The notes beneath the pieces are model-generated. The model was not told the origin of the DNA. It ran no database searches and saw nothing but the letters and a program-made list of their open reading frames with translations. From the IMG/VR virus record IMGVR_UViG_3300037851_000502, positions 1 through 53,620 of that record: a stretch of DNA of 53,620 bases. One strand, written 5' to 3'. This document shows, piece after piece, positions 1 to 53,620 of the stretch; positions within the stretch are counted from its first letter, which is position 1, and every line of letters begins with the position of its first letter. The translations under genes were made by a program, and so were the position numbers. The DNA is from a virus.

Positions 1-127
1 CATTGATTTTCCTCATCCCAGAACTGGCCAGCCTGATCTCGCGGAGAGCACGGATTATCTTTGCGCTCCACAAGTATCTCCTGATAGCACTCAGCCAGAC
101 TTCGGCCAGTTCCGCAAGAACGCGAAA
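1..127. repeat. Terminal direct repeat, left copy (identical to 53494-53620)
   Basis: Direct comparison: bases 1-127 (cattgattttcctcatccc...caagaacgcgaaa) are identical to the last 127 bases of the window. Confidence 0.97.
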
Positions 128-259
128 ACGCATCTCCCCAACATCTTTCACAACCTGCCATAATTTACCCTTTCTTGGCGGCGGAACTATAATAACGCTC
201 TCGCTGCCAATTGCAAACAACGTTCGCGGTACGGGTGCAGTACCGCCTATAAAACCCCT

Positions 260-994
260 TCAAAAATGGTTCAGTGGTATTGCATCCCTACCGCTGTTAG
301 GTGCTGTATGGCAAATTTCATTAGTGTTCTGCGCGGGGCGGTCTTGCGTGCAGGACGCACGCCGCATTTCATTCCAGATATGCAACCCTAAATCAGAATC
401 AACACAATTCCGCAAAACCTGCCTTTTATTACTTATGTTTGTACCAGATATATCTGTGTCGTAATCTGAAATTTTGTTTTTATCCCGAATATGCTTCGCC
501 CCGAAATCAGCTTGTGCTATATAGAAATTAGCCCAGAACAAATGCCGAGATAAAACCACAGAGGGAGCGACAAGAGGCTCGTAATAGGGCCTCGTGTTTT
601 CCACACAATATAGACCGCTAAAATAGTGCTTTAAAAATATGATTTCTTCATATAACTTCATGTCTGGAAATACAGCAGAGTAGCCCTTTGCACGAAAACC
701 CACATTATACCTATACTGCCCATGCGTAGGGCAAGGTGGACTCGACCAAATAAAATCAAATTCTGAATAATGCTCCTGCAAATAAGCATGAGCATCGCCA
801 ACAATTACAGTATCGGCAGGAAAAAACAATTGATATACCGAAGCTATTTTCGGGTCGAGTTCCACCGCCGTAACATCGCAATCCGACCACAATTTTCGGT
901 TTCCCCCGATACCTGCGTATAGATTCAGGGTTTTTATCTTCGGCGCAGGACGCGCCGTGTCTTGCCCCGCGCCTATAATTTCGGAATTTGCCAT
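260..994 (-). CDS. DNA (cytosine-5) methyltransferase
   Basis: Motif I LNLYAGIGGN, motif IV SSPPCPTH (PC), motif VI CVENT, motif VIII-like SRHLFWANF. The ATG at 994 is preceded by GGTG; the ORF track extends to 1033. Confidence 0.8.
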   Translation of the reverse strand: MANSEIIGAGQDTARPAPKIKTLNLYAGIGGNRKLWSDCDVTAVELDPKIASVYQLFFPADTVIVGDAHAYLQEHYSEFDFIWSSPPCPTHGQYRYNVGFRAKGYSAVFPDMKLYEEIIFLKHYFSGLYCVENTRPYYEPLVAPSVVLSRHLFWANFYIAQADFGAKHIRDKNKISDYDTDISGTNISNKRQVLRNCVDSDLGLHIWNEMRRASCTQDRPAQNTNEICHTAPNSGRDAIPLNHF

Positions 995-1069
995 ATTGCA
1001 CCTAACGTGTGCCCTATGGTGAAGTGTACTCATTTACGAAGTGAACACCATAGGGCTGTTGTGCGAAGT

Positions 1070-1309
1070 TTAACCGCGCCTCCGCTTATTAACTTTCGGC
1101 GCAGGAATAAAATGAATAGTGAGACTGACAAGCTGACCATCAGTCTGCCGCGTCCACGTAAGCGACTCAACGCTGCACAAATTAATTCCCATGTTGTTCG
1201 GAATCACCTCCAACGGAAGCGGAGACTTCTTCGACCTGATAAGCTCCTTGACAGATTTCGTTACCGTTTCCATAGCGTAATCCTTTCTGCGCCGAACTAT
1301 AATATTCAA
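1070..1309 (-). CDS. Hypothetical protein
   Basis: ORF only, with an internal Met (METVTK...) as alternative start. It overlaps other candidate ORFs in this poorly resolved 1034-1914 stretch. Confidence 0.3.
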   Translation of the reverse strand: MNIIVRRRKDYAMETVTKSVKELIRSKKSPLPLEVIPNNMGINLCSVESLTWTRQTDGQLVSLTIHFIPAPKVNKRRRG

Positions 1310-1353
1310 GCGCGGTTAAATTTTGTACAACGGCCCGGCGCACTCGCCAGAAG

Positions 1354-1656
1354 TTACGCCAGATCTTCAACGAAGTGACTATACTCCGTACATTTATTAC
1401 AAGTCTCGGAAGGAAACCAAAAGCACACACCACAATGTGGCGTAATTTTGGGCTGCGCCTGTTGGTGGATGTGCCGTTTGCTACCGCCAGTTTTGCGCGG
1501 CGCTTCCAGCACTCCGTCAACATCAGCATCAGCATGTTCTAAAAGATAGTCTGCCATTTCACCCATATTGCCTCCAGCCGCGCCTATAACATAAAGGCAA
1601 ACGGCATTTACACCAACGTCCCGCAAATTGGGTGCTGTTATGAAAAATGCACCCAA
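1354..1656 (-). CDS. Hypothetical protein with C-terminal CxxC...CxxC zinc-ribbon-like motif
   Basis: ORF ending ...HCGVCFWFPSETCNKCTEY...; start uncertain (MGEMADY... is possible). Confidence 0.3.
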   Translation of the reverse strand: MGAFFITAPNLRDVGVNAVCLYVIGAAGGNMGEMADYLLEHADADVDGVLEAPRKTGGSKRHIHQQAQPKITPHCGVCFWFPSETCNKCTEYSHFVEDLA

Positions 1657-1730
1657 TAAAAAAGCGTACCAAGTATTGCAGAAAGCAATATGACTATAAC
1701 AGTCAACGCATATTCAGAATCATTTTTCAT
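1638..1730 (-). CDS. Small single-pass membrane peptide (30 aa)
   Basis: MKNDSEYALTVIVILLSAILGTLFYWVHFS has a hydrophobic core. AAAGGGA lies 7 nt upstream of the ATG at 1730. Confidence 0.35.
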   Translation of the reverse strand: MKNDSEYALTVIVILLSAILGTLFYWVHFS

Positions 1731-1914
1731 AATGGCATCCCTTTGCGTGTTGGATGCAGTTAATGAACGCTTCCATAATGCAAAGGCGCGGCGTGTAGGG
1801 GTTGCACCTACGGCTATCCACGTTTCCGCTTGAAGCACTCATCCGCGCCGAATAGATTTATAAAAGCGTTCATTTATTGCACTCCAACTACTCTTTTGCG
1901 TATATCCTATACAC

Positions 1915-2754
1915 CTAATTCTCCATTGTAAGAATATTTCTCATATCTGAAATATCCGCACCAGCGACCTTTAGATACCGCTGTGTTGTCGTAATCGATG
2001 CATGCCCCATCGTCTCCTGCAGCACGCGCAGGTTCGCGCCACGCCTGAGCATGTGGCAGGCATAGGAATGCCGCAGCCGGTGAATATTGTGCCGCCCCTG
2101 GATTCCTGCCCGTGCGCAAGCGTTCTCAAAGATTTTCTGTATGGTCCGCTTCGGATACTGCTCCTGTCCGTATTGAGGCGTAAAAACGAAATCGGCTTGA
2201 CCCTTCCCGGCAATCGTGTCTCGCAATATCGGGTGAACACAATCCGGCAGCATGACCAGACGGTCCTTTTGCCCCTTACCGTCCCGGACGTGAATCACGC
2301 CGCGCTCGAAGCGTATGTCCTGTACCCGGAGCCATTGAATATCACCAAGCCGGAGCCCTCCGTAATAGGCAACCTGCAAAAGTGCCAGGTGCTTCCGGTT
2401 GTTCTCCATTGCAAATATCTTTTTCACTTCGTCAATAGTAAGCGGTTCTGGCAGCTCCTTTTTTTCTTTCATCCTCGGAACGATGTCCAGCGGTATCGGC
2501 TGCTGCAATATGAAATTGCAGTAATACCGGACGGCGTTCGTGTGGAGGTTGATGCTCGCCGGGGCCAGCTTATTCACCCATCGAAGCGCCAGAATCCAAC
2601 CCTGCACGTACTTCACCAGGGAATCGCGCTTGTTTTTCTCGCACCAGGATATAAACCGCTCAACCGATTCGGTATAATGGCGAACCGTAACCGAAGATTT
2701 ATTCTCCACGTTCAGCCGGTTGACCAGGGCGGTGATGGACTCTGATTTTTTCAT
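1915..2754 (-). CDS. int: Tyrosine recombinase / phage integrase family (XerC/D-like, 279 aa)
   Basis: GGLRLGD (Arg I), HRLRHSYACHML (H-x-x-R), GHASITTTQRYLKV (catalytic Tyr). Confidence 0.9.
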   Translation of the reverse strand: MKKSESITALVNRLNVENKSSVTVRHYTESVERFISWCEKNKRDSLVKYVQGWILALRWVNKLAPASINLHTNAVRYYCNFILQQPIPLDIVPRMKEKKELPEPLTIDEVKKIFAMENNRKHLALLQVAYYGGLRLGDIQWLRVQDIRFERGVIHVRDGKGQKDRLVMLPDCVHPILRDTIAGKGQADFVFTPQYGQEQYPKRTIQKIFENACARAGIQGRHNIHRLRHSYACHMLRRGANLRVLQETMGHASITTTQRYLKVAGADISDMRNILTMEN

Positions 2755-2801
2755 AGTATGCCTATAATATACTACGTTTATTTTAAAATGTACATATTAT
2801 T

Positions 2802-4250
2802 TTAAAAAAGTTCGCGCCAATTGCTGACTATCACAGAATCAGCCACGGACTTCTTTTCCTTCAAGGCCTTTAGTATCTTCTCATCGACTGTCCCCCGGGA
2901 GACAAGGTCAACATATGTCACCGATTTTGTCTGCCCTATCCGATGGCAGCGGTCTTCAGACTGGAGCCGTGTTTCAAGGTTATAGTCATTCGAAAAATAA
3001 ACCACCGTCGAAGCTGCCGTGAGCGTTATCCCATACCCCCCCGTCCTTGGATTCCCGACGAAGTAATCGGCACCTCCGTCCTGAAATTTCTTTATTGCCT
3101 CCGTCCGCTCGTCCCCCGTCGTATCCCCGAAATACATCACCACCTTTTCTTTCCCGTATTTTTCAGAAAGCAATTTCGTTATCTGCGCGATATTTTTTCT
3201 ATATGTCGCCCATATTATCACCTTCCCTGGGGCTTCCTCCAATACACTTTCAAGGGCCTCAATCCGAGAACAGGGTATATCCAACAACTCCCCGTCATCC
3301 CCGTCAAGGCACCCGCAGACAAGCTGGTGAAGCCTCAAAAGCCGGACAATAACAAGCGGGGCGGTCACCATCGGGACCCCCGCCAATTCGAGCATGGCTT
3401 CATCCTTGAGCTTCTTATACATCTCTTTCTGTTCCTTGGTCATCGGAACTTCGCATATCTCATAGACCTTCGGCGGTAAATCAAGGCACTCATCTTTCTT
3501 GATAATAAAGCTGAATTTTTTCAGGATATCCGTCAACTCATCAAGATTTTTATACCGCACTACTTTTTTAAAAGTATATGCCCGGTTACCCTGAGCCATC
3601 CGCATCTCCATAAGGTCTGCGAAATATGCCCTGAAAGTATAAAAGCTGCCAAACCCCAAAATATTGTGCCCGAGAAATTGGCATTGAGAATAGATATCTA
3701 ATGGGCTATTTGTTATCGGCGAACCAGTTAAAATACGCCGGTACTTTGCAAACTTGGCGACTTGTATTGCGGCCTTTGTTCGATGGGCTTTCGGATTTTT
3801 CACGTTCGAACTTTCATCGACTACCGCCAAGCACCTCCGGCTGATGATAAATCTCTCCGCAGCTTTCTTCCCGCTCTCGTATGCCAATGCCTCGATATTC
3901 ATCACGAAAAACGTGAGACCGAATTTGCCTTGTTCCGTCATCGCAATATTCTTTTCCGTCTGGCTCTTGCTCTCATCGCCCCAGGAAAACACAAACCGCT
4001 TTATATGGTCAGGCATGTGCGCCGGGATTTCCTTTGTCTCCCAGTTCATATATGAACCCTTATTTGCGAATATCATCACCGCGTCAATTTTCCCATTGTC
4101 ATACAACCATGCCGCGGTGTCGAGAATCACTTTCGTTTTCCCAGTCCCCATCTCCATGAATAAGGCATAGGCTTCCAAGTCTTTGCTGATATCCCATGCC
4201 TTGAATTGATGGTCATACGGTCTTGTCTTGAACGGGTAGGGGTATTTCAT
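2802..4250 (-). CDS. SNF2/Rad54-like helicase
   Basis: Motif I MEMGTGKTKV, motif II AVVDESSNVKN, motif VI DRCHRIGQTKSVTYVDL. Confidence 0.9.
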   Translation of the reverse strand: MKYPYPFKTRPYDHQFKAWDISKDLEAYALFMEMGTGKTKVILDTAAWLYDNGKIDAVMIFANKGSYMNWETKEIPAHMPDHIKRFVFSWGDESKSQTEKNIAMTEQGKFGLTFFVMNIEALAYESGKKAAERFIISRRCLAVVDESSNVKNPKAHRTKAAIQVAKFAKYRRILTGSPITNSPLDIYSQCQFLGHNILGFGSFYTFRAYFADLMEMRMAQGNRAYTFKKVVRYKNLDELTDILKKFSFIIKKDECLDLPPKVYEICEVPMTKEQKEMYKKLKDEAMLELAGVPMVTAPLVIVRLLRLHQLVCGCLDGDDGELLDIPCSRIEALESVLEEAPGKVIIWATYRKNIAQITKLLSEKYGKEKVVMYFGDTTGDERTEAIKKFQDGGADYFVGNPRTGGYGITLTAASTVVYFSNDYNLETRLQSEDRCHRIGQTKSVTYVDLVSRGTVDEKILKALKEKKSVADSVIVSNWRELF

Positions 4251-4438
4251 TCTAACTCTCCATAGAAACTTTTTTGAATTATCGTACCCAAAGTTGCTTT
4301 ATAGGCCCCATTTAAAATATCACACACATCTAATACGACATCTTGTATAATATTGTTTTTAACACGAGCATATTTTTCCTGTCGTATTAAATATGCTATA
4401 ATCATCTTTTTTGACTCATCGGAGATTGGATTATTCAT
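4247..4438 (-). CDS. Hypothetical protein (63 aa)
   Basis: ORF whose stop overlaps the downstream ATG (ATGA coupling with 2802-4250). Confidence 0.5.
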   Translation of the reverse strand: MNNPISDESKKMIIAYLIRQEKYARVKNNIIQDVVLDVCDILNGAYKATLGTIIQKSFYGELE

Positions 4439-4450
4439 TATAGAATCCTT

Positions 4451-4612
4451 TTAACATAGTGAAATTTTACTTGGATGAGGGCTGCCTCGTTCCTTTCTGA
4501 CATAGTAGTATCTCTCTCCAGATTTTAATATCTCATCCCCGCTCTTTGTTACTTTGTCCAAAAGATCTCCCAGTTTCTTTTCTTCTCCCTTAGTCAATGC
4601 AGTGGCTTTCAT
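4451..4612 (-). CDS. Small hypothetical protein (53 aa, below ORF-track cutoff)
   Basis: Manual translation: MKATALTKGEEKKLGDLLDKVTKSGDEILKSGERYYYVRKERGSPHPSKISLC. It fills the gap between neighbouring genes; the SD is weak. Confidence 0.3.
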   Translation of the reverse strand: MKATALTKGEEKKLGDLLDKVTKSGDEILKSGERYYYVRKERGSPHPSKISLC

Positions 4613-4645
4613 AATGTTACCCCGGTTACTTTCTTTTTCATTTTA

Positions 4646-4849
4646 TCAGCCATTCTTTAATTTATAGTGGACGCGACGGCCCTTGATAATTCTCGGTCTC
4701 TTTACAACGACTGTCTTACCAATAAATGACTTTTTGCTTTTCGCTAATTTTACAAGGTCCTCCGCATATTGCTCCGGAATAATATACCCGCCGGTATCCG
4801 GTCGTTTATTCTTTTCCTCCCACACGTGGAACTTCGCCCCCCGATGCAA
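4646..4849 (-). CDS. Hypothetical basic protein (67 aa)
   Basis: ORF only. Confidence 0.4.
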   Translation of the reverse strand: MHRGAKFHVWEEKNKRPDTGGYIIPEQYAEDLVKLAKSKKSFIGKTVVVKRPRIIKGRRVHYKLKNG

Positions 4850-4973
4850 TAAGCAAACGGATAATTTTATTCAGGCTATTCGAAGAATTTTCAAACCAGA
4901 CTTCAAGTCTTTTCATAGCCTGTCCCTCTCTACGAATCTTTTCAACTTTCCTCTTGATGAATGTTTTTATCAT
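4806..4973 (-). CDS. Small hypothetical protein (55 aa from internal ATG)
   Basis: The ATG at 4973 is preceded by GGTGAGGGG, directly after the helicase stop. It overlaps 4646-4849 by 44 nt, so one of the two may be wrong. Confidence 0.3.
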   Translation of the reverse strand: MIKTFIKRKVEKIRREGQAMKRLEVWFENSSNSLNKIIRLLIASGGEVPRVGGKE

Positions 4974-4980
4974 CGGCCCC

Positions 4981-6450
4981 TCACCACGAATAACTGTAAG
5001 CCGTTTCCGGTTGCACAAGGCACAAGTTCTCTTTTGCCCGGGTTACACCGACATAGAAAACCCTGTGCTCTGAATCCGGGTTAATTTCAAAATTCTGCCA
5101 CGTCCTGAAACTCATATCGGACAGGACAGCCACGTTCTGTCGCTCAGCGCCCTTGACCCCGTGGATTGTCGAAAGCTGTATCCTCGCCGGGCCAGTAAGT
5201 TTCTCCTTCCTCCTCAGCAGCGATATAATAACTTCTACCGTGTCAAGGTTCATCCTATCGAGTGACTCATGCCATAACCGATTGTCAGATAGTCCGACTT
5301 CCTCCATCGTAATCTTCTTACTCTGTTTCTCCACTTGCAACCGCTCGATAATACTTTCCGTATCCGCCCTGAATTTCAGCGTATCAATCACCGAACTCAC
5401 GGCACACGGTTCACCTTTTCGTAATGCCTCCCACGTAAACGCGGCTTTCGTTTCATCCATCTTTGCCGGGTCCTCGCCGTTCCACTCATACCGATACCCG
5501 TAATCCCGGCAAACCCCTGCAGCTTGCTTCAATAGATAATCATTCCTCGCCAGGATGTACCACTCCCCAGATTCAAGCGGAAGAGAATCCACTGTCTGAT
5601 AATTCTCGACCGAACCCTTATTCTTTGTCGCCAAAAAAGACTTCGATTTTCTAACTGATATTCTATTCGAAACTTCAACCGCGTAATCATGTACCGTCCC
5701 CGAGAGTCTCCGGCCCTCATGCAGTATCTCCACAGGCCCTGTATGCTGGACAAGCCTTTCCGGGCTTGCCCCCGCCCATTCGTATATCGCTTGGTCGTCA
5801 TCCCCAGCGGCAACCGTGGAAGCCGAGCACGCGACAAGCCGGTCTATTGCCCGCCATTGCAACGGGTTTATATCTTGGGCCTCGTCTATCAAAAGCAGGT
5901 CCAATTCTGGATAATTATCCAACATATTAAACTGCTCAATTAGGTCCGTAAAATCCCGGTATCCATTGGCCATTTTATACGCAGATATCGTTTCTGACAC
6001 AAGCTCCGTTTCCCACCAGCCCAAATCCCCGTTATACGCCTCCCACGACTCACGCAGAGGCCGTAGGACCGCGCGGGAACGCTCGATAAGAGATAACGCT
6101 TGGTCTCCTTTCGGCAGATCCTGGCACGCCCTGTCTGGCCGGCGGTCCCCGGTCAATTCAATCCCGAGCACACGGCCGATGTCCCGGTATTGCTCATAGC
6201 CCATCATGCCATCCCGCTTAGCCCCAAGGAGGCTGAAAGCCAACGAATGCAGCGTCCGGAAATAAGGCAGGGCCTCCGGAGGGAGATTAAACCGCTCAGC
6301 CGCCCGGCGCTTTGCCTCGTCAGCCGCTTTCCTCGTGAAAGTCAACAGACCGACCCGCTCCGGGGACCTTCCAGCTTTTAAATGCGCCTCCACCAGCCGC
6401 AAAAGCCGCTCTGTCTTTCCTGTTCCTGGAGGGCCGAAGATTAAAAGCAT
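4981..6450 (-). CDS. UvrD/Rep-like superfamily 1 helicase
   Basis: Walker A FGPPGTGKT, LLLIDEAQD, STIHGVKGAERQNV, FYVGVTRAKENL. Confidence 0.85.
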   Translation of the reverse strand: MLLIFGPPGTGKTERLLRLVEAHLKAGRSPERVGLLTFTRKAADEAKRRAAERFNLPPEALPYFRTLHSLAFSLLGAKRDGMMGYEQYRDIGRVLGIELTGDRRPDRACQDLPKGDQALSLIERSRAVLRPLRESWEAYNGDLGWWETELVSETISAYKMANGYRDFTDLIEQFNMLDNYPELDLLLIDEAQDINPLQWRAIDRLVACSASTVAAGDDDQAIYEWAGASPERLVQHTGPVEILHEGRRLSGTVHDYAVEVSNRISVRKSKSFLATKNKGSVENYQTVDSLPLESGEWYILARNDYLLKQAAGVCRDYGYRYEWNGEDPAKMDETKAAFTWEALRKGEPCAVSSVIDTLKFRADTESIIERLQVEKQSKKITMEEVGLSDNRLWHESLDRMNLDTVEVIISLLRRKEKLTGPARIQLSTIHGVKGAERQNVAVLSDMSFRTWQNFEINPDSEHRVFYVGVTRAKENLCLVQPETAYSYSW

Positions 6451-6451
6451 A

Positions 6452-6658
6452 TTAAAATTTCCCCAGGCCTTGCTCTAATTTTTCAATTCGTATCCTTAAA
6501 TCGGAGAGCCGCTCATCAATAGTCTTCGCATTCCAAGCTGCGGCCTTTTCACGGTAATCTCTGGCCCTACATTCGGAACATTGTAGATAGCTGTGGTGTG
6601 TCACCTTTTCACACTTGCTACAATATTCTTCTGTTATTAAAGCCATAATTAACAACAC
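6452..6658 (-). CDS. Small zinc-ribbon protein
   Basis: CSKCEKVTHHSYLQCSECRA (CxxC-x10-CxxC) followed by a coiled-coil tail. GTG start at 6658 or ATG at 6646. Confidence 0.6.
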   Translation of the reverse strand: MLLIMALITEEYCSKCEKVTHHSYLQCSECRARDYREKAAAWNAKTIDERLSDLRIRIEKLEQGLGKF

Positions 6659-6848
6659 ATCCTATACCTGTATTCCTGCTCCGCATATCTTTCAGTAAAT
6701 GCGTACAGGTTGTCAGACTCGCCTATCCTGTCCGCTTTCCCATTCGTGTCTCTCTTCGCCGTTCTTCTTTCTCTTTTCGGCAACGAACATAATATAAGTC
6801 TCCGTTTTGCCTTCTCCGCCTTTTTAATGCAACGTATTATCGCTCCGC

Positions 6849-8363
6849 TCAGAACGGGGATTTCTGCACCATGCTCGGAACAGCAAACCCTTCCGTCTGC
6901 TTCGGGAACTCCGGGACTGTCCATACGTTCAACCCCTTCCCTTTAATAGTTATGAATTTATGCTCCCCACCGATTTCTTTTAGTATCGAGGAAACCTGAT
7001 GTACTTTCAAATCCTTGAATTTACTTTTGTCAAGGTACGAAAGAAAATCGCTCATCTTGAACCAATGCCGTCCCTCGCTCGTCCACGGCTTCCCGATAAT
7101 CATCTCCTCCCTCGCCCGGGCCTGCGCCCGTGAAGTCAAGAATTTTTCCAACAATTCCAGCATCTGCCCGCGCGGGCTCGCATCAACCGGAGCCTCAATC
7201 ACCGTCACCTTATCGAGTAGTCCCTGGATTATTGTTTGCCATAAAACCCTGTCAACCATTGGAGGCATTTTATTCAGGGCCTCGATACATCGTCTTTGAA
7301 ATTTCAATTGGTCCTGAAGTTCATTTGTATTCAACTCCAACCGTCCGCCATTCTCAATATCAATAAACCATACCGGAGGACTCGCAGCGTATTTCGTAAG
7401 CCCGGCCAACTGTAATGAAAAAGCCCCCGCGCCTATACCGTGTACCCGGCTCCTGCACACATCAAGATTGCAATGCCCGCATATCGGGGGCTTTGAGCAC
7501 GCATAATTGTATGTCTTCCGTCGAAGGCTTTTCGCCACGGCTTTGACTTCAATATCAGAAAGTACGGGCTTCATGTACTTCTGATTACAGTTAACTAAAT
7601 CTATTTCCCATGTCTCCGGTCTTGCTTTTCTCAGGTACACCCCGAGATTGAACAACCCGTCATTCCGCGTCCCTGGGGAAAAGCCATGCGAGGCAAGAAA
7701 TTGCAGACACGGCGGGCCATCCGTAAAATCAACGGATAGCCCTATCGATGACGCCATCAACTCCGATGGCAGGACCCGGGAAGCCTCGGCATATTTTAAA
7801 AAATCTTCGGCAGAAAGTTTATTTCCAGATTTATCAAAACCATACCGCAATGTCTTTTCTACATCAAAATATGGCATGTTTATCCACGAACCGATATCCC
7901 CGCGCTCAGCAAGAATCTCACTTTGCTTCGGGAATATCTCCGCGGTCCCATACCCAATACCGGCCGAAAATTCTTTGAGCTTTGACCGCAGCTCCCCCGC
8001 GGGTATCGCTTCTTTCAGAAAACAAAATGCGTGAAGCCCTCCGCTCTTTGACCGGCAGCATACGAGCGGGAATTTCAATTCAGAAACTTTCTTCGCTATT
8101 GCCGGTAAATCTATATCATCATACACATCAACGTCTATCGCCCCGAACCAGCATTTTGAATCATCTTGTATCGGGACTATCCCGACACTGTTTTTTCCTT
8201 CGAGGTGGTCTTTCCACAAGGTATCAGTGACAGGGGCAATAAGCACCGTGGCTTTACCCACGAGCTTATTGCTCCCCTGTTCCTTACCTGATATGATATA
8301 CCGGCCATGGGCCCTTTCAAGCCCTAAGAATAGCCGATGGAAACGGACGGCAAGAGCTTCCAC
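6849..8363 (-). CDS. Primase-polymerase (archaeo-eukaryotic primase superfamily) with C-terminal extension
   Basis: GAIDVDVYDD (DxD), CCRSKSGGLHAFCF (sGGxH motif); GTG start; sits in the replication module. Confidence 0.8.
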   Translation of the reverse strand: MEALAVRFHRLFLGLERAHGRYIISGKEQGSNKLVGKATVLIAPVTDTLWKDHLEGKNSVGIVPIQDDSKCWFGAIDVDVYDDIDLPAIAKKVSELKFPLVCCRSKSGGLHAFCFLKEAIPAGELRSKLKEFSAGIGYGTAEIFPKQSEILAERGDIGSWINMPYFDVEKTLRYGFDKSGNKLSAEDFLKYAEASRVLPSELMASSIGLSVDFTDGPPCLQFLASHGFSPGTRNDGLFNLGVYLRKARPETWEIDLVNCNQKYMKPVLSDIEVKAVAKSLRRKTYNYACSKPPICGHCNLDVCRSRVHGIGAGAFSLQLAGLTKYAASPPVWFIDIENGGRLELNTNELQDQLKFQRRCIEALNKMPPMVDRVLWQTIIQGLLDKVTVIEAPVDASPRGQMLELLEKFLTSRAQARAREEMIIGKPWTSEGRHWFKMSDFLSYLDKSKFKDLKVHQVSSILKEIGGEHKFITIKGKGLNVWTVPEFPKQTEGFAVPSMVQKSPF

Positions 8364-8366
8364 GGT

Positions 8367-9161
8367 TTAGAAATGCTCTTCCGTCGCCGGGGCCTGCTTC
8401 TCGTCCGCCGGAGGAGCGGATACCTTGACCGCACCTTCTCGTACCTGCTGATAGAACTGCTTTGCAAATAGGTACAGATTCCCGTCTTCCAACATATTTG
8501 CCGGGCCGATTGCCCAGTTGTACCACTGGTTCTGGTCCTTGGTTTCCAGAATTGTCGAAAGGGTGTACGAATGGGAGAAACACGCCGGATTGACTTTCTT
8601 CCCGTCGATGTCAATCTGGAGGCTCATCATCTGCGAATTCCATCGCCGGGACTTCTTGAGCTGGGTCGATGCCATTGCCACGATTGCCCGCTCGTATTTG
8701 CCGTCATTCGAAATCACGACATAGTGATACGCCGTGGTCACTATCTGGTTTCCATTTTTGAGCATGTCCTGGTTTCGTTCGTTCTTGGTGCAATCCTTGA
8801 GAATGTTTTCGTCAAGGTGTTGCCGGACAAACCCCCCACCGGACTCCCGCGGGGTCCATTCGACATATGCCTTTTGGAATCCGCATGGCACGACAACGAC
8901 ACCGGTATTGGCTTTGAAAATCTGCTGGGAAACAGTCTGTATGATGTCCCCGGCTTCCGCCCCTTCGATACGGCCGGGGCCTTTACGGACAGCAGGAGAA
9001 AGGTCCTGAAGGATTACCAGGAACGGGATTGCCACATCCGCGGGCTTCACGCCCTCGAACCCTTTGCCCACGTCCTCGATAATGCTTGACCGGATATCTG
9101 CCAATGCCCCCGAGGCTTGCGCCTTTGCTGGGAGGTTCTTTTCTTCTGCTTTCTTCGCCAT
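8367..9161 (-). CDS. Hypothetical replication-module protein (possible ssDNA-binding/annealing role, unproven)
   Basis: Strong SD AAGGAAGAG. The position between primase and polymerase is the only functional hint. Confidence 0.55.
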   Translation of the reverse strand: MAKKAEEKNLPAKAQASGALADIRSSIIEDVGKGFEGVKPADVAIPFLVILQDLSPAVRKGPGRIEGAEAGDIIQTVSQQIFKANTGVVVVPCGFQKAYVEWTPRESGGGFVRQHLDENILKDCTKNERNQDMLKNGNQIVTTAYHYVVISNDGKYERAIVAMASTQLKKSRRWNSQMMSLQIDIDGKKVNPACFSHSYTLSTILETKDQNQWYNWAIGPANMLEDGNLYLFAKQFYQQVREGAVKVSAPPADEKQAPATEEHF

Positions 9162-9185
9162 AACTCTTCCTTTCTTCTTTCGGGG

Positions 9186-9734
9186 TTATTTGACCTTTGC
9201 CTTATTGATTATCGAAACTTGGAATAAATCGAGCGGGAAATCGGCCCCTCCTTCTACCTGTTCCCGGATAAATGCCTGTAATGTCTGCGGATGTACCTTG
9301 TCTGCATCTGAGTGGTCCACCGTATTCTCCTTTAAAAATCCGGATACAAGGTCATGGGTTTTATCCTCGCCCTTCCGGAACTTCACGACAATTTCATGAG
9401 ACACGAGGGCGGCATGACCATTCGACCGAAGCCAGGTGAAGCACGCTTCCTTGTTCTTTTCAGTAAGGTTTGAAGCGTAAATTTTTTTGACCTCGACTGT
9501 TTCCCCGGTTTCAAGGCGGATTGTAGATACCCCAGCCTCGGCCAATGCATCGGGAAGAAGTCGCAACTGCACTTCATCAAGCTGCTGTTTGAGCGAGGAC
9601 AAAACGTTCTCCGCCTTTTCGATTTTCTCTTCGATGTCAATCTGCCGCTGGGCCAGGGTACTGATTTTCTTTATGTCCTGCACCCGGACAACCTGCGCCG
9701 ATTTCTTCATGTCCTTTTTCATTTCTTCAAGCAC
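9186..9734 (-). CDS. Hypothetical coiled-coil protein
   Basis: GTG start with AAAGGAGA 6 nt upstream; N-terminal heptad-like segment. Confidence 0.6.
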   Translation of the reverse strand: MLEEMKKDMKKSAQVVRVQDIKKISTLAQRQIDIEEKIEKAENVLSSLKQQLDEVQLRLLPDALAEAGVSTIRLETGETVEVKKIYASNLTEKNKEACFTWLRSNGHAALVSHEIVVKFRKGEDKTHDLVSGFLKENTVDHSDADKVHPQTLQAFIREQVEGGADFPLDLFQVSIINKAKVK

Positions 9735-9749
9735 GGCGATTCTCCTTTC

Positions 9750-10061
9750 TTAAAAATGAAAAATATTCATCGTCAACGGGATGTAGTTCATCTCCTGTTT
9801 ATCCCATTTCAAAAGTTTCAATTCGCCATTGGTCTGTTTTGCCGCGATTGCACACGCAAGACCGATGGCTATCGGGTCCCCGATTAAAAGCAAATAATCA
9901 TCTTTCGTATATTTCGACAATTGCCGATTGAGTTCGAATGACGCGGGGCCGATGGAAAATGTAACTTGGCCCGGAGGAAGAAGCACATGGATTTCCCCGT
10001 ACTTCAATGCGGGGCTGATGTTCTTGTTCCCGACTTCCTGGGTGACATAAACTATAGGCAT
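9750..10061 (-). CDS. Hypothetical protein (103 aa)
   Basis: ORF, operon context. Confidence 0.55.
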   Translation of the reverse strand: MPIVYVTQEVGNKNISPALKYGEIHVLLPPGQVTFSIGPASFELNRQLSKYTKDDYLLLIGDPIAIGLACAIAAKQTNGELKLLKWDKQEMNYIPLTMNIFHF

Positions 10062-10429
10062 AGGGCCTCGATTACCTGGGTTAAATTGACCTTCATAGGG
10101 ATGTCGATAGACTGCATGTGAAAGTATATCTGCATTTTAGTGGCTATCCTCGGTTGCCAGATTTCAATCTTCTTTCTCGTCCTTATGAATATAAATAAAT
10201 TCCTCGCCCCATGCAGTAATCTTTTATAGAACCATACTTTTTGCGACGGCTCTAAAAGATTCTGAGGTAATTGCCGCCCTGGTAAATCGACCTTTAACTC
10301 TATCCAGATTTCAAACCCGGAGACACAGCCATTCACATCCGGCGTTCCGACGTCGACCAGATTTTCAATCCGCTGCCAATGCCCTTGGAGCTTTGGTCGA
10401 AGATAGTCCCAGAATAGTTTTTCAGTCAT
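10052..10429 (-). CDS. VRR-NUC / PD-(D/E)xK-fold nuclease
   Basis: VDVGTPDVNG ... FEIWIELK (PD...ExK arrangement). Confidence 0.7.
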   Translation of the reverse strand: MTEKLFWDYLRPKLQGHWQRIENLVDVGTPDVNGCVSGFEIWIELKVDLPGRQLPQNLLEPSQKVWFYKRLLHGARNLFIFIRTRKKIEIWQPRIATKMQIYFHMQSIDIPMKVNLTQVIEALCL

Positions 10430-10572
10430 AGTAAATAGTTACTCAGGGTATTAATTATCCGATACATATTTTCATTCACCCTTTGTTGATATCGCTCAAT
10501 ATTGCCTTGATGATTGACACTGAATTCTATTTTCGGGTTTATTGTTTCTTCTGTGATATTTTTAATAGCCAT
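10426..10572 (-). CDS. Small hypothetical protein (48 aa, below ORF-track cutoff)
   Basis: Manual translation: MAIKNITEETINPKIEFSVNHQGNIERYQQRVNENMYRIINTLSNYLL. It is coupled at both ends (TAATG with the polymerase stop, ATGA with the next start). Confidence 0.45.
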   Translation of the reverse strand: MAIKNITEETINPKIEFSVNHQGNIERYQQRVNENMYRIINTLSNYLL

Positions 10573-12410
10573 TATCTCTTCAATATTGACTTCTGCTCCC
10601 CCCACGATGGCCCGGTTGTCACATCGACTTTCATCGGCACCAATAATTTCATGCAGTCCCGCATTGCCTCATGCGCGATTTTCATTGTCCGCTCGTCCGC
10701 ATCCGCAAAATCGAGTTCGTCATGCACGGTGATATTCGGCACAAGCCCAGCGTCCCAGCACACAAGCATCGCCTTCTTCATCATATCGGCCGAGCTGCCT
10801 TGGTCAACGGAATTCCATGCTCGATATGTGAAATAACGAATTACATTAGGACCCCATTTTTTAATCGCATCCTCCTTTGATAAAGGCTGGATCCCTTTTC
10901 CACCTCTCGGAGGACCATATAGATTATATCTCCTTCTACGTCCGAGGATTGTCTTTACAAACCCCACTCGCTCAGCCTGTTTTGCAGCCCTATCTGTTAG
11001 CGGACGGATAAACGGCAGTCCTCGGTGATACTTTTCAATTATTTCTTTCGCGGTTGCCATATCCATACCGAGCTGCATTGCTAATTTGTCCTTACCCATT
11101 CCATAGGATAGGCCAAGATTAATAGACTTTGCAGGCCTCCTGCCTATGCCAGCCATATCTGCAACCATCTGATGAAAGTCCGTGTCCGGATTCTCATCAT
11201 AATTCCTTTTTGCTTCCTCGGCCCCGGGGAGACCCAATAATACGGCATAGTGGATAAGGACCCTGAACTCCTGCTGACTGTAATCGAGTTTGCACCATGT
11301 CTTCCCCGGTTCAGAAACAAAAAGAGACCGTATCTTTGGGCCAAGATTTTCCTCTCGTGATGGGACTTGTTGCAAGTTCGGATTCGCAGAGGAAAACCTG
11401 CCGCTTCGAGTGCCGTAATCATCCCTGCGAGTGGCGAAAAATTGAGGGTATACTCTTCCGTTTACTGCTGAATCTATGATTTTTGACTGTATGAACACAG
11501 ACCCGGCTCGGTCAAGCTGCCTGGCTTCGAGCACTTTCTTAAAAAAAGGATTGTCCTGGTCTTCAAGCCACTCATTACAAAAAGAGGGGTTATCTTTGTC
11601 CGTCATTAAAAAGTCTATACCAACGGAACGGCAGTAATCCCCGATTGAATTATTTGACCATATATCAATATCAGGCCTTGACAGCTTGCGTATTTCTGCT
11701 AATACAAGTTTATTCCTTGTATCAAGGTCTTTTCTCAATATGTCCGCTTTTTCAATGTCAACCGGAACCCCTTTGAACCGCATTGCCAGCATGAGGTCGA
11801 GTAGTTTTGTCTCTATCAAAAACAAATCCCACAACTCCTCATTGATGAGTTTTGCCCGCTGCTTCTCAAATATTCTCAAAGGCAGAACAGCATCTGTCTT
11901 TCCGTACTTTGATACTTCGAACCCCGGCAACATCCACAACTTATTTTTTATTTCTTCCGGACTTATACCATATTTTAGACCTGCACCAATCATCCCGCGC
12001 TCATCTTTACCCTCCCCGAGATATTCCTGTGCAAGCGCTTCGAGTTTATATGTCGACTTGTTTTCGTCCAATAGCGGTTCGGCAGTCTGCACATCATATT
12101 TCAACCCTCCGACTTCAACCCCGGATACCTTCAGCCATTCCAAATCGTATAGGATATTCGCACCCAGTTTCGGCTGGTTGCCTTTCAGCTCGTCCTTTGC
12201 CCATGCAATAACCTGCTCCGGGTTTTCCACGTTACCCGATTCATGCTTCAACGGGAAATATTCCGCGAATCCGTCCGGCGTCGCTACGGACAGCCCTATG
12301 AGATATCCCTCACCCCGTATGCCGCCGGGCCCGCGGTCGAGGAGACCCGGGTCATTCGTCTCCACGTCAATAGAAATTATCTGCGCGTCTTTGAGGGAGG
12401 GTAGATTCAC
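10572..12410 (-). CDS. Family A DNA polymerase with 3'-5' exonuclease domain
   Basis: Exo I ISIDVETND, Exo II ILYDLEWL, RSGRFSSANPNLQQVP, motif A DYSQQEFRVL, motif B RRPAKSINLGLSYGMG, motif C VHDELDF. GTG start overlaps the upstream stop (GTGA). Confidence 0.95.
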   Translation of the reverse strand: MNLPSLKDAQIISIDVETNDPGLLDRGPGGIRGEGYLIGLSVATPDGFAEYFPLKHESGNVENPEQVIAWAKDELKGNQPKLGANILYDLEWLKVSGVEVGGLKYDVQTAEPLLDENKSTYKLEALAQEYLGEGKDERGMIGAGLKYGISPEEIKNKLWMLPGFEVSKYGKTDAVLPLRIFEKQRAKLINEELWDLFLIETKLLDLMLAMRFKGVPVDIEKADILRKDLDTRNKLVLAEIRKLSRPDIDIWSNNSIGDYCRSVGIDFLMTDKDNPSFCNEWLEDQDNPFFKKVLEARQLDRAGSVFIQSKIIDSAVNGRVYPQFFATRRDDYGTRSGRFSSANPNLQQVPSREENLGPKIRSLFVSEPGKTWCKLDYSQQEFRVLIHYAVLLGLPGAEEAKRNYDENPDTDFHQMVADMAGIGRRPAKSINLGLSYGMGKDKLAMQLGMDMATAKEIIEKYHRGLPFIRPLTDRAAKQAERVGFVKTILGRRRRYNLYGPPRGGKGIQPLSKEDAIKKWGPNVIRYFTYRAWNSVDQGSSADMMKKAMLVCWDAGLVPNITVHDELDFADADERTMKIAHEAMRDCMKLLVPMKVDVTTGPSWGEQKSILKR

Positions 12411-12670
12411 CTATACCGCCTTTTCGTTTCTTCTTTCTCAATGTTCTCCAGTAATCTATATGCGGTAACCATTGTATGTAATGCCTCTTCGATTATCTCC
12501 TCACGATACCTGCCCTCATACACATATTGCACACATGCCCGGTTCAGCTCTCCGCACTCCTCCGACACTATGCCAGCAGCATGGATAATGTCATTCGGCC
12601 ATTGCGGGAACTTTATCTTTGCTTTTTGTAAAGCGACAGTAAACATTTCTTCAATGAGTTCTTTGGTCAT
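12407..12670 (-). CDS. MazG-like nucleotide pyrophosphohydrolase (small, single domain)
   Basis: AAGIVSEECGELNRA ... EEIIEEALH acidic helix pattern typical of MazG-like proteins. Confidence 0.55.
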   Translation of the reverse strand: MTKELIEEMFTVALQKAKIKFPQWPNDIIHAAGIVSEECGELNRACVQYVYEGRYREEIIEEALHTMVTAYRLLENIEKEETKRRYR

Positions 12671-13356
12671 GGTTTTAGCCTCGCCAGATTGTGTTTTTCT
12701 CGCAGCTCGATCCCGTAGGTTTTTAACTTGTTAACCAAAGCTATTATCTTTTCAACGGTTGGCTCTGGCAGGTGGTTGTTCTTGCTGTCAGCTCCAAGAT
12801 TAAGAAATTTAGGGTTTATCTTCGCAATCCATCCAGCGAGAATGTCAACGTCAAAATCCATGACAGGCTCAATCGTAACGAATTTGTCAAGGCGCTTTAT
12901 GTTTTTTTCACTCATTGCCAACATTCGTTCATGAGGCTGCGGAGCAACCGATATTGATTTCGGTATATCGCGGTTAGTTTCTATCGTTGTCCCAAATATC
13001 AGCTTTGAATCAGGGAAGTTGAAATACTGAAAGCGGCCCGGATTCTTTGACTGAAACACGTATGTATTATCTGGCCATTTCTGGCAGTGAACCAGAACCA
13101 TTTGAACCATTTCTGCCGGAACATTTGCTGCAAACAAATCATTCATGTGTTCCTTGAAAATCACGTTTCCAGATCCCAGCCGCGTTTTTGTTTCGGCCTC
13201 GATAAGCCTAACCTCTCCACAATACCGAGGAGCCCTGCCCCATCGCTTGTTATTGACATAACAATATGAGCACTTGTGCTCACATTCACCGCCAAGCTCT
13301 GCATGGGTATGAGTTACCCACGGATACATTTGACCTGTTGATTTATTTAATGGCAT
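12667..13356 (-). CDS. Radical-SAM-like / phage Gp37-Gp68-like protein
   Basis: CEHKCSYCY (Cx3Cx2C) near the N-terminus, then IFKEHMNDLFAANVP ... VFQSKNPGRF, resembling the Gp37/Gp68 family pattern. Confidence 0.55.
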   Translation of the reverse strand: MPLNKSTGQMYPWVTHTHAELGGECEHKCSYCYVNNKRWGRAPRYCGEVRLIEAETKTRLGSGNVIFKEHMNDLFAANVPAEMVQMVLVHCQKWPDNTYVFQSKNPGRFQYFNFPDSKLIFGTTIETNRDIPKSISVAPQPHERMLAMSEKNIKRLDKFVTIEPVMDFDVDILAGWIAKINPKFLNLGADSKNNHLPEPTVEKIIALVNKLKTYGIELREKHNLARLKP

Positions 13357-13525
13357 CTGTCCTCCCCTTGTTTACCCACCACCCCCGACGCCCCACGTTA
13401 GGCGCGTCCGCCCTCACCAGCGTACCACCGCACCCGCATGGAGCCGGAAAACTGTGCAGTTTGCGCGTAGTATGCCGGGCACACCTGTCACAACGGACTC
13501 CGGGGTAGATGGCGGATTTTGTCAT
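13343..13525 (-). CDS. Small Cys-rich (zinc-ribbon-like) protein
   Basis: CDRC ... CGCGG motifs; ORF only. Confidence 0.4.
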   Translation of the reverse strand: MTKSAIYPGVRCDRCARHTTRKLHSFPAPCGCGGTLVRADAPNVGRRGWWVNKGRTDAIK

Positions 13526-13896
13526 ACTATTTTTTGCTTTCTTGTAACGTAACAGTCTTCAACTGTTTCTCCGTAGTATAATCGCCTCTCTACATCTTTT
13601 TTTGCCATTTCTTCTGCCTCTCCTTGGCTTTTAGCTCGAACCATCACCGTCTTGATTATCGTAACATCAACATCATACTCGTAATCGGCTCCATCCGGGT
13701 CATCATTCTCGTAAATCGCAACTATTTCATTGGCCTTGGCCTCAAGTTCATGCAAAGCCTTGCACTGTTCGTCATCTCCAACGACCAGCGGTCTGGTTCT
13801 AAGCACTTCCGGAACTGGCAGGGCTGAAATCTTGGCCCTTGCCGTTGTATTTTCGACTCCAATAGGAACAAACATTCTCGACATTAAATTAGTCAT
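13522..13896 (-). CDS. Hypothetical acidic protein
   Basis: ORF. I prefer the ATG at 13896 because the track start at 13941 would overlap the small membrane ORF. Confidence 0.5.
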   Translation of the reverse strand: MTNLMSRMFVPIGVENTTARAKISALPVPEVLRTRPLVVGDDEQCKALHELEAKANEIVAIYENDDPDGADYEYDVDVTIIKTVMVRAKSQGEAEEMAKKDVERRLYYGETVEDCYVTRKQKIV

Positions 13897-13898
13897 TT

Positions 13899-14042
13899 TC
13901 ACCAAGTCACAGTATAGGTTAAAAGACCAGCCGCAAGCCAATACGCGATCCTTCTCCAGTCACCGGTCGGTATATACCCACAAGCGGCAAGAACGTCAAT
14001 AATAATCAACACGGTTGGCAATATCTTTTCTTTGGGAATCAC
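13899..14042 (-). CDS. Small membrane protein (47 aa, GTG start)
   Basis: Manual translation: (V)IPKEKILPTVLIIIDVLAACGYIPTGDWRRIAYWLAAGLLTYTVTW, with two hydrophobic segments. The GTG overlaps the upstream stop (GTGA). Confidence 0.35.
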   Translation of the reverse strand: MIPKEKILPTVLIIIDVLAACGYIPTGDWRRIAYWLAAGLLTYTVTW

Positions 14043-16327
14043 GCCGGCACCTCAGCAACGTCAAATAATGTCGGTTGATGTATCTCGTGTTCTGCGTATT
14101 GCAAGTTTTTTACTGCAATATTATAATACGATTCTTTCAGTTCAATCCCTATCGCTTTTCTGCCAAAATTTAAAGCCTGATAAGCCTCGCTTCCAATTCC
14201 GAGAAACGGGGTAAGAAGCAACTCACCCGGATTGCTGTACAGCTTTATACACCTCTCGATTGTTCCAAGCTGCAATGGACAAATGTGTTTTTCATCATTC
14301 ACATCCCGGCCCTCTGCATATCGAAGCGTATCGGATTCGTGTATCCCTGTCCAAATTCCACCAGCCCAATCAATCCATGTTTCATTATCCGCCTCTCCGT
14401 TTTCTACCGGACGAACAGGTACAGCACAATCGCCAGGCTTTTTGAAAAACAGCATCCTGTCAAGAATACACGGTCTTGATTGAGATGAATCTTTCCTGAA
14501 TTGTGTAAACAAAAGCCCTTTTGACTTTGTTCTGATTGCCTGCGATTGCGGGTTTTTACCAACCACAGCATAGCCGTGATAAATCCATCCAGCACTTATA
14601 TGCGCCTGAATAACTGCACCGGGAAAATCCTTCATTCCAATAAATCCATCCTTCATAGCCATAGCCGCAATATCAGACGTATGAACACACGATATGCGTC
14701 CAGCCTTTGTGACTCGCAACACTTCTCTAATAATAAAATTGTAATGCTTGAAAAACTCATCCCAATCTTTTGAATTACCCAAATCATAATCGCTTGCGGA
14801 ATATGTATATAAATCTGCAAAAGGTGGAGAATATACAGACACGTCAATTGATTCTGATTCTATTTTCGGTAATTGCTGGCACGAATCACCGAGTATTGCA
14901 GTCCAGTTTTTACCCTTATTCACAACGCCAATATCCTGCACGATTATTTTTTCTTCCATATTTTTTAACTCCATTTCTTCATAATTTTTAATATGCTTAA
15001 TCATCTCGGTTGACATTCTCATTGCCATTTCCTCTTTCCGCATTACGTTGTCATAGATTTCGCGCTCTGCAGTTGTAAGAATTATATGCACGTTCACCGG
15101 CTTCTTTTGGCCGTATCTCCATTCCCTGCGTATGCACTGGTAAAATGCCTCCCACGAATCGGATAACCCAAAAAACGCCATATTGTGAGCATTCTGAAAA
15201 TTAAGCCCAAATCCGGCGATCTTTGGCTTTGTGATAATTATACGTGCTTTTCCATCTTGGAAATCCTCTATCGCCTGAGCTTTTACCTCAGCATCATCAC
15301 TGCCGGATATTTCAACACAATCAGAAATTTCTTTTTTTAACAGGTCGGACTCTTGATTCAGCCCACACCATATAACCCACTGCTCACCGTTGTTCACAAG
15401 ATCCTTCAAACAAGATAGTTTTCTATCAACAGTGTTTTTCCTAATATTTAACCTATCTCCAAGCCCCTTTAGACCACTGAAAAACAACCCACCGTCCGGC
15501 ACAATATCAACACCAATCCAATGTGTTTCTTTTACCAGTTCTGGCAGCTTAAAATCATGGCTGTCATATCCAAGGTCTGATGGAGACTTAACAGCCATAG
15601 CCCATGAAGCAATCCACTTGTAAAAAGATTCTCGCGCATAATTTCTCAACCGCCACTCCTGCCCCTTGGTTGCGGATTCTTTTTGCTTTAAAACCGAATA
15701 CCCGCCAGACTCTTTTTCTACAATGGTTTCTATCTGTTTGTTTGCATGAATAAAAAACGTAGCAAGCATTTCGTTGTTTTTCATCACACCAAGGAACTCC
15801 GCATGATTTCCTATTTCGGCATCATCATTCGGTGCCGGTGTGGCTGTACAGCAAAGGCGGTACGGCGTTTCTGAGAACATTTGAGTTATCAACCGTCTTG
15901 TAGCACCGTCGATAGATTTCAGAATTGATGATTCATCAAGCACGACAGAATTAAACAGCTTCGGGTCAAACCGTTCTATTATTTCATAGTTTGTAATATT
16001 TATTCCGTCAATCAAATCACTATTCGACCGCGTGTAGTGTACATCTGTTCCGGTTATTTTTTTAGCCAATCTAACCGTCTGACGAGCAACTGAAAGCGGG
16101 GCAACAATCAAAGACCGTCCACCTATCAGCCGTGCCCATTCTGTTTGGCAATGGGTCTTTCCAAGTCCGGTATCAAGGAACAAAGCACACCGGCCCTTTT
16201 TAACAGCCCACTTGGTAATATCCCGCTGAAAGTCAAACAACTTATCCGATATCCCGACAGCGTCGAATCCATATGACTTGTTTCTAATACGCTTGGAAAA
16301 AACAAAGTTCTGATACTCGTCCATCAT
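14039..16327 (-). CDS. SNF2-like helicase fused to a beta-class amino (N6-A/N4-C) DNA methyltransferase
   Basis: Helicase motifs: FLDTGLGKTHCQ, VVLDESSILKS, REWRYGQKKPVNV. MTase motifs: motif IV VYSPPFADLY precedes motif I FLGIGSEAYQA. I prefer the ATG pair at 16327, preceded by AAAGGGAAT; the track extends to 16543. Confidence 0.85.
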   Translation of the reverse strand: MMDEYQNFVFSKRIRNKSYGFDAVGISDKLFDFQRDITKWAVKKGRCALFLDTGLGKTHCQTEWARLIGGRSLIVAPLSVARQTVRLAKKITGTDVHYTRSNSDLIDGINITNYEIIERFDPKLFNSVVLDESSILKSIDGATRRLITQMFSETPYRLCCTATPAPNDDAEIGNHAEFLGVMKNNEMLATFFIHANKQIETIVEKESGGYSVLKQKESATKGQEWRLRNYARESFYKWIASWAMAVKSPSDLGYDSHDFKLPELVKETHWIGVDIVPDGGLFFSGLKGLGDRLNIRKNTVDRKLSCLKDLVNNGEQWVIWCGLNQESDLLKKEISDCVEISGSDDAEVKAQAIEDFQDGKARIIITKPKIAGFGLNFQNAHNMAFFGLSDSWEAFYQCIRREWRYGQKKPVNVHIILTTAEREIYDNVMRKEEMAMRMSTEMIKHIKNYEEMELKNMEEKIIVQDIGVVNKGKNWTAILGDSCQQLPKIESESIDVSVYSPPFADLYTYSASDYDLGNSKDWDEFFKHYNFIIREVLRVTKAGRISCVHTSDIAAMAMKDGFIGMKDFPGAVIQAHISAGWIYHGYAVVGKNPQSQAIRTKSKGLLFTQFRKDSSQSRPCILDRMLFFKKPGDCAVPVRPVENGEADNETWIDWAGGIWTGIHESDTLRYAEGRDVNDEKHICPLQLGTIERCIKLYSNPGELLLTPFLGIGSEAYQALNFGRKAIGIELKESYYNIAVKNLQYAEHEIHQPTLFDVAEVPA

Positions 16328-16391
16328 ATTCCCTTTCTTTGCCCATGCAGCCGGGCGTAATGACAGGTGCGGGTGGTGCAGTGGTAGGAGT

Positions 16392-16685
16392 TCAATTATT
16401 CCGCAACCATCGTTCCCGGTATGCGCCGGTACTGTTTTTTTCATCGTTGAACCAGAACAACAGTTCATTCTCCAACCAGGTGAAACAATCCAAAAGCGTC
16501 GGCTTGCCGTCAAGCGGAAACACCGGGCTTTTACGGTTGTCAACCACCTCGGCTATCACCCGTATCTTCCTGTGCTCAACGGCTTTCACCTCGTTCAACC
16601 GCTGTCTCTCACCAATAATCGAACTCCGAAAAAGTATCCTGTCGTGCTCGGTCTCTTTTGTGTGGTCACGAATTTGAATAGGCAT
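16392..16685 (-). CDS. Hypothetical protein (97 aa)
   Basis: ORF, operon context. Confidence 0.5.
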   Translation of the reverse strand: MPIQIRDHTKETEHDRILFRSSIIGERQRLNEVKAVEHRKIRVIAEVVDNRKSPVFPLDGKPTLLDCFTWLENELLFWFNDEKNSTGAYRERWLRNN

Positions 16686-16697
16686 GGTATATGTCCT

Positions 16698-16886
16698 TTA
16701 GTTCAAGTTCCTTTTCCCTGGAATCATTTTCAAAGCTTTCCACATCAACCCCGTCGACTCCGCCCAGAACACTATCCTAAATCCACAAGACAGTGTCCCC
16801 CGGCCTTTGTCCTGTATCGGACAGTCCGGCCGGACCTTGCACTTCCGACACTCATCCGGGATTTTTATGTCGACGACTTTTTTCAT
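16698..16886 (-). CDS. Small Cys-rich protein
   Basis: CRKCKVRPDC...C pattern; ORF only. Confidence 0.4.
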   Translation of the reverse strand: MKKVVDIKIPDECRKCKVRPDCPIQDKGRGTLSCGFRIVFWAESTGLMWKALKMIPGKRNLN

Positions 16887-16985
16887 AGTTCATATACCTC
16901 GATACTTGATTCAAACGTGCAAACCATTATCCACCGGGAATTCACGAACAGGATTTCAAACCGCTGGAGGTTCGGCGACCACGGG

Positions 16986-17258
16986 TTAGACATTCTGATT
17001 CTCCTTGTTTTTCTGTTCTTCGTCGTAGGTCTTTCGCCATTCAGCGGCAGCGCGTTCTCCGATTTCTTCCTCCAGCTTCGTGGCATATTCGAATAAGCCA
17101 ATAGTATCGAGCTCGGAAAGCAGGACGTAATCCTTCAGGTCCCGAGCCCGCTCGGCAATCCTGGCAAGGCAATCATGCAGGATGATAAACTCACGGGACA
17201 TCTCGGTCTCATGTGCAGCTTTCAGAAGTACGGCCGGGGTGTTGATTTTTTGTTTCAT
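16986..17258 (-). CDS. Hypothetical protein (90 aa)
   Basis: ORF; first gene after the 17259-17477 structured spacer. Confidence 0.5.
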   Translation of the reverse strand: MKQKINTPAVLLKAAHETEMSREFIILHDCLARIAERARDLKDYVLLSELDTIGLFEYATKLEEEIGERAAAEWRKTYDEEQKNKENQNV

Positions 17259-17350
17259 GATGGTTTAGCTCCGATGGAATTAGCCGCCAATATGGTAACT
17301 ATTTTAGGAATACAGCCCTTTCGTATTTTGTCATAATTTCTTCTTTCTCT

Positions 17351-17374
17351 TAAAATAAACCCCGGGGGAGGGGT
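17351..17374 (-). terminator. Possible intrinsic terminator
   Basis: Minus-strand RNA ACCCC-UCCCCC-GGGGU followed by UUAUUUU. The stem is short, so this is weak. Confidence 0.3.
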
Positions 17375-17415
17375 CGGTTACGCTCTTATCTGGGCTGACC
17401 TCTATGGCCTACCAG

Positions 17416-17477
17416 CCTGCCCCGGGTCCCGCCGCGCCGGGGTTGCAGTCCCCCGTGAGCGGCAGCTACGCGGCAGG
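17416..17477 (-). other. GC-rich nested hairpin element immediately after a stop codon
   Basis: Minus-strand pairings: CCUGCC/GGCAGG, CUGCCGC/GCGGCGG (one G-U), GGGG/CCCC. It starts with the same TAACC(U)GCCGCGUAG string that precedes the hammerhead. Confidence 0.35.
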
Positions 17478-17849
17478 TTAGTCGTTTTCATCATCAAACG
17501 ATTCCCATTTCCCGAGGACAGCGATCAGTCCATCGGTAACAGTTGTTGGATCATCGCATTCGATGTATCTCAGATCTGTAGCCGGTTTCATTCTGCCGTA
17601 ACCTGAATTATAATGATATGGCTCCTGAACGGCATAAAATTTGCCGTTCAATTCATAAATCGAATGATCAATTTTTGTTTCAACCTCATCCAACTGCTCT
17701 TTATAGTCCTGAGAGGTTCCCTCGCCAAATGCGGAGACCATGGCCTCACAGGCAGCATTCTCGTCACTAATTATGTAGGTCTCCCCCCAGTTATACGGCG
17801 TAATCCTCAGACCCGTTGCGATTTCGTTTTTCAATTCTGAGCGTTTCAT
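17478..17849 (-). CDS. Hypothetical acidic protein (123 aa)
   Basis: ORF with a GGAGA SD inside a conserved leader. Confidence 0.6.
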   Translation of the reverse strand: MKRSELKNEIATGLRITPYNWGETYIISDENAACEAMVSAFGEGTSQDYKEQLDEVETKIDHSIYELNGKFYAVQEPYHYNSGYGRMKPATDLRYIECDDPTTVTDGLIAVLGKWESFDDEND

Positions 17850-17855
17850 TTTTCA

Positions 17856-17873
17856 TCTCCTCTGCCGAGGTTT
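17856..17873 (-). promoter_or_regulatory. Conserved 18-nt translation leader, copy 1 (AAACCUCGGCAGAGGAGA)
   Basis: Identical 18-mer at 18209-18226. CCUC-GGCA-GAGG can fold so that part of the SD is paired. Confidence 0.6.
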
Positions 17874-17878
17874 GGGGC

Positions 17879-17936
17879 ATCTGGCCTCATCAGTGCCGGA
17901 GATACCGGCAGACCGGGCAAGCGCCCGGTTTCGGCC
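17879..17936 (-). ncRNA. Hammerhead ribozyme, type II topology
   Basis: Minus-strand RNA: GGCC-GAAA-CCGGGC-GCUU-GCCCGG-UC/UGCCGG-UAUCU-CCGGCA-CUGAUGA-GGCC-AGAU. The full core is present (CUGAUGA, GAA, A15.1-U16.1, C17). Stem III is 7 bp, stem I is 6 bp, and stem II is open (GGCC/GGCC). Loop I AUCU is complementary to the AGAU 3' of stem II. Confidence 0.85.
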
Positions 17937-17946
17937 TACGCGGCGG

Positions 17947-18201
17947 TTAAAATCTCTCGATTACCTCATCTATTGTCCAGGGGTTGTTACCATCTGATAC
18001 CAGGTGGTCGGATGCCACCATCTCCCGGATTAACGCCATGCCCCTGGGGTTTGTAATTTTTGTCTTGCCAAAATCCAGCGTGCCGCTGTTACCCGTCCAG
18101 TGTACGTATGGGGCGGTAATGATAATTTTTGAGCCGTAATCACGGATGGTGTAATACGTGTCATAGATTCCGGTTGTGCAATTAATCGTTGTCGTTTTCA
18201 T
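17947..18201 (-). CDS. Hypothetical protein (84 aa)
   Basis: ORF with the conserved leader and a GGAGA SD. Confidence 0.6.
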   Translation of the reverse strand: MKTTTINCTTGIYDTYYTIRDYGSKIIITAPYVHWTGNSGTLDFGKTKITNPRGMALIREMVASDHLVSDGNNPWTIDEVIERF

Positions 18202-18208
18202 TTTTGTC

Positions 18209-18226
18209 TCTCCTCTGCCGAGGTTT
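18209..18226 (-). promoter_or_regulatory. Conserved 18-nt translation leader, copy 2
   Basis: Identical to 17856-17873; preceded on the RNA by the hairpin CCCGG-CGAA-CCGGG. Confidence 0.6.
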
Positions 18227-18370
18227 CCCGGTTCGCCGGGCCGTCCGAAAGATTCTTCTTTCTAACAATCAATATACCTCAAAACAGGCCAAATGAATCA
18301 ATTTATTATCAAAGATGTTCAATAAGTGTATTCTATCTGTGAATACAAAAGGTGTATATAAAACAATGAC

Positions 18371-18556
18371 TTATATGCTATTGATTTCTTGCTGTATCGC
18401 CACTTCGGCAGAACCAGCTTTTTTCCGTGTCCAAGTCCGCCGGCAATCCTGCCAGAAAAACCAATTAAACCGGACGAAAGGGGCATACCGCTCCTGCGTC
18501 TTTCCGCACAGAGCAACGATACAAACCCTCCGGGCAACCACACCGTATGATGACAC
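18371..18556 (-). CDS. Hypothetical Trp-rich protein (61 aa)
   Basis: The start abuts the upstream stop; several competing ORFs exist in this stretch. Confidence 0.3.
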   Translation of the reverse strand: MSSYGVVARRVCIVALCGKTQERYAPFVRFNWFFWQDCRRTWTRKKAGSAEVAIQQEINSI

Positions 18557-18557
18557 T

Positions 18558-18779
18558 TCATACCGCCACCGCCCGCTTCAACGCAAGGTCCGCGCAATCC
18601 AGGACCTTCTTCGTCGCCGGTTGCCCGCGTATCGCCGCGATAAACTGCTGATACGAACACCCGCTCCCAGCCAGGTAATACCGCCAGAACCCGGCGAGAT
18701 TATCACACGACAGCTTCTTTATCTGCTGCACTTTGTCAAGCGACAGCGTTCTTGTCTTTGTCACCGGCCGTCCGCTCAT
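18558..18779 (-). CDS. Hypothetical protein, possible small DNA-binding regulator
   Basis: Second gene of the leftward arm; helix-rich; no motif I can name with confidence. Confidence 0.4.
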   Translation of the reverse strand: MSGRPVTKTRTLSLDKVQQIKKLSCDNLAGFWRYYLAGSGCSYQQFIAAIRGQPATKKVLDCADLALKRAVAV

Positions 18780-18939
18780 CTCCGTCCTCCATTTCCTTTA
18801 TTATATCGAGAGCTTCATTCAAGCCATCCATACGCCCATGCAAGGAAGCAATGTCCATTGCAGTATGCTCAGGCTTATTCGTCTTTGTAAAGTAGTAAGC
18901 CGCCCGAGTACGAAGGTGCGTTTTTAAGACATCAAACAT
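18736..18939 (-). CDS. Hypothetical protein (67 aa), first gene of the leftward arm
   Basis: ORF abutting the control region. Confidence 0.4.
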   Translation of the reverse strand: MFDVLKTHLRTRAAYYFTKTNKPEHTAMDIASLHGRMDGLNEALDIIKEMEDGDERTAGDKDKNAVA

Positions 18940-19162
18940 AGTTTAATTCTATCTTTCTTATTTGTCAATATGGATTAAATTCACCCCGTCAAAAGGCGGT
19001 AATGATAATATACACTAAAAATATTATAAAATGCAATTAATTTTTATTGCAGAAATCCTGGAGTACCTACGTGAACTATTGAAGGTTTTACTTTAAGATA
19101 GGCAAAAAATTCCCTATTTTAGATCATTCGGTAATTTTTACCGATTTCGGTAAGAATCGGAG

Positions 19163-19474
19163 TATTGGCATTTTTCGTTAAGTAAGGATTGAGCACCATA
19201 CAAGACTACTAAAATCAGTGGTTTATTGGCAATTGATTAAATCAATATAGGAACCAATTGTATTTAATCAATTGATTTTTCGTCTATATAAGAGCTCCCA
19301 AATTGAATATTGGTATCAAAAAATATTTTAAATGCAGTGTATATATGATTTTCCGCATATAAATTTTTTTTTAAATTCCTATAGGCAATGTTGAAATAGG
19401 TTGTCCAATAAGCCTATGATTTTAATAGACTTATCCTATATTGGCAAGGTAATACGTTGCCAATAGTGCCAATA
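19163..19474. repeat. Dispersed 8-mer sites TATTGGCA / TGCCAATA (candidate operator or iteron set)
   Basis: Perfect copies at 19163, 19224 and 19439 (TATTGGCA) and at 19458 and 19467 (TGCCAATA). 19441-19463 forms TTGGCAA-N9-TTGCCAA. Imperfect copies lie near 19404, 19515 and 19588. Confidence 0.6.
19230..19274. repeat. 13-bp perfect inverted repeat (CAATTGATTAAAT ... ATTTAATCAATTG), 19-bp spacer
   Basis: Arms at 19230-19242 and 19262-19274, read directly. Confidence 0.8.
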
Positions 19475-19685
19475 GCCTCCAACGGTTGTCTATATATATC
19501 AATGGTTTATCTTATATTGGACTTGACAAATAATAAAATATCTTTTTTGTTAAAAAAATACTTAAGTCATTGATAGTTGTTTCAAGATATTGGGCCATTC
19601 GTAAGAAATTTATTTTAAAAAAAGATTTACAACAGGGTGTATATCATTATATTATTAAATTAAGCGAACACTTTCAAAATCAATT

Positions 19686-20108
19686 ATGGCTTTATCCCCA
19701 GAAAGAGCACGAAAAATACTTACTCCATGGAAGCCGGGGCAGAGTGGAAATTTAAAAGGTCGCGGGCATGTAAAAAGTTTTAAAACATTAATCACCCCGT
19801 ACTTAAATTCACCCGCACCAGAAGCCCTCCGGAAAAAGGTAGAGAAACTTTTAGGGATTACACTTCCAGAAACTGTCACGGGACTGGAATTAATGGGCCT
19901 CCGAAATCTTTCTGATTCTATCGACTCTGGAAGAACCGATTCACAGAATATTCTTCTTGAGCGCACCGAAGGAAAAGTCACGAACCCAGTAGCATTCACC
20001 GGTACACCTCCTCCGGTGTTTAATCTTTCCGGGGACACTGCAAAAGAGGTTGTAGAAAAACTGTCCGGGTATTCAAAGACGAATGAAAACAACTCGGATA
20101 TTCAATGA
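19686..20108 (+). CDS. terS: Putative terminase small subunit
   Basis: Lies immediately upstream of and overlapping terL. The N-terminal WKPGQSGNLKGRG resembles the PGQSGNPxGRP motif of small-terminase-like phage proteins. Confidence 0.5.
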   Translation: MALSPERARKILTPWKPGQSGNLKGRGHVKSFKTLITPYLNSPAPEALRKKVEKLLGITLPETVTGLELMGLRNLSDSIDSGRTDSQNILLERTEGKVTNPVAFTGTPPPVFNLSGDTAKEVVEKLSGYSKTNENNSDIQ

Positions 20109-21249
20109 GAACACCCTCGCATTTTTTGACAAAACAAAAAGGCGGGCGCTCAACGAGGGCGGGACATCCTCTACAAAAACTTTTTCTATTCTCCAGCTTC
20201 TTGTCTTCCTCGCCGAATACGCAAAAGAACAAACGCTCATCTCCGTTGTTTCTGAATCCATGCCGCATCTCAAACGCGGTTGCATCCGTGATTTCCTGGT
20301 TATTCTCGGGGACCGGTATCAGGACGAGCTTTGGAATAAATCCGAGGCCCTGTATGAATTCCCAAATAACCTGGGGAAGATTGAATTTTTCTCAGCGGAC
20401 CAGGCGAGTAAGTTGCGCGGCGGTCGTCGGGACATTCTTTTTATCAATGAGTGCAATAATATTCCGTATGAAGCATACATGGAACTGGATATCCGAACAC
20501 GTCTTTTCACGTTTCTTGATTGGAACCCTGTCGGGGAATTTTGGGCGCATGATAAAAATCTTATCCATGATGCGGGGACTCAGTATATCCATAGCACATA
20601 TCTTGACGGAGTGGATGTTCTTCCGGCATCTGTCGTGGCGAATATCGAAGCTCAAAAAGATAAGGACCCGAATTGGTGGAATGTTTACGGTCTCGGCAAG
20701 CTGGGGAACGTCACGGGTATTGTCCATCCTTTTTTCATTCAGGAAGATGCTCTACCAGAGCATGAGCAGCAGAAAGAATTTTATGGCCTTGATTTCGGGT
20801 TTACGAATGATCCGACGTCGCTTATCCGGAACATTATCACCGGTGGGGATGAGCTTCATTCCGAGCAGCTCATATATGAGACAGGCCTTGACAATAACCA
20901 AATTGCAAAACGGATGGAGCAACTCGGGGTGGATAAATCGGCAGTTGTCTGGGGTGATTCGGCAGAACCTAAAAGTATTTCTGAAATCAGTAAGTACGGG
21001 TTTAATATCAACCCTGCCCCCAAGGGTAAAGACTCCATTACAAACGGCATACAGCTCGTGAACCAGCATCGGCAGTTCTGGACGAAGAACTCTGTTGATT
21101 GCATCAAGGAGCAGCGGAATTATCGGTATGAGGTCACGAAGGATGGAAAGTTGACCAACATACCAAGGGACCTCTTCAATCATTCGATGGATGCCCGGCG
21201 GTATGCAGTGATGGGGGAGAAACTTAAAGCAGGGATTCAAGTCTTTTAA
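20083..21249 (+). CDS. terL: Terminase large subunit (PBSX/Terminase_3-like)
   Basis: Walker A-like NEGGTSSTKT, Walker B DILFINECNN, nuclease region VVWGDSAEPKSISEISKYGF. Confidence 0.85.
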   Translation: MKTTRIFNENTLAFFDKTKRRALNEGGTSSTKTFSILQLLVFLAEYAKEQTLISVVSESMPHLKRGCIRDFLVILGDRYQDELWNKSEALYEFPNNLGKIEFFSADQASKLRGGRRDILFINECNNIPYEAYMELDIRTRLFTFLDWNPVGEFWAHDKNLIHDAGTQYIHSTYLDGVDVLPASVVANIEAQKDKDPNWWNVYGLGKLGNVTGIVHPFFIQEDALPEHEQQKEFYGLDFGFTNDPTSLIRNIITGGDELHSEQLIYETGLDNNQIAKRMEQLGVDKSAVVWGDSAEPKSISEISKYGFNINPAPKGKDSITNGIQLVNQHRQFWTKNSVDCIKEQRNYRYEVTKDGKLTNIPRDLFNHSMDARRYAVMGEKLKAGIQVF

Positions 21250-21269
21250 GGGCCGAAGGGATTTTGATA

Positions 21270-24233
21270 ATGCTTGTTGACCGTCATGGAAAAGATATCG
21301 TCGTAGAGAAAGCGGCTGTGATGCAGAACGCGGACCCGGCGCTATGGTTTTCCAGCGACTCAGGGGCGTCGGTCGCCATTGCGGATGTCGAGAAGCAACC
21401 GTATAAATTTTACTGGACGATTTACGCCTGTGCCCGCGTGATAGTTAAAAACATTTCCAGGCTTCCTCGATACCTTACCACTCTCCGCGGTGAATCTAAA
21501 AAGATTACTGAGCATGAAGTCCTGAAACTTTTGGCCAAACCGAACCCGGCGCTTACTCGTACATCTTTTTATGAGCAGATAGGGCTGAGCCTGTTGCTCC
21601 CCGCAGCGCAGTCCTATGGCAAGAACATGAAGGGCGGAGAGTGCTTTATCGTTGGTGAAATGGCTAACGGTAACAAAGCGGATTTCGCTCGGGGCGATAT
21701 CCCGCTCATGCTTTTCTGTTTCAACTCGTCCATGATGTCCCCCGCGTTTTCAGAACAGAAGAAGTGGATAGGGTGGAATTATTCTGTACCGAATACATCC
21801 TCGAAAGCAGAGTTTTACCGGACGACGGAAGTCATTCGGGTTTTCAATCTCAATCCCTATAATATTCTCGAAGGTCTGTCCCCGATTTCATCTGTGCAGT
21901 TGTCCATGGTCCGTGATATCAAGGCGGATTTATGGAATAGCAGGATGTATGACAACGATGCGATTCCCCAGGGTGTTTTGAAATCAGACCAGCAACTTAA
22001 TGAGACAGACGCGCGGGAGATTTCAACACGGTGGTATGAGAGGTATGGTGGGCCCGGGAATACTCGCCGTGTTGCCGTGCTTGGCAAGGGTGTGGAGTTT
22101 CAGAATATCTCTGTCGCGGCGAAGGACATGGAATTCTCGGAGCAAAAAGATAAAGCCATGCGCGAAATCATCAGCGTCATGGGCTTGAATAAAATTGCTC
22201 TCGGGGACTATGAACAGATAAACCGGGCGACGATTGAAATTGGTCGGTTGATGCTTTGGGAAGATACATACCTCCCGATTGACGAACAGATAATGGAGGC
22301 TTTTAATTCCCAGTGGATAAACAATATCGACCCGCGGCAGGTACTCGAACTCAAAGCCGATACTTCAGGGATATCCATCCTAAAAAAGCAGTATGATAAA
22401 CAGGTTGCAGCATCGAAGACCATGTATGATATGGGTGTTCCCGCGGCGACGGCGTTCCGGGTGAATGAGGTACCGATAACTGAGGAAGATATCGCGAATG
22501 CTCCTTGGTTACTCGAAAAGCCTGTCCAATCTTTCGCCCCTGTCCTCCCCCCGGAAGAAGAAAAACCGGAGCCGGAAAAAGCAGTGAAGTCTGGATTCGT
22601 TTATCGGTTGGACAAGGATGAGCGGGACAAGTTTTCGATGTCATATATCGAAAAGGTTCTTGACCCGGGTGAAAAGACCATGGTGTCCCGGCTCATCAAG
22701 TTCTTTATCCGTGAACGGAATGAGATGCAGGACAATGTCGACGAGTGGTTGAAGCGGAACGCCAAATCATTGACGAAGGCCCTGGTGAACCCGGCCGTAT
22801 TTCTTCTTGACATAAGCGAAGAGGCTGAGGACATGATAAAAACGGTGTATCGCCCGCAGGTTATTGAGCAGCTCAAGCGGGAAAAGGTGGAGTTAATCGA
22901 GGAACTGGGGGACGTGGTTGAATGGAATGTCACGGACCCGCTCATCAATTCGTATGTGAATGCCCGCCGGGCGGGGATGAAACGGGTAATCATGAATGAG
23001 ATGAAGACCGTTTCAGACCAGATAAGTGATGCCGTTGAAGCTGGAACTGCGAATAATGCTACGATTGCAGAGATGGCTTCGAGCATAAAGCAGGCAATCG
23101 CGGACGTCGGGGAACAATATAAGAATCAGAGTGTCACAATTGCCCGGACAGAGACAGGAATCATTTCATCGAAGCAGCGATTTGAGACATTCAAGGAAAT
23201 CGGGGCGGAGTATAAGCAGTGGATAAATGCCCATGATGAAAAGGTTCGGGATTCACATCGTGACGGGACCGGGGACGGGGGAAAGATTCTCGGGATAAAT
23301 GATATCTTCCCGAATACCGGATTGATGTACCCGCTCGAAGCAGGCGGGGCAGCGGGAGAGGTGATTAATTGTGTTCTTCCGGGGACAATAGTTTCAGGTT
23401 CATTTGTGGCCGCTCTAAAATCCTTTTATTCTGGTAAGGCCATCGAATTGACCACGAGGAACGGTAACCGGGTTTGCGTGACGGTCAATCACCCCATAAC
23501 CACAAGCAGAGGGTTTATTCCTGCTTACAGCATCAAGAAAGGCGATGACATTGTTTGCCATCGCGGAGATGTTGGCACCTTCTCTTCGAGTTGGTACGCT
23601 GATAAACAGAACGGAGAATCCCGCGTTGAGGATGTCTTCAACACGATTTCGGCGAATGGAACCTCGTGGATTAAAACACCATCCCGCTTCGACTTCGATG
23701 GCGATGGAGAATTTCTGCGACAGCAAATCGATCTTGTGGTAGGGCTTCGTTCCTTGGGAGGCAGGGGTGCTACTCTTGATTCTTCCTTGATGGGTGAAAT
23801 AGAAGCCCCGTTTGTTGAGTTCGGAAATAAGTTCAAGTTCATATCTCCCGATAGGTCCAGTATCATGGGTGCCTTGAGGCCCGGTTTCTTTGGACCCTCT
23901 TCGAGCGGACCAAGCCGCAGAGAGTTTTCTGATAATGGCATCGGGGTCCTTTCTGATGTTCTGCCATTTAAGGAATTCCGCTTCGGAGCTGCCGCGGATA
24001 TGAATATTTCTCGTTATAAGTATTCGACGGATGACGCTTCGGCTTACGAGTCTTTTCTTAGCGACCTGATTTTCACTCATCCCGGAGAGGTATTCATTGA
24101 TGACGTTATCGATGTCAGGACCTTTGATTATTCTGGACATGTTTACGACCTCCAATCGAAAGTAGGATATTTCAACAGCAATAATATACTTTCTCGCAAT
24201 TGTCGATGCACTCTTATTCTCGTATCAAAGTAA
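21270..24233 (+). CDS. Portal protein (HK97-type) fused to MuF/SPP1-gp7-like head morphogenesis domain, interrupted by an intein
   Basis: Portal-like N-terminal ~430 aa (LLAKPNPALTRTSFYEQ..., RWYERYGGPGNTRRVAVLG, MEFSEQKDKAMREIISVMGL). MuF region ARTETGIISS...WINAHDEKVRDSHRDGTG. The C-terminus ...GEVIN/CRCTL completes the NCRC motif only after intein removal. The first ATG is 21270 (track TTG at 21264). Confidence 0.85.
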   Translation: MLVDRHGKDIVVEKAAVMQNADPALWFSSDSGASVAIADVEKQPYKFYWTIYACARVIVKNISRLPRYLTTLRGESKKITEHEVLKLLAKPNPALTRTSFYEQIGLSLLLPAAQSYGKNMKGGECFIVGEMANGNKADFARGDIPLMLFCFNSSMMSPAFSEQKKWIGWNYSVPNTSSKAEFYRTTEVIRVFNLNPYNILEGLSPISSVQLSMVRDIKADLWNSRMYDNDAIPQGVLKSDQQLNETDAREISTRWYERYGGPGNTRRVAVLGKGVEFQNISVAAKDMEFSEQKDKAMREIISVMGLNKIALGDYEQINRATIEIGRLMLWEDTYLPIDEQIMEAFNSQWINNIDPRQVLELKADTSGISILKKQYDKQVAASKTMYDMGVPAATAFRVNEVPITEEDIANAPWLLEKPVQSFAPVLPPEEEKPEPEKAVKSGFVYRLDKDERDKFSMSYIEKVLDPGEKTMVSRLIKFFIRERNEMQDNVDEWLKRNAKSLTKALVNPAVFLLDISEEAEDMIKTVYRPQVIEQLKREKVELIEELGDVVEWNVTDPLINSYVNARRAGMKRVIMNEMKTVSDQISDAVEAGTANNATIAEMASSIKQAIADVGEQYKNQSVTIARTETGIISSKQRFETFKEIGAEYKQWINAHDEKVRDSHRDGTGDGGKILGINDIFPNTGLMYPLEAGGAAGEVINCVLPGTIVSGSFVAALKSFYSGKAIELTTRNGNRVCVTVNHPITTSRGFIPAYSIKKGDDIVCHRGDVGTFSSSWYADKQNGESRVEDVFNTISANGTSWIKTPSRFDFDGDGEFLRQQIDLVVGLRSLGGRGATLDSSLMGEIEAPFVEFGNKFKFISPDRSSIMGALRPGFFGPSSSGPSRREFSDNGIGVLSDVLPFKEFRFGAAADMNISRYKYSTDDASAYESFLSDLIFTHPGEVFIDDVIDVRTFDYSGHVYDLQSKVGYFNSNNILSRNCRCTLILVSK
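23370..24200 (+). mobile_element. Intein (277 aa, Hint fold) inserted in the MuF NCRC motif
   Basis: Block A CVLPGTIV (Cys1), block B VTVNHPIT (TxxH), block F FDYSGHVYDLQS, block G NNILSRN followed by +1 Cys (CRC). The flanking extein residues join to give GEVIN-CRCT. Confidence 0.8.
23415..24140 (-). CDS. Antisense ORF inside the intein: HTH plus PD-(D/E)xK (DUF559/Vsr-like) putative homing endonuclease
   Basis: 241 codons from the ATG at 24140 (246 from the TTG at 24155), with GGAGG 8 nt upstream. HTH-like segment GMSENQVAKKRLVSRSVIRRIL. Nuclease-like segments YELELISELNKRGFYFTHQ, YHKIDLLSQKFSIAIEVEAG and NRVEDILNAGFSVLFIS. It lies wholly within the intein boundaries. Confidence 0.55.
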   Translation of the reverse strand: MSRIIKGPDIDNVINEYLSGMSENQVAKKRLVSRSVIRRILITRNIHIRGSSEAEFLKWQNIRKDPDAIIRKLSAAWSARRGSKETGPQGTHDTGPIGRYELELISELNKRGFYFTHQGRIKSSTPASQGTKPYHKIDLLSQKFSIAIEVEAGWCFNPRGSIRRNRVEDILNAGFSVLFISVPTRREGANISAMANNVIAFLDAVSRNKPSACGYGVIDRHANPVTVPRGQFDGLTRIKGF

Positions 24234-24251
24234 GTTTACAAAGGAGAACCG

Positions 24252-24389
24252 ATGCAGAATAAAAAAGAAGAGCCCGTAAAGAAACAGGATGTGCGTAAAC
24301 CGGAGCCCGAGGTAAAGAACCGGGCAATCCTTCCGAAGAAAAATAAACGGCCGATTTGCATATACATAGAGCTTGGGGACTTTGAATAA
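24252..24389 (+). CDS. Small basic protein (45 aa, below ORF-track cutoff)
   Basis: Manual translation: MQNKKEEPVKKQDVRKPEPEVKNRAILPKKNKRPICIYIELGDFE. SD AAGGAGAACC; stop overlaps the next ATG (TAATG). Confidence 0.4.
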   Translation: MQNKKEEPVKKQDVRKPEPEVKNRAILPKKNKRPICIYIELGDFE

Positions 24390-25009
24390 TGGACCTTGCA
24401 TTCAATGACAATATCGGAGCGACAGGAATCACTGATGGTGTTCAGTATGCTCGATTGGATATGATTTCCGGGTCTCTTGAAGTAATCGACTATGAGCATC
24501 ATGAGATTCACGGGGGGTCTTCATTTTCTGTATCACACTACGGCACAAGCAAGGGGGACGGGGATACGATAAACATTTATTTAAAGACCCCCAATACCAC
24601 GAAACTTTGCCACGTTCTTTTTAGTTGGTCGTCGAGTGGTGCGGCATTTGGCAGGATATATGAAGCCCCGGTGATAACTGCGAACACAGGAACAAACGGG
24701 GTAGCGATATTTAACAGGTATCGTGATTCTGCGAATGCTTCCGTTGTTGTAGATAACGCGACTTCTCCCGCTGCAAACAAGGTAGGTATAGATGTTACGA
24801 AGACCGGGGACGGTACGATTCTTTTAGTAGAGTATGCCGGAGTGGCAAAATCGCAGGGGGCTTCACATAGGGGGGATTCGGAATTTATCCTAAAAGCAAA
24901 TACAGCATATTTGTTTGAAGTTGAAAGTGATGCTGCGGGATTGACACTGAATTCGACGATAGCCTGGTATGAGCATACGAACAAGGAACAGATTTCTTTC
25001 ATCCAATAG
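24389..25009 (+). CDS. Hypothetical protein in head module (206 aa)
   Basis: ORF in the late operon; beta-rich composition; no motif I can name. Confidence 0.6.
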   Translation: MDLAFNDNIGATGITDGVQYARLDMISGSLEVIDYEHHEIHGGSSFSVSHYGTSKGDGDTINIYLKTPNTTKLCHVLFSWSSSGAAFGRIYEAPVITANTGTNGVAIFNRYRDSANASVVVDNATSPAANKVGIDVTKTGDGTILLVEYAGVAKSQGASHRGDSEFILKANTAYLFEVESDAAGLTLNSTIAWYEHTNKEQISFIQ

Positions 25010-25018
25010 GAGAGCCGT

Positions 25019-25381
25019 ATGGGATTCAGCAGAATTAATTTCAAGGAGCTCTGTGCCCTTTTGTCAATTGCTGCGGCATTACTTACCGCAGCATATTTCC
25101 TCCACGGGTGCGCAAAAGAGACGACAATCATCCAGCAGTATCAACCGTCCGGGTACACGGTATCCATTTCCTGTGCCGGAGATTGGTCCGGGACTGTGAA
25201 TGATTCCACATACTTCATCTATGGGAACAAGGAAATTAGTGTCACCGGGAATTACGTCCTTGCGAGAATATCCCGGGACGGCGGCGGGTTTATCTATGTC
25301 GCCTTATTCAAAGGCTGGGAGATGATTGCCGATGAGTCACGGCAGTCCGGCACGATTGTCATCGGGGATTCTTTGAAGTGA
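25019..25381 (+). CDS. Putative lipoprotein
   Basis: Signal peptide and lipobox: ...LLSIAAALLTAAYFLHG-C; SD AGGAGAGCC. Confidence 0.6.
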   Translation: MGFSRINFKELCALLSIAAALLTAAYFLHGCAKETTIIQQYQPSGYTVSISCAGDWSGTVNDSTYFIYGNKEISVTGNYVLARISRDGGGFIYVALFKGWEMIADESRQSGTIVIGDSLK

Positions 25382-25384
25382 CTT

Positions 25385-25540
25385 ATGCCTGTAATCTGCT
25401 TAAATTGTTTTGCAGAGCGGGATGAATCGGAATTAAATCGACTGGGGATATGTGTCTATTGTCTTGAAGAAAAAGAAGAGCCGGAAAAAGAAGGGCTCGA
25501 CCTCGGATATAAAACGGATGACGATTTCAAGGAGATTTAA
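25385..25540 (+). CDS. Small zinc-ribbon protein (51 aa, below ORF-track cutoff)
   Basis: Manual translation: MPVICLNCFAERDESELNRLGICVYCLEEKEEPEKEGLDLGYKTDDDFKEI (CxxC-x16-CxxC). Confidence 0.4.
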   Translation: MPVICLNCFAERDESELNRLGICVYCLEEKEEPEKEGLDLGYKTDDDFKEI

Positions 25541-25541
25541 G

Positions 25542-26498
25542 ATGAATGAAAAAGACCGGTCAAAAGGAAAACAGGTAGGTCGTGTATTCTCCGGGTTCGC
25601 GCCATCGTCATTGGAGATGAAGCCCGACGAGTGCAAGAAACTCTGTGAAAAGCTGGGCAAAGAATATCTTCCGGGATATGAGGACCGGGTTCTTTCGTAC
25701 ATCACGACAACGGAAACCCCGGACCGGGCGGGGGACATTGTGCGGGCGGCAGGGGCGAATCTCGAAGCATACATGAAAAATCCTCAGGTGATGTATGCCC
25801 ATCAGCATGACCAGTATCCTGTCGGATGTGCATTGAAAATATGGATTGACAAAGCACAAAAGAATATCCCCGCATGGGCGATGTTCCTTGACAATCGGGT
25901 CGATTCCAGCGGGCGGTCGGACCTGGTTTACAAGTTCGCAAAATCCCGGATGATGCCATGTTGCTCAATCGGATTTATGCCTACGAAAACGAATCGGCCA
26001 TCCAGTGCGGAAGAGCGGACCAAACTCGGACTTGGTGACTGGGGCATGGAATATCTTGAATGGGACTACCTTGAATTTTCCCCGTGTTCAATACCGATGA
26101 ATCCCGATGCGATGCAGAACGCTTTGAAGTCCGCGAATTTCAAAGCTGTGTCTTTTGCTCAGGAAGATTTCGACCTCATGGTGAAGATTGCTTTCATGGA
26201 CCAGAATCTCGTGGACATTCTGGCCAACAGCTTAAAGCCTTTGAAGACGGTAAGCATACCAAATACCCAGGAAGAGGTACCTGTTGCAACCACCGAAGTG
26301 GAGGACACTGAAATGAAACAGCTTAACGAAACCATGCTCGAACTCGTGAAGACAATCAATGACCTCGTAACGGCGACGAATGCCATGTCCAAGCGTGTGG
26401 ACGATACTCTTGCGTCACTGAAATCCTCCCCCGGCACCCCCGGCGGCGCGGATGAAGGAAAAGCGCTGGAGGATATGTACTTCCGTATTGGACTGTGA
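25542..26498 (+). CDS. Prohead protease (HK97 S78-like) with C-terminal scaffold-like tail
   Basis: ITTTETPDRAGDIVRAAGANLEAYMKNPQVMYAHQ. The ATG at 25542 is preceded by AAGGAGA (track start 25452). The C-terminus is helical and acidic. Confidence 0.8.
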   Translation: MNEKDRSKGKQVGRVFSGFAPSSLEMKPDECKKLCEKLGKEYLPGYEDRVLSYITTTETPDRAGDIVRAAGANLEAYMKNPQVMYAHQHDQYPVGCALKIWIDKAQKNIPAWAMFLDNRVDSSGRSDLVYKFAKSRMMPCCSIGFMPTKTNRPSSAEERTKLGLGDWGMEYLEWDYLEFSPCSIPMNPDAMQNALKSANFKAVSFAQEDFDLMVKIAFMDQNLVDILANSLKPLKTVSIPNTQEEVPVATTEVEDTEMKQLNETMLELVKTINDLVTATNAMSKRVDDTLASLKSSPGTPGGADEGKALEDMYFRIGL

Positions 26499-26542
26499 CA
26501 GATAAATAAGAAGAGCCCAACGAAATCTGAAAGGATTTTAAA

Positions 26543-27850
26543 ATGGAACTGAATCTCGAACAACTGGAAGGCAAGCTCAAGGAATACAAGGGCTCCATCC
26601 AGACGGAAATTGACAATGTGAAGAAATCTGTGGACGGATTCGACGGCAAGGCAAAAGCCGCAGTCGAACCGCTCCAGAAAGACCTGTCGGACGTCCAGAA
26701 AACGCTGAACTCCATCCAGGAGCAGCTCAAAGTCGTGCAGGCCCAGCACGTCCCCGGCCTCAAGGACGAAGCAGCGAAAAAAGGTTTTGACCTCGGCGCT
26801 TTCGTTGGCGGAATCATGCGGGCCCGGCTCGGAATTTCCGACCCGTGGAAGTTCGCTGGACATGAAAAAGAGATGTGCGAACAGTCCATGAAGGTCCGTG
26901 ACGCCAGCAACTACGCCAGCGATGGAACTGCCGGCGGATACTTGGTCCCCGATGAGGCCCTTGCCCCCGTCGTGGACACCACCCTTGCCGAAATGCCCAT
27001 CATGGGTCTTGGCCCGACAGTCATTCGCGGTCTGGTCGGCCCCCTGCCGATTCCGCGGAAGACCGCCCGTTCGACCGGGTACATGGTCGGAGAGAATACC
27101 GCTCCCGCCCGCTCTGGTGCGACGTATGGGCTCACCACCCTTTCCCCGCACAAAATCGGAGCACAGACCGTGCAGAGCAATCGCCTGGCTTACCAGAGCC
27201 GCGGCGTGAGCGACCAGATAATCCGTCAGGATATCACGGATGCAATCGCCCTTAAGCTGGAATCCCAGCTTATCGACGGCGATGGCACCGGGTACAATCT
27301 GAAGGGTCTCGTGGCCCATACCGGTTTCACGTCAAGCGGCGTGACGGTTTCCGGGGCACGTTTCCGCGTGAAGGATGCAAGCTCGATGATTGCCGCAATC
27401 GAAGCGGCGGACGAGCTTCGCGCCGGCGGGCGGTACGGTTTCCTCATGCGCCCGCGCGTGAAGTGGGGCCTGAAGAAAGAGCGTGCGGAAATGTATTCCG
27501 GCCAGTCCGCAGACAACGGCGTTCCGATTATCGTCAATGCGCCCATCATGACTGATGACCAGCTTGCGGCCGCTCTCGGGTACAAGGTCGCGTCGACCTC
27601 TCTCATCGATTTCACATCGGCGACGCTGTCTCCGGTGTACTTCGGCAACTGGGCACAGCTCTACGTCGGTATCTGGAGGGACTTCTGGATAAAGGCGTCG
27701 GATGTGGCAGTGGACTCAAGCGGAAACAGCATGATGACCCAGGACAGCACGCTCATCGTCGCTTTCCAAGAAGTCGATTGCGCGGTTATCCGTGAAACGG
27801 CGTTCACCAAGGTCACCGGCGCGGACAGCACGGAAGCCAACTGGTCGTAA
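26543..27850 (+). CDS. Major capsid protein (HK97 fold)
   Basis: Follows the protease; N-terminal coiled-coil delta-like region; GGYLVPDE motif; 435 aa. Confidence 0.85.
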   Translation: MELNLEQLEGKLKEYKGSIQTEIDNVKKSVDGFDGKAKAAVEPLQKDLSDVQKTLNSIQEQLKVVQAQHVPGLKDEAAKKGFDLGAFVGGIMRARLGISDPWKFAGHEKEMCEQSMKVRDASNYASDGTAGGYLVPDEALAPVVDTTLAEMPIMGLGPTVIRGLVGPLPIPRKTARSTGYMVGENTAPARSGATYGLTTLSPHKIGAQTVQSNRLAYQSRGVSDQIIRQDITDAIALKLESQLIDGDGTGYNLKGLVAHTGFTSSGVTVSGARFRVKDASSMIAAIEAADELRAGGRYGFLMRPRVKWGLKKERAEMYSGQSADNGVPIIVNAPIMTDDQLAAALGYKVASTSLIDFTSATLSPVYFGNWAQLYVGIWRDFWIKASDVAVDSSGNSMMTQDSTLIVAFQEVDCAVIRETAFTKVTGADSTEANWS

Positions 27851-27893
27851 ACTGAATTGAAACCAAAACGAGAGCCCTGAAAGGTCCGATTAT

Positions 27894-28334
27894 ATGAGAT
27901 ACGGTAAACTTGTTGAAGACGTCAAAACCGTCGTCATGCACCCGGGAATCGGGCAGGTGACAGCGGCTACCGCCACGTATGGCGGCGCGGGCGTCGATAC
28001 CCAGGGATTCAGGGACGCCAAAATCGTGCTTAATGTTGGTACGTGCTTGGGCCCGACGACTCTCGGGGTCGAAATCTGCGAGAACAGTGCGAACTCTCCG
28101 GTCGGGTCCATCCCGATTACCGGCGCGGCGTTTCTGGTATCGGCAACGAATGACCAGAATGTCCTCGTCGGGAATGTCCAGGGTACGAAGCGGTACCTGT
28201 TTGCCAGAGCGGTAGCGAGTGCCCCGGGTTCACCGACCATCACCGGTCTGGGAATCACGGCGGAACTCGGCGACGCGGTCTCGGCTCCTGTGAGCCAGTC
28301 GCAGACTGTCGCATTCGACGTCGGGGTTCAGTGA
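27894..28334 (+). CDS. Hypothetical head protein (possible decoration/cement)
   Basis: Position directly after the capsid gene; small Gly/Ala/Thr-rich protein. Confidence 0.5.
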   Translation: MRYGKLVEDVKTVVMHPGIGQVTAATATYGGAGVDTQGFRDAKIVLNVGTCLGPTTLGVEICENSANSPVGSIPITGAAFLVSATNDQNVLVGNVQGTKRYLFARAVASAPGSPTITGLGITAELGDAVSAPVSQSQTVAFDVGVQ

Positions 28335-28393
28335 TTTTGTTTCTGGGGGAGGGGCCTTCGGGCTCTTCCCCTATGTAAAGAGGAAAAGTAACC

Positions 28394-29236
28394 ATGTTTC
28401 TATCAAGCTATAATCGTTTAATCAGGTATCTGTCTCGCGGGGACAATGCGATGACGGACAATGAAAAGAATCGTCGGGATATCCTGGTGTGGTTGCCCGC
28501 GGTCTCAGCACAGATTGAGCGGTATCTCAATCGTTCCCTGACAATCGAAAGCAGGACGGAATATTTCGATGTGAACTTCAATACGAAAGAATTTTTCCCT
28601 GCGGCCATACCCATTATATCCGTGACAAGTCTGTACATGGATTCATCGGGTAAGTTCGACGGGAGTTCTGAGTCTGAAATCGAGTCGGATGACTATGTGA
28701 TAGGGGTTGAAGACAGGTCAATAATTTATCCCTTTGGTTTTGGATGGACGGCACGAAGGTCTGTCCGTTTGATATACACCGCGGGGCTTGCATACGACGG
28801 GGTAAAGAGCACGTATGCGATAACCATTTCCTCTGGTTCGTTTGCAACCGGGACCTATTGCATAGGTGAATCAAGCGGGGCGGTCGGCCTGATAACCACT
28901 GGTGGAGCAACTTCGATAATCGTCGAAGTGCTCTATGGAAAGTTTTTAGCGGGGGAAACGCTTCACTCGCATACGACGGAAGCCGCGACAGAATCGGAAT
29001 CAGGTGTCGCGGTACTGGATACAAAAACGAGGGAAGCCCTTTGTGAATCCTACCCGGAAATCACTACTGCCTGTGAAATACAGACCCGGTATATGTGGCA
29101 TAATAAAATGGGCTTCGAGAACATCGGCACACAGCAGAACGGCGAAAGCACCCGCCGCGGGGTGTCCTCTGATTTTGAGTTCCTGCAGCCGGAAGCCATT
29201 GCCATGCTTCAGATGCTCAGTCGAAAAGTCGTATGA
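28394..29236 (+). CDS. Head-tail connector (gp6-like N-terminal domain) protein
   Basis: ILVWLPAVSAQIERYLNRSL...EYF resembles the gp6-like adaptor pattern; SD AAGAGGAAAAG. Confidence 0.5.
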   Translation: MFLSSYNRLIRYLSRGDNAMTDNEKNRRDILVWLPAVSAQIERYLNRSLTIESRTEYFDVNFNTKEFFPAAIPIISVTSLYMDSSGKFDGSSESEIESDDYVIGVEDRSIIYPFGFGWTARRSVRLIYTAGLAYDGVKSTYAITISSGSFATGTYCIGESSGAVGLITTGGATSIIVEVLYGKFLAGETLHSHTTEAATESESGVAVLDTKTREALCESYPEITTACEIQTRYMWHNKMGFENIGTQQNGESTRRGVSSDFEFLQPEAIAMLQMLSRKVV

Positions 29237-29823
29237 TAACCTTCACAGTAAAGACAGATTTCTTGAAAAAGGCATTGGAGACAAAGGGCCTCCATATCCT
29301 GAAGGCTATGAAGCGCGGGATGCAACTCGGGATGTATAAATTTGAGGCCGAGATTGAACGGACGCAGCTTGTTGGACGGCCTGGTTTAAAACGAGGTTCT
29401 GGCAACCTTGCAAAAAGTTTCATAGTAGAAACACAAGAATATGGGAAATTTGATTTTTTGGTTAGGCTTGCATCGAGATCAAAGTATGCTGCAATACATC
29501 AATTTGGAGGGCGGATAGTTCCTCGAAATGCACGGGCGTTGACAATTCCTGTACACCATGATGCGAAGAACCATTTCGCTCGGGACTTCGGGGACAACCT
29601 AATCTTTCTTCCACCGAGAAACGGGAAGCCTCCAATGCTTGCCCGTCATAAGTTCGGCGGGGGTAAAAAATTACGCTCTGTTGGTCTGGAAATAATGTAT
29701 GTACTTTTGAAATCTGTATATATCCCGAAGCGATTACGAATACTCGAAGCGTATAAACGAGTTGGGCCAGCGATGATAGGAGACGAGATATTTAAACAAA
29801 TGCGAATAGCTTTACAAAAATAA
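29233..29823 (+). CDS. Virion morphogenesis / head-tail joining protein
   Basis: GRPGLKRGSGNLAKSF ... KYAAIHQFGGRIVPRNARALTIP resembles the Mu gpG / tail-completion family pattern. Confidence 0.55.
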   Translation: MITFTVKTDFLKKALETKGLHILKAMKRGMQLGMYKFEAEIERTQLVGRPGLKRGSGNLAKSFIVETQEYGKFDFLVRLASRSKYAAIHQFGGRIVPRNARALTIPVHHDAKNHFARDFGDNLIFLPPRNGKPPMLARHKFGGGKKLRSVGLEIMYVLLKSVYIPKRLRILEAYKRVGPAMIGDEIFKQMRIALQK

Positions 29824-29834
29824 AAGGAGAGCCG

Positions 29835-30515
29835 ATGAAGAGAGTCATTTCTTTTTCCCTCTGGGGTGATAATCCCGGATACTGCATTGGCGCGGTGGAA
29901 AACGCCAAGCGGGCCCCGAATTTTTATCCGGGATGGGTCTGCCGGTTTTACTGTGATACGAAAGTCCCTGAAGAATATGTCAAACAGCTTCTTGATTTGG
30001 GGTGCGAGGTCTATAAACGGCCGGAATCAATCGACAATCTCGGGTTGTATTGGAGATTCGAGCCGATGTTTGATGACCCTGATATCGAGCGGTTTATCGT
30101 CCGGGACACTGATTCACGGTTGAACGGCCGTGAGTCCGAGGCCGTGTATGAGTGGATTGAAAGCGATTTACCGTTTCACCTCATCCGGGATAATCCTGGG
30201 CATAATATTGAGATTTGCGGCGGGCTTTGGGGGAGCAAGGCGCGGGTCATTCCAGAATTTCCTATTCTGATGAAGGCTTGGCTTGAGACACTTGTCCCGG
30301 ACCAGAAGAACCCGCGCGGAATTTACCACGGCACGGACCAGCTTTTCCTTTGCAAATATATATGGCCGTTTATAAAGAACTGCCACATGGCCCATGACGA
30401 ATATTTTCAGTATACCGGGAGAGAGCGACCGTTCAAAACGAAACTCCGGAGAGATGGTTATGTCGGTATGGTTTACACGACGATGGATGCCGACCGGGTG
30501 GAGGTGGTACAATGA
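29835..30515 (+). CDS. Putative glycosyltransferase (DXD-type)
   Basis: FSLWGDNPGY, YPGWVCRFYCD, acidic RDTDSR, GGLWGSK. SD AAGGAGAGCC. Confidence 0.5.
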   Translation: MKRVISFSLWGDNPGYCIGAVENAKRAPNFYPGWVCRFYCDTKVPEEYVKQLLDLGCEVYKRPESIDNLGLYWRFEPMFDDPDIERFIVRDTDSRLNGRESEAVYEWIESDLPFHLIRDNPGHNIEICGGLWGSKARVIPEFPILMKAWLETLVPDQKNPRGIYHGTDQLFLCKYIWPFIKNCHMAHDEYFQYTGRERPFKTKLRRDGYVGMVYTTMDADRVEVVQ

Positions 30516-31243
30516 ACATCATTCTCATGGCCCCGACATATAAACGCTGGAAGACTTCTCTTCCCGTTTTTATTACCTCAGCTTTACAAACAGCGAAAGA
30601 CCCTGATTCGATAAAGTTCTGTTTCTGTGTCAATGCGAAAGACCAAGGCACGCAGCAATTTCTTTTGAGTTATCAATGGCCTGCGAATGTAGAGCATGAA
30701 ACGCTTATCGAAAACCTCGTTCAACCGAATTTGTCAATGTATTTCAACATGATGGCAGAGCGTTCCCGGTTTGTCGATGAGGGTTGTATATTGACCATGC
30801 TCGGGGACGATATGGAATTTGTCACCCCAGGATGGGATATTGCAATCAAAAGAGAAATCGAAACGCATAAGGGTATCGGGGTTTTCTGGTGCGATGATGA
30901 TTACATCGCGCACGAGCAACTCCCAGTGAATCTTTTCGTCACATGGAAATTCTGGAAGGCAACGAGGAAGCCGTTCATGTGTCCATTGTTCGCTGCGGAT
31001 ATGATAGATGTCGTGTGGTATCTCGTGGGCAAGCTCACGCATACGCTTCACTATCTTGAAGACACGGTTATCAGACACAATCACAGCACCCGTGTTCCTG
31101 CGGCGATGTATGATGAGACCTTTCAGAGACTTCGGCCGCTCCAGCGTTCGGCAAGCAATAAGCAGAACGGTAAAATCGCTTCGATATATGCTTCGATAGT
31201 TGCTGGAAATCTTATCGAAGAGGGTATGGGTTCATGGACATAA
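30512..31243 (+). CDS. Putative GT-A fold glycosyltransferase
   Basis: N-terminal IILMAPTYKR strand, LGDDMEF acidic motif. Confidence 0.45.
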   Translation: MNIILMAPTYKRWKTSLPVFITSALQTAKDPDSIKFCFCVNAKDQGTQQFLLSYQWPANVEHETLIENLVQPNLSMYFNMMAERSRFVDEGCILTMLGDDMEFVTPGWDIAIKREIETHKGIGVFWCDDDYIAHEQLPVNLFVTWKFWKATRKPFMCPLFAADMIDVVWYLVGKLTHTLHYLEDTVIRHNHSTRVPAAMYDETFQRLRPLQRSASNKQNGKIASIYASIVAGNLIEEGMGSWT

Positions 31244-31812
31244 AATTATCCATACTTATTTGCACATTGCCGACAGTGTATCGGATGAATTGCCTCCAGT
31301 CATTGCGGGATTATCTCCAATCCCAGGCAATTCAGGAAGGGTCGGTTGAAGTATTGACGGATGATACTCCGGGGATTCCTATCGGCAAGAAAAGAAATGA
31401 CCTTGTTCATGCTGCAACCGGGGAGTATGTCTGCTTCGTCGATGATGACGACCGGGTATCGAAGAACTATATCCGGAATATTCTTTCAGCGGTTAAAAGT
31501 TCCCCGGATGTAGTCGGGTTGAACGGGGTGATATTTTTCAGCAGCAATTATCCGAGGAAATTCATCCATTCGATACAGTGCAGCGGATGGGTTGACGCTC
31601 CCCCGGTATACTATCGGACGCCGAATCATTTGAACCCTATCCGTCGGGAATTGGTCCTTGATTGCCCGTTCAATTCGCTTTCAAGTCATGGCGAAGACAG
31701 GGAATTCTCAGATGATATTCGTTCGCTCTTGAAAAAAGAGGTGTATGTCGATTCGCCGCTGTATTATTACATGAGTTCATTGGCCCTATGCGTAAATCGA
31801 TACTTGAAATAA
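31234..31812 (+). CDS. Family 2 glycosyltransferase
   Basis: LSILICT..., GKKRNDLVHAATGEYVCFVDDDD. Confidence 0.75.
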   Translation: MDIKLSILICTLPTVYRMNCLQSLRDYLQSQAIQEGSVEVLTDDTPGIPIGKKRNDLVHAATGEYVCFVDDDDRVSKNYIRNILSAVKSSPDVVGLNGVIFFSSNYPRKFIHSIQCSGWVDAPPVYYRTPNHLNPIRRELVLDCPFNSLSSHGEDREFSDDIRSLLKKEVYVDSPLYYYMSSLALCVNRYLK

Positions 31813-31895
31813 TTGCCATTATCGCTGCGTTCGTGGTAGCTGCGGTAATTGGTTTGTATTTTGCAACCCTTTACGTCAAATGAAGGAGAGCCGAG

Positions 31896-32984
31896 ATGAA
31901 ATTCTTTAATATCGACCAGCATATCAGCGTGATTGCTGATATGAAAGGTATCTTCGAGAAGCTGGGCCATTCTATTCACGATATCTGTCTGTCAGGCCAT
32001 GCGCCCATTATGGGAAGAAAAAGGGATTCTATTCCTATGCTTGACGGAGACAAATGGTGTGGCATGGTCCAGAGAAAAATATGGGATGAGTTTTATGATA
32101 CATACGCGGCGGAGTTAGAGCAATTCGATGGATTTATTACCTGTTACCCCCCGCTTTTTGCGTATCTGTATAAACGGTTCAAGAAACCAATCATCATAAA
32201 TATTCCTATCCGGTATGAGTATCCGTGTCAATCTTCTGCGGATGACTGGAATGCTTTTAATGACTTTCTAATCGAGGGTATTGACGAGGGTAGATATTAT
32301 CTCGTGGCGAACAATGTCTATGACCAGAAATATACAGAGCTTTTCCTCAATCGAAAAGTCGAGTATATCCCATCCCTCTGCGAGTACACAAAGGCCATCT
32401 ATAAACCGACACGCGATGAAGTTCTGTATTACTTTCCGTGCTCGATTGATGAACTCGACCCGGTGTTATTCCGGCGCAAGCACGAGTCGCTTCCTTTCGG
32501 GCATACCTGGCAGGACGTGGCGAATTTCAAGGCCGTTGTCCATTTTCCCTATAACGTGTCAACGATGTCCACGTTCGAGCACTACATGGCGGGCATTCCG
32601 ATACTCTGCCCTCATCGGGAATTTGCCCTCGAATTATATCGGAAAAAGTATCGGATAATGGAACAGAATTCATGGGTATCGACTTTCGGCCGACCGGCGG
32701 GATCCGTGATTAAACGGGATTGGCCGCTTGGATTTGACCCGAATGACTATACGAATGAGCAGTCCATGAATTACTGGATGCATTACGCCGATTATTGGAA
32801 CAATGACGCCATGCCGGATATCATTCATTTTGATTCCTTTCAACGTCTGCACCAGCTCGCCCGTTCACTTCAGTGGAATGTCATCCACAACATGATGATG
32901 AAGACGAATGAGAAGCGGAAGACCGTCGTATATACGCGATGGGGTGTGCTTTTGGAAAGGATTAAAAATGACCATCACCTGTGA
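31896..32984 (+). CDS. Hypothetical protein, possibly a GT-B-like glycosyltransferase
   Basis: Robust ORF with SD GAAGGAGAGCC. The C-terminal VVHFPYNVSTMSTFEHYMAGIPILCP resembles the GT-B E..G.P motif; the function call is weak. Confidence 0.4.
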   Translation: MKFFNIDQHISVIADMKGIFEKLGHSIHDICLSGHAPIMGRKRDSIPMLDGDKWCGMVQRKIWDEFYDTYAAELEQFDGFITCYPPLFAYLYKRFKKPIIINIPIRYEYPCQSSADDWNAFNDFLIEGIDEGRYYLVANNVYDQKYTELFLNRKVEYIPSLCEYTKAIYKPTRDEVLYYFPCSIDELDPVLFRRKHESLPFGHTWQDVANFKAVVHFPYNVSTMSTFEHYMAGIPILCPHREFALELYRKKYRIMEQNSWVSTFGRPAGSVIKRDWPLGFDPNDYTNEQSMNYWMHYADYWNNDAMPDIIHFDSFQRLHQLARSLQWNVIHNMMMKTNEKRKTVVYTRWGVLLERIKNDHHL

Positions 32985-34398
32985 TTTTGAATCCGGGAGT
33001 GAAATATACCGGGACGGATGGAAGGCCATCGAATTCGCAAAGTCAATTCCTGAAACGGTGCACCCTGAAAAAACGGATATCCATTTTTATTGGCGGGAGC
33101 CGCTTCCTTTCGGCAGGAAACAAGCGGCGTGCATAAAGTCGGCAATTGTTTCTCAAAATCTTGACAATGTTCGTATTCACTTGTGGTCAAACTCAGACCT
33201 TTCAAGGAATGAATGGGTACAGCCGATTGAGCGACATATTTATTTGCACCACTATGATGCAAAGGTAGAGGCCCGGGGGACGCCGCTTGAAGGATGGGCG
33301 GGGCTTGATAAAGATGATGAGTTATGCTGGCTTGGCGGGGACCTATTCAGGCTTCTTATCCTTTACAGATACGGTGGGGTTTATGTTGATTGTGATGTCC
33401 TTCTTCTCCGGGACCTTGCGCCGTTACTCGGACAGGAATTCCTGTATCAATGGGGTACGGAACTCGATAAGATGAACGGCGCGGTCATGAGACTTTTCGC
33501 AAAGTCGAAGACTGCCGAGAATCTTTTGACTATGATTCCGCGTATGCCCGCGGGCGTGAAGAGCACTGACTGGGGTTCGACGTTATACGGAGAAGTCAGA
33601 AAGTTCGACAAATCTTTCACAGTGTTTCCTTGTGCTTTCTTCAATACCGAATGGCAGCTATACATCAACATGGGCGAATCTGCACATCCTTTTAAAAAAG
33701 GAAATGACTCGCACTGGGATTTCGAAGGTGTATTTGCATGGCACTGGCATAATAAATGGGATGTACCGATTGAAGAGGGGTCGAAGTTCCACCGTCTTGA
33801 AGCAAGGATAAATGAGAAATATGCCCATGGTTTTGATGTTATGGTCGACAAAGAGCATCGGCACCTCGGCGGGAACTATGGCGGCGGGGACCCGGGGACA
33901 TTTTATCCAGAGTTATGGCGTCATATCATTGATACATACTCGATAAAGAGTGTTCTTGATGTCGGGTGCGGGGAAGGTCGTGCGGTGGCTTTTTTCCTCT
34001 GTCTTGGTATTCCTGCCGTGGGGATAGACGGAATGCAGGGGAATATCGATAAGTGCCCGAATACCTGCCGGAAACACGATATCACGACAGGGTCTTACCG
34101 GGATATCGGGGATTATGACCTGGTTTGGTGTTGTGAAGTCGTGGAACATATCGAAGAAAGGTTCGTCGATAACTTGATAAAGAGCCTTTCGAACGGGCGG
34201 TATGTGTGTATGACCTTCGCTCCCCCTGGTATGCGCGGGTATCACCATGTGAATTGTCAACCGGCAGAGTATTGGATTTCAAAGATGGACGCTGCCGGAT
34301 ATCAATACCTTGACCGTGAAACAAAGACCATGGCTGAATTCGGGAATGCCCGGTTTAAAGAGAATGGTCTGTTTTTTGTGCGGAGGGAAAATGTATAA
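32968..34398 (+). CDS. Bifunctional GT32-like glycosyltransferase / class I SAM-dependent methyltransferase
   Basis: GDLFRLLILYRYGGVYVDCDVLLL (GT32 DXD region). C-terminal VLDVGCGEGRAV (motif I) and DLVWCCEVVEHI. I prefer the ATG at 32968. Confidence 0.7.
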   Translation: MTITCDFESGSEIYRDGWKAIEFAKSIPETVHPEKTDIHFYWREPLPFGRKQAACIKSAIVSQNLDNVRIHLWSNSDLSRNEWVQPIERHIYLHHYDAKVEARGTPLEGWAGLDKDDELCWLGGDLFRLLILYRYGGVYVDCDVLLLRDLAPLLGQEFLYQWGTELDKMNGAVMRLFAKSKTAENLLTMIPRMPAGVKSTDWGSTLYGEVRKFDKSFTVFPCAFFNTEWQLYINMGESAHPFKKGNDSHWDFEGVFAWHWHNKWDVPIEEGSKFHRLEARINEKYAHGFDVMVDKEHRHLGGNYGGGDPGTFYPELWRHIIDTYSIKSVLDVGCGEGRAVAFFLCLGIPAVGIDGMQGNIDKCPNTCRKHDITTGSYRDIGDYDLVWCCEVVEHIEERFVDNLIKSLSNGRYVCMTFAPPGMRGYHHVNCQPAEYWISKMDAAGYQYLDRETKTMAEFGNARFKENGLFFVRRENV

Positions 34399-35224
34399 CT
34401 TTGATTTTTCCTCTGAAGTTTTTCATGGAGATATGTTCGGGGACATCGCTGATGTGGCGATACGGGCAGAGCCGACAATGGACCAGGCGCAGAAGATACT
34501 TTCCGGCCCGGGGGTGATTTTCTGTAAAACGGATTACCTTGATTATCTTTGGAATATCCTTGAGCAACAGAATGAAAATCAGTATGTGCTTATTACCCAC
34601 AACTCTGATTTTCATATCGACGCTGAAAGATATTCTCGTCGTATTCATATCAAAAAATGGTTTGCTTTGAACGTGGACCACATCGATGAGGACCTTATCC
34701 CTATCCCCAGTGGCATGGAGAGACCCCTTGGCGGGGGTTACTCCAGTGATAAAACGGTTCTTGCGAAACGATTGCAGGAACCCAGAGTGCGGCAGAACCT
34801 CGCATACATGAATCACAATGCGAACAATAATCACGGGGCCCGGGATTTTATCACGGAAAACCTTAAAAATCAGCACTGGGTAACGTGGCGGCCGCACGGG
34901 CAATCTTTTTATGACTTCATCAAGAATTGTTATGAGCATGATTTTGTAATCTCCCCCGAGGGAAACGGAATTGATTGTCATCGGACGTGGGAAGCCCTTT
35001 GGATGGGCGCGATTCCGGTAGTCAAAGAAAGCTATTTGACAAGCTCCTTCAGCTCTTTGCCGATGCTCATTGTCGAAGACTGGTCGATAGTTACCGAAGA
35101 ACTTTTGACTATCGTAAAAGAAGATTATGACAAAAAAGAATTTAACTATGAGAAATTGACCTTTTCATACTGGAAAAACCGTATACTATCTGAGAAGGAA
35201 CATCTGTGTATAAAGAGCGAATAG
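34391..35224 (+). CDS. Exostosin (GT47)-like glycosyltransferase
   Basis: ISPEGNGIDCHRTWEALWMGAIPVV resembles the exostosin C-terminal motif. ATG at 34391 with a GGAGGGA SD. Confidence 0.5.
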   Translation: MYNFDFSSEVFHGDMFGDIADVAIRAEPTMDQAQKILSGPGVIFCKTDYLDYLWNILEQQNENQYVLITHNSDFHIDAERYSRRIHIKKWFALNVDHIDEDLIPIPSGMERPLGGGYSSDKTVLAKRLQEPRVRQNLAYMNHNANNNHGARDFITENLKNQHWVTWRPHGQSFYDFIKNCYEHDFVISPEGNGIDCHRTWEALWMGAIPVVKESYLTSSFSSLPMLIVEDWSIVTEELLTIVKEDYDKKEFNYEKLTFSYWKNRILSEKEHLCIKSE

Positions 35225-35790
35225 ATTTTGAGTTCGTAAAGCAGCTTTACTCTGTCGGGGAGAGCGGGGAAGGTTCGCTTTTTCTTAATGCTGCGGAGCC
35301 AATGAACCTCCAGCTCGATTTCATGGAGTCCGTCCTTCTCGAATATAAGCCGAAAACTATCCTTGAAATCGGTACGCATAAGGCTGGATTCGATTATTTC
35401 TGCTGCCTCTGTCTCCCGGAAGTAAAAATCACGACGATTGATATCGCTTCATGGAGCAAAGACGCGGTGAAAATGGTCAATGATAGATTCGAGGATAGGG
35501 TAGAGCATATCTGCGGTGGGTCCCATGAGACGATGGAAGCCGAAGCGTTCAAAAATCGTCGGTATGAAATGGCATATGTTGACGGATATCATGAATACAG
35601 CCACTCACTCCGGGATATTATGAACTGTATTAATATCACTAAGGTCCCCTTATTGCTGATAGATGACGCAGGAAGCTATGTCATGGACAGGGTATTTGCT
35701 TTATTAAAGACGACAAATCCAGAATATACGTTTATAAAACGCACCCCGGATGGCGATGAGAGAAAATTGACGCTGATTGGAAAGCTATGA
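35206..35790 (+). CDS. Class I SAM-dependent methyltransferase
   Basis: ILEIGTHKAGFDYF (motif I), AYVDGYHEYS; GTG start with GAAGGAA. Confidence 0.6.
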   Translation: MYKERIDFEFVKQLYSVGESGEGSLFLNAAEPMNLQLDFMESVLLEYKPKTILEIGTHKAGFDYFCCLCLPEVKITTIDIASWSKDAVKMVNDRFEDRVEHICGGSHETMEAEAFKNRRYEMAYVDGYHEYSHSLRDIMNCINITKVPLLLIDDAGSYVMDRVFALLKTTNPEYTFIKRTPDGDERKLTLIGKL

Positions 35791-36416
35791 GACAAGTACC
35801 AAATAGCGAAAAATTCAGTGACGGCGGGCGCGGTATTGAGGTACCTATTCTTCAGGAATTTCTAAAAGAGGTTTCAGGAAAGCGGATAGCTGACTTTGGG
35901 TGCGGGGGGAAGGGTGAAGGTAAGCCGAAAACATTTGCCCAGTATCCGGTGGACGTTCTGAAAAACAATGAAATCCATGTGTATGATTGCCAGGACATTG
36001 AGGGTGTTCCGGGGTTCTTTTGCCATAAGCACGATTTGACTGATGCGATCGACCTCCCCGATTACTTTGATATGGCAACTTGCATTTCAGTCATCGAGCA
36101 TACTCATCATGACGTATACCGGAATAAAGTCGTGACGAATGCGGATGCGCTTTGCATAAATACAATGCTTTCCTCTTTGGTAACCGGCGGGGAATTGCTT
36201 GTCACCGTGCCTTCGAGCAGTTATTCATACAACCCGGCAGAATGGATACACAGCTATTCGCAGCCGGAACTTTATGCATTCAAGCCGGATAAAATTCGCT
36301 GGTTCATGTTCCATAAAATATGGTTTGAGCTTGAACCCGGGGACAGTCTTATCGATAAGCATGTCGGTGATATTATACAGGTGGCAGCACTATACTTTAA
36401 AAGGAGAGCCGTATGA
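35787..36416 (+). CDS. Class I SAM-dependent methyltransferase
   Basis: IADFGCGGKG (motif I), CISVIEHT; ATGA coupling at both ends. Confidence 0.6.
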   Translation: MRQVPNSEKFSDGGRGIEVPILQEFLKEVSGKRIADFGCGGKGEGKPKTFAQYPVDVLKNNEIHVYDCQDIEGVPGFFCHKHDLTDAIDLPDYFDMATCISVIEHTHHDVYRNKVVTNADALCINTMLSSLVTGGELLVTVPSSSYSYNPAEWIHSYSQPELYAFKPDKIRWFMFHKIWFELEPGDSLIDKHVGDIIQVAALYFKRRAV

Positions 36417-36982
36417 GTTTTATGCAACCGGATTTCGAGAGAGACAGATATGAGGGGCAGATGAACCCGGAGGAGAGGCGTCTTTTATATGAGACCGTTA
36501 TCGCTCAAAAGCCGGAAGTCGTGATGGAGGTCGGGACATGCCGGGGCGGAGGTACGACGTATTTTATTTCCTGCGCCTTGAACAATCTCGGGCAGGGCGT
36601 TCTCTACACGGTTGAAAATAACCCCGATTTTTTCAACTGGGCGCTTTCTCTGTATTCGAAAGAGGGTCCTTTGCATGACCTTGGCCCGTATGTGAAATTC
36701 AACTTCGGGAACAGTCTCGAAGTATATCCGCCGATTATTCACGAACTCGGCAAGGTAGATATCGCGATGCTTGACAGCGGGGAGGATTCAATGCAGACGC
36801 TATGGGACTTTGCGCTCATGCGGCCGTTTATTCCTGTCGGCGGGTGCCTGATTCTCCATGACTGGGACAACGGGAAGACGGATTACATTCGGCCTATCGT
36901 GAACAATGATGCGGACTGGCTTGTTGAAAAAGTAGTTCTCGGGCTTGCCGTCGTGAGGAGGGTCAATGATATCCACAAGTAA
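36413..36982 (+). CDS. Class I SAM-dependent methyltransferase (O-methyltransferase-like)
   Basis: VMEVGTCRGGGTTYF (motif I), AMLDSGED. Confidence 0.55.
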   Translation: MSFMQPDFERDRYEGQMNPEERRLLYETVIAQKPEVVMEVGTCRGGGTTYFISCALNNLGQGVLYTVENNPDFFNWALSLYSKEGPLHDLGPYVKFNFGNSLEVYPPIIHELGKVDIAMLDSGEDSMQTLWDFALMRPFIPVGGCLILHDWDNGKTDYIRPIVNNDADWLVEKVVLGLAVVRRVNDIHK

Positions 36983-38120
36983 AAAGACCTTTGGTCTTAC
37001 GATGATTGTCGGGCCGAATGACGCCGACGATTTACGGCGATGTCTTTCCAGCTTTCCCGCGCGGGAAATCTTTAACCAGATATGCCTTGTCTATACTACC
37101 AGTGACGAGGCCGTGGTAAAGGCGTGCAAAGAACTCGGGGACGTTACGGCATATTTTCCGTGGACGAGTGAACGATACCCTCACGGAAATTTCGGCGGGG
37201 CAAGGAATGCCGCAGTGGAGCTTTGCACGACGGACTATTGGATGTGGCTCGATTGTGATGATATCTTTTATCCGGATTCTGTAAAGGCCTTTGAGGATAC
37301 CCTGCGGATAATCAACCGATATGATTTTGATATTCTCGTAAATCGGTATGTACTTTCCGAGGTAGACGGAAAACCGAGGCACACGCTTTCCCGGGAGCGG
37401 ATAGTCAAACGGTCTTCTGGTATTTGCTGGAAGTTCCCGGTGCATGAGCAATTGACATGTACCGCGGAGAGCCGGGTAAATGCAGACCTTCGTGGTTTGG
37501 ATGTTATACACAGGCCGACAAAACCGTATGCGGTATCCTCTGCGAGAAACTTGCAGATACTTGAGCATGAGTTTTTCCGGAGAAATTGCCCGAAGCATTT
37601 TAAATATTACTATGCACGGGACCTGATATCGGCAGGGCTTCGGCTTGCGGCAATTCCGATATTGGTCGGGTATATTGACTCCTCCCTCGGGGACGATATC
37701 AACCTGTATGAATCTGCTTGTGAATTGGTGAATCACTATCTTTACGACGGGGATTCAATACGAAATGAAACCGTCCCACTTGCTGAAAAGTATGTCCGCA
37801 TTGCTTTACAGTGTCATCCTGAAATGGCGGAGCCGTATGTATATCTCGGGGATATTTTTCTTTCAAGAGGGGAATTAAGATTAGCGGAGCACCAATACAA
37901 GGCAGCGATGCAAAAAACATTCGGTTCAGGCCGGATGCAAGACGTGAGATACTACGAGGAAATCCCGGCCGTTCGGCTTACCGAATTGAACAGTCAACTT
38001 GGACGGAACGAAGAAGTCTTATGGTATTCGAAAATCGCAATGGAACACGGACAACGGGCCGAGTCCGTATTGTCCGCCCGTAAAAAAGCAATTGAAGAGC
38101 TGGTGAAGGAACTTGTATGA
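36966..38120 (+). CDS. Family 2 glycosyltransferase with C-terminal TPR-like repeats
   Basis: LTMIVGPNDAD..., WMWLDCDD (DXD), C-terminal EPYVYLGDIFLSRGELRLAEHQYKAAMQ. Confidence 0.65.
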   Translation: MISTSKKTFGLTMIVGPNDADDLRRCLSSFPAREIFNQICLVYTTSDEAVVKACKELGDVTAYFPWTSERYPHGNFGGARNAAVELCTTDYWMWLDCDDIFYPDSVKAFEDTLRIINRYDFDILVNRYVLSEVDGKPRHTLSRERIVKRSSGICWKFPVHEQLTCTAESRVNADLRGLDVIHRPTKPYAVSSARNLQILEHEFFRRNCPKHFKYYYARDLISAGLRLAAIPILVGYIDSSLGDDINLYESACELVNHYLYDGDSIRNETVPLAEKYVRIALQCHPEMAEPYVYLGDIFLSRGELRLAEHQYKAAMQKTFGSGRMQDVRYYEEIPAVRLTELNSQLGRNEEVLWYSKIAMEHGQRAESVLSARKKAIEELVKELV

Positions 38121-38617
38121 GTGGCATTTCAGCCTATGATGATATTATTGAGGCCGTGTTATGGGGGCTGGTCCAGATAAAGACTTCCTCCGGATACAAC
38201 ACGACTATCAAACATGCGTATGACCCCGAAGTCAGCATCGATGAGGTCCTGGAGTATCCGTCAGTGCTATTAGATGAGGGTAGTGAGGATTGTGCGAACT
38301 CGAATATCGGGAGTCATTTGCAGACAGGGGGGAACGAAGCCGGGTTACATAATTCCTTTGACCTATCGCTGCATTGCTGTCTGAATGAAGTCAATAATGC
38401 AAGGGAAGCCCGAAATAAAATCAAGGCGGATATTCAAAAGTATTTCGGTTTACATCCGAGGATACCTAATTCATTTGGCGTTGACACGGCATTCAATTGC
38501 TTTTACCGCGGGGCGACTCCGTGGGGGGTGGATAAGCAAAAACCTTTGACCGGGATTACTGTGGATATCCGCGTATGGTATCGGCAGAAACTAACGGACC
38601 CGACAACAACCATTTAA
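38117..38617 (+). CDS. Putative tail completion / tail terminator protein
   Basis: Position immediately upstream of the tube gene; size. Confidence 0.45.
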   Translation: MSGISAYDDIIEAVLWGLVQIKTSSGYNTTIKHAYDPEVSIDEVLEYPSVLLDEGSEDCANSNIGSHLQTGGNEAGLHNSFDLSLHCCLNEVNNAREARNKIKADIQKYFGLHPRIPNSFGVDTAFNCFYRGATPWGVDKQKPLTGITVDIRVWYRQKLTDPTTTI

Positions 38618-38632
38618 CAGGAGGAATCTGAT

Positions 38633-39580
38633 ATGTCTTTCATCACTGTGAAAAGGACCCTTGGCTTTAAGCTGGAGGGGACCCCGTATACGGCTGAAAC
38701 TTTGGTCGTGACTGATTACAATGTTCCGGCGTTCAACATTTCGTATGACCCTGATATCCAGACGTACGCTCGCCGGATAGCGCGCGGTGACTACACGAAG
38801 GACCCGTCAATCGCCGGAAAACGGTCAATCACTATCACGTTTTCCCACGATGTAACATGGTCCGGGGCTGCCGGGACCGCCCCTTCGTGGTTCAAGTGCC
38901 TCCAGGCCTGTGGAGGAAAAGAGCAGTCCTTCGGCACCTTCAGGACGGTCATGCCTCACGCGGACTATTCCAACGTCCCCGCAACCATCGAAGTTGTGGA
39001 AAAGGACGATACGGGTGCCCAGCTCGTCATAAAGGGCCACGGATGCATGGGGAACCCGAAAATGGTTGTTGATTCGGTAGGGCAGCCTATGCGGATTGAC
39101 TACGAGTTCAAGGGCGTGTTTAACGGCGTCGTGGATCGCGCTGCTGCCTCCATCCTGGTTCCGACAGGGTTCGATACCCCATTGCCGGAGGGCGTGCTTA
39201 CAGCCACGATGACGGCCTTTGCGGACAACCTGACCTTCGATAAGGTTACAATCGACTGGGGCAACCAAATCGAGCTTTATACGGACCCCAGCAAGGGCCA
39301 GGGACTCTCCGGTGCCCGCGTGGTTGACCGCAACCCAAGCGTTGAAATCGACCCGGATATGGTTCTTCTTGCCACGAGCAACCACTACCAGCGTCAGATA
39401 TCCAATACCACGGGGGCCGTGGCGTTCAATGTAGGGAACCATTTCCTCATTTCCGCTCCCGCCGGCCAGCTTATCCAGGGCATGAAACCCGGGGACCGGG
39501 AAGGGCATGTGACGAATACCCTGAAGTTTGAGCTGAAACGGTCTGTCGGCAACGATTCGATAACCATCAAACATTGGTAA
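38633..39580 (+). CDS. Major tail (tube) protein
   Basis: Gene order (before the chaperone and tape measure), SD AGGAGGAA, and a hairpin follows it. Confidence 0.6.
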   Translation: MSFITVKRTLGFKLEGTPYTAETLVVTDYNVPAFNISYDPDIQTYARRIARGDYTKDPSIAGKRSITITFSHDVTWSGAAGTAPSWFKCLQACGGKEQSFGTFRTVMPHADYSNVPATIEVVEKDDTGAQLVIKGHGCMGNPKMVVDSVGQPMRIDYEFKGVFNGVVDRAAASILVPTGFDTPLPEGVLTATMTAFADNLTFDKVTIDWGNQIELYTDPSKGQGLSGARVVDRNPSVEIDPDMVLLATSNHYQRQISNTTGAVAFNVGNHFLISAPAGQLIQGMKPGDREGHVTNTLKFELKRSVGNDSITIKHW

Positions 39581-39616
39581 AAGGACCTTATGGCGGGATA
39601 AAACGGAACCACCCCG

Positions 39617-39641
39617 GGAAGGATAACGGCTCTCTCCTTCC
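39617..39641 (+). terminator. Possible attenuator/terminator hairpin after the tube gene
   Basis: GGAAGGA-N11-TCCTTCC followed by the T-rich CCGCCTTTCTTT. Confidence 0.3.
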
Positions 39642-39687
39642 TCCCGCCTTTCTTTAAACGCCGAGAGCCGAAGCAAGGAGAGCCTGT

Positions 39688-40176
39688 ATGAGTGAAATGA
39701 AGGATATTGGATTCGATGAGGAGATGAAAAAGAAGCTCGATTCTTTTTCAGCAATCCAAGTCGATGCGGAATTTCGGTACATTCCGAAGGTGTACCGGGA
39801 AAAGGACGCTTCGGGGAATTACAAAGTACCAAAGGACCTTTGGCCTGTTTTCCGTCTTCGGGGAATCACCGGGGCTGATTTGATGATGATAGGGGATGAA
39901 TTGAAATACACCATCGACACGGACGGCAAGGTTGCTATTCCTAACCAGACCGGGCGAATGGCTGCGTTGACGTGCAAATACTGTATCCTTGGGTGGAGCA
40001 ATTTTCGAACGAGTGACGGTAAGGAAATCGGGCAGCCGCGGAAGGACCCGACGCTCGGGTGTCTTGTCAGTGAATCCCTCGGGGTTATTTCCGCCCCGCT
40101 CATGTTCGAATTATCGAATGTGATTGTCGGCGAAGGTCGGATGACCGAGGAAGAGTTGTTGGGTTTAGGATATTAG
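39688..40176 (+). CDS. Tail assembly chaperone (short, G-like form)
   Basis: Position between the tube and tape measure genes; slippery site near its end. Confidence 0.7.
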   Translation: MSEMKDIGFDEEMKKKLDSFSAIQVDAEFRYIPKVYREKDASGNYKVPKDLWPVFRLRGITGADLMMIGDELKYTIDTDGKVAIPNQTGRMAALTCKYCILGWSNFRTSDGKEIGQPRKDPTLGCLVSESLGVISAPLMFELSNVIVGEGRMTEEELLGLGY

Positions 40177-40514
40177 CCGGGTTACATGCGGGAGTATGGA
40201 AGGAAAAATTCAGATGCTCCTCATGCGCGGAAAACAAGACACTGAAAAAGTCGTGGGGCTGTGACAATGGGACGAGTGGCGAACCCGCATTCGTTGAAGA
40301 CCATGAGGGAATACGATACCGGTATTGGAGATGTCCGATTAAATACATTCCGATGTCGGTATTACATTTTTTCTCTGAGTATTCTTATTACAAGAATTTT
40401 CCGAGTGCGCCGATGCCGAGGAAGCAGGATATGTCCGTGAGGTTTTATTTGTCAATGCAGTATTACGAAACAAAACTGGTAGAGAACATGCGGCAACTAA
40501 AGGACCGGAGATAA
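39688..40514 (+). CDS. Tail assembly chaperone long form (G-T-like) via -1 frameshift at 40161-40167
   Basis: Manual translation of the -1 frame from 40167 gives 115 codons with no stop (RILAGLHAGVWKEKFRCSSCAENKTLKKSWGCDNG...YWRCPIKY...MRQLKDRR). It ends 4 nt before the tape measure ATG. Confidence 0.6.
40161..40167 (+). promoter_or_regulatory. -1 programmed frameshift slippery heptamer G_GGU_UUA
   Basis: X_XXY_YYZ in the zero frame, 7 nt before the G-like stop. The -1 frame stays open to 40514. Confidence 0.65.
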
Positions 40515-40517
40515 ACC

Positions 40518-42266
40518 ATGGCCGATGAAGTATTGGCAGTTGAAGCCCGGTTGAAGGATTATATATCCGGGAGCCTTCAAACCCTTGAAGCTAATATCGG
40601 GAAGTTTTCCAGGACGACGGAACAGGCTTCTGGGAAGACCGGGGATTTTGACAGGGTTTTCGCCCAGCTCGCCCGGCGTCTTGCTCCTGCTGCGATTGCC
40701 GCGACAGGGTTTGCAGTAGCGATGAACACCGTCCGGCAATCGATTGATTTTGCTTCACGTCTTTCTAATTTTTCTGCGAAGACCGGGCTTTCAACGGATT
40801 CAATTCAGCGGCTTGGATATGTCTCGAAACTTGTCGGGGTTGATATTACCAGCATGGGGATGGGATTCAAGCAATTCCAGATTCGTGTATACGAGGCTCA
40901 GCAAGGAAATGACAAAGCCTCGCAGTCTTTTAAGCGGCTCGGGCTTGATGTAAAGAACGGGAAGACCTCGGTTGAGGATGCTATTCTCGCTCTTTCAGAT
41001 ATCAAAGATGCAAATGAGCGCGCGGCGCTTGCAACAGATATTTTCGGCCGGGCGAGTATTGACCTTTTGCCTATTCTTTCGCAGGGGCGGGAACAGCTTC
41101 AAAAGAACTTGCAGGATACTGAAAAATTCGGGCAGGTCATTGATGCAGAAACAGTGAAGAAACTTGATGACCTTGGGAATGCTTTTGGCCGGCTGAAGGG
41201 GGCAATGGGCGGGGCAGGCGCGGAGATGACGGCGACCATGGAGCCCGCATTAAGTAGAATCGTCTCCCTTGCCACGGAAGGGGCTGTCGCCCTTAAAAAC
41301 TTTTTCAAAGAAACAAAGAACATTCCGACAGAGACACGAGCCCCTTCTGCAACAAGCATGGGGCTTCTTTCACAGACTCTTTCAGTGCAAGGCGACGTAT
41401 TGACCCCGGAAGCAAAGGCCGCGATGGAGGAGTCAAAAAAAGCGGCTCTTGCAGAAGCGGCAAACCAGAAAAAGAAATTGACGGAAGAGGAGCAGCAAGC
41501 CCTTGAAAAGCAGCATTGGGAAGCATATAAAATAATGCTCCAGGAAAATGCCGAGTGGGAGCAGTCCGTAAAGGACGAACTCGCCCGGCAGGACATAGAG
41601 CGGGAAAAGAATATCACGGAACAGATGCGAGTTGAAAAAGAAAATCAATTTGCTGATGCAAGAGCAACAGTGGAAAAGCGGATAAAGTTAGAGCAGGATG
41701 CGGCTAAAATTGAACAGGCAAAATTCGATTTCAAGAAAGACCTTACGCTTTCTTTCATAACAATCTCCGGGCAAGCCACACAGAATATGGCGGAGAACGC
41801 GAGGGCGAGAAAACGCTGGGCCTTGGTTGAGACTGTGGCATACGGGGGTGCTTCTTCCGCTATTGCATGGAAAGAAGCATTCATGGCGAAGGACACTGGG
41901 GGTTTCTATGGAAAGCTCGCAGCGGCTATTATCGGCACGGTTGCCGCAGTTGCGAATACGGCAGTTGCAATTTCAACAATAAATAAATATGCGGTTGGTA
42001 CTCGTAACGCTCCCGGAGGTCCTGCGCTCGTGGGTGAAGCCGGGGCGGAACTTGTCCTTGGCCCGTCATTCGGCAATCTCCCGCGCGGGTCCACGGTGTT
42101 CAATAACTCAGAGACGAATTCGATATTGAACTCCGGGAATAAAACCGAGGTCTATAATTTCTACGACCAGAGCGGAAACCTTATTGACTCTATACGCAGG
42201 GAAATCCGTTCCGGCCGTGGTCAGGATTTGGTTTCCGATTTACAAACACGATTTAAGAAGGGTTGA
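40518..42266 (+). CDS. Tape measure protein
   Basis: Position after the G/GT chaperone; long alpha-helical Ala/Glu/Lys-rich protein (582 aa). Confidence 0.8.
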   Translation: MADEVLAVEARLKDYISGSLQTLEANIGKFSRTTEQASGKTGDFDRVFAQLARRLAPAAIAATGFAVAMNTVRQSIDFASRLSNFSAKTGLSTDSIQRLGYVSKLVGVDITSMGMGFKQFQIRVYEAQQGNDKASQSFKRLGLDVKNGKTSVEDAILALSDIKDANERAALATDIFGRASIDLLPILSQGREQLQKNLQDTEKFGQVIDAETVKKLDDLGNAFGRLKGAMGGAGAEMTATMEPALSRIVSLATEGAVALKNFFKETKNIPTETRAPSATSMGLLSQTLSVQGDVLTPEAKAAMEESKKAALAEAANQKKKLTEEEQQALEKQHWEAYKIMLQENAEWEQSVKDELARQDIEREKNITEQMRVEKENQFADARATVEKRIKLEQDAAKIEQAKFDFKKDLTLSFITISGQATQNMAENARARKRWALVETVAYGGASSAIAWKEAFMAKDTGGFYGKLAAAIIGTVAAVANTAVAISTINKYAVGTRNAPGGPALVGEAGAELVLGPSFGNLPRGSTVFNNSETNSILNSGNKTEVYNFYDQSGNLIDSIRREIRSGRGQDLVSDLQTRFKKG

Positions 42267-42269
42267 AAA

Positions 42270-42509
42270 ATGGGCCAGTCTTTATTTTCATGCGGTGACA
42301 CCGGATGCCCTGTTGTTCAGGAAAACGTGAAGGAGGTCTACTTGATAAAGGCAGAGATTGCAGACCTGAAGGAGTGCAAGGTTGATTTATACAAGACGGT
42401 CAACGGAGTAAAATCAACGGTTGACAGACTCGTCGGCCAAATATCCATCGCAGTTGCGGCAATAACAGTGATTGTCCAGCTTGTATTTATGTTTCTTGAA
42501 AAGAAATAA
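42270..42509 (+). CDS. Small protein with C-terminal transmembrane helix
   Basis: ISIAVAAITVIVQLVFMFL hydrophobic segment. Confidence 0.5.
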   Translation: MGQSLFSCGDTGCPVVQENVKEVYLIKAEIADLKECKVDLYKTVNGVKSTVDRLVGQISIAVAAITVIVQLVFMFLEKK

Positions 42510-42511
42510 AT

Positions 42512-42934
42512 ATGCCACAAATTCTAATTGCACATCCAGCGGCTTCCCCGCGTTGGAAAACGGATACCATAGTTGATGTGTACCCGGACACGGATGATAT
42601 GCACTCATTTCCCGAACCACTGTATACTGTTATTAAGGCGAAGGGGGCTATTGAAGAGATACGGGCAAAGTTCCAAGCGCAAGCGGGAAAAGTGTTTGAC
42701 ATTTCCAGCGGGAAAAGCTGTGATAATATGTATGTTAAAAATCTTTCAGCTTCTGCCTTGACTGCCGCGGATAAAACTACACTTGAAAATACCAAGTCAA
42801 CTACGATACAGAAAGATGCAGTATTCACGAAGCTGGTGAAAATAGATTCCATTCCTGTTGAAGATATCAAAGCCGAGGAAGCCCCGAAAGAGGTCGACCC
42901 CATCGTAAATGAAATTCTCGGCGGGGGTAAATAA
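42512..42934 (+). CDS. Hypothetical tail-module protein
   Basis: ORF; TAATG coupling to the next gene. Confidence 0.55.
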   Translation: MPQILIAHPAASPRWKTDTIVDVYPDTDDMHSFPEPLYTVIKAKGAIEEIRAKFQAQAGKVFDISSGKSCDNMYVKNLSASALTAADKTTLENTKSTTIQKDAVFTKLVKIDSIPVEDIKAEEAPKEVDPIVNEILGGGK

Positions 42935-45273
42935 TGGCGAGTGTTGCATACGCGGTCTGTCCATCCTGTCCCGCCAATATCATTACTGGCTCGGGTACTT
43001 TATCTATTGTAAACGCGACCGGCCTTGCTACTTTTACTGTTGCTCAGACAAATGTTCTGTTTGGCGTTGGAATGGAAATTTCTTACAATGATGGCACAGC
43101 GCGAAAAGCCTATATCGCAAGTAAGGTATCAACTACACAGTGGTATGTTACAACCGCTCTCGGGGCCAATCCACCTGATTGTTCAGGCGCTACGATAACG
43201 GCTGTGACCGCCCCTTATGCTTCCATGTCAGCCGCCGAAGCTGGGTGCAATGACGCAAACCACACGAACAATACGGACATAACCGCAACGGGGGCGAACC
43301 TAACGGCGCTGAATATTTCTTGTTACTGCGAACAGAGTGGATACACGGCAGACACGACAACGGTGACGTGGAATGCCATGACTGGGGATGCAACCCATCG
43401 GCCGTATATTTATTCTCCAACGAATACTACTACGGAATGCAATCTGGCGATGTTTCCGACAAGCCCGAAGTATAGTGTGCAGAAGTATAGGCTGATTGCA
43501 AATTCTACTATCGTAAAAAGTACCACCGCTAATTGGTTGCATTTAAATCATTTGCAATTATATAGTCAATATCTTGCTACGAGCGCCATTAATAACATCG
43601 GTACAACACTAATTGCTGGAGAAACAAATGATATTTTAAATTGCATTATAGTCACGTCAGAAGCAACAGCCGCTGGTTCAAGAATAGGGATACGACAATT
43701 AGGGAATGTTGCTGGTGCTACACTAAATATCGTTAATAATACAATTGTATTAGTTCCATCGGGTAGATCAACTGCGTCTTATGGTGTTTATTGCTCAACA
43801 GGAACATCAACCATAAATGCTTATTCGAATACAATCTATGGATGGCTTACTGCCCCACTTAATAGAGTTACTTCTGCCAATGTAATTAATAGTCTAAATA
43901 ATACTTTTATCGGAAATGGGACAACAACCGCTGGCTGCGTTAAAAACTACGATGTTTACGACATAAACGAAAGCGAAGCCAACGGCTTTCTTACCACTCA
44001 GACAGACGCGCAACTATTCGCGGATGTATCGGATGCTTCCCCGCTCAATTGGGACTGGACACCGAAGGCAGGCAGCGACCTGATTGACAAAGGCAGTACT
44101 CTCGGTGCACCGTATAATGTGGATATATTAGGGACGAGTAGACCTCAGAGAAGTGTCTACTGTTGCGGAGCCGTTGAGTATATAACCCCGGGGACAATAT
44201 CCCTCTCCGGATGCACTCCGGCAACAGGATACGAAACTGGGAACACAGTAATATCTATCTCCGGTTTGAATCTCACTACTCCAACGGGTGTTACCATAAA
44301 TGCGGTCGCCTGTACGAGCGTAGTCCTCGTAAGCTCTACCCTGATAACGTGTATCACTCCTGCCAATCCCGTAGGGACTTATGATATAGTGGTTACGATT
44401 GGTGGTACAGACTACATCCTTGAAGATGCTTTCACCTATACCCTCGTAAAATCCCTGACCTTGACATACGGCGCGACTTCCGTATCCTTTACTCCCCCGC
44501 TTTTCGGATATAAAACCATTATCGATATGCCGTTTGATTTCAGTGAACAGGATGACGGCACGATTGATTCATTCGATAACGGCACGGCATACGATAAACG
44601 GGTTTGCCGATTCACGCTCGAACTTAACGCAGCGGATGCAGAAATACTCCGTGAATTTCTTTATGAGACTTCGCGCGGGCATGATATCACCATGACTCTC
44701 TCCAGCGGCTCGGGGTTTCACCCCTTCGGTCCGGACAAAGGTGACGCTGGAAGTTTTACTGTATCGTTTTCAATCCTTGACCATCGCGGCGTAGGGGAAA
44801 GCCCATACCTGTATTTCCACATGGACTGTGAAATAGTGAACGTCGGGTCATATCCATCATACACTCCCCCGGATGAAGTTGACGAGGGGGTCATGCAGAT
44901 AGGCTCTATAACCGGGCTCAGGTTTCCTCCGTCGTGGTTCAAGCCGAAACAGGAATATGCTTTAAACGTCCAGCATACGGAGTCTAATGCTTCTCACTGG
45001 GTAGACCGTGGTCTTTACGGTGACTCGTATAAAAATCAATTTACTTTGCAGATAAATGAATCAAAACTTGCGGCACTTCTTACATATATTATAGGGACAG
45101 CCCGGAATGGGAATCTCGGTCTGACCGCCCCGGAAAATGCATATCCTTTTGGTATCGATAACGGCGGGGACGGTTCGGCTATGACGACCAAGTTGACCAG
45201 CGGAACATTTGAGATTACCCATAACCGATATAATGATTTCACCATGAATATGGAATTGGCACTTGTCCTATGA
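42934..45273 (+). CDS. Tail protein with beta-helix-like repeats, an IPT/TIG-like domain and a distal-tail-like C-terminus
   Basis: Asn/Thr-rich repeats (INNIGT, NIVNNTIV, NAYSNTIYG). ISLSGCTPATGYETGNTVISISGLNL...TCITPANPVGTYDIVVTIGG is IPT-like. Confidence 0.65.
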   Translation: MASVAYAVCPSCPANIITGSGTLSIVNATGLATFTVAQTNVLFGVGMEISYNDGTARKAYIASKVSTTQWYVTTALGANPPDCSGATITAVTAPYASMSAAEAGCNDANHTNNTDITATGANLTALNISCYCEQSGYTADTTTVTWNAMTGDATHRPYIYSPTNTTTECNLAMFPTSPKYSVQKYRLIANSTIVKSTTANWLHLNHLQLYSQYLATSAINNIGTTLIAGETNDILNCIIVTSEATAAGSRIGIRQLGNVAGATLNIVNNTIVLVPSGRSTASYGVYCSTGTSTINAYSNTIYGWLTAPLNRVTSANVINSLNNTFIGNGTTTAGCVKNYDVYDINESEANGFLTTQTDAQLFADVSDASPLNWDWTPKAGSDLIDKGSTLGAPYNVDILGTSRPQRSVYCCGAVEYITPGTISLSGCTPATGYETGNTVISISGLNLTTPTGVTINAVACTSVVLVSSTLITCITPANPVGTYDIVVTIGGTDYILEDAFTYTLVKSLTLTYGATSVSFTPPLFGYKTIIDMPFDFSEQDDGTIDSFDNGTAYDKRVCRFTLELNAADAEILREFLYETSRGHDITMTLSSGSGFHPFGPDKGDAGSFTVSFSILDHRGVGESPYLYFHMDCEIVNVGSYPSYTPPDEVDEGVMQIGSITGLRFPPSWFKPKQEYALNVQHTESNASHWVDRGLYGDSYKNQFTLQINESKLAALLTYIIGTARNGNLGLTAPENAYPFGIDNGGDGSAMTTKLTSGTFEITHNRYNDFTMNMELALVL

Positions 45274-48200
45274 GTGAAAAAATTTGGGGTATAGAAATAG
45301 TCCTCGACGATTGCATGAATGCCAACACTACGGATACCGATGTCGGTCTGTATCAAATAACCACTACGACAGACACATCCACCACCGGGCAAAAGATTTT
45401 AACCGTGGCCGATACCGCCGAATTCAGAAAATACGACAAGGTATTTATTTCCGAGGACCCTGTAAGTGAAATAAATTATATCGCTTCGGTAGATAGCTCG
45501 ACCCAGTTGACAATGGTTAAGCCGCTTCAAAATTCCTATACCGGCGCGGGAGCTATTTATGCTAATTCGTGCTTCCGTTGGCTCCAGAATAATTCTGATA
45601 ATATTACGACACCCCGTTACACGGCGAGTATGATTGTCGTTAAAGGACTTCAGCCGTTTTCCCGCGAAATAAACCTTAAGCGCGGGGGGAATATTGCGGA
45701 CAACGGCGGCGGGTCTGTCACCGTGAAAAATACGAGTCAATTTTTCAACTTCCTCAAAACAGCTTCGATTTATTTCAACGGCCTCACTGTCCGGATATAC
45801 CTGTATACGGACGGCGTGGAGCGGCTGTATTGGACTGGCGTTTGTGAGCAACCGTCATGGAACACGGCGACATATACGATACCTTTAACCGGGATGCTCA
45901 ATCGTAGACGTTCTAATATTTCAACAGAAATCACGACACGGAATTTCCCCCAGGCTACAGAAACAGGAAAAATAGTTCCGATAACTTTCGGGAGGCACGA
46001 TAAGGCAAAGTTCATTAGAACAGCGGCGAAAGAATCCCTGATAGATAATACCCGGCTCTATGAAGAAACTGTTCCGGCGGGTGTGGTTGGCTTTCCTGTT
46101 GTAGTTGCGCCTTCCGGGGCGACATTGTCATACGAGATAGCTGTCGGTAACTGTGCTACTCCGAAGGACCCCAATTTTTTAATCGGAATGTACGTGAGGG
46201 TTATTGATGGTAGTTATTCAAACGGTGAGATACGAAAAATAACAGGGGTTACAACGGGGGGATTTGTCGGCGGTTACGCGACCATAACAATTACGATAGC
46301 CGAATACTTTACCGAAACACTTACGGGGAATAGCACTGCGACAGCATCAGGAAATTCATGGGTTGAAATCGTAGAAATATTCCGGGAATACGCGGGGGAT
46401 ACCTGGCCATGTAAAGATTTTTTAGATACAGATGGCTCGGTAGTATCTCAGGGTGCGGCGCTTTTCAGCTATGACTCGAAGAAACAAGTGGATGTCTCTG
46501 GTGATGAAGAAACAGCCCCCGTGCGGGAACAGTCCCCGCAATTCGCTCGGTTGCCGCAGTATGGGTATAAAGCCTCAAGCACGGGCTCTAAAAACCGTTT
46601 GACAATAGATACTAAGCAGTTTGATAGCGACCCAGATGAATTGAGGAGTTTTCTGGTTCTTCCCGTTACAGACGTTAAATTAATAACGGATGCGAACTTG
46701 ACGGCATGGGAAGAAGGTGGATTCACAAAGGATACCGATGGACTGTATTATTTAAGCGCCCATCCCGCGTATACTCTCACCCCTACGGGGAGTGCGGCAT
46801 TAGTCACTGATAAGGATAAAACTTCCTCATGGGAATTTGACCTTGCTCAAGGTTCTACAGGGGTTTCAACCACGGGTGAATTTATAATAGCCGTTCAGTT
46901 CAAACCACCGGTACTCCCTGATGATTTTGAATTCGATGCAGTTTATCTCGGTATAAAAGCCGATTGGGTTTTATACCATGGCCAATTGAATTATACGGGG
47001 CATAAAGTATATCCGCTCTGGAAAAGATTTATGGGAGCCCGTTCTGAGATATGTACTGACGCTCAGTCGTTTAGTGTAGACAATTTGGACTCATATGATA
47101 CACTGAATGATATTCCGGATATCTATTGCGGCAATATCACCGATGAAGAAAAATTTTATGTCACATACGCCGGGCCTGCGGGTCAAATAACGGATATAAG
47201 CGGGTATAAAAAATTTGAAATGACTGGTGTAAACAGCATAGCTAAGTATAGGTCGATTACGGATATGGCACTTCTTTCTAAGGGTCAGTACAATAATCTA
47301 ATACTCCCGGGGACATGCTATGAATTTAACCTCAGTGAATTGTGCCTGATATTTGAGAAAAAAATATCTGTTAAGGACCAAGTGTATACCCCCTTCAAAG
47401 GCCGGGTATACGGCGCGACATGGGGCGGGCGCGTAACTGCAACCGACCTCGTAGAAAATCCACGGCACCTGCTTGAAAAGATTGTCCGGCTCCAGAATTG
47501 GAGTGAAACGAGCCTTGCACCAACTGGCGGAAACGGCTGGGGTTGGACGTACTCGGACAACCCGCTTATTCGTACTGGATATACAGACAACTCTTTCGAC
47601 GGACTCAATGCCGGGGACAATATAAACGATGTAAATTCGCTTTACGCAGCTCAACAGATTTCCGATTTCGATGCGGCGAATACCGATGACATAAAGCGAA
47701 CACTCTGCCGTAATTTCTCCCTTGCCAATTGGGTATCCCATGATGGCGCGGAACAGGTGATTCGATTGAAGAAGTCGAATGTCACTCCAACCGATACCAT
47801 CACGCTTGCTGATATCATTGATAGAAAAAGCGTGGTTGTCACCGAACCGGCCCCCTCGGATATCTTCTGTAATCCATATGTTCGATACATGAAAAACCCG
47901 GCGACGGGGGAATACGACAGTGTTATCCGGTTCACCAATGCCGACGCACTTGCATACGAATCGAGTTTCCTCGAAGCTCCTGATGGCGTCTTTTCTTCCA
48001 GCGAAGCCGAAGAATACTGGACCCGGTGTCATGCGCTGTATCTCCGCTGCCGAAGCAATGAAAACCCGCCCTCGGACCTCACCGATTTACGCTGGGCAAA
48101 CGGGGTACAGGATAATGCGAATGCAATCGCAAAACAGGCCATCACATCTTGGATTGACTGGATGTTTAACCCGGTTATCCGATTCAAGGTCCACTTCGAC

Positions 48201-48467
48201 AAGGCCGGGCAATGGGAAGAATGTCATCGGTTTATTTTACAGCTACCGCACCAGACCGATGATGCTCAAATTGAATGCATCACTCAGAAAATTACCATCA
48301 ACCCGAACTCCCCGTATGACGTCACTGTCGAAGCGATAATGTTCTCGGACACAATTCCAAGTGACTTCTATTATCAGGACGTGTTTCAGACACTCACCAG
48401 CGATAAAAACTGGCAGGACAATTTCATTATTTACGGGGACACTCGGGACAAACAGGATACAATCTAA
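45270..48467 (+). CDS. Large tail / baseplate-hub (host-specificity-like) protein, 1065 aa
   Basis: Size and position after the distal tail protein; ATGA coupling. Confidence 0.6.
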   Translation: MSEKIWGIEIVLDDCMNANTTDTDVGLYQITTTTDTSTTGQKILTVADTAEFRKYDKVFISEDPVSEINYIASVDSSTQLTMVKPLQNSYTGAGAIYANSCFRWLQNNSDNITTPRYTASMIVVKGLQPFSREINLKRGGNIADNGGGSVTVKNTSQFFNFLKTASIYFNGLTVRIYLYTDGVERLYWTGVCEQPSWNTATYTIPLTGMLNRRRSNISTEITTRNFPQATETGKIVPITFGRHDKAKFIRTAAKESLIDNTRLYEETVPAGVVGFPVVVAPSGATLSYEIAVGNCATPKDPNFLIGMYVRVIDGSYSNGEIRKITGVTTGGFVGGYATITITIAEYFTETLTGNSTATASGNSWVEIVEIFREYAGDTWPCKDFLDTDGSVVSQGAALFSYDSKKQVDVSGDEETAPVREQSPQFARLPQYGYKASSTGSKNRLTIDTKQFDSDPDELRSFLVLPVTDVKLITDANLTAWEEGGFTKDTDGLYYLSAHPAYTLTPTGSAALVTDKDKTSSWEFDLAQGSTGVSTTGEFIIAVQFKPPVLPDDFEFDAVYLGIKADWVLYHGQLNYTGHKVYPLWKRFMGARSEICTDAQSFSVDNLDSYDTLNDIPDIYCGNITDEEKFYVTYAGPAGQITDISGYKKFEMTGVNSIAKYRSITDMALLSKGQYNNLILPGTCYEFNLSELCLIFEKKISVKDQVYTPFKGRVYGATWGGRVTATDLVENPRHLLEKIVRLQNWSETSLAPTGGNGWGWTYSDNPLIRTGYTDNSFDGLNAGDNINDVNSLYAAQQISDFDAANTDDIKRTLCRNFSLANWVSHDGAEQVIRLKKSNVTPTDTITLADIIDRKSVVVTEPAPSDIFCNPYVRYMKNPATGEYDSVIRFTNADALAYESSFLEAPDGVFSSSEAEEYWTRCHALYLRCRSNENPPSDLTDLRWANGVQDNANAIAKQAITSWIDWMFNPVIRFKVHFDKAGQWEECHRFILQLPHQTDDAQIECITQKITINPNSPYDVTVEAIMFSDTIPSDFYYQDVFQTLTSDKNWQDNFIIYGDTRDKQDTI

Positions 48468-48476
48468 GGAGAACCT

Positions 48477-50255
48477 ATGGCGACAGCTATCCATCTTCAA
48501 CGGGTAAAAGACACACTGGCAAATGGTATATCGAGCCTTGATGACAGTCAGCTTATGATGCTCAGCGATACGAACAATGAGCTGATGTACCGGGAGACTT
48601 CGGCCTTTTACCTTTGCAGACCACATGCATATACCACGGACGGAGTGAATTTCACCTATGTTGACCAGGACTTTAAATCTGTCAACGTCCGCGGGGACAC
48701 CCTTGCCGTCGCGCAGGATATTCAGCACTACGGGGACACGGATACCTATCTGCGTTTTGAGACGGATAAATTGACGATGGTTATCGGGGGAGTAACCTTT
48801 GCCACGTTGACGGAAGATACGGCCGATACGCTTTCATTCTTTGCTGGAATAGCAGGGACGGTTGGTATCGGAATAGCGACAGGGCTTGCCCGTTGTCATA
48901 TTGATTCCGACACTGCCTTTGACACGGCGAGCACAGAGGCCGACCAGGATACGCTATTCCTGACGAATAATAAATCGGGGGCTGGACAATGGAATGTCGG
49001 GCCATCAATCGGGTTTGGTGCCCCCGGAGATGATTACAGGAAAGCTGCTATTGCGGCTATTCAAACCGGAGCCGATGCAGACCACTTGGGTCTGGGATTT
49101 TATACGCATTCCTCTGGTACTACAGCAACGGCAATAGAATTATCTATGTATCTTTCGCATGACGGAACTCTTGCTCAACAAGCGTCAGGTTCGGCGATTC
49201 ATAAGATAATTACCCACTCAATGACTGATTCGACAAGGAGCTTTGTCGCCCTGTTTAAATCAGCCTTAAATACTATTGGAGCTTTTGCCGCGACTGCTGA
49301 AAACGAGTATCTCGGGAGTATCTCCGCAAGCGGGGTGAAGTCTGATAACTCAGGTTTTTCTGATGAATCTGTCGAAATAAGATTCAGCCAAGACGCCGCA
49401 GCCGGGGCGACGTATAATGCAGGACGAATAGAGTTTCATCTATCAACTAATGCGGCACCCAGAACAGAGAAAATGCGCCTGACCTCTGCGGGATACCTCG
49501 GTATAGGCACGACCGCTCCAGCTTCTATTACAGAAATACAGGACGGATTGACCACCGTCGGTGCGGTACTGACCCTCAGTTCAAAAGAAACATCCACCGT
49601 CGCAAATGATATTCTTGGAAGAATTAATTTTCGCGCCGCGCTCGATGGTGCCGGTGGTGACGCAATTCTCACGGGGGCATCTATCGCGGCTATCGCAGAA
49701 GATACCTTTTCTGCTTCTGTCAATAAAACGAGCATACAGTTTTCTACCGGAGCCTCCGAAGCAGCGACGGAAAAGATGCGGCTTACTTCCTCTGGCCGTA
49801 TTGGAATAGGTACAACTGCCCCGGTATCCGTTATCGATGCAGTGAGCGCAAATACTCCATGGGTGATTGTCGCTGCAAATAAAACAGACAATTCCGCAAA
49901 AGATGGAGCGCACGCCGGGATTTCTTATGATGTCGATGAAGAACCGTATGCAATGATATATGGAATATGCGGGGCAACTACCAACGCAGTAATCATTGGA
50001 GGAGGGACAAGCAATCTAAATGCAGCGACTTCTGTCGCAATACGAACCGCTGCTATAAATACTGTCGCAGGGACGGAACGATTTCTGGTTGATTCGGTCG
50101 GGAATGTCTATATCCAGACACTCGACCTCGCTATTATGACTGCGGGAAAAGGTATCGTCGTAAAGGACGGTAGCGGTCACTATTGGAGGTGGACTCCGGA
50201 TTCTGACGGCACCGTATTAGCCGCTGACTTGGGTACAACATTCCCAGTGCCGTAG
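48477..50255 (+). CDS. Tail fibre protein with internal ~101-aa repeats
   Basis: TEKMRLTSAGYLGIGTTAP (49464-49520) and TEKMRLTSSGRIGIGTTAP (49767-49823), a motif common in phage fibres. Confidence 0.75.
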   Translation: MATAIHLQRVKDTLANGISSLDDSQLMMLSDTNNELMYRETSAFYLCRPHAYTTDGVNFTYVDQDFKSVNVRGDTLAVAQDIQHYGDTDTYLRFETDKLTMVIGGVTFATLTEDTADTLSFFAGIAGTVGIGIATGLARCHIDSDTAFDTASTEADQDTLFLTNNKSGAGQWNVGPSIGFGAPGDDYRKAAIAAIQTGADADHLGLGFYTHSSGTTATAIELSMYLSHDGTLAQQASGSAIHKIITHSMTDSTRSFVALFKSALNTIGAFAATAENEYLGSISASGVKSDNSGFSDESVEIRFSQDAAAGATYNAGRIEFHLSTNAAPRTEKMRLTSAGYLGIGTTAPASITEIQDGLTTVGAVLTLSSKETSTVANDILGRINFRAALDGAGGDAILTGASIAAIAEDTFSASVNKTSIQFSTGASEAATEKMRLTSSGRIGIGTTAPVSVIDAVSANTPWVIVAANKTDNSAKDGAHAGISYDVDEEPYAMIYGICGATTNAVIIGGGTSNLNAATSVAIRTAAINTVAGTERFLVDSVGNVYIQTLDLAIMTAGKGIVVKDGSGHYWRWTPDSDGTVLAADLGTTFPVP

Positions 50256-50259
50256 AAAT

Positions 50260-50739
50260 ATGATAGATTTTGTTTTTACAATCTGGCTTTCTGGTGTAAT
50301 ACCGGCTAACTATCAGCGGTGTATTGATAGCCTATTCTCTATTTATTCGCATGCTGTTATTGTCCGAGAGTGGGGAGATTGTCCATATCCGAGAACTGGA
50401 GATGACAGGAGAGATAGTGAAAAGTTACGGAGATGGGTTCTTTCCAAACGAAAAGAAGCGCTTTATTCCGACGCAGATGTATTTCATGAAAAAGAACTAT
50501 CATTTGATAGAGCAGACAAGCCTTGGTTTGGGGAAGACGCCAAAGGTGTTTCGCAATGGCTTTGCTACCACAAGGGATGCGGGGAATTTTTTGTCAGAAA
50601 AAATTATTGCATATCAACCGGGAACAGTTACCGGATAAAGGATGGTTTTATCCATCACGGATTCACGATGAATTCAACTTCAATAAAGGAGAGGGCCAAT
50701 GAAACTCACAGTAACGACTCAGATTCTGAAGGGCAATGA
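50260..50739 (+). CDS. Hypothetical protein with weak GT32-like DXD region
   Basis: DSEKLRRWVLSKRKEALYSDADVF. It overlaps the strongly SD-preceded next gene by 41 nt. Confidence 0.3.
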   Translation: MIDFVFTIWLSGVIPANYQRCIDSLFSIYSHAVIVREWGDCPYPRTGDDRRDSEKLRRWVLSKRKEALYSDADVFHEKELSFDRADKPWFGEDAKGVSQWLCYHKGCGEFFVRKNYCISTGNSYRIKDGFIHHGFTMNSTSIKERANETHSNDSDSEGQ

Positions 50740-51130
50740 CTTTCTACCCGCGCTCAAGGCGCTCATGCAGGACGCTGGGCTGACCGCTGACAACCGCTGG
50801 GAACTGGCAGACCTACGGAAGTCTGTCAACGATACGATAAAGAAAGCCGTGGACATTGAAACAACTCTGGCGGAGAAATACACGGAACTCGTCAAGCCGG
50901 AGTTCAAGGCTGGATTGAAAGAGACCGGGATATCTTCAGATATGATTATTGGGGACACCGACCGGGCAACATTTATCAAGGAGTTCGGTGAACTCAATTC
51001 AACGGAACATACTTTCGAAGATGTAAAGTCCCCTATCGTAATCAATAACCGAACGAAACTCACAGCACATCAGATTTATACGCTTCGAGAACTCGGACTG
51101 ATAACGCGGGAGAAAAAGAATGACGCGTGA
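50699..51130 (+). CDS. Hypothetical protein (143 aa)
   Basis: Strong SD AAAGGAGAGGG. Confidence 0.55.
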   Translation: MKLTVTTQILKGNDFLPALKALMQDAGLTADNRWELADLRKSVNDTIKKAVDIETTLAEKYTELVKPEFKAGLKETGISSDMIIGDTDRATFIKEFGELNSTEHTFEDVKSPIVINNRTKLTAHQIYTLRELGLITREKKNDA

Positions 51131-51551
51131 GCAATTCAATCTGATTCATCATTTCACTGCCGGGGAAGTCGAAGCGACTGGCGCTCGAATATCAGATGTA
51201 AACTTTCGACTTCTTCTGGCTTATGATACTTATCGAGGTATCCTGGGAGTACCTGTCCAATTCGTCAAGGATGGGATTATTACTGGGGAACATGCAAAGA
51301 ACCCCGGGCCTCACAAAGACGGTATCGCTGGAGATAGTTGTTTCCTGAAATCCACTCCAGCGATTGAAACTATTTTTCGGGCTGGATTGCAATCTGGATT
51401 CAGAGGGATAGGGATATATTGGAACGGGAAAGCCTATTCCGTCCATCTTGATTTACGGGAGCAATTCGCTTTCTGGAGCGCAACAAAAAAGAAAGATGGT
51501 TCATGGAACTATGGAAAGTTACTAAACCTCATCGACCCGAGGAAACTATGA
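51120..51551 (+). CDS. Peptidase M15-like endolysin (zinc D-Ala-D-Ala carboxypeptidase fold)
   Basis: PHKDGIAGD (H-x3-G-x-A-x-D-like) and SVHLD motifs. Confidence 0.65.
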   Translation: MTREQFNLIHHFTAGEVEATGARISDVNFRLLLAYDTYRGILGVPVQFVKDGIITGEHAKNPGPHKDGIAGDSCFLKSTPAIETIFRAGLQSGFRGIGIYWNGKAYSVHLDLREQFAFWSATKKKDGSWNYGKLLNLIDPRKL

Positions 51552-52075
51552 AAATCAATTATCCTGAATTACCAGTCCTCGCCGTTGCTTTTACTCATGG
51601 ACTCGGCCCGGTCGGCCTGGCAATCAGTGCCGTGACTAAAAGCCCCTATCGCCATTCTTTACTCATAACGAACAACTGGGGCCAAAAGTTCGGGACTGAA
51701 GAAACCTTCCACGGACTTCAAGAAAATTCACTGGAAAAATATACAAAACAAAGTAATAGGATTATAGACATGTGGTACTGGAGGGGGTGGGACGACAAGG
51801 TTCGGGCGGAAGAAGCTCTTTGTTTTCTTGCAGAAATCCGTAGGAAAGCAGGAGAGCAGAGTAAATATGATTTTAAGGGATTGTTATCTTTCGTGTTTCC
51901 GAAGCTATTTAAACCGGACCCGAAAAGGCAGTGGTGCTCAGAAAACTGTCTTTCAACACATGTTCGATTCGGCTTTAAAACAGATTATAAACCCGATAGA
52001 GCTTCGCCGGGGATACTCCGGGGTATAATGTCGACGAGTGCAGAGTGCCTGCATTTTACGAGGTATTATTGTTAA
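51548..52075 (+). CDS. Putative cysteine peptidase / amidase (permuted NlpC-P60-like), second lysin candidate
   Basis: FTHGLG ... QWCSENC, with His before Cys; ATGA coupling to the M15 gene. The assignment is weak. Confidence 0.4.
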   Translation: MKINYPELPVLAVAFTHGLGPVGLAISAVTKSPYRHSLLITNNWGQKFGTEETFHGLQENSLEKYTKQSNRIIDMWYWRGWDDKVRAEEALCFLAEIRRKAGEQSKYDFKGLLSFVFPKLFKPDPKRQWCSENCLSTHVRFGFKTDYKPDRASPGILRGIMSTSAECLHFTRYYC

Positions 52076-52090
52076 TAGTACGGAAAACAT

Positions 52091-52116
52091 CTGATGTTGA
52101 ACAGTACCCACATCAG
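52091..52116. terminator. Hairpin between convergent genes
   Basis: CTGATGT-N12-ACATCAG; only a weak T-run follows. Confidence 0.25.
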
Positions 52117-52166
52117 CCAGATCCATTTTGTGACGAGCCATGACATATGGTGCATCAACGTTTGCG

Positions 52167-52979
52167 CTATGCTGACGTGCCGGTATTTCTGGCATGTGGC
52201 TTTAGCCCTTGCAGTATAGCGTTGTTGTGTGATGTTTTGCAAACTACCATATTATTCTTTTTTCGGCCCATTTTCTTGGCACAGGACGTGCCATGCCTCT
52301 CGTACCACTCCTGGGCATTGACCGTTTCCAACCCTTGCAATTCTGTCCATCCAATCGGCCACCCTTGCATCGCTTCGTAAACTTGGGGTGTCGGTTGCAA
52401 ATTGTGTGTGTTCCACAAAATCCACCCGATTCCGTGGTAGTGATCGCCAGGGCTTTTGCTCCACACATATTTTTCTTCCCATTTCGTTGGTGTAGGCCAC
52501 GATCCACAAGCGTTCTCTGAGGTGTCGTGCTCCAACATCGGCAGCGCTGAAAACGCCCCATTTTGCATTATACCCCATCTCGGCCAAGTCTCCGAGAACT
52601 CTTCCAAGCCCCCGAAAAGTGAGTGCTGGTGAGTTCTCCACAAGTGCAAATCCGGGTCGTATGTCCCCAATAATTCGCCGCATTTCGGCCCACAATCCGC
52701 TTCTTTCTCCGTCAAGTCCTGTTGCATTGTCGTTTGCAACGCTGATATCTTGGCACGGAAACCCACCAGAAACCACGTCAACAATTCCGCGCCAAGGCTT
52801 TCCGTCAAAAGTTCGCACGTCATCCCAAATCGGGAAAGGTTCGAGACTTCCGTCGTTTTGCCTTGCGACAAGAACATTGCGGGCGTGTTCGTCGTATTCG
52901 ACGGCGCAAACTGTTCGCCATCCGAGGAGCAACCCTCCGAGTATTCCGCCACCAGCGCCTGCGAAAAGAGCCAGCTCAT
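52167..52979 (-). CDS. 270-codon ORF in the +1 frame of the C5-methyltransferase gene (candidate overprinted gene)
   Basis: Its ATG lies 4 nt downstream of the MTase ATG (ATGAATG), behind the same SD. The product contains SRFGMTCELLTE, GFRAKISALQ, LWRTHQHSLFGG, SETWPRWGIMQNG, SWPTPT and EAMQGWPIGWTE, strings I recognise from a separate recurring protein family. Confidence 0.5.
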   Translation of the reverse strand: MSWLFSQALVAEYSEGCSSDGEQFAPSNTTNTPAMFLSQGKTTEVSNLSRFGMTCELLTESLGAELLTWFLVGFRAKISALQTTMQQDLTEKEADCGPKCGELLGTYDPDLHLWRTHQHSLFGGLEEFSETWPRWGIMQNGAFSALPMLEHDTSENACGSWPTPTKWEEKYVWSKSPGDHYHGIGWILWNTHNLQPTPQVYEAMQGWPIGWTELQGLETVNAQEWYERHGTSCAKKMGRKKNNMVVCKTSHNNAILQGLKPHARNTGTSA

Positions 52980-52983
52980 TCAT
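52252..52983 (-). CDS. DNA (cytosine-5) methyltransferase, compact (243 aa)
   Basis: Motif I LFAGAGGG, motif IV GGFPCQDIS, motif VI LVENSP, motif VIII RERLWIVA, motif X RVGNGQCPGV. SD AAGAGGAAGAA. Confidence 0.85.
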   Translation of the reverse strand: MNELALFAGAGGGILGGLLLGWRTVCAVEYDEHARNVLVARQNDGSLEPFPIWDDVRTFDGKPWRGIVDVVSGGFPCQDISVANDNATGLDGERSGLWAEMRRIIGDIRPGFALVENSPALTFRGLGRVLGDLAEMGYNAKWGVFSAADVGARHLRERLWIVAYTNEMGRKICVEQKPWRSLPRNRVDFVEHTQFATDTPSLRSDARVADWMDRIARVGNGQCPGVVREAWHVLCQENGPKKE

Positions 52984-53095
52984 TTCTTCCTCTTGTTTTT
53001 GTTGCCCAGGACGGGCAATTGTTTTTATGGGCCGAAAAACTATAATTCAAAAGTTTGCAAAATTTCATACAACGTCTGCCGCATTCGCTCGAAGT

Positions 53096-53566
53096 TTAGC
53101 GGCCACACTTAGTACAGCTTTGTCCAATTGGTACACCATGAGAACACTGGCCGCTAAATTTTGTGCTGCGGGTGTTGTGCAAAAGTTTTAACGCCTCCGC
53201 ACGTTTGAGCGCAATTATCCTGTTATCAATTAACACCTTCGCGTGACTTGCATATATAGCAGGAGAAAGATTATAGCACAAATCAAGATGGTGTTTCACT
53301 TCCTCCAGAAAATCTATTTCATCTGACGCGCTCATATAATTCTCCAGCGTTAAAACTTTTGCACAACGGCCCGGCAAACGCACGAAGCGCGGCCAGACTA
53401 CATTATTGCTTACCAGCGTTTTGTGCTTGGCCTGTTGTTTGACTGTTGGCAGCGACTCTACCGTTTTCTTTCCGCCGCCCATCACGAATGTCACATTGAT
53501 TTTCCTCATCCCAGAACTGGCCAGCCTGATCTCGCGGAGAGCACGGATTATCTTTGCGCTCCACAA
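53096..53566 (-). CDS. Hypothetical protein with C-terminal Cys cluster
   Basis: ORF whose 5' end lies in the terminal overlap. Ends ...CSHGVPIGQSCTKCGR. Alternative start MRKINV at 53509. Confidence 0.5.
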   Translation of the reverse strand: MWSAKIIRALREIRLASSGMRKINVTFVMGGGKKTVESLPTVKQQAKHKTLVSNNVVWPRFVRLPGRCAKVLTLENYMSASDEIDFLEEVKHHLDLCYNLSPAIYASHAKVLIDNRIIALKRAEALKLLHNTRSTKFSGQCSHGVPIGQSCTKCGR

Positions 53567-53620
53567 GTATCTCCTGATAGCACTCAGCCAGACTTCGGCC
53601 AGTTCCGCAAGAACGCGAAA
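53494..53620. repeat. Terminal direct repeat, right copy (identical to 1-127)
   Basis: Same comparison. The 127-nt length equals a common maximal assembler k-mer, so this is probably a circular-closure overlap. Confidence 0.97.

Follow-up and report, generated by a model that had tools for sequence, protein, structure and literature searches.

RNA scission by a hammerhead ribozyme leaves 2',3'-cyclic phosphate and 5'-OH ends. Hammerheads of the type II permutation flank single genes in prophages, and their involvement in the processing of long phage transcripts was proposed in 2011 (PMC3088659). The uncoupling of cistron stability and translation is the standard hypothesis for such elements and is still described as unproven (PMC3088659; PMC6765202), and the role of bacterial and phage hammerheads is regarded as suggested but undefined (PMC6765202). 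Cleavage in vivo has been reported for three type II hammerheads that adjoin phage-like genes in D. vulgaris (PMC8782182), and in the haloviruses HF1 and HF2 a mapped transcript 5' end lies near the cleavage site of the HHphage variant (PMC3088659). In the type II hammerheads that have been tested, a stabilising pseudoknot is critical for fast cleavage (PMC3088659).

A site of this kind lies on the minus strand of a complete metagenomic contig from a tailed phage, the 53,620 bp of which constitute the window, i.e. the whole stretch of DNA that was analysed. It resembles the bacterial and prophage type II hammerheads (RF02276; PMC3088659) in its core, its permutation, its consensus stem I, its G10.1-C11.1 pair and its GUC cleavage triplet, and it also shares with them a tail complementary to loop I directly past stem II and a position on the coding strand of an interval between small genes, ahead of a ribosome-binding site (PMC3088659). 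The context class described by Perreault et al. in 2011, namely a phage genome, the coding strand, a location between genes and proximity to the downstream start, is thereby reproduced. The copy differs from typical type II members (RF02276) in having a loop I of 5 nt rather than about 10 nt and a stem II of 4 bp where 3 bp or fewer is usual, and its possible pseudoknot of 4 bp compares with a mean of 4.75 bp, and up to 7 bp, in the long-loop relatives among the matches listed. This phage carries one hammerhead copy, whereas in the prophage examples several copies flank genes (PMC3088659). The HHphage variant is more distant, as it belongs to an archaeal virus, has a variant core and, instead of separating two ORFs, is located at the first ORF of a polycistronic transcript (PMC3088659).

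The ribozyme adds a further example to a well-known family, whose habitual phage context it shares, and is neither a new kind of element nor a new mechanism. The favoured reading, to which a probability of about 0.78 is assigned, is that the site is a genuine self-cleaving type II hammerhead within a short leftward transcription unit, where predicted cleavage would convert a bicistronic mRNA into two monocistronic RNAs.

Architecture of the ribozyme and its putative transcription unit

The minus strand at 17936-17879 reads GGCC-GAAA-CCGGGC-GCUU-GCCCGG-U-C|UGCCGG-UAUCU-CCGGCA-CUGAUGA-GGCC-AGAU, where the vertical bar indicates the predicted scission. The elements of the ribozyme are as follows:

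17875..17936, minus strand: whole type II hammerhead, from the Rfam RF02276 alignment (model positions 1-66)
17933..17936, minus strand: 5'-proximal strand of stem II, GGCC (C11.1 adjoins G12), which pairs with 17883-17886 and covaries in relatives
17929..17932, minus strand: core G12 A13 A14 and A15.1 (GAAA), invariant in all 91 viral type II instances among the matches listed
17912..17929, minus strand: stem III hairpin of 7 bp, comprising A15.1-U16.1 and CCGGGC/GCCCGG, with a GCUU loop at 17919-17922
17911, minus strand: C17, with predicted scission 3' of the base (17911/17910), from the core alignment
17894..17910, minus strand: stem I hairpin UGCCGG/CCGGCA (17910-17905/17899-17894) of 6 bp, with a 5-nt loop UAUCU at 17904-17900
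17887..17893, minus strand: core C3-A9, CUGAUGA, by sequence reading
17883..17886, minus strand: 3'-proximal strand of stem II, GGCC (G10.1 adjoins A9), from the descriptor and the fold
17876..17882, minus strand: 3' tail AGAUGCC, for which three pairings are possible, each excluding the others

The invariant hammerhead core is complete and comprises CUGAUGA, G12A13A14, the A15.1-U16.1 pair (U16.1 at 17912) and a non-G N17, here C17. The pairs adjacent to the core, which were used as a rejection criterion by Perreault et al. in 2011 (PMC3088659), are all Watson-Crick: G10.1-C11.1 is formed by G17886-C17933, U1.1-A2.1 by U17910-A17894 and A15.1-U16.1 by A17929-U17912. Loops cap stems I and III whereas stem II is left open, the topology of the type II permutation, and the lengths of stems I, II and III are 6, 4 and 7 bp. 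The unconstrained minimum free energy (MFE) fold of a 76-nt region is the hammerhead three-way junction, at -34.8 kcal/mol (z=-2.6). The sequence-only reading had described a complete type II hammerhead on this strand, and every element was recovered at the coordinates it had given, with Rfam, a custom descriptor and the MFE fold in agreement. Its placement of the cleavage site at 17911/17910, 61 nt ahead of the downstream ATG at 17849, follows from the core alignment, and the intercistronic position that it reported, between ORFs 17947-18201 and 17478-17849 and in the orientation of both, is borne out by the ORF coordinates; the ribozyme starts 10 nt past the upstream stop codon (17949-17947). 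The minus-strand site is, on its sequence, a complete type II hammerhead for which a chance match is very unlikely and activity is predicted.

The genes and signals on either side of the ribozyme are, in the direction of transcription:

18210..18224, minus strand: copy of ACCUCGGCAGAGGAG before the 84-aa gene
17947..18201, minus strand: upstream cistron of 84 aa (ORF), with one homolog at 62% identity
17857..17871, minus strand: leader/translation-initiation element ACCUCGGCAGAGGAG before the 123-aa gene, with a CCUC-GGCA-GAGG hairpin that overlaps the Shine-Dalgarno (SD) sequence and is predicted in every context
17478..17849, minus strand: downstream cistron of 123 aa (ORF), with nine metagenomic homologs at 52-90% identity
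17358..17375, minus strand: terminator-like hairpin and U-run after the 123-aa gene, the sole such site in 17200-19700

Searches of the 84-aa and 123-aa proteins against Pfam, PHROGs, NCBIfam and PDB profiles gave no family or function, and no relatives of either were found in IMG/VR or GTDB genomes. Both genes had been labelled early, a label that derives from their position only. The window contains exactly two perfect copies of the 15-nt ACCUCGGCAGAGGAG element, one per small gene; its hairpin half buries the SD sequence, and the element may serve as a translational operator or bind a protein. Upstream of ACCUCGGCAGAGGAG, the leader of the 84-aa gene additionally possesses a hairpin, CCCGG-CGAA-CCGGG (18227-18240), and a -10-like TATATT (18271-18276, minus strand). 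The hairpin at 17358-17375 likely ends the two-gene transcription unit. From the order of these elements we infer a unit composed of promoter, leader, 84-aa gene, ribozyme, leader, 123-aa gene and terminator, the two genes of which would be co-transcribed.

Under the favoured reading, the stem III and stem I hairpins of the nascent RNA would fold locally, and the 4-bp stem II would then close the junction. The core would catalyse transesterification 3' of C17 (17911/17910), after which the products would be linked by stem II only (~4 bp), an open helix whose topology leads separation to be expected. The 3' end of the upstream mRNA would be formed by the 7-bp stem III hairpin and bear a 2',3'-cyclic phosphate, and the downstream mRNA would begin with a 5'-OH at U17910, the first base of the 6-bp stem I hairpin, behind which the leader hairpin and SD sequence come next. 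One bicistronic transcript would in this way yield two hairpin-capped monocistronic RNAs, with stability and translation uncoupled. The analysis shows the motif, its significance, its fold, its position and the covariation of its relatives; that the RNA cleaves, which ends it then carries, what becomes of them and how expression is affected are things that we infer here. For annotation, the site provides a probable RNA-processing point in an otherwise uncharacterised environmental phage, with predicted ends at 17911 (2',3'-cyclic phosphate) and 17910 (5'-OH).

Several further features of the two-gene region were observed. The purine run AGAAAGAAGAA is present on the minus strand at 18253-18263, in the putative promoter/leader of the 84-aa gene, and again at 17338-17348, just past the terminator-like hairpin. 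A GC-rich structured stretch at 17386-17477 (minus strand) follows the 123-aa gene and is predicted to fold at -61.8 kcal/mol with the terminator included; its core GCUGCCGCU...GGCGGCG recurs just after the 123-aa homolog of L131/L130, and the motif GCCGCGUAG that opens it (17474-17466) also precedes the hammerhead (17944-17936). This stretch was considered as a further ribozyme and rejected, with no Rfam match at E<=10 beyond noise and a fold z-score of only -2.1.

The two-gene unit belongs to a phage genome of two divergent modules. The leftward module includes an SNF2 helicase fused to an N6/N4 methylase (14039-16543), a family A DNA polymerase (10572-12410), an AEP primase (6849-8363), a UvrD-like helicase and a second SNF2 helicase, and the rightward module includes the large terminase (20083-21249) and a portal-MuF fusion (21264-24233). 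They diverge at an AT-rich region at ~18.9-19.7 kb, within which 750 bp (18940-19690) are non-coding and separate the modules; many sigma-70-like promoter matches lie there on both strands, and 17200-19700 has 14 of them, compared with 6.7+-2.6 in shuffles. The portal-MuF fusion is a plus-strand ORF of 989 aa with a portal domain and a Mu F-like head-morphogenesis domain, and its C-terminal stretch gives a sub-threshold intein-splicing match (28.5 vs 35.8 bits). An independent Logan assembly of 53,523 bp is 100% identical over 16447-19701 (3255 bp, including the ribozyme site), and the sequence at the site is therefore reproducible. No DNA similarity to the 53,620-bp phage sequence was found among the GenBank phages searched.

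Viral relatives and the possible contact between loop I and the 3' tail

Relatives of the ribozyme were collected from IMG/VR with the pattern GUCUGCCGG-N(3-15)-CCGGCACUGAUGA, which specifies an identical stem I and core and from which GAAA, stem II and stem III are absent. At least 120 contigs match, and 91 of the 121 distinct instances among the matches listed exhibit the full type II architecture. The stem I sequence of the ribozyme is exactly the Rfam consensus. In the relatives among the matches listed, all four Watson-Crick pair types occur at positions 3-6 of stem III and positions 2-3 of stem II covary, and all three stems were recovered in a consensus fold with 14 relatives, where stems II and III exhibit compensatory changes. 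An SD sequence and start codon are present within 40 nt downstream on the same strand in 68% of the 90 instances with enough flank, compared with 3% in an opposite-strand control (among the matches listed, an ORF of at least 50 aa with its SD sequence being required), and the distance from the ribozyme core to the SD and ATG, 37 nt in this phage, compares with a family median of 32 nt (among the matches listed). Since its sequence, its strand, which is that of both flanking genes, and its start-codon distance match those of the relatives, the copy is typical of the viral type II family.

A subset of the IMG/VR hammerheads (for example L122, L125, L119, L015, L042 and L115) shares with this copy stem I, the core and a 4-bp stem II (GRCC), and possesses a short loop I of 4-7 nt, mostly U-initial, with an SD sequence and start codon within about 20-45 nt; the flanking genes differ, being unrelated to those of this phage. 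The same stem I and core were also observed in hammerheads with a closed stem II (CUGAUGA-GCAAGAGC-GAAAC) in L024, L041, L044-L046, L050, L052, L065, L070, L084 and L092, which means that these loci would carry the same module as the type II copies, circularly permuted in another way. In L058, L059, L087, L088 and L119, two or three type II copies lie within 0.3-2.6 kb, an arrangement that resembles the reported flanking of prophage genes.

The AUCU of loop I (17903-17900) is complementary to AGAU (17882-17879) directly past stem II, the canonical place for the pseudoknot, and 4 bp is the minimum of the published pseudoknot criterion for type II hammerheads (PMC3088659), a pseudoknot of at least this length being present in the majority of type II members and not universally. 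Among the matches listed, the best loop-tail helix has a mean of 4.75 bp in long-loop relatives (n=68; permuted-tail null 2.85+-0.13 bp) and of 1.87 bp in short-loop relatives (n=23; null 1.74+-0.14 bp), and this phage's copy alone among the 23 short-loop copies has a 4-bp loop-tail complement. Of the tertiary pseudoknot proposed by the sequence-only reading, the 4-bp complement is present in the canonical place, but comparative support for the pseudoknot in the short-loop subclass is absent, and other pairings of the same tail compete with it.

Two other pairings of the tail are possible. One is an extension of stem II by the 5' flank and 3' tail, in which AUGC (17880-17877) pairs with GCGU (17941-17938); this candidate was rejected, as it is marginal in relatives (4.13 vs 3.76+-0.21), where 25 of 500 permutations reach the observed value. 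The other pairs AGAUGCC with GGUAUCU (17906-17900) in a 7-bp helix that breaks stem I and has a duplex energy of -7.8 kcal/mol, compared with -0.5 kcal/mol for the 4-bp AUCU/AGAU. None of the three tail pairings has comparative support in the relatives. Nested folding gives the hammerhead as the MFE structure of every transcript that ends at or before ~17850. In a 121-nt context that includes ~20 nt of downstream coding sequence, an alternative MFE fold at -42.5 kcal/mol is predicted, against -40.4 kcal/mol with the hammerhead enforced, a difference of 2.1 kcal/mol that lies within model error in a nested model that ignores tertiary energy; the alternative helix has a probability of about 0.9 in this context, and stems I and II are disrupted. 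On these modelled energies, the alternative fold is a real uncertainty over the cleavage rate and suggests possible gating.

The same observations bear on a rather unlikely reading, in which the site is a hammerhead by descent that is slow, conformationally gated or effectively inactive, so that transcripts would be mostly bicistronic or cleavage would depend on conditions such as ribosome traffic or ion concentration; its short loop I would make no productive tertiary contact, and the tail would instead pair with GGUAUCU and unfold stem I. The 7-bp helix dominates the nested ensemble of the 121-nt context, as this reading would have it, but nascent transcripts of every shorter length have the hammerhead as their MFE fold, so co-transcriptional folding favours the hammerhead, and the energy difference is small in relation to the error and the omitted tertiary contacts. 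A slow ribozyme would also be consistent with a short-loop subclass that lacks a conserved pseudoknot among the matches listed, and with a tested type II hammerhead in which shortening of the pseudoknot from 6 to 4 bp decreased the rate about 20-fold (PMC3088659); however, at least 23 short-loop copies with intact cores are present in unrelated viral contigs, an argument for maintenance of the subclass. Hammerheads near this gene do decay, given the truncated-core relic beside a 123-aa homolog in L133, whereas the core and core-adjacent pairs of the copy in this phage are intact.

Homologs of the 123-aa gene and the possible origin of the arrangement

In addition to the nine homologs of the 123-aa protein, three more loci were obtained from a metagenome scan. 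No synteny is conserved around the 123-aa homologs, and the gene itself is all that they share with this phage. The homolog of L128/L129, which exhibits 79% identity, has a type II hammerhead just upstream, about 25 nt ahead of its SD sequence, and another just downstream. These hammerheads precede or follow the same gene family but differ from the copy in this phage in their 8-bp stem I of different sequence, their different stem III, their loop I of 7 nt, their clear 5-bp pseudoknot (UGGCU/AGCCA) and the presence of a second copy past the gene, and the genome is non-syntenic. Given that no synteny is shared, the L128 hammerheads are associated with the same gene and are not strictly orthologous. 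The two L128 copies (L128:455-523 and L128:927-999; likewise in L129) have the 5' flank, stem II and pseudoknot tail in common and differ in stems I and III, and the second (L128:927-999) has a GUA cleavage triplet.

A short-loop hammerhead also follows a 53%-identical homolog in L133 (L133:545-605), which has kept all three stems and GAAA but has CAUGA in place of CUGAUGA as its core. From its sequence, this copy is an apparent relic, produced by a 2-nt deletion or by an assembly error. The sequence upstream of the 123-aa homolog could be read in ten distinct backgrounds and lacks a hammerhead in eight of them, and the ribozyme is therefore dispensable for the 123-aa gene. The 84-aa homolog locus (L136/L137) likewise has no hammerhead.

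The homolog of L131, with 81% identity, sits directly behind an AT-rich region with a -10-like TATATT, a small hairpin and ACCUCGGCAGAGGAG. Over its full length, this L131 leader can be aligned to that of the 84-aa gene, and the 123-aa gene of this phage keeps the ACCUCGGCAGAGGAG part only; for the second cistron, the ribozyme occupies the place of the hairpin and promoter of L131. The ACCUCGGCAGAGGAG element is kept ahead of the 123-aa homolog in both L131 (2490-2515) and L130 (1-21). With an identical leader for each cistron and with ribozyme-free relatives, the simple two-gene unit is a natural system well suited to tests of the mRNA-uncoupling hypothesis.

In RiboJ-type insulators, a self-cleaving ribozyme before the ribosome-binding site ensures that the downstream cistron starts at a defined 5' end, capped by a hairpin, whatever sequence lies upstream. 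These insulators are synthetic and consist of a satellite-RNA hammerhead derivative with an added hairpin, whereas the element described here is natural and of the type II permutation. A tentative reading, against which the odds lie, is that phage hammerheads act as portable insulator-like punctuation: the 84-aa gene, the ribozyme and the duplicated leader would have been inserted ahead of the 123-aa gene (cf. L131), cleavage would recreate a hairpin-capped 5' end like that of a promoter-proximal gene, and the 7-nt complementarity between loop and tail might also gate cleavage. If true, small accessory genes could enter phage operons without disturbing their neighbours.

It is quite improbable that the hammerheads serve instead as punctuation of mobile cassettes, i.e. 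that they travel with small accessory genes and mark or help create insertion boundaries, or release single-gene RNAs for circularisation or reuse. The 123-aa gene is indeed found in otherwise unrelated phage backgrounds with no common neighbours, and its homolog is flanked by hammerheads in L128/L129 and accompanied by a relic in L133, but the single hammerhead in the window leaves the gene without flanking copies here, and the one 84-aa homolog (L136/L137) has no hammerhead. Insertion would be consistent with the extra 84-aa gene, ribozyme and duplicated leader relative to L131, with an identical stem I common to at least 120 unrelated viral contigs and with flanked genes that are not constant (Perreault et al., PMC3088659). 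Spliced or circular products were, however, sought by Perreault et al. and none were found (PMC3088659), and the cassette arrangement is itself compatible with mRNA processing as the molecular action.

Covariance scores and significance

Aligned end to end with RF02276 (Hammerhead_II), the site scores 34.7 bits; E is 1.1e-5 when only the local stretch is scanned and 0.0023 for the whole 53,620-nt window on both strands against all 4227 Rfam families, and in a permissive scan Hammerhead_II is the sole Rfam match with E<0.1 in the window. A default Rfam scan at gathering thresholds reported nothing in the window, the RF02276 gathering score being 37, an operational annotation threshold that is neither a structural nor a biochemical property, and the site lying 2.3 bits below it. 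The deficit arises because loop I has 5 nt where the model has ~10, because two extra stem II pairs are treated as insertions and because the tail is non-consensus. A sub-threshold covariance score had been named in the sequence-only reading as grounds for giving up the ribozyme; formally the score is sub-threshold, but calibration on relatives indicates that such a criterion is too strict. Well-formed type II hammerheads in viral and metagenomic contigs score 35.8 (L128), 31.9 (L122), 25.8 (L123) and 24.9 bits (L042), the first of these having a canonical pseudoknot, and the second L128 copy and the L125 hammerhead are unreported by Rfam even at E<=1. As equally well-formed relatives score 24.9-35.8 bits, the RF02276 gathering score is conservative.

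The window contains one occurrence of GAAA-N(10-40)-CUGAUGA, and the custom type II descriptor has a single match, which is this site with stems of 6/4/7 bp. A looser descriptor, with stems of at least 4/3/4 bp, matched 5 times in 3000 first-order Markov randomisations, or ~0.002 per window. A second ribozyme was sought in the window with CUGAUGA/GAAA patterns in both orders and with the permissive Rfam scan, and none was found. A chance resemblance, in which GC-rich intergenic hairpins happen to sit beside CUGAUGA and GAAA with no ribozyme function, is extremely improbable, since the empty default Rfam search and the eight occurrences of CUGAUGA alone in the window, which match chance expectation, are outweighed by the rarity of the full architecture even with relaxed stems, by the window-wide E value and by a strand, intercistronic position, start-codon distance and consensus stem I that fit the family norm.

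The calibration further shows that the Rfam gathering score overlooks a sizeable set of well-formed viral type II hammerheads, notably where loop I is short and stem II has 4 bp. Two other sub-threshold Rfam matches were observed in two unrelated comparison contigs: a FuFi-1 RNA at L125:13216-13335 (36.7 vs 59.6 bits, E=1.8e-4) and suhB/mmgR at L042:1396-1471 (34.7 vs 41 bits).

Follow-up and report, generated by a model that had tools for sequence, protein, structure and literature searches.

A MuF-domain intein with a predicted homing endonuclease encoded on its opposite strand

The intein and its host gene

The window, the whole stretch of 53,620 nt that was analysed, carries an ORF for a portal-MuF precursor that is interrupted near its end by an intein (Table 1). 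In Pfam searches the precursor shows a portal domain (PF04860, aa 52-392, E 3e-43) and a Phage_Mu_F domain (PF04233, aa 582-703), and it also matches the portal family phrog_2662 (E 4.5e-57). The boundaries given for the intein in the original prediction turned out to be exact, codon by codon, and the Hint blocks and the Cys+1 proposed there were all located (Cys1, TVNH, GHVYDL, Asn277, Cys+1). The host gene is not split into two ORFs as in a fractured gene; the intein frame is free of stops, and the host gene was likewise one unbroken ORF in all 13 related loci examined in detail. The GC content of the source phage is 47-48%.

Table 1. Positions of the features at the intein locus, numbered from the first letter of the window.
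Feature	Positions	Strand	Remarks
Portal-MuF precursor ORF, 989 aa	21264..24233	+	portal domain, MuF domain, intein and 10-aa C-extein
N-extein	21264..23369	+	ends ...AGEVIN
Class-1 intein, 277 aa	23370..24200	+	Cys1 ... Arg276-Asn277
Hint N-terminal splicing region, aa 1-65	23370..23564	+	contains Cys1 (block A) and T38-V-N-H41 (block B); solved inteins are matched over profile positions 9-63
Cys1 (TGT)	23370-23372	+	
Block B TVNH	23481-23492	+	
Central 170 aa of the intein frame	23565..24074	+	translated linker, shadow of the antisense gene; without recognisable domain
Hint C-terminal splicing region, aa 236-277	24075..24200	+	block F GHVYDL with His257, block G ...SRN; the Mja KlbA intein is matched over profile positions 235-263
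Block-F His257 (CAT)	24138-24140	+	
Asn277 (AAT)	24198-24200	+	
Cys+1 (TGT)	24201-24203	+	predicted splice nucleophile; followed by RCTLILVSK and stop
C-extein CRCTLILVSK and stop	24201..24233	+	residues restore the MuF NCRC end
Antisense ORF, 241 aa and TAG	23415..24140	-	putative homing endonuclease; wholly inside the intein, both frames open
Resolvase-type helix-turn-helix (HTH) DNA-binding domain, aa 10-43	24012..24113	-	three helices, pLDDT about 95 (AlphaFold2)
Vsr/DUF559-like (PD-(D/E)xK-fold) nuclease core, aa 99-207	23520..23846	-	from profile, Pfam and model
Invariant E101	23838-23840	-	
Invariant D138	23727-23729	-	
Invariant E149	23694-23696	-	
Shine-Dalgarno-like GGAGG	24149..24153	-	8 nt upstream of the antisense ATG; reverse complement of block-F Asp-Leu codons GAC CTC
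Weak sigma-70-like promoter match TTGATA-18-GACAAT, 9/12	24199..24228	-	candidate only; spans the intein/C-extein junction, upstream of the antisense ORF

When the intein is removed in silico, the Phage_Mu_F score rises from 36.7 to 51.3 bits and the match covers positions 2-112 of the 112 in the profile, which bears out the claim that joining the flanks restores the NCRC end of the MuF domain. Intein-less MuF proteins span the junction in one uninterrupted alignment, and the reconstructed intein-less site reads GAGGTGATTAAT followed directly by TGTCGATGC.

The Hint signal exceeds what chance would give. The Pfam profile for splicing domains (PF14890, Intein_splicing) matches the intein of the window at E 3.2e-7 and 30.7 bits, which is under the curated cut-off of 35.8 bits; it matches 10 of 10 members of the intein family, at best with E 1.2e-10. 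The intein also matches phrog_15127 (E 8e-25). Compared with inteins of solved structure, the family profile finds that of Mja KlbA (2jmz, E 2.3e-11) and then PI-PkoII, Pho RadA, Mtu RecA and DnaB, and these matches are confined to the N- and C-terminal parts. Cys1 is invariant in the 10 family members, and so are T38, N40 and H41 of block B, and Asn277. The penultimate residue is indeed Arg276 and not His, as had been noticed, and in the family this position is occupied by S, R or H. A penultimate His is common among inteins but not obligatory, and other active inteins, for instance the DnaE inteins, end in ...ASN. An AlphaFold2 model of the forward intein, built from an alignment of 2 sequences only, was of low confidence throughout, with a pLDDT of 21-29 in the central part.

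The antisense reading frame and its predicted product

It had been remarked that the intein, at 277 aa, exceeds the size of a mini-intein and yet shows no clear endonuclease in frame. This is correct: no in-frame endonuclease domain could be detected in Pfam and structure-sequence profile searches, and the central part of the forward frame is without a match in Pfam or PDB. The reason was missed, however: the endonuclease appears to lie on the opposite strand, which would account for an intein of this size with none in its own frame.

The antisense ORF is exactly in phase with the intein, codon opposite codon. It starts within block F, passes block B and ends 15 codons after Cys1, its ATG (24140-24138) being the reverse complement of the CAT codon of His257 and its TAG (23417-23415) that of the Leu codon CTA in ALKSFY, in the block-A region. 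A Shine-Dalgarno-like motif and a start codon lie within block F in 15 of 15 loci; the start is ATG in 14 of them and GTG in one, and the block-F Leu codon is CTC in 13 (joint chance about 1e-9). Promoter-like matches were found at 4 sites as compared to 1.6 expected in shuffled sequences, and the sole one placed for the antisense ORF is the weak 9/12 match. Antisense transcription within what is a late structural operon, and translation of the ORF, are predicted.

The antisense protein was modelled by AlphaFold2 with a mean pLDDT of 80, as an HTH domain and a core of the order alpha-beta-beta-beta-alpha-beta-alpha. By itself the protein of the window has no Pfam match; among 10 members of its family HTH_7, HTH_23 and MTES_1575 were each found in 7 and DUF559 in 3. 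The family profile matches the HTHs of gamma-delta resolvase and Sleeping Beauty, and among PDB sequences 3hrl (E 2.8e-5) and 3r3p (I-Bth0305I, E 1.1e-4), while Vsr itself (1cw0) is reached with E 0.54 only. A Foldseek search of the model against PDB gave nothing at E <= 0.001, the top match being PvuRts1I (E 0.015).

I-Bth0305I is the prototype of the EDxHD homing endonucleases and comes from a group I intron in recA (Taylor et al. 2011, PMC3239194; PDB 3R3P). It shares with the antisense family an N-terminal DNA-binding region of HTH type followed by a C-terminal nuclease of Vsr fold, and the cores align over E...(Y/W)NxD...(V/I)A(V/I)E(V)xGxxWH...G(Y/W)xVL, even though the match is a distant one. 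E101, D138 and E149 are kept in 23 of 23 antisense proteins, and D138 aligns with the catalytic D196 of I-Bth0305I (mutated D196A in 3r3p), so that the equivalent of Vsr D51 is present. A His acts as general base in both I-Bth0305I (H213) and Vsr (H69) (PMC3239194), and the W-H pair of the family stands opposite H213. This pair is found in most metagenomic members and is missing from several phage members; the window has W154-C155 and thus lacks the His. Since the phages Snoke (with WA) and Aaphi23 have intact antisense ORFs without the W-H pair, this branch may be able to do without the His. The last Asp of EDxHD (Vsr D97) has no conserved counterpart in the family either; the Asp in NKDKRK of I-Bth0305I is opposite the non-conserved Arg163 of the window, and a conserved residue, R166, lies near the position of the missing second Asp.

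The protein of the window deviates from its relatives in further respects. The near-invariant YN, present in 22 of 23 others, is changed (Y135H, N136K), A152 and E151 stand at near-invariant G and F positions, there is an insertion ahead of the D138 strand, and the leave-one-out score against the family profile, 71 bits, is the lowest of four tested (the others 120-193). With neither the predicted catalytic His nor the YN motif, the endonuclease of the window may be inactive.

Selection on the two strands and spread of the family

Some 20 related loci were translated, and in each of them the in-phase antisense frame begins with a start codon at the His of block F and stays open; in the 13 studied in detail (13 of 13) both frames were in phase and both free of stops. 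In the window, TTA, CTA and TCA, the codons that become stops on the other strand, account for 17 of 712 extein codons (2.4%) and for 0 of the 241 codons in the overlap (p 0.0067); the pooled figures for 10 loci are 116 of 4043 and 0 of 2620 (p 3.5e-26). Under a codon-usage model an intein frame that stays open has a joint chance of about 1e-43, and an open antisense frame one of about 1e-60. Long in-phase antisense ORFs also occur by chance in the window, for example one of 386 aa opposite the capsid gene, and an open frame is weak proof by itself.

Selection was estimated on ungapped pairs of homologues of the element from Guernseyvirinae. In the central region omega is 0.04-0.16 for the antisense frame and 0.5-2.6 for the forward frame; in the Hint N region it is 0.11-0.40 forward and 0.7-1.3 antisense, and in the Hint C region 0.02-0.23 forward. 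In Guernseyvirinae, purifying selection thus acts on the antisense frame in the central part, where the intein frame evolves more or less neutrally, and the pattern is reversed at the splicing ends. In moderately diverged pairs the central antisense identity is the higher one, also with alignments based on the forward protein. The central DNA of the window scores 71.0 bits (E 4.6e-24) with a leave-one-out antisense profile as compared to 32.4 bits with the forward one, but in direct comparison with its relatives, at about 25% identity, which frame appears better conserved depends on the frame used for the alignment. Codon usage in the window favours the forward frame and not the antisense one (+0.145 against +0.054 LLR per codon).

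A tblastn search with the antisense ORF matched 45 phage records, 37 of them with at least 80% coverage, from phages of Pseudomonas, Salmonella, E. coli, Vibrio, Aggregatibacter, Cronobacter, Idiomarina, Gordonia and Acinetobacter. In each of the nine phage records that were read, the match lies opposite a MuF or head-morphogenesis gene. "Hypothetical proteins" from metagenomes whose contigs were read were antisense-in-intein ORFs in 6 of 6 cases. In one JGI record the antisense copy is named "very-short-patch-repair endonuclease". The intein family also occurs at a second MuF site and, as a homologue of full length, within an unrelated methyltransferase (P0001, E 3e-28). The intein is absent from most Guernseyvirinae, most close relatives included; phage fEg-Eco19 lacks it at 97% extein identity. 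Between Snoke (Kagunavirus) and LP31 (Jerseyvirus) the intein DNA is 90-98% identical, as compared to 54-81% in the flanking extein. The element has recently been transferred horizontally between phage genera.

A probable dual-strand element and its alternatives

The original prediction preferred a splicing intein over a toxin-releasing Hint domain, and the comparisons support that choice. The insert is best taken as a true splicing-type intein because the nucleophiles Cys1, Asn277 and Cys+1 are all present, because only 10 residues follow it and these complete the MuF domain, because the family occupies the same N-C(R/K)(C/S) site in the MuF proteins of many phages (the first hyphen marking the insertion point) and is missing from most close relatives in Guernseyvirinae, and because it has also reached the methyltransferase and the second MuF site. 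Splicing of the intein in the window is predicted from its sequence. A penultimate Arg in place of His, and a PF14890 score of 30.7 bits against a cut-off of 35.8, are what could be expected if the Hint were a cleavage-only module (BIL or toxin-releasing) of a MuF protein resembling polymorphic toxins, but a module of that kind would hardly have the full set of nucleophiles and so short a C-terminal part that fills out the MuF profile. The precise insertion at one conserved site, with intein-free alleles among close relatives, and the viability of cultured phages whose essential head genes carry members with S, R or H as the penultimate residue make this explanation extremely unlikely. It is also conceivable that the central 170 aa form a functional in-frame domain, a novel endonuclease or a DNA recognition unit, with the antisense ORF as a by-product of codon composition. 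The forward frame has conserved motifs, EDVF and DFHGD...GEVxVV, and its codon-usage score of +0.145 is like that of coding DNA. These motifs are, however, exact reverse-complement shadows of antisense ones (VAVEV gives DFHGD, R..ILN.G gives EDVF). The central omega is about 1 in the forward frame and far lower in the antisense frame, the antisense leave-one-out profile scores about twice as many bits, and it is in the antisense product that HTH and nuclease domains can be recognised and that the model is confident, while the forward region matches nothing in Pfam or PDB. We disfavour the in-frame domain as very unlikely.

More weight has to be given to the idea that the antisense ORF of the window is a decaying relic, so that the intein splices while the endonuclease is inactive and its frame is open since the decay is recent. 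HK in place of YN, Cys155 in place of the His, the residues A152 and E151, the lowest profile score of the four and the chance occurrence of antisense ORFs of similar length all agree with decay. On the other hand, 241 codons have stayed intact where the extein has 2.4% stop-complement codons (p 0.0067), the three invariant acidic residues are retained, the HTH is modelled at a pLDDT of about 95, and other intact members, Snoke and Aaphi23, do without the W-H pair. We regard a relic as possible, but not as the probable state of this copy.

It is highly probable that the element is bifunctional and mobile, a splicing MuF intein on one strand and a homing endonuclease on the other. On the plus strand the precursor would be translated straight through the class-1 intein, in which the Hint halves (about aa 1-65 and 236-277) would be linked by about 170 largely unconstrained residues. 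Excision would follow the standard Cys1/Asn277/Cys+1 pathway, ligate ...GEVIN to CRCTLILVSK and restore the MuF end. The minus strand would give the 241-aa protein, in which a resolvase-type HTH at the N-terminus precedes a Vsr/DUF559-like nuclease akin to I-Bth0305I, from a ribosome-binding site and start inside block F (GAC-CTC read as GAGG, CAT as ATG). In the manner of other homing endonucleases, the protein would during co-infection cleave MuF alleles that lack the intein, at N-CRC or close to it, and recombinational repair would then copy the intein into the cut allele. Both the cleavage and its target site are predictions.

The arrangement is rare, but an intein with an antisense endonuclease is already known at this site. 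Gosselin, Arsenault and Gogarten (bioRxiv 10.1101/2025.01.02.630785) described inteins with antisense VSR-like HENs in MuF-like minor capsid proteins of actinobacteriophages, among them gp14 of Gordonia phage Vivi2 (intein cluster 60, 'minor capsid, MuF-like ... VSR -1 ORF', HHpred match 3R3P). The antisense ORF of the window finds Vivi2 in tblastn with E 7e-5. The two have the MuF host domain (IPR006528) and the insertion site in common (HEVIN-CRCT in Vivi2, GEVIN-CRCT in the window), and both have a contiguous class-1 intein, an antisense endonuclease ORF and a distant match to 3R3P. They differ in that the window is only about 21-23% identical to Vivi2 at the protein level in either frame, its intein lies in a portal-MuF fusion of a phage that is not an actinophage, its antisense protein has a single HTH unit as compared to two in Vivi2, and the W-H pair is missing from it.

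Other systems resemble the element in part. In fractured genes a free-standing gene for a Vsr-like homing endonuclease lies between the halves of a split intein (Dassa et al. 2009, PMC2677866). There too a phage intein has a Vsr-like gene at the canonical insertion point for endonucleases, and this gene brings its own translation signals, but it is drawn as a separate gene, the host parts keep their original orientation, a stop and a start split the host gene, and splicing is in trans (PMC2677866). The endonuclease of the window is antisense and in phase, and since the intein frame is open the intein stays contiguous and would splice in cis. Antisense or out-of-frame LAGLIDADG endonucleases in a cyanobacterial dnaX intein are credited to Gorbalenya (1998) by a later paper that cites it, and in the dnaX intein the endonuclease frame is under purifying selection and the overlapped intein frame relaxed (Phillips et al., bioRxiv 10.64898/2026.09.14.751524). 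An endonuclease frame other than that of the intein and the pattern of selection are shared with our element, whereas the endonuclease family, the host gene and the hosts, cellular and not phage, are different.

The 2025 preprint reported on actinophages. The present comparison extends this kind of element, an intein at the MuF site with an ORF for a Vsr-like endonuclease on its opposite strand, to Proteobacteria phages and to metagenomes. It also places the start signals of the antisense ORF inside splicing block F and gives quantitative evidence that each strand is selected in its own segment while both remain free of stops. We incline, if only slightly, to a further reading in which three claims are taken jointly, that these loci represent a single dual-coding unit, ancient and very widely spread, and not an occasional invasion by an endonuclease gene. 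The start GAGG-N7/8-ATG would be hard-wired into the conserved block F, so that any change there in one gene would affect the other; both strands would be held free of stops over about 240-350 codons, with selection spatially partitioned; and the family would extend far beyond actinophages, to Proteobacteria phages and to at least 1,900 protein clusters (50% identity) from metagenomes, and have moved to the second MuF site and the methyltransferase. If this is true, the overlap would rank with the longest conserved, fully antisense ones known for phage genes, and it would offer a natural system in which to study how one stretch of DNA serves two genes. In practice, antisense-in-intein ORFs are overlooked or mislabelled by gene callers and annotators. 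Snoke, Aaphi23 and Vivi2 are cultured, tractable phages in which antisense expression and homing can be studied.

The intein in the portal-MuF protein

The original prediction placed a true splicing intein within the NCRC motif of the MuF domain, and its limits, 23370-24200, proved exact. The segment lies in frame inside an ORF of 989 aa, whose features are collected in the table. This ORF starts with TTG, 15 nt past the end of the terminase gene. Comparable portal-MuF fusions are labelled merely "portal protein" in some phage records (e.g. Bacillus phages Flasso and Silence).

The Hint/intein assignment is robust. PF14890 gave E 3.2e-7 on the window, with a bit score short of Pfam's own cut-off, and it matches 10/10 aligned members of the intein family, the best at E 1.2e-10. 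The family profile matches solved inteins, with Mja KlbA (2jmz) at E 2.3e-11 followed by PI-PkoII, Pho RadA, Mtu RecA and DnaB, and the matches are confined to profile positions 9-63 and 235-263, the two splicing halves. When the 277 residues were deleted in silico the Phage_Mu_F score rose from 36.7 to 51.3 bits, and the match grew to cover 2-112 of the 112 profile positions instead of 2-99. The reconstructed intein-less site reads GAGGTGATTAAT joined to TGTCGATGC, and in other phages the MuF proteins without an intein align unbroken across the junction. Because of the Hint matches, the restored MuF domain and this alignment, the reading as a true splicing intein is supported; a toxin-releasing Hint domain at 23370-24200 was rejected.

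The prediction had also seen no clear in-frame endonuclease domain, and none was detected by Pfam, NCBIfam or the family profile against PDB structures. A novel in-frame endonuclease in the centre of the intein was likewise rejected. AlphaFold2 modelled the forward intein with low confidence throughout (mean pLDDT 33), only two sequences having been supplied; the values are about 55 in the Hint parts and about 25 in the linker, a contrast that agrees with an antisense explanation of the centre but is not decisive.

Features of the intein-containing ORF and of the antisense ORF, with selection (omega) per segment
Feature	Position	Strand	Basis or value
Precursor ORF, 989 aa	21264..24233	+	portal and MuF domains in one ORF
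Portal domain PF04860	precursor aa 52-392		Pfam, E 3e-43
Phage_Mu_F domain PF04233	precursor aa 582-703		Pfam
Intein Cys1 (TGT)	23370	+	codon read
Block B, T38-V-N-H41	23481-23492	+	codon read
Block F, G-H257-V-Y-D-L	His codon CAT at 24138-24140	+	codon read
Arg276-Asn277	Asn codon AAT at 24198-24200	+	codon read
Cys+1	24201	+	followed by RCTLILVSK and stop
Antisense ORF, 241 aa and TAG, from first ATG	24140..23415	-	wholly inside intein
Candidate promoter-like site, weak	24228..24199	-	9/12 match
Predicted three-helix HTH	antisense protein aa 10-43		AlphaFold2, pLDDT about 95
Predicted alpha-beta-beta-beta-alpha-beta-alpha core	antisense protein aa 99-207		AlphaFold2
N-terminal Hint			antisense omega 0.7-1.3, forward 0.11-0.40 (Guernseyvirinae pairs)
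Central intein	aa 71-235		antisense omega 0.04-0.16, forward 0.5-2.6 (Guernseyvirinae pairs)
C-terminal Hint			antisense omega about 0.2-1.9, forward 0.02-0.23 (Guernseyvirinae pairs)

An open frame antisense to the intein

The minus-strand ORF and the intein share their codon boundaries exactly, forward codon position 1 being antisense position 3, and in such a phase a stop on one strand is TTA, CTA or TCA on the other. At each of the 13 loci studied in detail both frames are in phase and free of stops, and no broken intein frame, as in a split-intein version of the family, was found among the loci read. Under a codon-usage model, the joint chance of an open frame is about 1e-43 in the intein direction and about 1e-60 in the antisense direction. 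In the window an open frame by itself is weak evidence, since the major capsid gene (26543..27850), in which only 2/435 codons are TTA, CTA or TCA, is overlapped in phase by a 386-aa ORF (26159..27319, minus strand) that is probably a chance shadow ORF. Long antisense ORFs in the window thus need homology evidence before they are given gene status. For this reason the extein, the host-protein flanks of the same gene, was used as control. These three codons make up 17/712 in the window's extein as compared to 0/241 of the overlapped codons (p 0.0067), and 116/4043 as compared to 0/2620 when ten loci are pooled (p 3.5e-26).

Searches with the window antisense ORF as a single sequence gave nothing significant in Pfam, NCBIfam or PDB (phmmer), and no matches in a word-indexed search of 5.8 billion proteins; a family profile was required to recognise the protein. 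By tblastn the ORF matched 45 of 50,697 phage records, 37 of them over at least 80% of its length. In all nine records that were opened (Pseudomonas BR313c, E. coli Snoke, Gordonia Vivi2, Cronobacter ES2, Idiomarinaceae 1N2-2, Vibrio H2, Vibrio PvVp04, Aaphi23 and Salmonella LP31) the match is antisense to a MuF or head-morphogenesis gene; the Snoke record already annotates its MuF gene as intein-containing. Salmonella phage vB_StyS-sam (NC_073177.1) has a RefSeq CDS of 133 aa (903-1304, minus strand), a "hypothetical protein", antisense inside the intein. It is part of a 250-aa endonuclease ORF, so that a portion of the antisense gene has been annotated without being recognised, and a second small ORF is annotated in the same intein (CDS 1232-1480, plus strand).

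A profile of ten antisense proteins matches two endonuclease structures, the DUF559-like 3hrl (E 2.8e-5) and 3r3p (E 1.1e-4), the latter being the catalytic domain of the EDxHD homing-endonuclease prototype I-Bth0305I (Taylor et al. 2011, PMC3239194). The N-terminus of the profile matches resolvase and transposase HTH domains, and the match to E. coli Vsr is weak (E 0.54). Among the individual members Pfam finds HTH_7 in 7/10, MTES_1575 in 7/10 and DUF559 in 3/10. The window protein was modelled by AlphaFold2 together with 22 metagenomic relatives at a mean pLDDT of 80. Foldseek gave no match to the PDB at E ≤ 0.001; the top matches below this threshold were PD-(D/E)xK restriction enzymes (PvuRts1I, E 0.015), a likeness that is suggestive only.

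E101, D138 and E149 are invariant in 23/23 sequences, D138 being the counterpart of I-Bth0305I's catalytic D196 in the alignment. From the family motif, YNxDF...VAVEVFGGxWH, the window copy departs as an outlier, with HK in place of YN, an insertion ahead of the D138 strand, and W-C in place of W-H, so that the proposed general base, the His, is a Cys. These may be signs of degeneration, and the window endonuclease may be inactive. The W-H His is also missing in Snoke and Aaphi23, which are intact phage copies.

Two reading frames sharing one stretch of DNA

The Guernseyvirinae pairs align without gaps and the omega values in the table are therefore free of alignment bias. In moderately diverged pairs the central antisense identity is higher even in alignments built from the forward protein. 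Between the window and its very distant relatives the better-conserved frame depends on the frame of alignment, and pairwise identity was therefore replaced by leave-one-out profiles and the ungapped close pairs. With such profiles the central DNA of the window scores 71.0 bits in the antisense frame (E 4.6e-24) as compared to 32.4 bits in the forward frame, and three other targets gave a similar, roughly two-fold ratio. Codon-usage likelihood did not separate the two frames in the window's central region. Selection acts on a separate segment of each strand. In the intein the central 170 aa are a translated shadow of the endonuclease gene, and in the endonuclease the C-terminal tail of about 55 aa shadows the Hint N-domain. 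Two conserved motifs of the forward frame, EDVF and DFHGD, arise as reverse complements of the nuclease's R..ILN.G helix and VAVEV strand, respectively. At about 23628-23645 the coding is near-palindromic, 18 bases giving V-E-D-V-F-N forward and V-E-D-I-L-N antisense.

Three signals of the antisense ORF are reverse complements of intein codons: the ATG corresponds to the block-F His codon, the GGAGG eight nt 5' of it to the Asp-Leu codons GAC-CTC, and the TAG to a Leu CTA 15 codons past Cys1. The His codon is CAT in 14/15 loci, and the Leu codon of the block-F (D/N)-L is CTC in 13/15, which places GAGG or GAGA 7-8 nt before the antisense start. The joint chance of this codon choice is about 1e-9 under background codon usage, so that block F would double as the predicted ribosome-binding site of the endonuclease. 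At one locus (L020) the His is CAC and the antisense start GTG, the one chosen by the gene caller; at another (L017) the Leu is CTA, which introduces a TAG stop shortly before the ATG and weakens the SD-like motif. A promoter scan for the antisense ORF found nothing better than the one weak site in the table.

Spread of the element and its relation to known inteins

The intein DNA of Snoke (Kagunavirus) and LP31 (Jerseyvirus) is 90-98% identical as compared to 54-81% in the flanking extein, with a short flank of high identity beside the intein. The intein is absent from most Guernseyvirinae, including fEg-Eco19 at 97% extein identity. The identity contrast and the patchy presence point to recent horizontal spread, as would be expected for homing. 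In a representative library of 1.84 billion proteins the antisense profile found 1,908 clusters at E ≤ 1e-30. The six metagenome hits whose contigs were read (L011, L012, L013, L019, L020 and L022) are all ORFs antisense in MuF inteins that had been called as genes; most of these contigs end nearby, leaving the MuF gene truncated, and one JGI record calls its copy a "very-short-patch-repair endonuclease".

Other insertion sites were also observed. A second MuF site is occupied in Escherichia phage fEg-Eco06 (PQ141284.1 8843-11125, MuF gene 52-1989), where an intein of this family, 298 aa long and again with an HTH-nuclease ORF in phase on its antisense strand, runs from C (after SRTSTT) to IVKN (before CRARDG), upstream of the usual site between HPN and CRS; the intein seems to have changed its site inside a single host protein. 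The sole database homologue of the window intein is a related intein in a class-I methyltransferase (P0001), encoded beside transketolase-like genes on a contig from Logan SRR14194068 (gene 2493-3923, plus strand; antisense ORF 3030-3851, minus strand). Its antisense ORF has motifs in common with that of the window, and also RIKGF at the C-terminus. The host gene at this locus is non-structural and possibly cellular, which makes it an extein switch.

Split inteins with a Vsr-like endonuclease gene between their two halves have been described as "fractured genes", where the endonuclease is a separate gene between two parts of the host gene, and such endonucleases were stated to be unknown inside inteins at that time (Dassa et al. 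2009, PMC2677866). Contiguous inteins with anti-sense VSR-like HENs, matching 3R3P by HHpred, have since been reported in actinophage MuF-like minor capsid proteins (Gosselin, Arsenault and Gogarten, bioRxiv 10.1101/2025.01.02.630785). Vivi2 gp14, which is among our loci (L004), is tabulated there as "VSR -1 ORF" with the insertion site between HEVIN and CRCT, the same site as between GEVIN and CRCT in the window. An older parallel is the antisense or out-of-frame LAGLIDADG endonucleases of the dnaX intein (Phillips et al., bioRxiv 10.64898/2026.09.14.751524).

It is very likely that the architecture is that of a cis-splicing intein with its homing endonuclease encoded antisense and in phase, for which we infer splicing, antisense expression and cleavage. 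As architecture and site are shared with the inteins of Gosselin et al., the window element is a new, distant member of this recently described kind. What is new here is its presence well outside the actinophages, the overlap of the ORF with the splicing blocks and the position of its predicted start signals inside block F, the frame-by-frame selection and stop-avoidance statistics, and the signs that the window copy may be degenerating.

Follow-up and report, generated by a model that had tools for sequence, protein, structure and literature searches.

A candidate homing endonuclease gene of the Vsr/DUF559 type lies antisense within the intein of a phage portal-MuF protein

The portal-MuF gene of an uncultivated phage (~47% GC) is interrupted by a contiguous intein, and the complementary strand of that intein carries what is, judging from its sequence and conservation, a genuine protein-coding gene, whose transcription and translation we infer. 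The reading that we favor, with a probability of roughly 0.8, is that the intein is a mobile element in which one stretch of DNA carries a gene on each strand. The window analyzed here is the whole 53,620-nucleotide stretch of IMG/VR record IMGVR_UViG_3300037851_000502, and no DNA similarity to any phage record was found for this phage.

Results

The insert in the portal-MuF gene (Table 1) has the hallmarks of a class-1 intein: Cys1 (TGT at 23370), T38-V-N-H41 in block B, Asn277 (AAT at 24198-24200) and a +1 Cys at 24201. These residues are common to 15 aligned homologues, and the intein boundaries are kept in 15 loci. The match of the window intein to Pfam Intein_splicing (PF14890; E=3.2e-7, 30.7 bits) falls under the 35.8 cutoff, which is passed by the homologous inteins of L001 (37.2) and L007 (36.9). 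The insertion point, ...GEVIN|CRCT..., lies within the HxxCRC motif of MuF, and excising the intein restores the ...xxN-CRC motif and leaves the host sequence continuous. The identical MuF target site occurs in 20 MuF-like loci and in Gordonia phage Vivi2. These features identify the insert as a class-1 intein that is predicted to splice.

The antisense ORF runs from an ATG at 24140 to a TAG at 23417-23415 (241 codons), wholly within the intein, as the initial annotation had placed it together with its Shine-Dalgarno sequence and start codon, and a TTG at 24155 offers an alternative start. Codons of the two frames align exactly, with antisense position 3 facing sense position 1. The CAT codon for His257 of block F (GHVYDLQ) reads as the antisense ATG on the complementary strand; inspection codon by codon bore out the earlier remark that the antisense start signals are embedded in the codons of this block. 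A GGAG(G) or GAGG is found at equal spacing in most homologous loci, and the block F His codon is CAT, which yields the ATG, in 11 of 13 loci, GC-rich ones included. The antisense stop is the complement of a Leu CTA codon in ALKSFY. A single, weak promoter-like match was found on the minus strand (24228-24199, 9/12).

Table 1. Features of the portal-MuF gene, its intein and the antisense gene (positions in the window)
Feature	Position	Strand	Evidence
Portal-MuF fusion protein gene, 989 aa, intein-interrupted	21264..24233	+	Pfam Phage_portal 3e-43, Phage_Mu_F 4e-8
Class-1 intein, 277 codons	23370..24200	+	Cys1, block B T38-V-N-H41, block F GHVYDLQ, Asn277
N-terminal splicing region, intein residues 1-60, sense-selected only	23370..23549	+	Resampling
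Dual-constraint zone, intein residues 84-125, antisense residues 133-174	23619..23744	.	Resampling
Antisense-only selected zone, intein residues 136-245	23775..24104	-	Resampling
C-terminal splicing region, blocks F and G, intein residues 246-277, sense-selected	24105..24200	+	Resampling
Antisense gene, 241 aa, HTH and Vsr/DUF559-like nuclease, candidate homing endonuclease	23415..24140	-	ORF, family HMM, AlphaFold, 21/21 loci
Shine-Dalgarno GGAGG, 8 nt upstream of antisense ATG	24149..24153	-	Complement of block F Asp-Leu-Gln codons
HTH DNA-binding domain, antisense residues ~10-43	24012..24113	-	AlphaFold and Pfam matches of relatives
Vsr/DUF559-like nuclease domain, antisense residues ~96-207	23520..23855	-	Core fold, family invariants, profile and fold matches

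The antisense product belongs to a protein family that can be recognized largely through its relatives. The window protein itself had no Pfam match at E<=1 and, as a single sequence, no match in the PDB, and it scored 124 bits (E=2.4e-40) against an HMM built from 68 relatives with the window protein left out. Six relatives compared with Pfam matched PF18741 in four cases (best 3.4e-8) and DUF559 in three, in addition to the HTH families HTH_23, HTH_7 and HTH_38. A profile search returned 84 proteins with E values from 1e-99 to 1e-15, many of which bear the JGI name 'very-short-patch-repair endonuclease'. A precomputed PF18741 match accompanies most database relatives, and 2,081 cluster representatives were found at E<=1e-30. 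Against the PDB, the family profile matched 3hrl (2.4e-6), 3r3p (I-Bth0305I; 7.6e-4) and 1cw0 (0.051) in the nuclease part, and 2lvs (4e-8) and the gamma-delta resolvase HTH (0.003) in the HTH part.

AlphaFold modeled the antisense protein with a pLDDT of 84.9 and a pTM of 0.60. The predicted HTH helices (residues 10-18, 23-30 and 34-43) have a pLDDT of 96-97, the nuclease core follows the order alpha-beta-beta-beta-alpha-beta, and the C-terminal tail has low pLDDT. Fold matches in BFVD were to DUF559, Vsr and homing endonuclease proteins (DUF559/Vsr E down to 2e-10); Foldseek matches in the PDB were weak (best E=0.019). The N-terminus is an HTH, and NUMOD-type DNA-binding repeats are absent from it. 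The domain assignment made initially, an N-terminal HTH followed by a DUF559/Vsr-like core, is therefore supported by the family profile, the Pfam matches of relatives and the AlphaFold model.

A homologous antisense ORF within a homologous intein is present in all 21 related loci examined, which range from 32 to 67% GC, and no antisense stops were found among the homologues, so that the ORF is preserved in the comparison proposed in the initial annotation. Twenty of the host genes are MuF-like with the intein at the ...N|CRC site and one encodes a methyltransferase (L002); the intein and endonuclease occur as a pair in this other host protein and in phages of several bacterial phyla, which lends indirect support to homing. 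The ORF is kept in L001 (32% GC intein), L002, L003, L005, L006, L007, L010, L011, L013, L015-L019 and L021-L024, and also in the cultured phages Aaphi23, vB_Pae_BR313c and Vivi2 (L012-L014), where it lies unannotated on the strand opposite the minor head gene. Further homologues were found in phages of Pseudomonas, Aggregatibacter/Haemophilus, Cronobacter, Vibrio and Idiomarinaceae and in many metagenomes. The window protein matches Vivi2 by tblastn at 27% identity over 87% of its length (E=6e-5), and the matched part of the gp14 region (9331-9933) falls within the reported intein (9211-10158).

Residues conserved throughout the family are E101, Q118, D138, E149, R166 and G174, in agreement with the nuclease motifs picked out beforehand. 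D138, which corresponds to the metal-binding D51 of Vsr, and E149, an extra Glu at the position of Vsr F62, are invariant in 69 of 69 sequences, the window included. The codons of E101, D138 and E149 lie at 23838-23840, 23727-23729 and 23694-23696, and that of Cys155 at 23676-23678. Cys155 occupies the position of the GGxWH His, the general base (H69 of Vsr, H213 of I-Bth0305I), which is present in 65 of 69 relatives; the motif is also absent from L001, L002, L003, L013 and L017. The window protein further departs from the family at Y135H, N136K, F151E, G152A, Y169D and W175F and by an 11-residue insertion. A counterpart of the second catalytic Asp (D97 of Vsr, D222 of I-Bth0305I) was sought in the alignment, and no Asp downstream of the His column is invariant; the YIL(D/N) position holds D in 36 sequences and N in 30. 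Because a Cys replaces the conserved His, and because of the other deviations, assignment of the window protein as an active homing endonuclease is not secure, and the window copy may be weakly active, of different chemistry or inactive. The candidate proposed initially therefore stands as a member of an HTH/Vsr-like family with the invariant D138 and E149, and is weakened by the replacement of its catalytic His.

It is possible, although in our estimation unlikely, that the gene is a former homing endonuclease and that the window copy, perhaps with its whole subclade (window, L001, L002 and L003), lacks nuclease activity, being kept either as a remnant in slow decay or as a repurposed DNA-binding protein, for example a regulator or an accessory factor that serves the intein or the phage. 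The Cys at a near-invariant His, the differences at six more near-invariant positions, the insertion, the absence of GGxWH from the other members named above and the lack of a Pfam nuclease match for the window protein itself would all fit an inactive copy, as would the observation that conservation within the subclade is highest in the HTH. Against it, the metal-binding D138 and the conserved E149, E101, Q118 and R166 are still in place, and selection within the subclade persists on both the HTH and the nuclease parts, the nuclease alpha1-beta1 segment and core being conserved above by-product level (z +3.4 to +6.4). Moreover, the ORF has stayed open across a divergence to ~28% identity, including in an AT-rich genome (P=3.6e-12), which is unlike a decaying pseudogene.

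The frame under selection was mapped along the overlap with synonymous-resampling tests, which compare the conservation of each frame with that expected as a by-product of the other. The z-scores ignore shared ancestry and have a background of about +2 to +9 even in unselected frames, and background antisense values reach about +12 in the sense-selected ends. Read on this scale, intein residues 1-60 are conserved in the sense frame (BLOSUM 1.5-1.8 vs 0.06-0.10 expected as by-product, z +41 to +44), with an antisense z of +11 to +12 that is modestly over background (+2 to +9). This end of the intein faces the stop and the final ~44 codons of the antisense gene, which show little conservation at the protein level. 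The opposite holds over residues 136-245, where antisense BLOSUM is 0.8-1.6 vs ~0 expected (z +18 to +44), the sense frame stays at by-product level, and sense position 1 is more variable than position 3. Over this zone the sense polypeptide is a linker rich in Ser, Gly and Phe that is not conserved in its own right. Residues 246-277 overlap the first ~12 antisense codons together with the antisense ribosome-binding site and start codon.

Between these zones, the sense motifs RVEDVF and DFDGDGEF..IDLVV face the nuclease catalytic core. Over residues 104-125 both frames exceed by-product level (sense z +18 to +20, antisense z +25 to +26) and both wobble positions are 0.49-0.51 identical vs 0.30 expected; a smaller excess (sense z +9, antisense z +15) is seen over residues 84-103. 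This pattern of substitution indicates that both frames are selected over residues 104-125, opposite the catalytic Asp and Glu, and that the dual constraint probably extends from residue 84. Suppressed synonymous change in both frames, a signature anticipated in the initial annotation, is accordingly found in residues 104-125 and more weakly in 84-103, whereas the ends are sense-selected and residues 136-245 antisense-selected. By the same token, the earlier view of the sense linker as a frame merely kept open describes residues ~136-245 well but not residues 104-125 or, less strongly, 84-103. Antisense similarity exceeded the by-product of the sense frame in 36 of 36 pairs, and in the middle of the L001 intein the GC pattern across codon positions is reversed; the conservation pattern indicates that the antisense frame is under purifying selection at the protein level.

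Could the true endonuclease, or some other functional domain, instead be the in-frame sense linker, with the antisense ORF incidental to it? The sense frame is open throughout, and residues 84-125 are conserved beyond by-product level. Yet the window intein and seven homologues match only Intein_splicing, at both ends, and no LAGLIDADG, HNH or other family was found in their sense middles, so that of the two translations only the antisense one leads, through its relatives, to an endonuclease family (PF18741/DUF559). Conservation over residues 136-245 stays at background, and the composition of the linker, Ser/Gly/Phe-rich or, in the AT-rich L001, Phe/Ser/Leu/Asn-rich, is of the kind typically seen opposite a real gene. 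The predicted sense model has a pLDDT of 32.7, built from an alignment of only 2 sequences, and no recognizable structure was found for the sense linker part in a study of related inteins (bioRxiv 10.1101/2025.01.02.630785). We regard this alternative as very improbable.

The length of the antisense ORF is a weaker argument than first supposed. Conditional on the sense amino acids and on the codon usage of the region, an antisense frame free of stops has a probability of 6e-4 to 1e-5, in keeping with the earlier assertion that some 240 stop-free antisense codons are unlikely by chance. However, the frame relation readily yields long shadow ORFs, since the register requires only that the sense frame avoid TTA, CTA and TCA; in-register antisense runs of at least 240 codons lie over several other stop-free stretches of the window, and a 386-aa antisense ORF (26159-27319, minus strand) that overlies the scaffold and capsid genes has no Pfam match. 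Length alone is therefore not significant window-wide, and the case for more than chance rests on the related loci, all 21 of which carry a homologous antisense ORF, even an AT-rich one in which P for an open frame is 3.6e-12. The 12 Leu and 29 Ser codons of the overlapped region include no TTA, CTA or TCA, and the sense frame is reciprocally open (P=8.8e-5 in the window); stop-generating codons are mutually avoided in both frames. A chance shadow ORF is effectively refuted by the retention of the ORF across 32-67% GC, the excess of antisense similarity, the significant nuclease and HTH matches of relatives, the confident fold prediction and the synonymous CAT kept at the start site in GC-rich genomes.

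Discussion

As a mobile element of two opposed genes, the portal-MuF intein would work as follows. The sense strand would encode a splicing (Hint) domain at both ends, separated by a featureless ~110-residue linker that would need only to be stop-free for the head protein to be made and spliced. In exact codon register, the antisense strand would encode a protein with an N-terminal HTH and a C-terminal Vsr/DUF559-type nuclease, and its ribosome-binding site and start codon would be supplied by the complements of the block F His-Val-Tyr-Asp-Leu-Gln codons. The Vsr-like EDxHD homing endonucleases suggest, by analogy, that the nuclease would recognize and cut intein-less MuF alleles around ...GAGGTGATTAAT|TGTCGATGCACT... 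in co-infection; the intein and the nuclease gene within it would be copied into the cut allele during repair. Nuclease activity, target site and homing are all postulated on this analogy; no intein-less allele was found among close relatives of the window phage.

An endonuclease gene antisense within an intein is a rare layout, genuine here, that has been described previously for related phage inteins, and the window copy is, by its sequence, a new and divergent member of that kind. The initial annotation knew of no contiguous intein with an endonuclease on the opposite strand, a statement outdated by reports of antisense LAGLIDADG endonucleases in inteins (Gorbalenya 1998; Gogarten et al. 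2002), with the Ssp DnaX and Cau SpoVR-like inteins as examples (all as cited in bioRxiv 10.1101/2025.01.02.630785), and by that 2025 preprint itself. As summarized there, the LAGLIDADG cases share with the window a contiguous intein and an endonuclease on the complementary strand, and the window differs in its predicted Vsr/DUF559-like fold, its host gene and its location in a phage rather than a cellular genome.

The closest parallel is the 'VSR -1 ORF' inteins in MuF-like minor capsid proteins of actinophages (Gosselin, Arsenault & Gogarten, bioRxiv 10.1101/2025.01.02.630785), among which Vivi2 is listed with the target HEVIN|CRCT. They too are contiguous class-1 inteins with a Vsr-like endonuclease ORF antisense in frame -1, in the same host family (MuF, IPR006528), at a corresponding insertion site (GEVIN|CRCT in the window) and with a remote link to 3R3P. 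The window differs in that its MuF is fused to a portal protein and its endonuclease is divergent and lacks the GGxWH His; its ORF overlaps blocks B and F, with the catalytic core facing constrained sense codons. While the preprint is limited to actinophages, the homologues found here reach phages of other bacterial groups and metagenomes.

Vsr-like endonuclease genes are also known as free-standing genes between split-intein halves, the 'fractured genes' of Dassa et al. 2009 (PMC2677866), and I-Bth0305I resides in a recA group I intron (Taylor et al. 2011, PMC3239194). These EDxHD enzymes resemble the window protein in a metal-binding Asp and an extra invariant Glu (D138 and E149) set in a Vsr-type core, which is predicted for the window protein, in the order of DNA-binding region and nuclease, and in their association with inteins of phage genes. 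In contrast, their genes lie on the same strand, between split-intein halves or in the intron loop, with a coding overlap of only 6-69 bp (PMC2677866, PMC3239194), their DNA-binding modules are NUMOD repeats rather than an HTH, and the window protein lacks the motif His and is linked to them weakly at the family level (3r3p, E=7.6e-4). The DUF559 and REase_MTES_1575 families (PF04480, PF18741) provide the best profile matches of the relatives (PF18741 and 3hrl) and share the pattern E...Q...YNxD...AVEIxGGxWH...R...G(W), but their members are ordinary free-standing genes and the window protein stays under every Pfam threshold.

More tentatively, the HTH and Vsr-like clade may be obligately antisense within one intein lineage that extends beyond actinophages, as would fit all 21 loci, two functional cores may overlap, and the His-less subclade may have been altered or repurposed. 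If so, the clade would occur in phages that infect Proteobacteria and Actinobacteria as well as in those of uncultivated hosts, and the overlap would involve more than a dispensable linker. The nuclease core (YNxD...AVE...) and a part of the splicing fold (IEDV...DxHGDGxF..IDVV) share 22 to ~40 opposite-strand codons, and both appear from their conservation to be under purifying selection, which would make this a rare case of two functional protein cores lying base-for-base antisense. The subclade of the window would then represent a nuclease of altered chemistry or a repurposed DNA-binding protein. In metagenomes, the clade comprises ~2,000 clusters at 50% identity.

An antisense nuclease gene within the intein of a phage head protein

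The analysis confirmed that an intact ORF lies antisense within an intein of the portal-MuF protein and identified it as a divergent new member of a recently described element. The biological interpretation in the initial annotation, that the ORF is a candidate homing endonuclease gene sharing its nucleotides with the intein, was essentially right, but its claim of novelty was wrong. Its coordinates all proved correct when the ORFs and the sequence were inspected.

The intein begins with Cys1, has T38-V-N-H41 as block B and GHVYDLQ as block F, and ends with Asn277 followed by a +1 Cys. It matched Pfam Intein_splicing at E=3.2e-7, with a score under the gathering cutoff of that family. The codons of the two frames are in exact register, with antisense position 3 facing sense position 1. 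In ALKSFY, a conserved motif of the sense protein, Leu is encoded by CTA, whose complement is the antisense stop, and the last ~44 antisense codons, which overlie blocks A and B, are poorly conserved at the protein level. The portal and the MuF-like minor head protein form a single ORF in the window and in the related locus L003; the two genes are separate but adjacent in most relatives.

Features of the window and of related loci (L handles)
Feature	Position	Strand	Remarks
Large terminase gene	20083-21249		Phage head module; flanks the portal-MuF gene on one side
Portal-MuF fusion ORF	21264-24233	+	989 aa; Pfam Phage_portal 3e-43, Phage_Mu_F 4e-8
Part of fusion ORF ahead of the intein	21264-23369	+	
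Class-1 intein	23370-24200	+	277 codons; near C-terminus of portal-MuF protein
Antisense ORF	24140 (ATG) to 23415 (stop)	-	241 codons; within the intein
Sense linker	23775-24104	+	Ser/Gly/Phe/Asp/Pro-rich
Sigma-70-like match	24228-24199	-	TTGATA-18-GACAAT, 9/12
Terminator-like hairpin	23542-23564	-	T-rich tail; inside antisense ORF
Scaffold/protease-like gene	25452-26498		
HK97-type capsid gene	26543-27850		Phage head module; other side of portal-MuF gene
Second long antisense ORF	26159-27319	-	386 aa; Ala/Gly/Arg-rich
L002 methyltransferase with intein	2493-3923	+	
L002 antisense ORF	3030-3722	-	
L003 portal-MuF ORF	2812-6540	-	1242 aa
Family members with repeated HTH module	L005 2836-3747; L010 4001-4903; L015 3001-4053; L016 3001-4059		300-352 aa
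HNH_3 endonuclease gene	L008 674-1258; L009 129-713		194 aa; free-standing

Identity of the antisense protein

Searched alone, the window antisense protein had no match in Pfam, among PDB sequences or in a word-indexed search of 5.8 billion proteins; these single-sequence searches were empty because the protein is too divergent. The family came to light once homologues of the sense intein had been collected at the DNA level and a profile built, and not before. Among six relatives, Pfam identified REase_MTES_1575 in four (best 3.4e-8), DUF559 in three and HTH_23, HTH_7 or HTH_38 in several. A 69-sequence profile matched the solved structures 2lvs (tandem HTH, 4e-8), 3hrl (DUF559, 2.4e-6), 3r3p (the catalytic domain of I-Bth0305I, 7.6e-4) and, weakly, 1cw0 (Vsr, 0.051). 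The window protein aligns end to end with the profile of the 68 other sequences (124 bits, E=2.4e-40). The initial assignment to an HTH protein with a DUF559/Vsr-like nuclease core is supported by the Pfam matches of relatives and by the family profile; the window protein itself has no library match.

An AlphaFold model, built from an alignment of database proteins (pLDDT 84.9, pTM 0.60), predicts an HTH of three helices, followed by a pair of long helices and a core of alpha-beta-beta-beta-alpha-beta type. Foldseek comparison of the model with predicted viral structures gave 28 matches at E<=1e-3, which included proteins named DUF559, Vsr, 'DNA mismatch endonuclease' and 'homing endonuclease', and comparison of the two-domain model with the PDB gave weak, restriction-enzyme-like matches only.

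An endonuclease encoded in frame by the sense strand was rejected. The profile-HMM searches of both translations that the initial annotation had proposed linked the antisense relatives to nuclease families and the sense linker to no endonuclease family; for the window and seven homologues, nothing besides Intein_splicing at both ends was matched. A structure prediction for the sense intein (pLDDT 32.7 from a 2-sequence alignment) was uninformative on the place of residues 84-125 in the Hint fold.

Conservation of the arrangement among relatives

The sense intein led to two distant homologues (29-34% identity), L001 in an AT-rich phage MuF gene and L002 in a SAM-methyltransferase gene on a GC-rich contig. 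In each of them the antisense strand is open and encodes a homologue of the window antisense protein (28% identity, E=1e-20). The antisense-protein profile then recovered three more viral contigs and 84 database proteins (E 1e-99 to 1e-15), many of which have PF18741 and HTH domains and many of which carry the JGI name 'very-short-patch-repair endonuclease'. Records of 29 cultured phages were matched, and an exhaustive profile search returned 2,081 cluster representatives at E<=1e-30, a count of proteins whatever their genomic context. A scan of genome contigs with the antisense profile returned nothing. Close relatives of the window MuF gene, and alleles of it that lack the intein, were sought by phage tblastn, by megablast and in viral and metagenome contigs, and only remote relatives turned up.

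DNA was inspected for 21 distinct loci (L001-L003, L005-L007, L010-L019, L021-L024 and the window). At all 21, a long ORF with intein blocks A, B, F and G carries the nuclease gene on its opposite strand, in codon register, except that the N-terminal intein boundary of L016 could not be placed and block F of L011 is masked by Ns. The related inteins examined keep the antisense ORF, a check that the initial annotation had suggested. Twenty of the inteins share one insertion site, ...N|C(R/K/A/E)C, in MuF-like genes. The remaining one, that of L002, lies in a methyltransferase gene next to transketolase genes, an apparent host-protein switch away from MuF; its insertion site is GHVN|C...SN|CYSG. 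In four other loci the nuclease has a duplicated or triplicated HTH module, and the inteins are longer too (320-372 codons).

Selection on the two reading frames

Could the antisense ORF be a chance by-product of sense coding? Because of the codon register, antisense stops can come only from sense TTA, CTA and TCA codons, and none of these occurs among the 12 Leu and 29 Ser sense codons of the overlap. With the sense protein fixed and local codon usage applied, the probability of no antisense stop is 6e-4 to 1e-5 in the window, and the probability of an open antisense ORF given the sense protein falls as low as 3.6e-12 in L001. Reciprocally, the antisense gene is free of any codon that would give a sense-frame stop (P=8.8e-5 in the window). 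ORF length alone is nevertheless weak evidence here, as in-register antisense open runs of 240-270 codons exist elsewhere in the window. What decides for a real gene is the comparison with relatives, and a chance shadow ORF was rejected.

A second long antisense ORF, which overlies the scaffold/protease-like and capsid genes, had no Pfam match and is most likely an ordinary shadow ORF; it illustrates why length by itself proves nothing about an ORF of this window.

The shared codon register allowed both frames to be studied on a single codon alignment of 15 inteins. Synonymous codons were resampled with the protein of one frame fixed, which gave the by-product conservation expected in the other. 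Only large contrasts in z are meaningful, as z ignores shared ancestry and has a background of +2 to +9 in unselected frames.

Conservation (BLOSUM) in each frame against the by-product level, by intein residue
Residues	Sense	Antisense	Reading
1-60	1.5-1.8 vs ~0.1, z ~+41 to +44	0.45-0.52 vs 0.04-0.08, z +11 to +12	Sense selected
84-103	0.72-0.78 vs 0.18-0.21, z ~+9	0.96-1.17 vs ~0, z ~+15	Both modestly above by-product
104-125	1.7-1.9 vs 0.55-0.65, z +18 to +20	2.05-2.25 vs 0.65-0.78, z +25 to +26	Both constrained
136-245	By-product level, z +3 to +9	0.8-1.6 vs ~0, z +18 to +44	Antisense selected
246-277	1.67-1.86 vs 0.31-0.41, z +25 to +30	0.51-0.58 vs 0.20-0.28, z +6 to +8	Sense selected

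Neither frame is conserved over residues 62-83. Variability peaks at the sense wobble position in residues 1-60 and 246-277, and at sense position 1, the antisense wobble, in residues 136-245. In the middle region, antisense similarity exceeded the sense by-product by >2 SD in 36/36 pairwise comparisons. Across residues 104-125, identity reaches 0.49-0.51 at the wobble positions of both frames vs 0.30 expected; there, sense DFDGDGEF..IDLVV lies opposite antisense YHKID138...IAIE149VE, the metal-binding core of the nuclease. The overlap may go beyond a dispensable linker, with the nuclease core facing sense codons under constraint of their own, a reading that extends earlier work.

Codon-position GC was informative in L001, weakly so in GC-rich loci and flat in the 47% GC window. 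It flips in the middle of the L001 intein (sense GC1 0.05-0.25, GC3 0.47-0.50), as expected if the antisense strand codes there. The L001 equivalent of the sense linker is Phe/Ser/Leu/Asn-rich, and linker composition follows the complement of the antisense codons and not any protein family.

Start and transcription signals

In block F, the His codon CAT reads as the antisense ATG on the other strand, and the Asp-Leu-Gln codons likewise give the GGAGG that lies 8 nt upstream of it. Among 13 loci with a recognisable GHV(Y/H), this His codon is CAT in 11, including inteins of 57-63% GC; one of the other two has CAC, which gives a GTG start, and in the other the start is four codons further downstream. 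Most loci have GGAG(G) or GAGG, with the spacing fixed at 8 nt. This pattern is what a start codon in use leaves at synonymous sites, and block F would have a second role as ribosome-binding site and start codon of the antisense gene, a point that adds to earlier work.

A consensus promoter and terminator scan of the window gave weak matches and no convincing antisense promoter. The sole candidate, a weak sigma-70-like match, lies ~60 nt upstream of the antisense ATG in the C-extein codons and host-gene stop codon. A hairpin inside the antisense ORF lies at about residue 195, roughly where conservation of the antisense protein stops and ~125 nt before its stop codon; it may be due to chance, as 5 such sites were found vs 1.5 expected in shuffles.

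Catalytic residues of the window copy

Residues E101, Q118, Y135, N136, D138, E149, G153, W154, H155, R166 and G174 are invariant or nearly so among the 69 family members. The window protein retains E101, Q118, D138, E149, G153, W154, R166 and G174. It has Cys at 155, where the family has the His equivalent to the general base of Vsr (H69 in Vsr and H213 in I-Bth0305I; Dassa 2009, PMC2677866; Taylor 2011, PMC3239194). Its other deviations are Y135H, N136K, F151E, G152A, Y169D, W175F, H77W and an 11-residue insertion. The nearest relatives, L001-L003, likewise lack GGxWH. Within the subclade of these three and the window, conservation exceeds by-product in the HTH as well as in the alpha1-beta1 region and the core (z +3.4 to +12.6). 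With ORFs that are also intact at ~28% identity, the gene is maintained, but in the window copy its activity as a nuclease is uncertain. The candidate target of the antisense nuclease would be the intein-less MuF site ...GAGGTGATTAAT|TGTCGATGCACT...

Relation to described endonucleases

The initial annotation held antisense endonucleases in contiguous inteins to be unknown. A survey of actinobacteriophage inteins (Gosselin, Arsenault & Gogarten, bioRxiv 10.1101/2025.01.02.630785, version 2025-10-20) contradicts this: it reports antisense LAGLIDADG and VSR-like endonucleases and cites earlier antisense LAGLIDADG cases (Gorbalenya 1998; Gogarten 2002). In that preprint, inteins of MuF-like minor capsid proteins have non-canonical endonucleases only, HHpred links the VSR-like antisense endonuclease to 3R3P, and the supplementary table lists gp14 of Gordonia phage Vivi2 as 'minor capsid, MuF-like, class 1, VSR -1 ORF' (bioRxiv 10.1101/2025.01.02.630785). 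The Vivi2 target site (...HEVIN|CRCT...) resembles that of the window (GEVIN|CRCT), and a tblastn match to the window in Vivi2 (9331-9933) falls inside the reported intein (9211-10158); the window element thus belongs, as a distant homologue, to the described kind. Since this architecture was already reported in 2025, the window adds no new kind of element and contributes a wider host range, a zone map of the selected frame and the logic of the start codon and Shine-Dalgarno sequence. Beyond the preprint, the lineage reaches past actinophages: it occurs in phages of Pseudomonas, Aggregatibacter/Haemophilus, Cronobacter, Vibrio and Idiomarinaceae, metagenomes hold it in abundance, and the nuclease gene is antisense inside the intein at every locus examined. 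The next closest systems are the Vsr-like endonucleases between split-intein halves (Dassa 2009, PMC2677866) and I-Bth0305I (Taylor 2011, PMC3239194), which are free-standing, on the same strand and have NUMOD modules, whereas the window family has an HTH instead.

In prokaryotes and phages, long overlapping genes that are antisense to each other and selected in both frames are rare, and reports of them are often contested. The window element appears to be a clean, comparatively validated case, and it bears on how inteins gain endonucleases. Standard annotation overlooks such genes: none of the cultured records of Aaphi23, Cronobacter phage ES2, Idiomarinaceae phage 1N2-2, vB_Pae_BR313c, Vibrio phage vB_Vp_PvVp04_M and Vivi2 annotates the antisense gene, and the head gene alone is annotated. 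Such inteins are therefore mistaken for ones with a degenerate endonuclease domain.

A further endonuclease gene, of the HNH_3 family, lies on the opposite strand between two structural genes in L008 and L009 and is absent from L007, a contig otherwise near-identical to them. The presence of this second mobile endonuclease is therefore polymorphic within the phage lineage that the three contigs represent.

Follow-up and report, generated by a model that had tools for sequence, protein, structure and literature searches.

A glycosyltransferase and methyltransferase cassette between the head and tail genes of an uncultured tailed phage

What are ten enzymes of sugar and methyl transfer doing among the structural genes of a tailed phage? 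The question is raised by the complete 53.5 kb genome of an uncultured phage, in which such a cassette (29835-38120) lies between head-completion and tail genes. We analysed the whole stretch of 53,620 nucleotides, referred to here as the window, and considered the layout of the cassette, the enzymes it encodes, its relatives and the molecules that it may modify.

Layout of the cassette and its structural neighbours

The cassette comprises ten ORFs (O1-O10) on the plus strand, all of them encoding glycosyltransferases (GTs) or class I SAM methyltransferases (MTs). An earlier note, made from the sequence alone, had described ten co-oriented, coupled genes here, and the junctions confirm this. 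Most of the ORFs overlap, the successive spacings from O1 to O10 being -4, -10, +83, -17, -8, -19, -4, -4 and -17 nt when computed with the public gene-caller starts of O5 (32968) and O6 (34391). An 11-nt gap separates the cassette from the preceding gene, and a 4-nt ATGA overlap joins it to the next one. The late-gene SD motif AGGAGAGCC, which the same note had proposed as a common signal, is present in 5 copies in the window, all on the plus strand and each directly 5' of a start codon (25019, 29835 for O1, 31896 for O4, 36413 for O9, and 39688); 0.27 copies are expected by chance and at least 5 were reached in 0/100 shuffles. No terminator-like signal above chance was detected in the cassette, nor was any promoter or terminator signal found that separates it from the late operon. 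By its overlapping or abutting both structural neighbours, its share in AGGAGAGCC and its lack of a terminator-like signal above chance, the cassette forms an integral part of the late operon, and this layout suggests co-transcription with the structural genes. Its GC content (0.44-0.49) matches the genome average and the cassette therefore bears no sign of recent import.

Upstream of the cassette are genes for terminase, portal-MuF, protease/scaffold, major capsid protein (MCP) and adaptor, and downstream are those for tape measure and fibre. The HK97-type MCP (26543-27850, plus strand; phrog_617, 2e-35; Pfam Phage_capsid) is a candidate acceptor of a glycan. In the alignment its C-terminal motif TGADSTEANWS is common to the cassette-bearing clade; the MCP of this phage has no long Ser/Thr-rich tail, and it has but a short form of a Ser/Thr-rich loop that several relatives show. 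Directly 3' of it is encoded a protein of 146 aa rich in Gly, Ala, Thr, Ser and Val (27894-28334, plus strand), which matches only phrog_5707 (unknown function) and which, from its position, may be a head decoration protein and is likewise a candidate acceptor. Two head-completion or connector genes (28394-29236 and 29233-29823, plus strand) immediately precede the cassette, with a match to the phrog_442 head-tail adaptor (3e-7) and weak matches to Neck1 and Phage_tail_S. Two tail genes (38117-38617 and 38633-39580, plus strand) immediately follow it; profile searches returned no match for either, and both are conserved 3' of O10 in relatives. They precede a chaperone-like gene and the tape measure gene (40518-42266), a position from which 38633-39580 is the putative major tail (tube) protein gene. 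The flanks named in the earlier note thus stand as head genes upstream and tail genes downstream, while its labels 'tail completion' and 'tube' are positional.

Enzymes encoded by O1-O10

Pfam, PHROG and profile searches combined with AF2/Foldseek identified 7 GT and 4 MT domains in the ten proteins, bearing out the folds that had been read from the sequence. O1 (29835-30515) is a soluble GT-A glycosyltransferase with an invariant D91-x-D93; its family counts 624 metagenomic homologues and has no Pfam model, and searches of Pfam, PHROG and NCBIfam gave no match. Its AF2 model (pLDDT 97.2) retrieved only GT-A enzymes from the PDB (E ~4e-5, TM ~0.5), with Skp1 alpha-GalT (6mw5), PBCV-1 A64R domain 1 (2p6w) and glycogenin as the top folds, so that in its model O1 appears to resemble enzymes acting on protein-linked glycans, a likeness at the level of fold. 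O2 (30512-31243) is a divergent GT2-like (GT-A) enzyme with an invariant D99-D100, matching phrog_14945 'glycosyltransferase' (4e-10) and nothing in a PDB sequence search; in its family of 172 members, 9/41 match Pfam Glyco_tranf_2_3 (best 6.6e-8). O3 (31234-31812) is a short GT2 enzyme (Pfam Glycos_transf_2, 6.6e-8; phrog_14775 and phrog_8858, 1e-28). O4 (31896-32984) has a GT-B fold and, like O1, belongs to a family lacking a Pfam model, as none of its 564 homologues carries a Pfam domain. The significant PDB matches of its AF2 model (pLDDT 94.5) are overwhelmingly GT-B GTs (E ~6e-6), among them BshA (3mbo), natural-product GTs and the MMP mannosyltransferase 7qsg, together with a few GT-B-fold UDP-GlcNAc 2-epimerases; here too the likeness to named enzymes is one of fold (TM 0.4-0.57). 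BFVD matches of O4 are viral GT1/GT4-like proteins.

O5 (32968-34398, from the public gene call; the longest ORF starts at 32908) is a fusion of a GT32-like, DXD sugar-binding GT (Pfam Gly_transf_sug, 6e-9) with a class I SAM MT (Methyltransf_11, 1.7e-6), the two domains being separate genes in the relative L002. O6 (34391-35224), formerly called 'exostosin-like', is a GT-B glycosyltransferase of family GT114 (A075L type), its profile matching 8avq, 8q8i and 8asa (PBCV-1 A075L) with an E value of 4.5e-52 (7e-27 for the single sequence) and Pfam RXYLT1_C at 1e-6. The donor of A075L is UDP-xylose, a nucleotide sugar not common among bacteria, and O6 may therefore use a different one. Residues S72-D73, N141, R151, N192 and R198 of O6 align with Ser72/Asp73, Asn148, Arg158, Asn202 and Arg208 of A075L, whose roles are described (PMC11571054); as judged from this alignment the catalytic residues are conserved, with equivalents of Asp73, Arg158 and Arg208 present.

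The three genes that follow encode separate MTs. O7 (35206-35790) is a class I O-methyltransferase of the Methyltransf_24/rhamnosyl-O-MT-like type (Pfam Methyltransf_24, 4.8e-6; RMNT_CmcI, 3.6e-3), missing from the related loci L002, L004, L011 and L090 and without a match among 80 IMG/VR loci. O8 (35787-36416) belongs to a rare DUF268-like family of class I SAM MTs and was assigned through its relatives: alone it matches only Methyltransf_23 weakly (3e-3), and its relatives, only 29 among 1.8 billion representatives, match DUF268 (20/24) and Methyltransf_11 (14/24). It was not found in any cassette relative recovered. O9 (36413-36982) is a class I O-methyltransferase of the cation-dependent type (Pfam Methyltransf_24, 2.9e-12; profile matches to O-methyltransferases at 4e-8, YrrM and COMT-like enzymes among them), which is kept in long-form cassettes and has orthologues in the four loci that lack O7.

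O10 (36966-38120) carries a GT2 domain (about residues 8-204; Pfam GT2, 2.8e-8) and, C-terminal to it, a helical region whose TPR motif lies at about 270-320; residues 272-317 match the consensus TPR and the TPR of OGT. Its profile matches in the PDB are the GT domain of GmaR (1.9e-19), SunS (1.7e-17) and the ThuS-like 7msk (5e-12), whereas GT2s for polysaccharide or teichoic acid, ranked next, do no better than 7e-5. GmaR is a flagellin GlcNAc-transferase with the same GT-then-TPR order, and its function and the role of its TPR are documented (PMC9638930). By sequence, O10 is placed in the protein- or peptide-glycosylating GT2-TPR group beside GmaR and SunS, and is a candidate for a protein-directed enzyme that initiates a glycan.

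Conservation and distribution of the cassette

All 23 IMG/VR loci of this head type have the order MCP-adaptor-O1-O2-O3-(O4)-[variable 0.7-4.7 kb]-O10, with the adaptor kept 5' of O1 and O10 always at the 3' end, and the same order is seen in L002, L004, L011 and L090. The tube gene follows O10 where the contig extends that far (8/23 loci, L002 and L004/5). This layout is constant although MCP identity is 35-47%. Identity to relatives is 43-66% for O1-O5, 37-62% for O6 and O9 and 36-39% for O10, compared with 34-47% for MCP, portal and adaptor; on these sequence identities the cassette enzymes are conserved as much as, or more than, the structural proteins.

In T4-like contigs, members of the cassette families likewise adjoin the genes for gp23 and the prohead protease, and in P22-like contigs they lie between terminase and portal, so that a place next to capsid genes is seen in three unrelated head lineages. 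No head gene could be recognised near the O1-O2 pairs of many larger viral contigs, which is weak evidence either way as few structural queries were used. An O1 relative is encoded on 425 IMG/VR contigs and the families are almost absent from GenBank phage records; a block that had been called unusual is so for cultured phages but not for environmental ones. Outside phages, a Fibrobacterota MAG holds an O1-O4-MT24-MT set together with three heptosyltransferases and several GT4 and GT2 enzymes, in a locus that looks like one for LPS or other envelope-glycan synthesis, and the cassette enzymes are therefore not intrinsically protein-specific.

Virion proteins as probable acceptors

We infer, with a probability of about 0.6, that the cassette enzymes act late and in the cytoplasm to attach an O-methylated glycan to proteins of the phage's own virion. 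The earlier note had left open a virion-protein glycan or the remodelling of a host glycan; the former is favoured because of the GT2-TPR group of O10, the GT114 homology of O6 and the fixed head-tail position in 23/23 relatives. All ten proteins lack TM-like segments (19-residue hydropathy peaks at 1.61) and any likeness to lipid-carrier priming enzymes, flippases or polymerases, and the absence of sugar-nucleotide, flippase and polymerase genes that had been pointed out holds for the cassette (0/10) and for the other ORFs scanned. The enzymes look soluble and self-contained.

Precedents exist in two groups of viruses. The GT114 founder A075L is a chlorovirus xylosyltransferase that builds the N-glycan of the capsid protein (PMC11571054), and the GT-MT fusion O5 with separate sugar-type O-MTs parallels the design of chlorovirus A064R and A061L (PMC9614988). 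Mycobacteriophage virions are glycosylated and the structural operon of Corndog includes O-MT and GT genes (PMC4351075); virion glycosylation in mycobacteriophages is also the subject of Freeman 2023, as summarised in PMC12619734 and PMC11256854. The cassette has no sequence similarity to the Corndog genes, the one phage system with proven virion glycosylation, so the actinophage precedent that had been invoked is analogous and not homologous.

The main rival, which we consider unlikely, is that the cassette enzymes alter a glycoconjugate of the infected host, be it LPS core or O-antigen while still carried by cytoplasmic lipid-linked intermediates, or a surface glycoprotein (for instance flagellin, pilin or S-layer protein), with superinfection blocked or progeny kept from re-adsorbing to debris as the benefit. 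Homologues of O1, O4 and two MTs in the bacterial envelope-glycan locus speak for it, as do the nucleotide-sugar genes typical of envelope-glycan clusters in large phages with family members, the flagellin glycosylated by GmaR, the best-characterised O10 relative (PMC9638930), and a tyrosine integrase, owing to which the phage may be temperate. However, the cassette sits in the middle of a late head-tail operon, overlaps or abuts both structural neighbours, uses the same SD motif and is marked off by no promoter or terminator signal, and a surface change would have little time to act in the minutes before lysis. Lysogenic-conversion genes, in contrast, normally have their own expression and are sited at module borders. 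The capsid-gene neighbourhood in three head lineages, and the lack of priming, flippase, polymerase or ligase function and of membrane segments, also argue against a host target.

Two further explanations are less probable still. A non-virion soluble product, serving to time lysis, to signal or to interfere with competitors, could be a glycocin-like glycosylated peptide (compare SunS) or a methylated oligosaccharide, free or bound to lipid (compare mycobacterial methylmannose polysaccharides). The resemblance of O10 to the SunS/ThuS glycocin S-glycosyltransferases, the methylmannose-polysaccharide mannosyltransferase 7qsg among the structures that share the fold of O4 and a 31-codon ORF within the cassette (31788-31883) would fit, but the product of that ORF is a hydrophobic helix lacking any Cys or Ser acceptor pattern, and the ORF is not conserved, the O3-O4 gap being almost absent in relatives; moreover, genes for a precursor peptide, a protease or an exporter are missing and the fixed head-tail position would stay unexplained, which makes such a product improbable. 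Hypermodification of phage DNA (glycosylated hydroxymethylated bases) that evades restriction is the least credible proposal, although it is a frequent job of phage GTs (Pyle et al., bioRxiv 10.1101/2023.12.21.572611). This phage encodes a C5-cytosine DNA methylase (260-1033, minus strand) and an N6/N4 methylase fusion, and an AGT-type DNA glucosyltransferase accompanies the O1 homologue of one T4-like contig. Against this, neither a TET/5mYOX dioxygenase nor a dCMP/dUMP hydroxymethylase was found among the ORFs scanned, seven different GTs and four O-methyltransferase-type MTs far exceed the need, and the cassette is in the structural and not the replication module; moreover, no DNA role is known for the TPR-bearing protein-GT family or for GT114.

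If virion proteins are the acceptors, the cassette genes would be translated with head and tail proteins from one late transcript. O10 would recognise a structural protein through its TPR region, either the capsid subunit, the small protein encoded after it or the tail tube, and add the first sugar to Ser, Thr or possibly Cys. The soluble O1-O4 would make a conserved core oligosaccharide from host nucleotide sugars, which the variable middle genes, here the GT32-MT fusion O5, the GT114 enzyme O6 and the O-methyltransferases O7-O9, would extend and cap, in this phage with O-methyl groups. The particle would thereby acquire a coat of methylated glycan, different in its outer part among related phages, which might plausibly shield it against proteases, antibodies or lectin-like capture, or alter its stickiness or stability.

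Layout of the block and the enzymes that it encodes

The late arm of the genome lies on the + strand and runs in the order terminase, portal-MuF fusion, protease/scaffold, HK97-type major capsid protein (MCP; 26543-27850) and head-tail adaptor, which is followed by the block of glycosyltransferase (GT) and class I SAM methyltransferase (MT) genes at 29835-38120. Tail genes, the tape measure, large distal tail proteins, a fibre and the endolysin lie downstream of the block on the same strand. No PHROG or Pfam match was obtained for 38117-40176 and 42512-42934 at E up to 1-10, and therefore the labels "tail completion" and "tube" used for genes in this part of the operon are positional only.

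The earlier note had described the block as ten co-oriented and tightly coupled genes which share the ribosome-binding signal of the late genes, and this description holds. Ten + strand ORFs, here named O1 to O10, fill the block; of the nine internal junctions, eight overlap by 4-19 nt and one is an 83-nt gap when O5 and O6 are given the starts of the public gene caller. O1 starts 11 nt after the upstream head-completion gene, and O10 overlaps the first tail gene by ATGA. The Shine-Dalgarno sequence AGGAGAGCC is present five times in the window (0.27 expected by chance), always on the + strand and directly before a start codon, three of the sites being in the block (at O1, O4 and O9) and two at structural genes. 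In a scan of 24000-43000, terminator-like sites were at chance level (24 vs 20) and none brackets the block, while promoter-like sites, modestly above shuffled sequences, occur dispersed over the two strands and mark no border of it. GC content of the block equals the genome average. The sole intergenic gap of the block holds a 31-codon ORF (31788-31883, +) which overlaps the end of O3 and is called by the public gene caller. Its product is a single hydrophobic helix (MRKSILEIIAIIAAFVVAAVIGLYFATLYVK). This ORF is not conserved, relatives having almost no gap between O3 and O4, and it may encode a small membrane protein or be a spurious call.

A combination of Pfam and PHROG searches, AF2 models with Foldseek and searches with family members agrees with the previously proposed count of about seven GT and four MT domains. 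O1 (29835-30515) has a GT-A fold with an invariant D91-x-D93; it has no library match and 624 metagenomic homologues, and its AF2 model has a pLDDT of 97.2. The nearest solved structures are Skp1 alpha-galactosyltransferase, domain 1 of A64R (A064R) from the chlorovirus PBCV-1, and glycogenin; the match to A064R domain 1 (2p6w; E 3.8e-5, TM 0.49-0.53, 14% identity) is a similarity at the level of fold only. O2 (30512-31243) is a divergent GT2-like protein with one PHROG glycosyltransferase match and an invariant DD motif, and 9 of 41 members of its family reach Glyco_tranf_2_3 (best 6.6e-8). O3 (31234-31812) is a GT2 enzyme by both Pfam and PHROG. O4 (31896-32984), again with no library match, has 564 homologues and an AF2 model (pLDDT 94.5) for which the fold search returns GT-B enzymes. 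Sequence searches of the PDB with O1, O2 and O4, as single sequences and as profiles, gave nothing, so the folds of O1 and O4 rest on the AF2 models and Foldseek.

O5 (32968-34398) consists of a GT32-like Gly_transf_sug domain fused to a class I methyltransferase, as assigned by Pfam. Three further methyltransferases follow O6: O7 (35206-35790) and O9 (36413-36982) are Methyltransf_24 proteins by Pfam, the profile of O9 matching cation-dependent O-methyltransferases, and O8 (35787-36416) is a class I methyltransferase whose family is rare (29 relatives in 1.8 billion representatives), 20 of 24 relatives matching DUF268 and 14 of 24 Methyltransf_11. O7 and O9 also have weak matches to models of rhamnosyl-O-methyltransferases, and their presumed substrate is a sugar. 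A crude test (19-residue Kyte-Doolittle mean, at most 1.61) revealed no transmembrane-like stretch in the ten block proteins, and no Pfam family of a polyprenyl-phosphate priming GT, flippase/ABC transporter, polymerase or membrane protein was seen in the block or in the other scanned ORFs.

O6 (34391-35224), for which RXYLT1_C is the only Pfam family above threshold, is a homologue of PBCV-1 A075L. O6 alone matches A075L with E 7e-27 over residues 62-267, and a profile of O6 and four orthologues matches the A075L crystal structures with E 4.5e-52 over residues 42-268. CAZy family GT114 was founded on A075L, an inverting beta-xylosyltransferase which transfers from UDP-Xyl onto a fucose of a protein-linked glycan and builds the N-glycan core on the chlorovirus major capsid protein (PMC11571054). 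Its Asp73 is the catalytic base whereas Arg158, Arg208 and Asn148 bind the phosphate or donor (PMC11571054); these residues align with D73, R151, R198 and N141 of O6, in which the Ser-Asp pair with the catalytic base and both phosphate-binding arginines are kept. Catalytic and donor residues of GT114 are also kept in four of five O6 orthologues, the copy in the related locus L002 having G73 and K198. On these alignments, we assign O6 to GT114.

O10 (36966-38120) is a GT2 enzyme by Pfam and PHROG with a C-terminal TPR region. Its profile matches the GT domain of Listeria GmaR (1.9e-19), the SPbeta S-glycosyltransferase SunS (1.7e-17) and the ThuS-like structure 7msk (5e-12); the next GT2 match, the best among polysaccharide and teichoic-acid enzymes, is at 6.7e-5. 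Residues ~271-317 match the consensus TPR and the OGT TPR, with a weak TIGR02521 TPR match at 267-319, amounting to about one clear repeat by sequence. An N-terminal GT2 domain followed by a TPR or helical-repeat region for substrate recognition is likewise the arrangement of GmaR, SunS and ThuS, whose direct substrate is a folded protein or peptide within the cytoplasm. By profile comparison O10 groups with these protein- or peptide-directed GT2-TPR glycosyltransferases and, because of this grouping, it is the natural candidate for putting the first sugar on a protein. GmaR adds GlcNAc onto flagellin and has the order GT-then-TPR, the TPR being proposed to bind the protein substrate (PMC9638930), and SunS-type enzymes glycosylate bacteriocin peptides (e.g. 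PMC6405829). In contrast to O10, however, GmaR and SunS/ThuS are cellular or prophage enzymes which put one sugar onto flagellin or a bacteriocin, and the antirepressor domain of GmaR is absent from O10. The occurrence of O10 alongside six further GTs implies an oligosaccharide rather than a single sugar.

Relatives of the cassette and their genomic settings

A first scan of IMG/VR for relatives of the MCP with a single-sequence pattern returned nothing, and the scan worked with a three-sequence alignment. In the close relatives (loci L002/3, L004/5, L011 and L090), the MCP is 35-47% identical to that of the window, and the same genes are found in the same order and place. Identities are 43-66% for O1-O5, 37-62% for O6 and O9 and 36-39% for O10. 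Most cassette enzymes are thus conserved as much as or more than the portal, MCP and adaptor (34-47%), O10 being the lowest.

A profile of O1 recovered 425 viral contigs from IMG/VR, and gene content was determined for the best 80 of these. Among these 80, the layout (terminase)-portal-MCP-adaptor-O1-O2-O3-(O4)-[variable 0.7-4.7 kb]-O10 is shared by every one of the 23 loci whose MCP and adaptor are of the window type, and a tube gene comes after O10 in the eight of the 23 whose contig reaches so far. Since all 23 layouts agree, conservation is seen at the ends of the cassette (O1-O4 and O10), whereas its middle varies in gene content between phages (loci L095-L118). The middle in the window is formed by O5-O9, of which O7 and O8 are found in no recovered relative. 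Such a variable middle resembles serotype-like diversification of an outer glycan.

Homologues of the cassette genes are also located beside the head genes of other phages. In 12 T4-like loci among the best 80 of the 425 contigs, O1, often with homologues of O6 and Methyltransf_24 proteins, lies ~1-2 kb from gp23 and the prohead protease. T4-like contigs with O1, O6 and MT homologues near gp23 and the prohead protease are L093, L114, L115, L124, L125 and L129-L137. In one of them, L093 (Logan SRR21398031, 1-13000), these homologues are accompanied by a GT10 fucosyltransferase, a GT25, an AGT-type DNA glucosyltransferase, an epimerase and two sulfotransferases, apparently a far more extensive set of glycan genes which might give sulfated glycans. 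In three P22-like loci (L120, L165 and L166), O4/O1/O2/O3 are placed between the large terminase and the P22-type portal, and a fourth, L091, has O2/GT2/O1/O4/MT24/MT in the same position; the terminase of L091 is an intein-containing protein of 1166 aa. L144 shows the terminase-side half of the P22-like arrangement. Many other loci have O2-O1 pairs in larger contigs, where no structural gene was recognised with the few structural queries used.

A different GT/MT block lies directly after the MCP gene of the podovirus-like MW202524.1 from Manatee Spring (3147-11978), with a 762-aa "beta4glucosyltransferase", gtA, a GT2, a GT4-like protein and two methyltransferases; of its genes, the first alone resembles O10, at 29% identity. 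The families of O1, O4 and O6 are nearly missing from GenBank phages: O4 is present nowhere, O6 occurs in one huge phage and a marine fragment, and O1 is confined to Synechococcus phage S-SRM01, two huge uncultured phages and a further large record. No near-identical DNA for window 29000-39000 was found among GenBank phages, and the nearest cultured MCPs are those of cyanosiphoviruses, at 26% identity.

A bacterial counterpart is present in a Fibrobacterota MAG (JAZDKP010000056, 10001-13210), in which O1, O4, MT24 and another class I MT occur together, neighboured by GT4 and GT2 genes, an epimerase and three heptosyltransferase genes. The locus has the appearance of one for envelope glycans, and it shows the core enzymes to be tools of glycan building in general. 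When the genome collection was searched with the MCP profile, the sole match was a 56.7-kb, phage-sized and cassette-bearing contig (L090, JBAVGL010000332) from the bin of a Chitinivibrionales MAG, of the same phylum as the MAG with the bacterial locus. Together, the bacterial locus and this contig weakly hint at Fibrobacterota as the hosts. Together with a GC content of 47%, the weak Fibrobacterota hints suggest that the host is apparently not an actinobacterium.

Probable virion-protein glycosylation and its alternatives

We consider it probable, at roughly 0.6, that the ten genes serve to glycosylate virion proteins with a methylated glycan. The earlier note had left a choice between virion proteins and a host surface glycan; its virion-glycan interpretation gains support here and is sharpened towards virion proteins by the protein-directed group of O10, by the GT114 membership of O6 and by the fixed position of the cassette. 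In the pathway that we propose, the block genes would be translated together with the structural proteins and O10 would initiate on a virion protein. The other six GTs would build on the first sugar added by O10, with O1-O4 assembling a conserved core from host nucleotide sugars and the variable middle enzymes extending the glycan and O-methylating it.

The glycan might be carried by the MCP, by the Gly/Ala/Thr/Ser-rich protein of 146 aa encoded after it (27894-28334) or by the putative tube protein (38633-39580). The MCPs of the cassette-bearing clade have in common a short C-terminal motif, [TS]G[AC][ED][ST]T[EK][AS]NW, which was identified in the window (27800-27850), where the C-terminus reads TGADSTEANWS, and in L002, L004, L010, L011, L012 and L090 and is absent from four distant relatives lacking the cassette. 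Several MCPs of the clade also have a Ser/Thr-rich insertion in a surface loop (e.g. PANETGPTGTSTTSTTTSS), the loop of the window being short. The motif and the loop are possible glycan acceptor sites and offer a lead. They recall the glycosylation at C-termini which has been reported for mycobacteriophages, as summarised in PMC12619734; a Ser/Thr-rich C-terminal tail of that style is not evident on the MCP or tube protein of the window.

Among the alternatives, remodelling of a host glycan or glycoprotein deserves most attention, although we regard it as unlikely. It draws its main support from the bacterial locus in the Fibrobacterota MAG, and it would suit both the action of GmaR on flagellin and the presence of an integrase in the window; yet the block lies in the middle of the operon without separate signals, membrane functions are lacking, and a position beside the capsid genes recurs in three head lineages. 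Production of a soluble glycopeptide or methylated oligosaccharide is improbable, as neither a precursor nor an exporter is encoded. A glycocin-type precursor peptide was considered and rejected, the small ORF in the block (31788-31883) being only the non-conserved hydrophobic helix. Still further down we would place hypermodification of DNA by glycosylation, to which the enzyme types are a poor fit and for which no TET/5mYOX or hydroxymethylase was detected among the scanned ORFs of at least 100 aa.

For glycosylation of virion proteins, the functionally closest systems are the capsid glycosylation of chloroviruses and the virion-glycosylation genes of actinophages. The hosts of PBCV-1, a giant dsDNA virus, are eukaryotic algae; its capsid is of the double-jelly-roll type and its glycans are N-linked, whereas the cassette phage is tailed and has an HK97-type capsid. 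The machinery for PBCV-1 Vp54 comprises A064R (GT-A, GT and class I MT), A061L (MT), A075L (GT114), A071R and A111/114R. An initiator of the GmaR/SunS type, transferring to O or S, for which O10 is the candidate in the window, is not known to be used by chloroviruses. Both systems have virus-encoded, soluble cytoplasmic GTs, which in PBCV-1 decorate the major capsid protein with a glycan that contains O-methylated sugars, and both combine a GT-MT fusion with separate O-methyltransferases (PMC9614988, PMC11571054). O6 is a true sequence homologue of A075L, and the nearest folds of O1 include A064R domain 1. Chlorovirus glycans have a conserved core and a variable outer decoration (PMC9614988), a pattern paralleled by the conserved ends and variable middle of the cassette. 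However, clear sequence homology is limited to one of the ten block proteins, and the chlorovirus genes are scattered whereas the block is embedded in a morphogenesis operon; the cassette shares its descent with the chlorovirus set only in part.

Mycobacteriophage systems are represented by gp35-38 of Corndog (cluster O) and by Che8 and other cluster F phages (Freeman et al. 2023). Corndog, a siphovirus, has O-MT and GT genes inside its structural operon (PMC4351075), as does the window, and neither cassette contains sugar-nucleotide or export machinery. According to the summaries in PMC12619734 and PMC11256854, glycans on the capsid and tail-tube subunits of mycobacteriophages form a shield. 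The Corndog set differs in having four genes rather than ten and in lying between portal and protease, whereas the block is found between head completion and tail. Homology of any window protein to Corndog gp35-38 was rejected by blastp and phmmer (best E 0.024, to an unrelated protein), and with no detectable similarity to these proteins the cassette is not a member of the actinophage gene set.

Phage seroconversion clusters and the "LPS/cell-envelope" clusters of cyanophages are similar in carrying GTs, sometimes with MTs, on a phage genome. Their position is outside the structural operon, their substrates are lipid-linked or in the membrane, and they usually include membrane proteins (Gtr flippase-type, Wzy, acetyltransferases), but none of these membrane or location features is seen in the block. 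A limited literature search found no paper describing the cassette. The architecture has a precedent, virus-encoded glycosylation of virions being a known kind of system; what would be news to specialists, and can be tested directly, is the initiator directed at proteins, the connection to giant viruses through GT114, the design of conserved ends with a variable middle and the breadth across environmental phages.

More tentatively, and with somewhat less than even confidence, we suggest that self-glycosylation of virions with methylated glycans is a common and overlooked trait of environmental tailed phages, not an actinophage curiosity. A modular cassette, made of the O1-O4 core, a GmaR-like protein-directed initiator and a swappable decorating middle, would then have spread between at least three unrelated head lineages (HK97-type siphovirus-like, T4-like and P22-like). 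If so, phage particles in lakes and sediments would routinely bear phage-made methylated glycan coats which diversify like a serotype and affect sticking to surfaces, survival of proteases and grazers, and recognition by antibodies. The reading of virome proteomics and cryo-EM would be affected too, as unexplained masses or densities could be glycan, and the shared GT114 would imply gene flow between the glycosylation toolkits of phages and giant viruses. The homology of O6 to A075L would provide a concrete evolutionary link between phage and chlorovirus capsid-glycan enzymes, and O1 and O4 represent two large families without a Pfam model (624 and 564 homologues). The cassette also offers soluble GTs friendly to bacterial expression, among them the GT114 enzyme and the candidate protein-directed initiator, which could serve glyco-engineering of phage or protein particles. 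Virion glycosylation is directly testable by co-expression of few genes with the capsid protein.

Other features of the genome

An exact direct repeat of 127 nt is present at positions 1-127 and 53494-53620, and the window matches a 53.5-kb public metagenome contig (Logan SRR12687606), the same being also recorded at JGI. Very probably, therefore, the window represents the entire genome of a phage, about 53.5 kb long and assembled as a circle. Its left 19 kb, on the - strand, encodes replication and DNA-handling functions, namely a family A DNA polymerase, an AEP primase and UvrD and SNF2 helicases, together with Pam3 gp32/33/34-like proteins, two DNA methylases and a tyrosine integrase. An AT-rich stretch at 19001-20000 (GC 0.33 vs ~0.47), a likely divergent promoter or origin region, marks the change of coding strand and GC skew from the early (-) to the late (+) arm.

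The tyrosine integrase (1915-2754, -; Phage_integrase 2e-35) suggests a possibly temperate phage; neither an attachment site nor a tRNA was found in the window. Three consecutive genes at 8367-10061 (-), adjoining the DNA polymerase, match the Pfam families of cyanophage Pam3 gp34, gp33 and gp32 (1e-60, 8e-28 and 9e-27). An 834-aa fusion at 14039-16543 (-) combines SNF2-type helicase motifs with an N6/N4 DNA methylase, and a separate C5-cytosine methylase is located at the genome end (260-1033, -). In the late arm, the portal is fused to a Mu-F-like head morphogenesis domain in a 989-aa protein (21264-24233, +), which has a further C-terminal "head protein" region and a weak Intein_splicing match in the precomputed Pfam list. 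A 190-aa protein encoded after the endolysin (51503-52075, +) matches an enoyl-CoA hydratase/ClpP-like PHROG at 5e-9, which is odd at such a position.

The idea of a split terminase was rejected, the 140-aa ORF at 19686-20108 having no match to the terminases of relatives. The large terminase of the window (20083-21249) and that of the related contig L004 (125-1600) are unrelated in sequence, whereas the portal, MCP, cassette and tail genes of the two are orthologous; the packaging gene has been replaced by module mosaicism.
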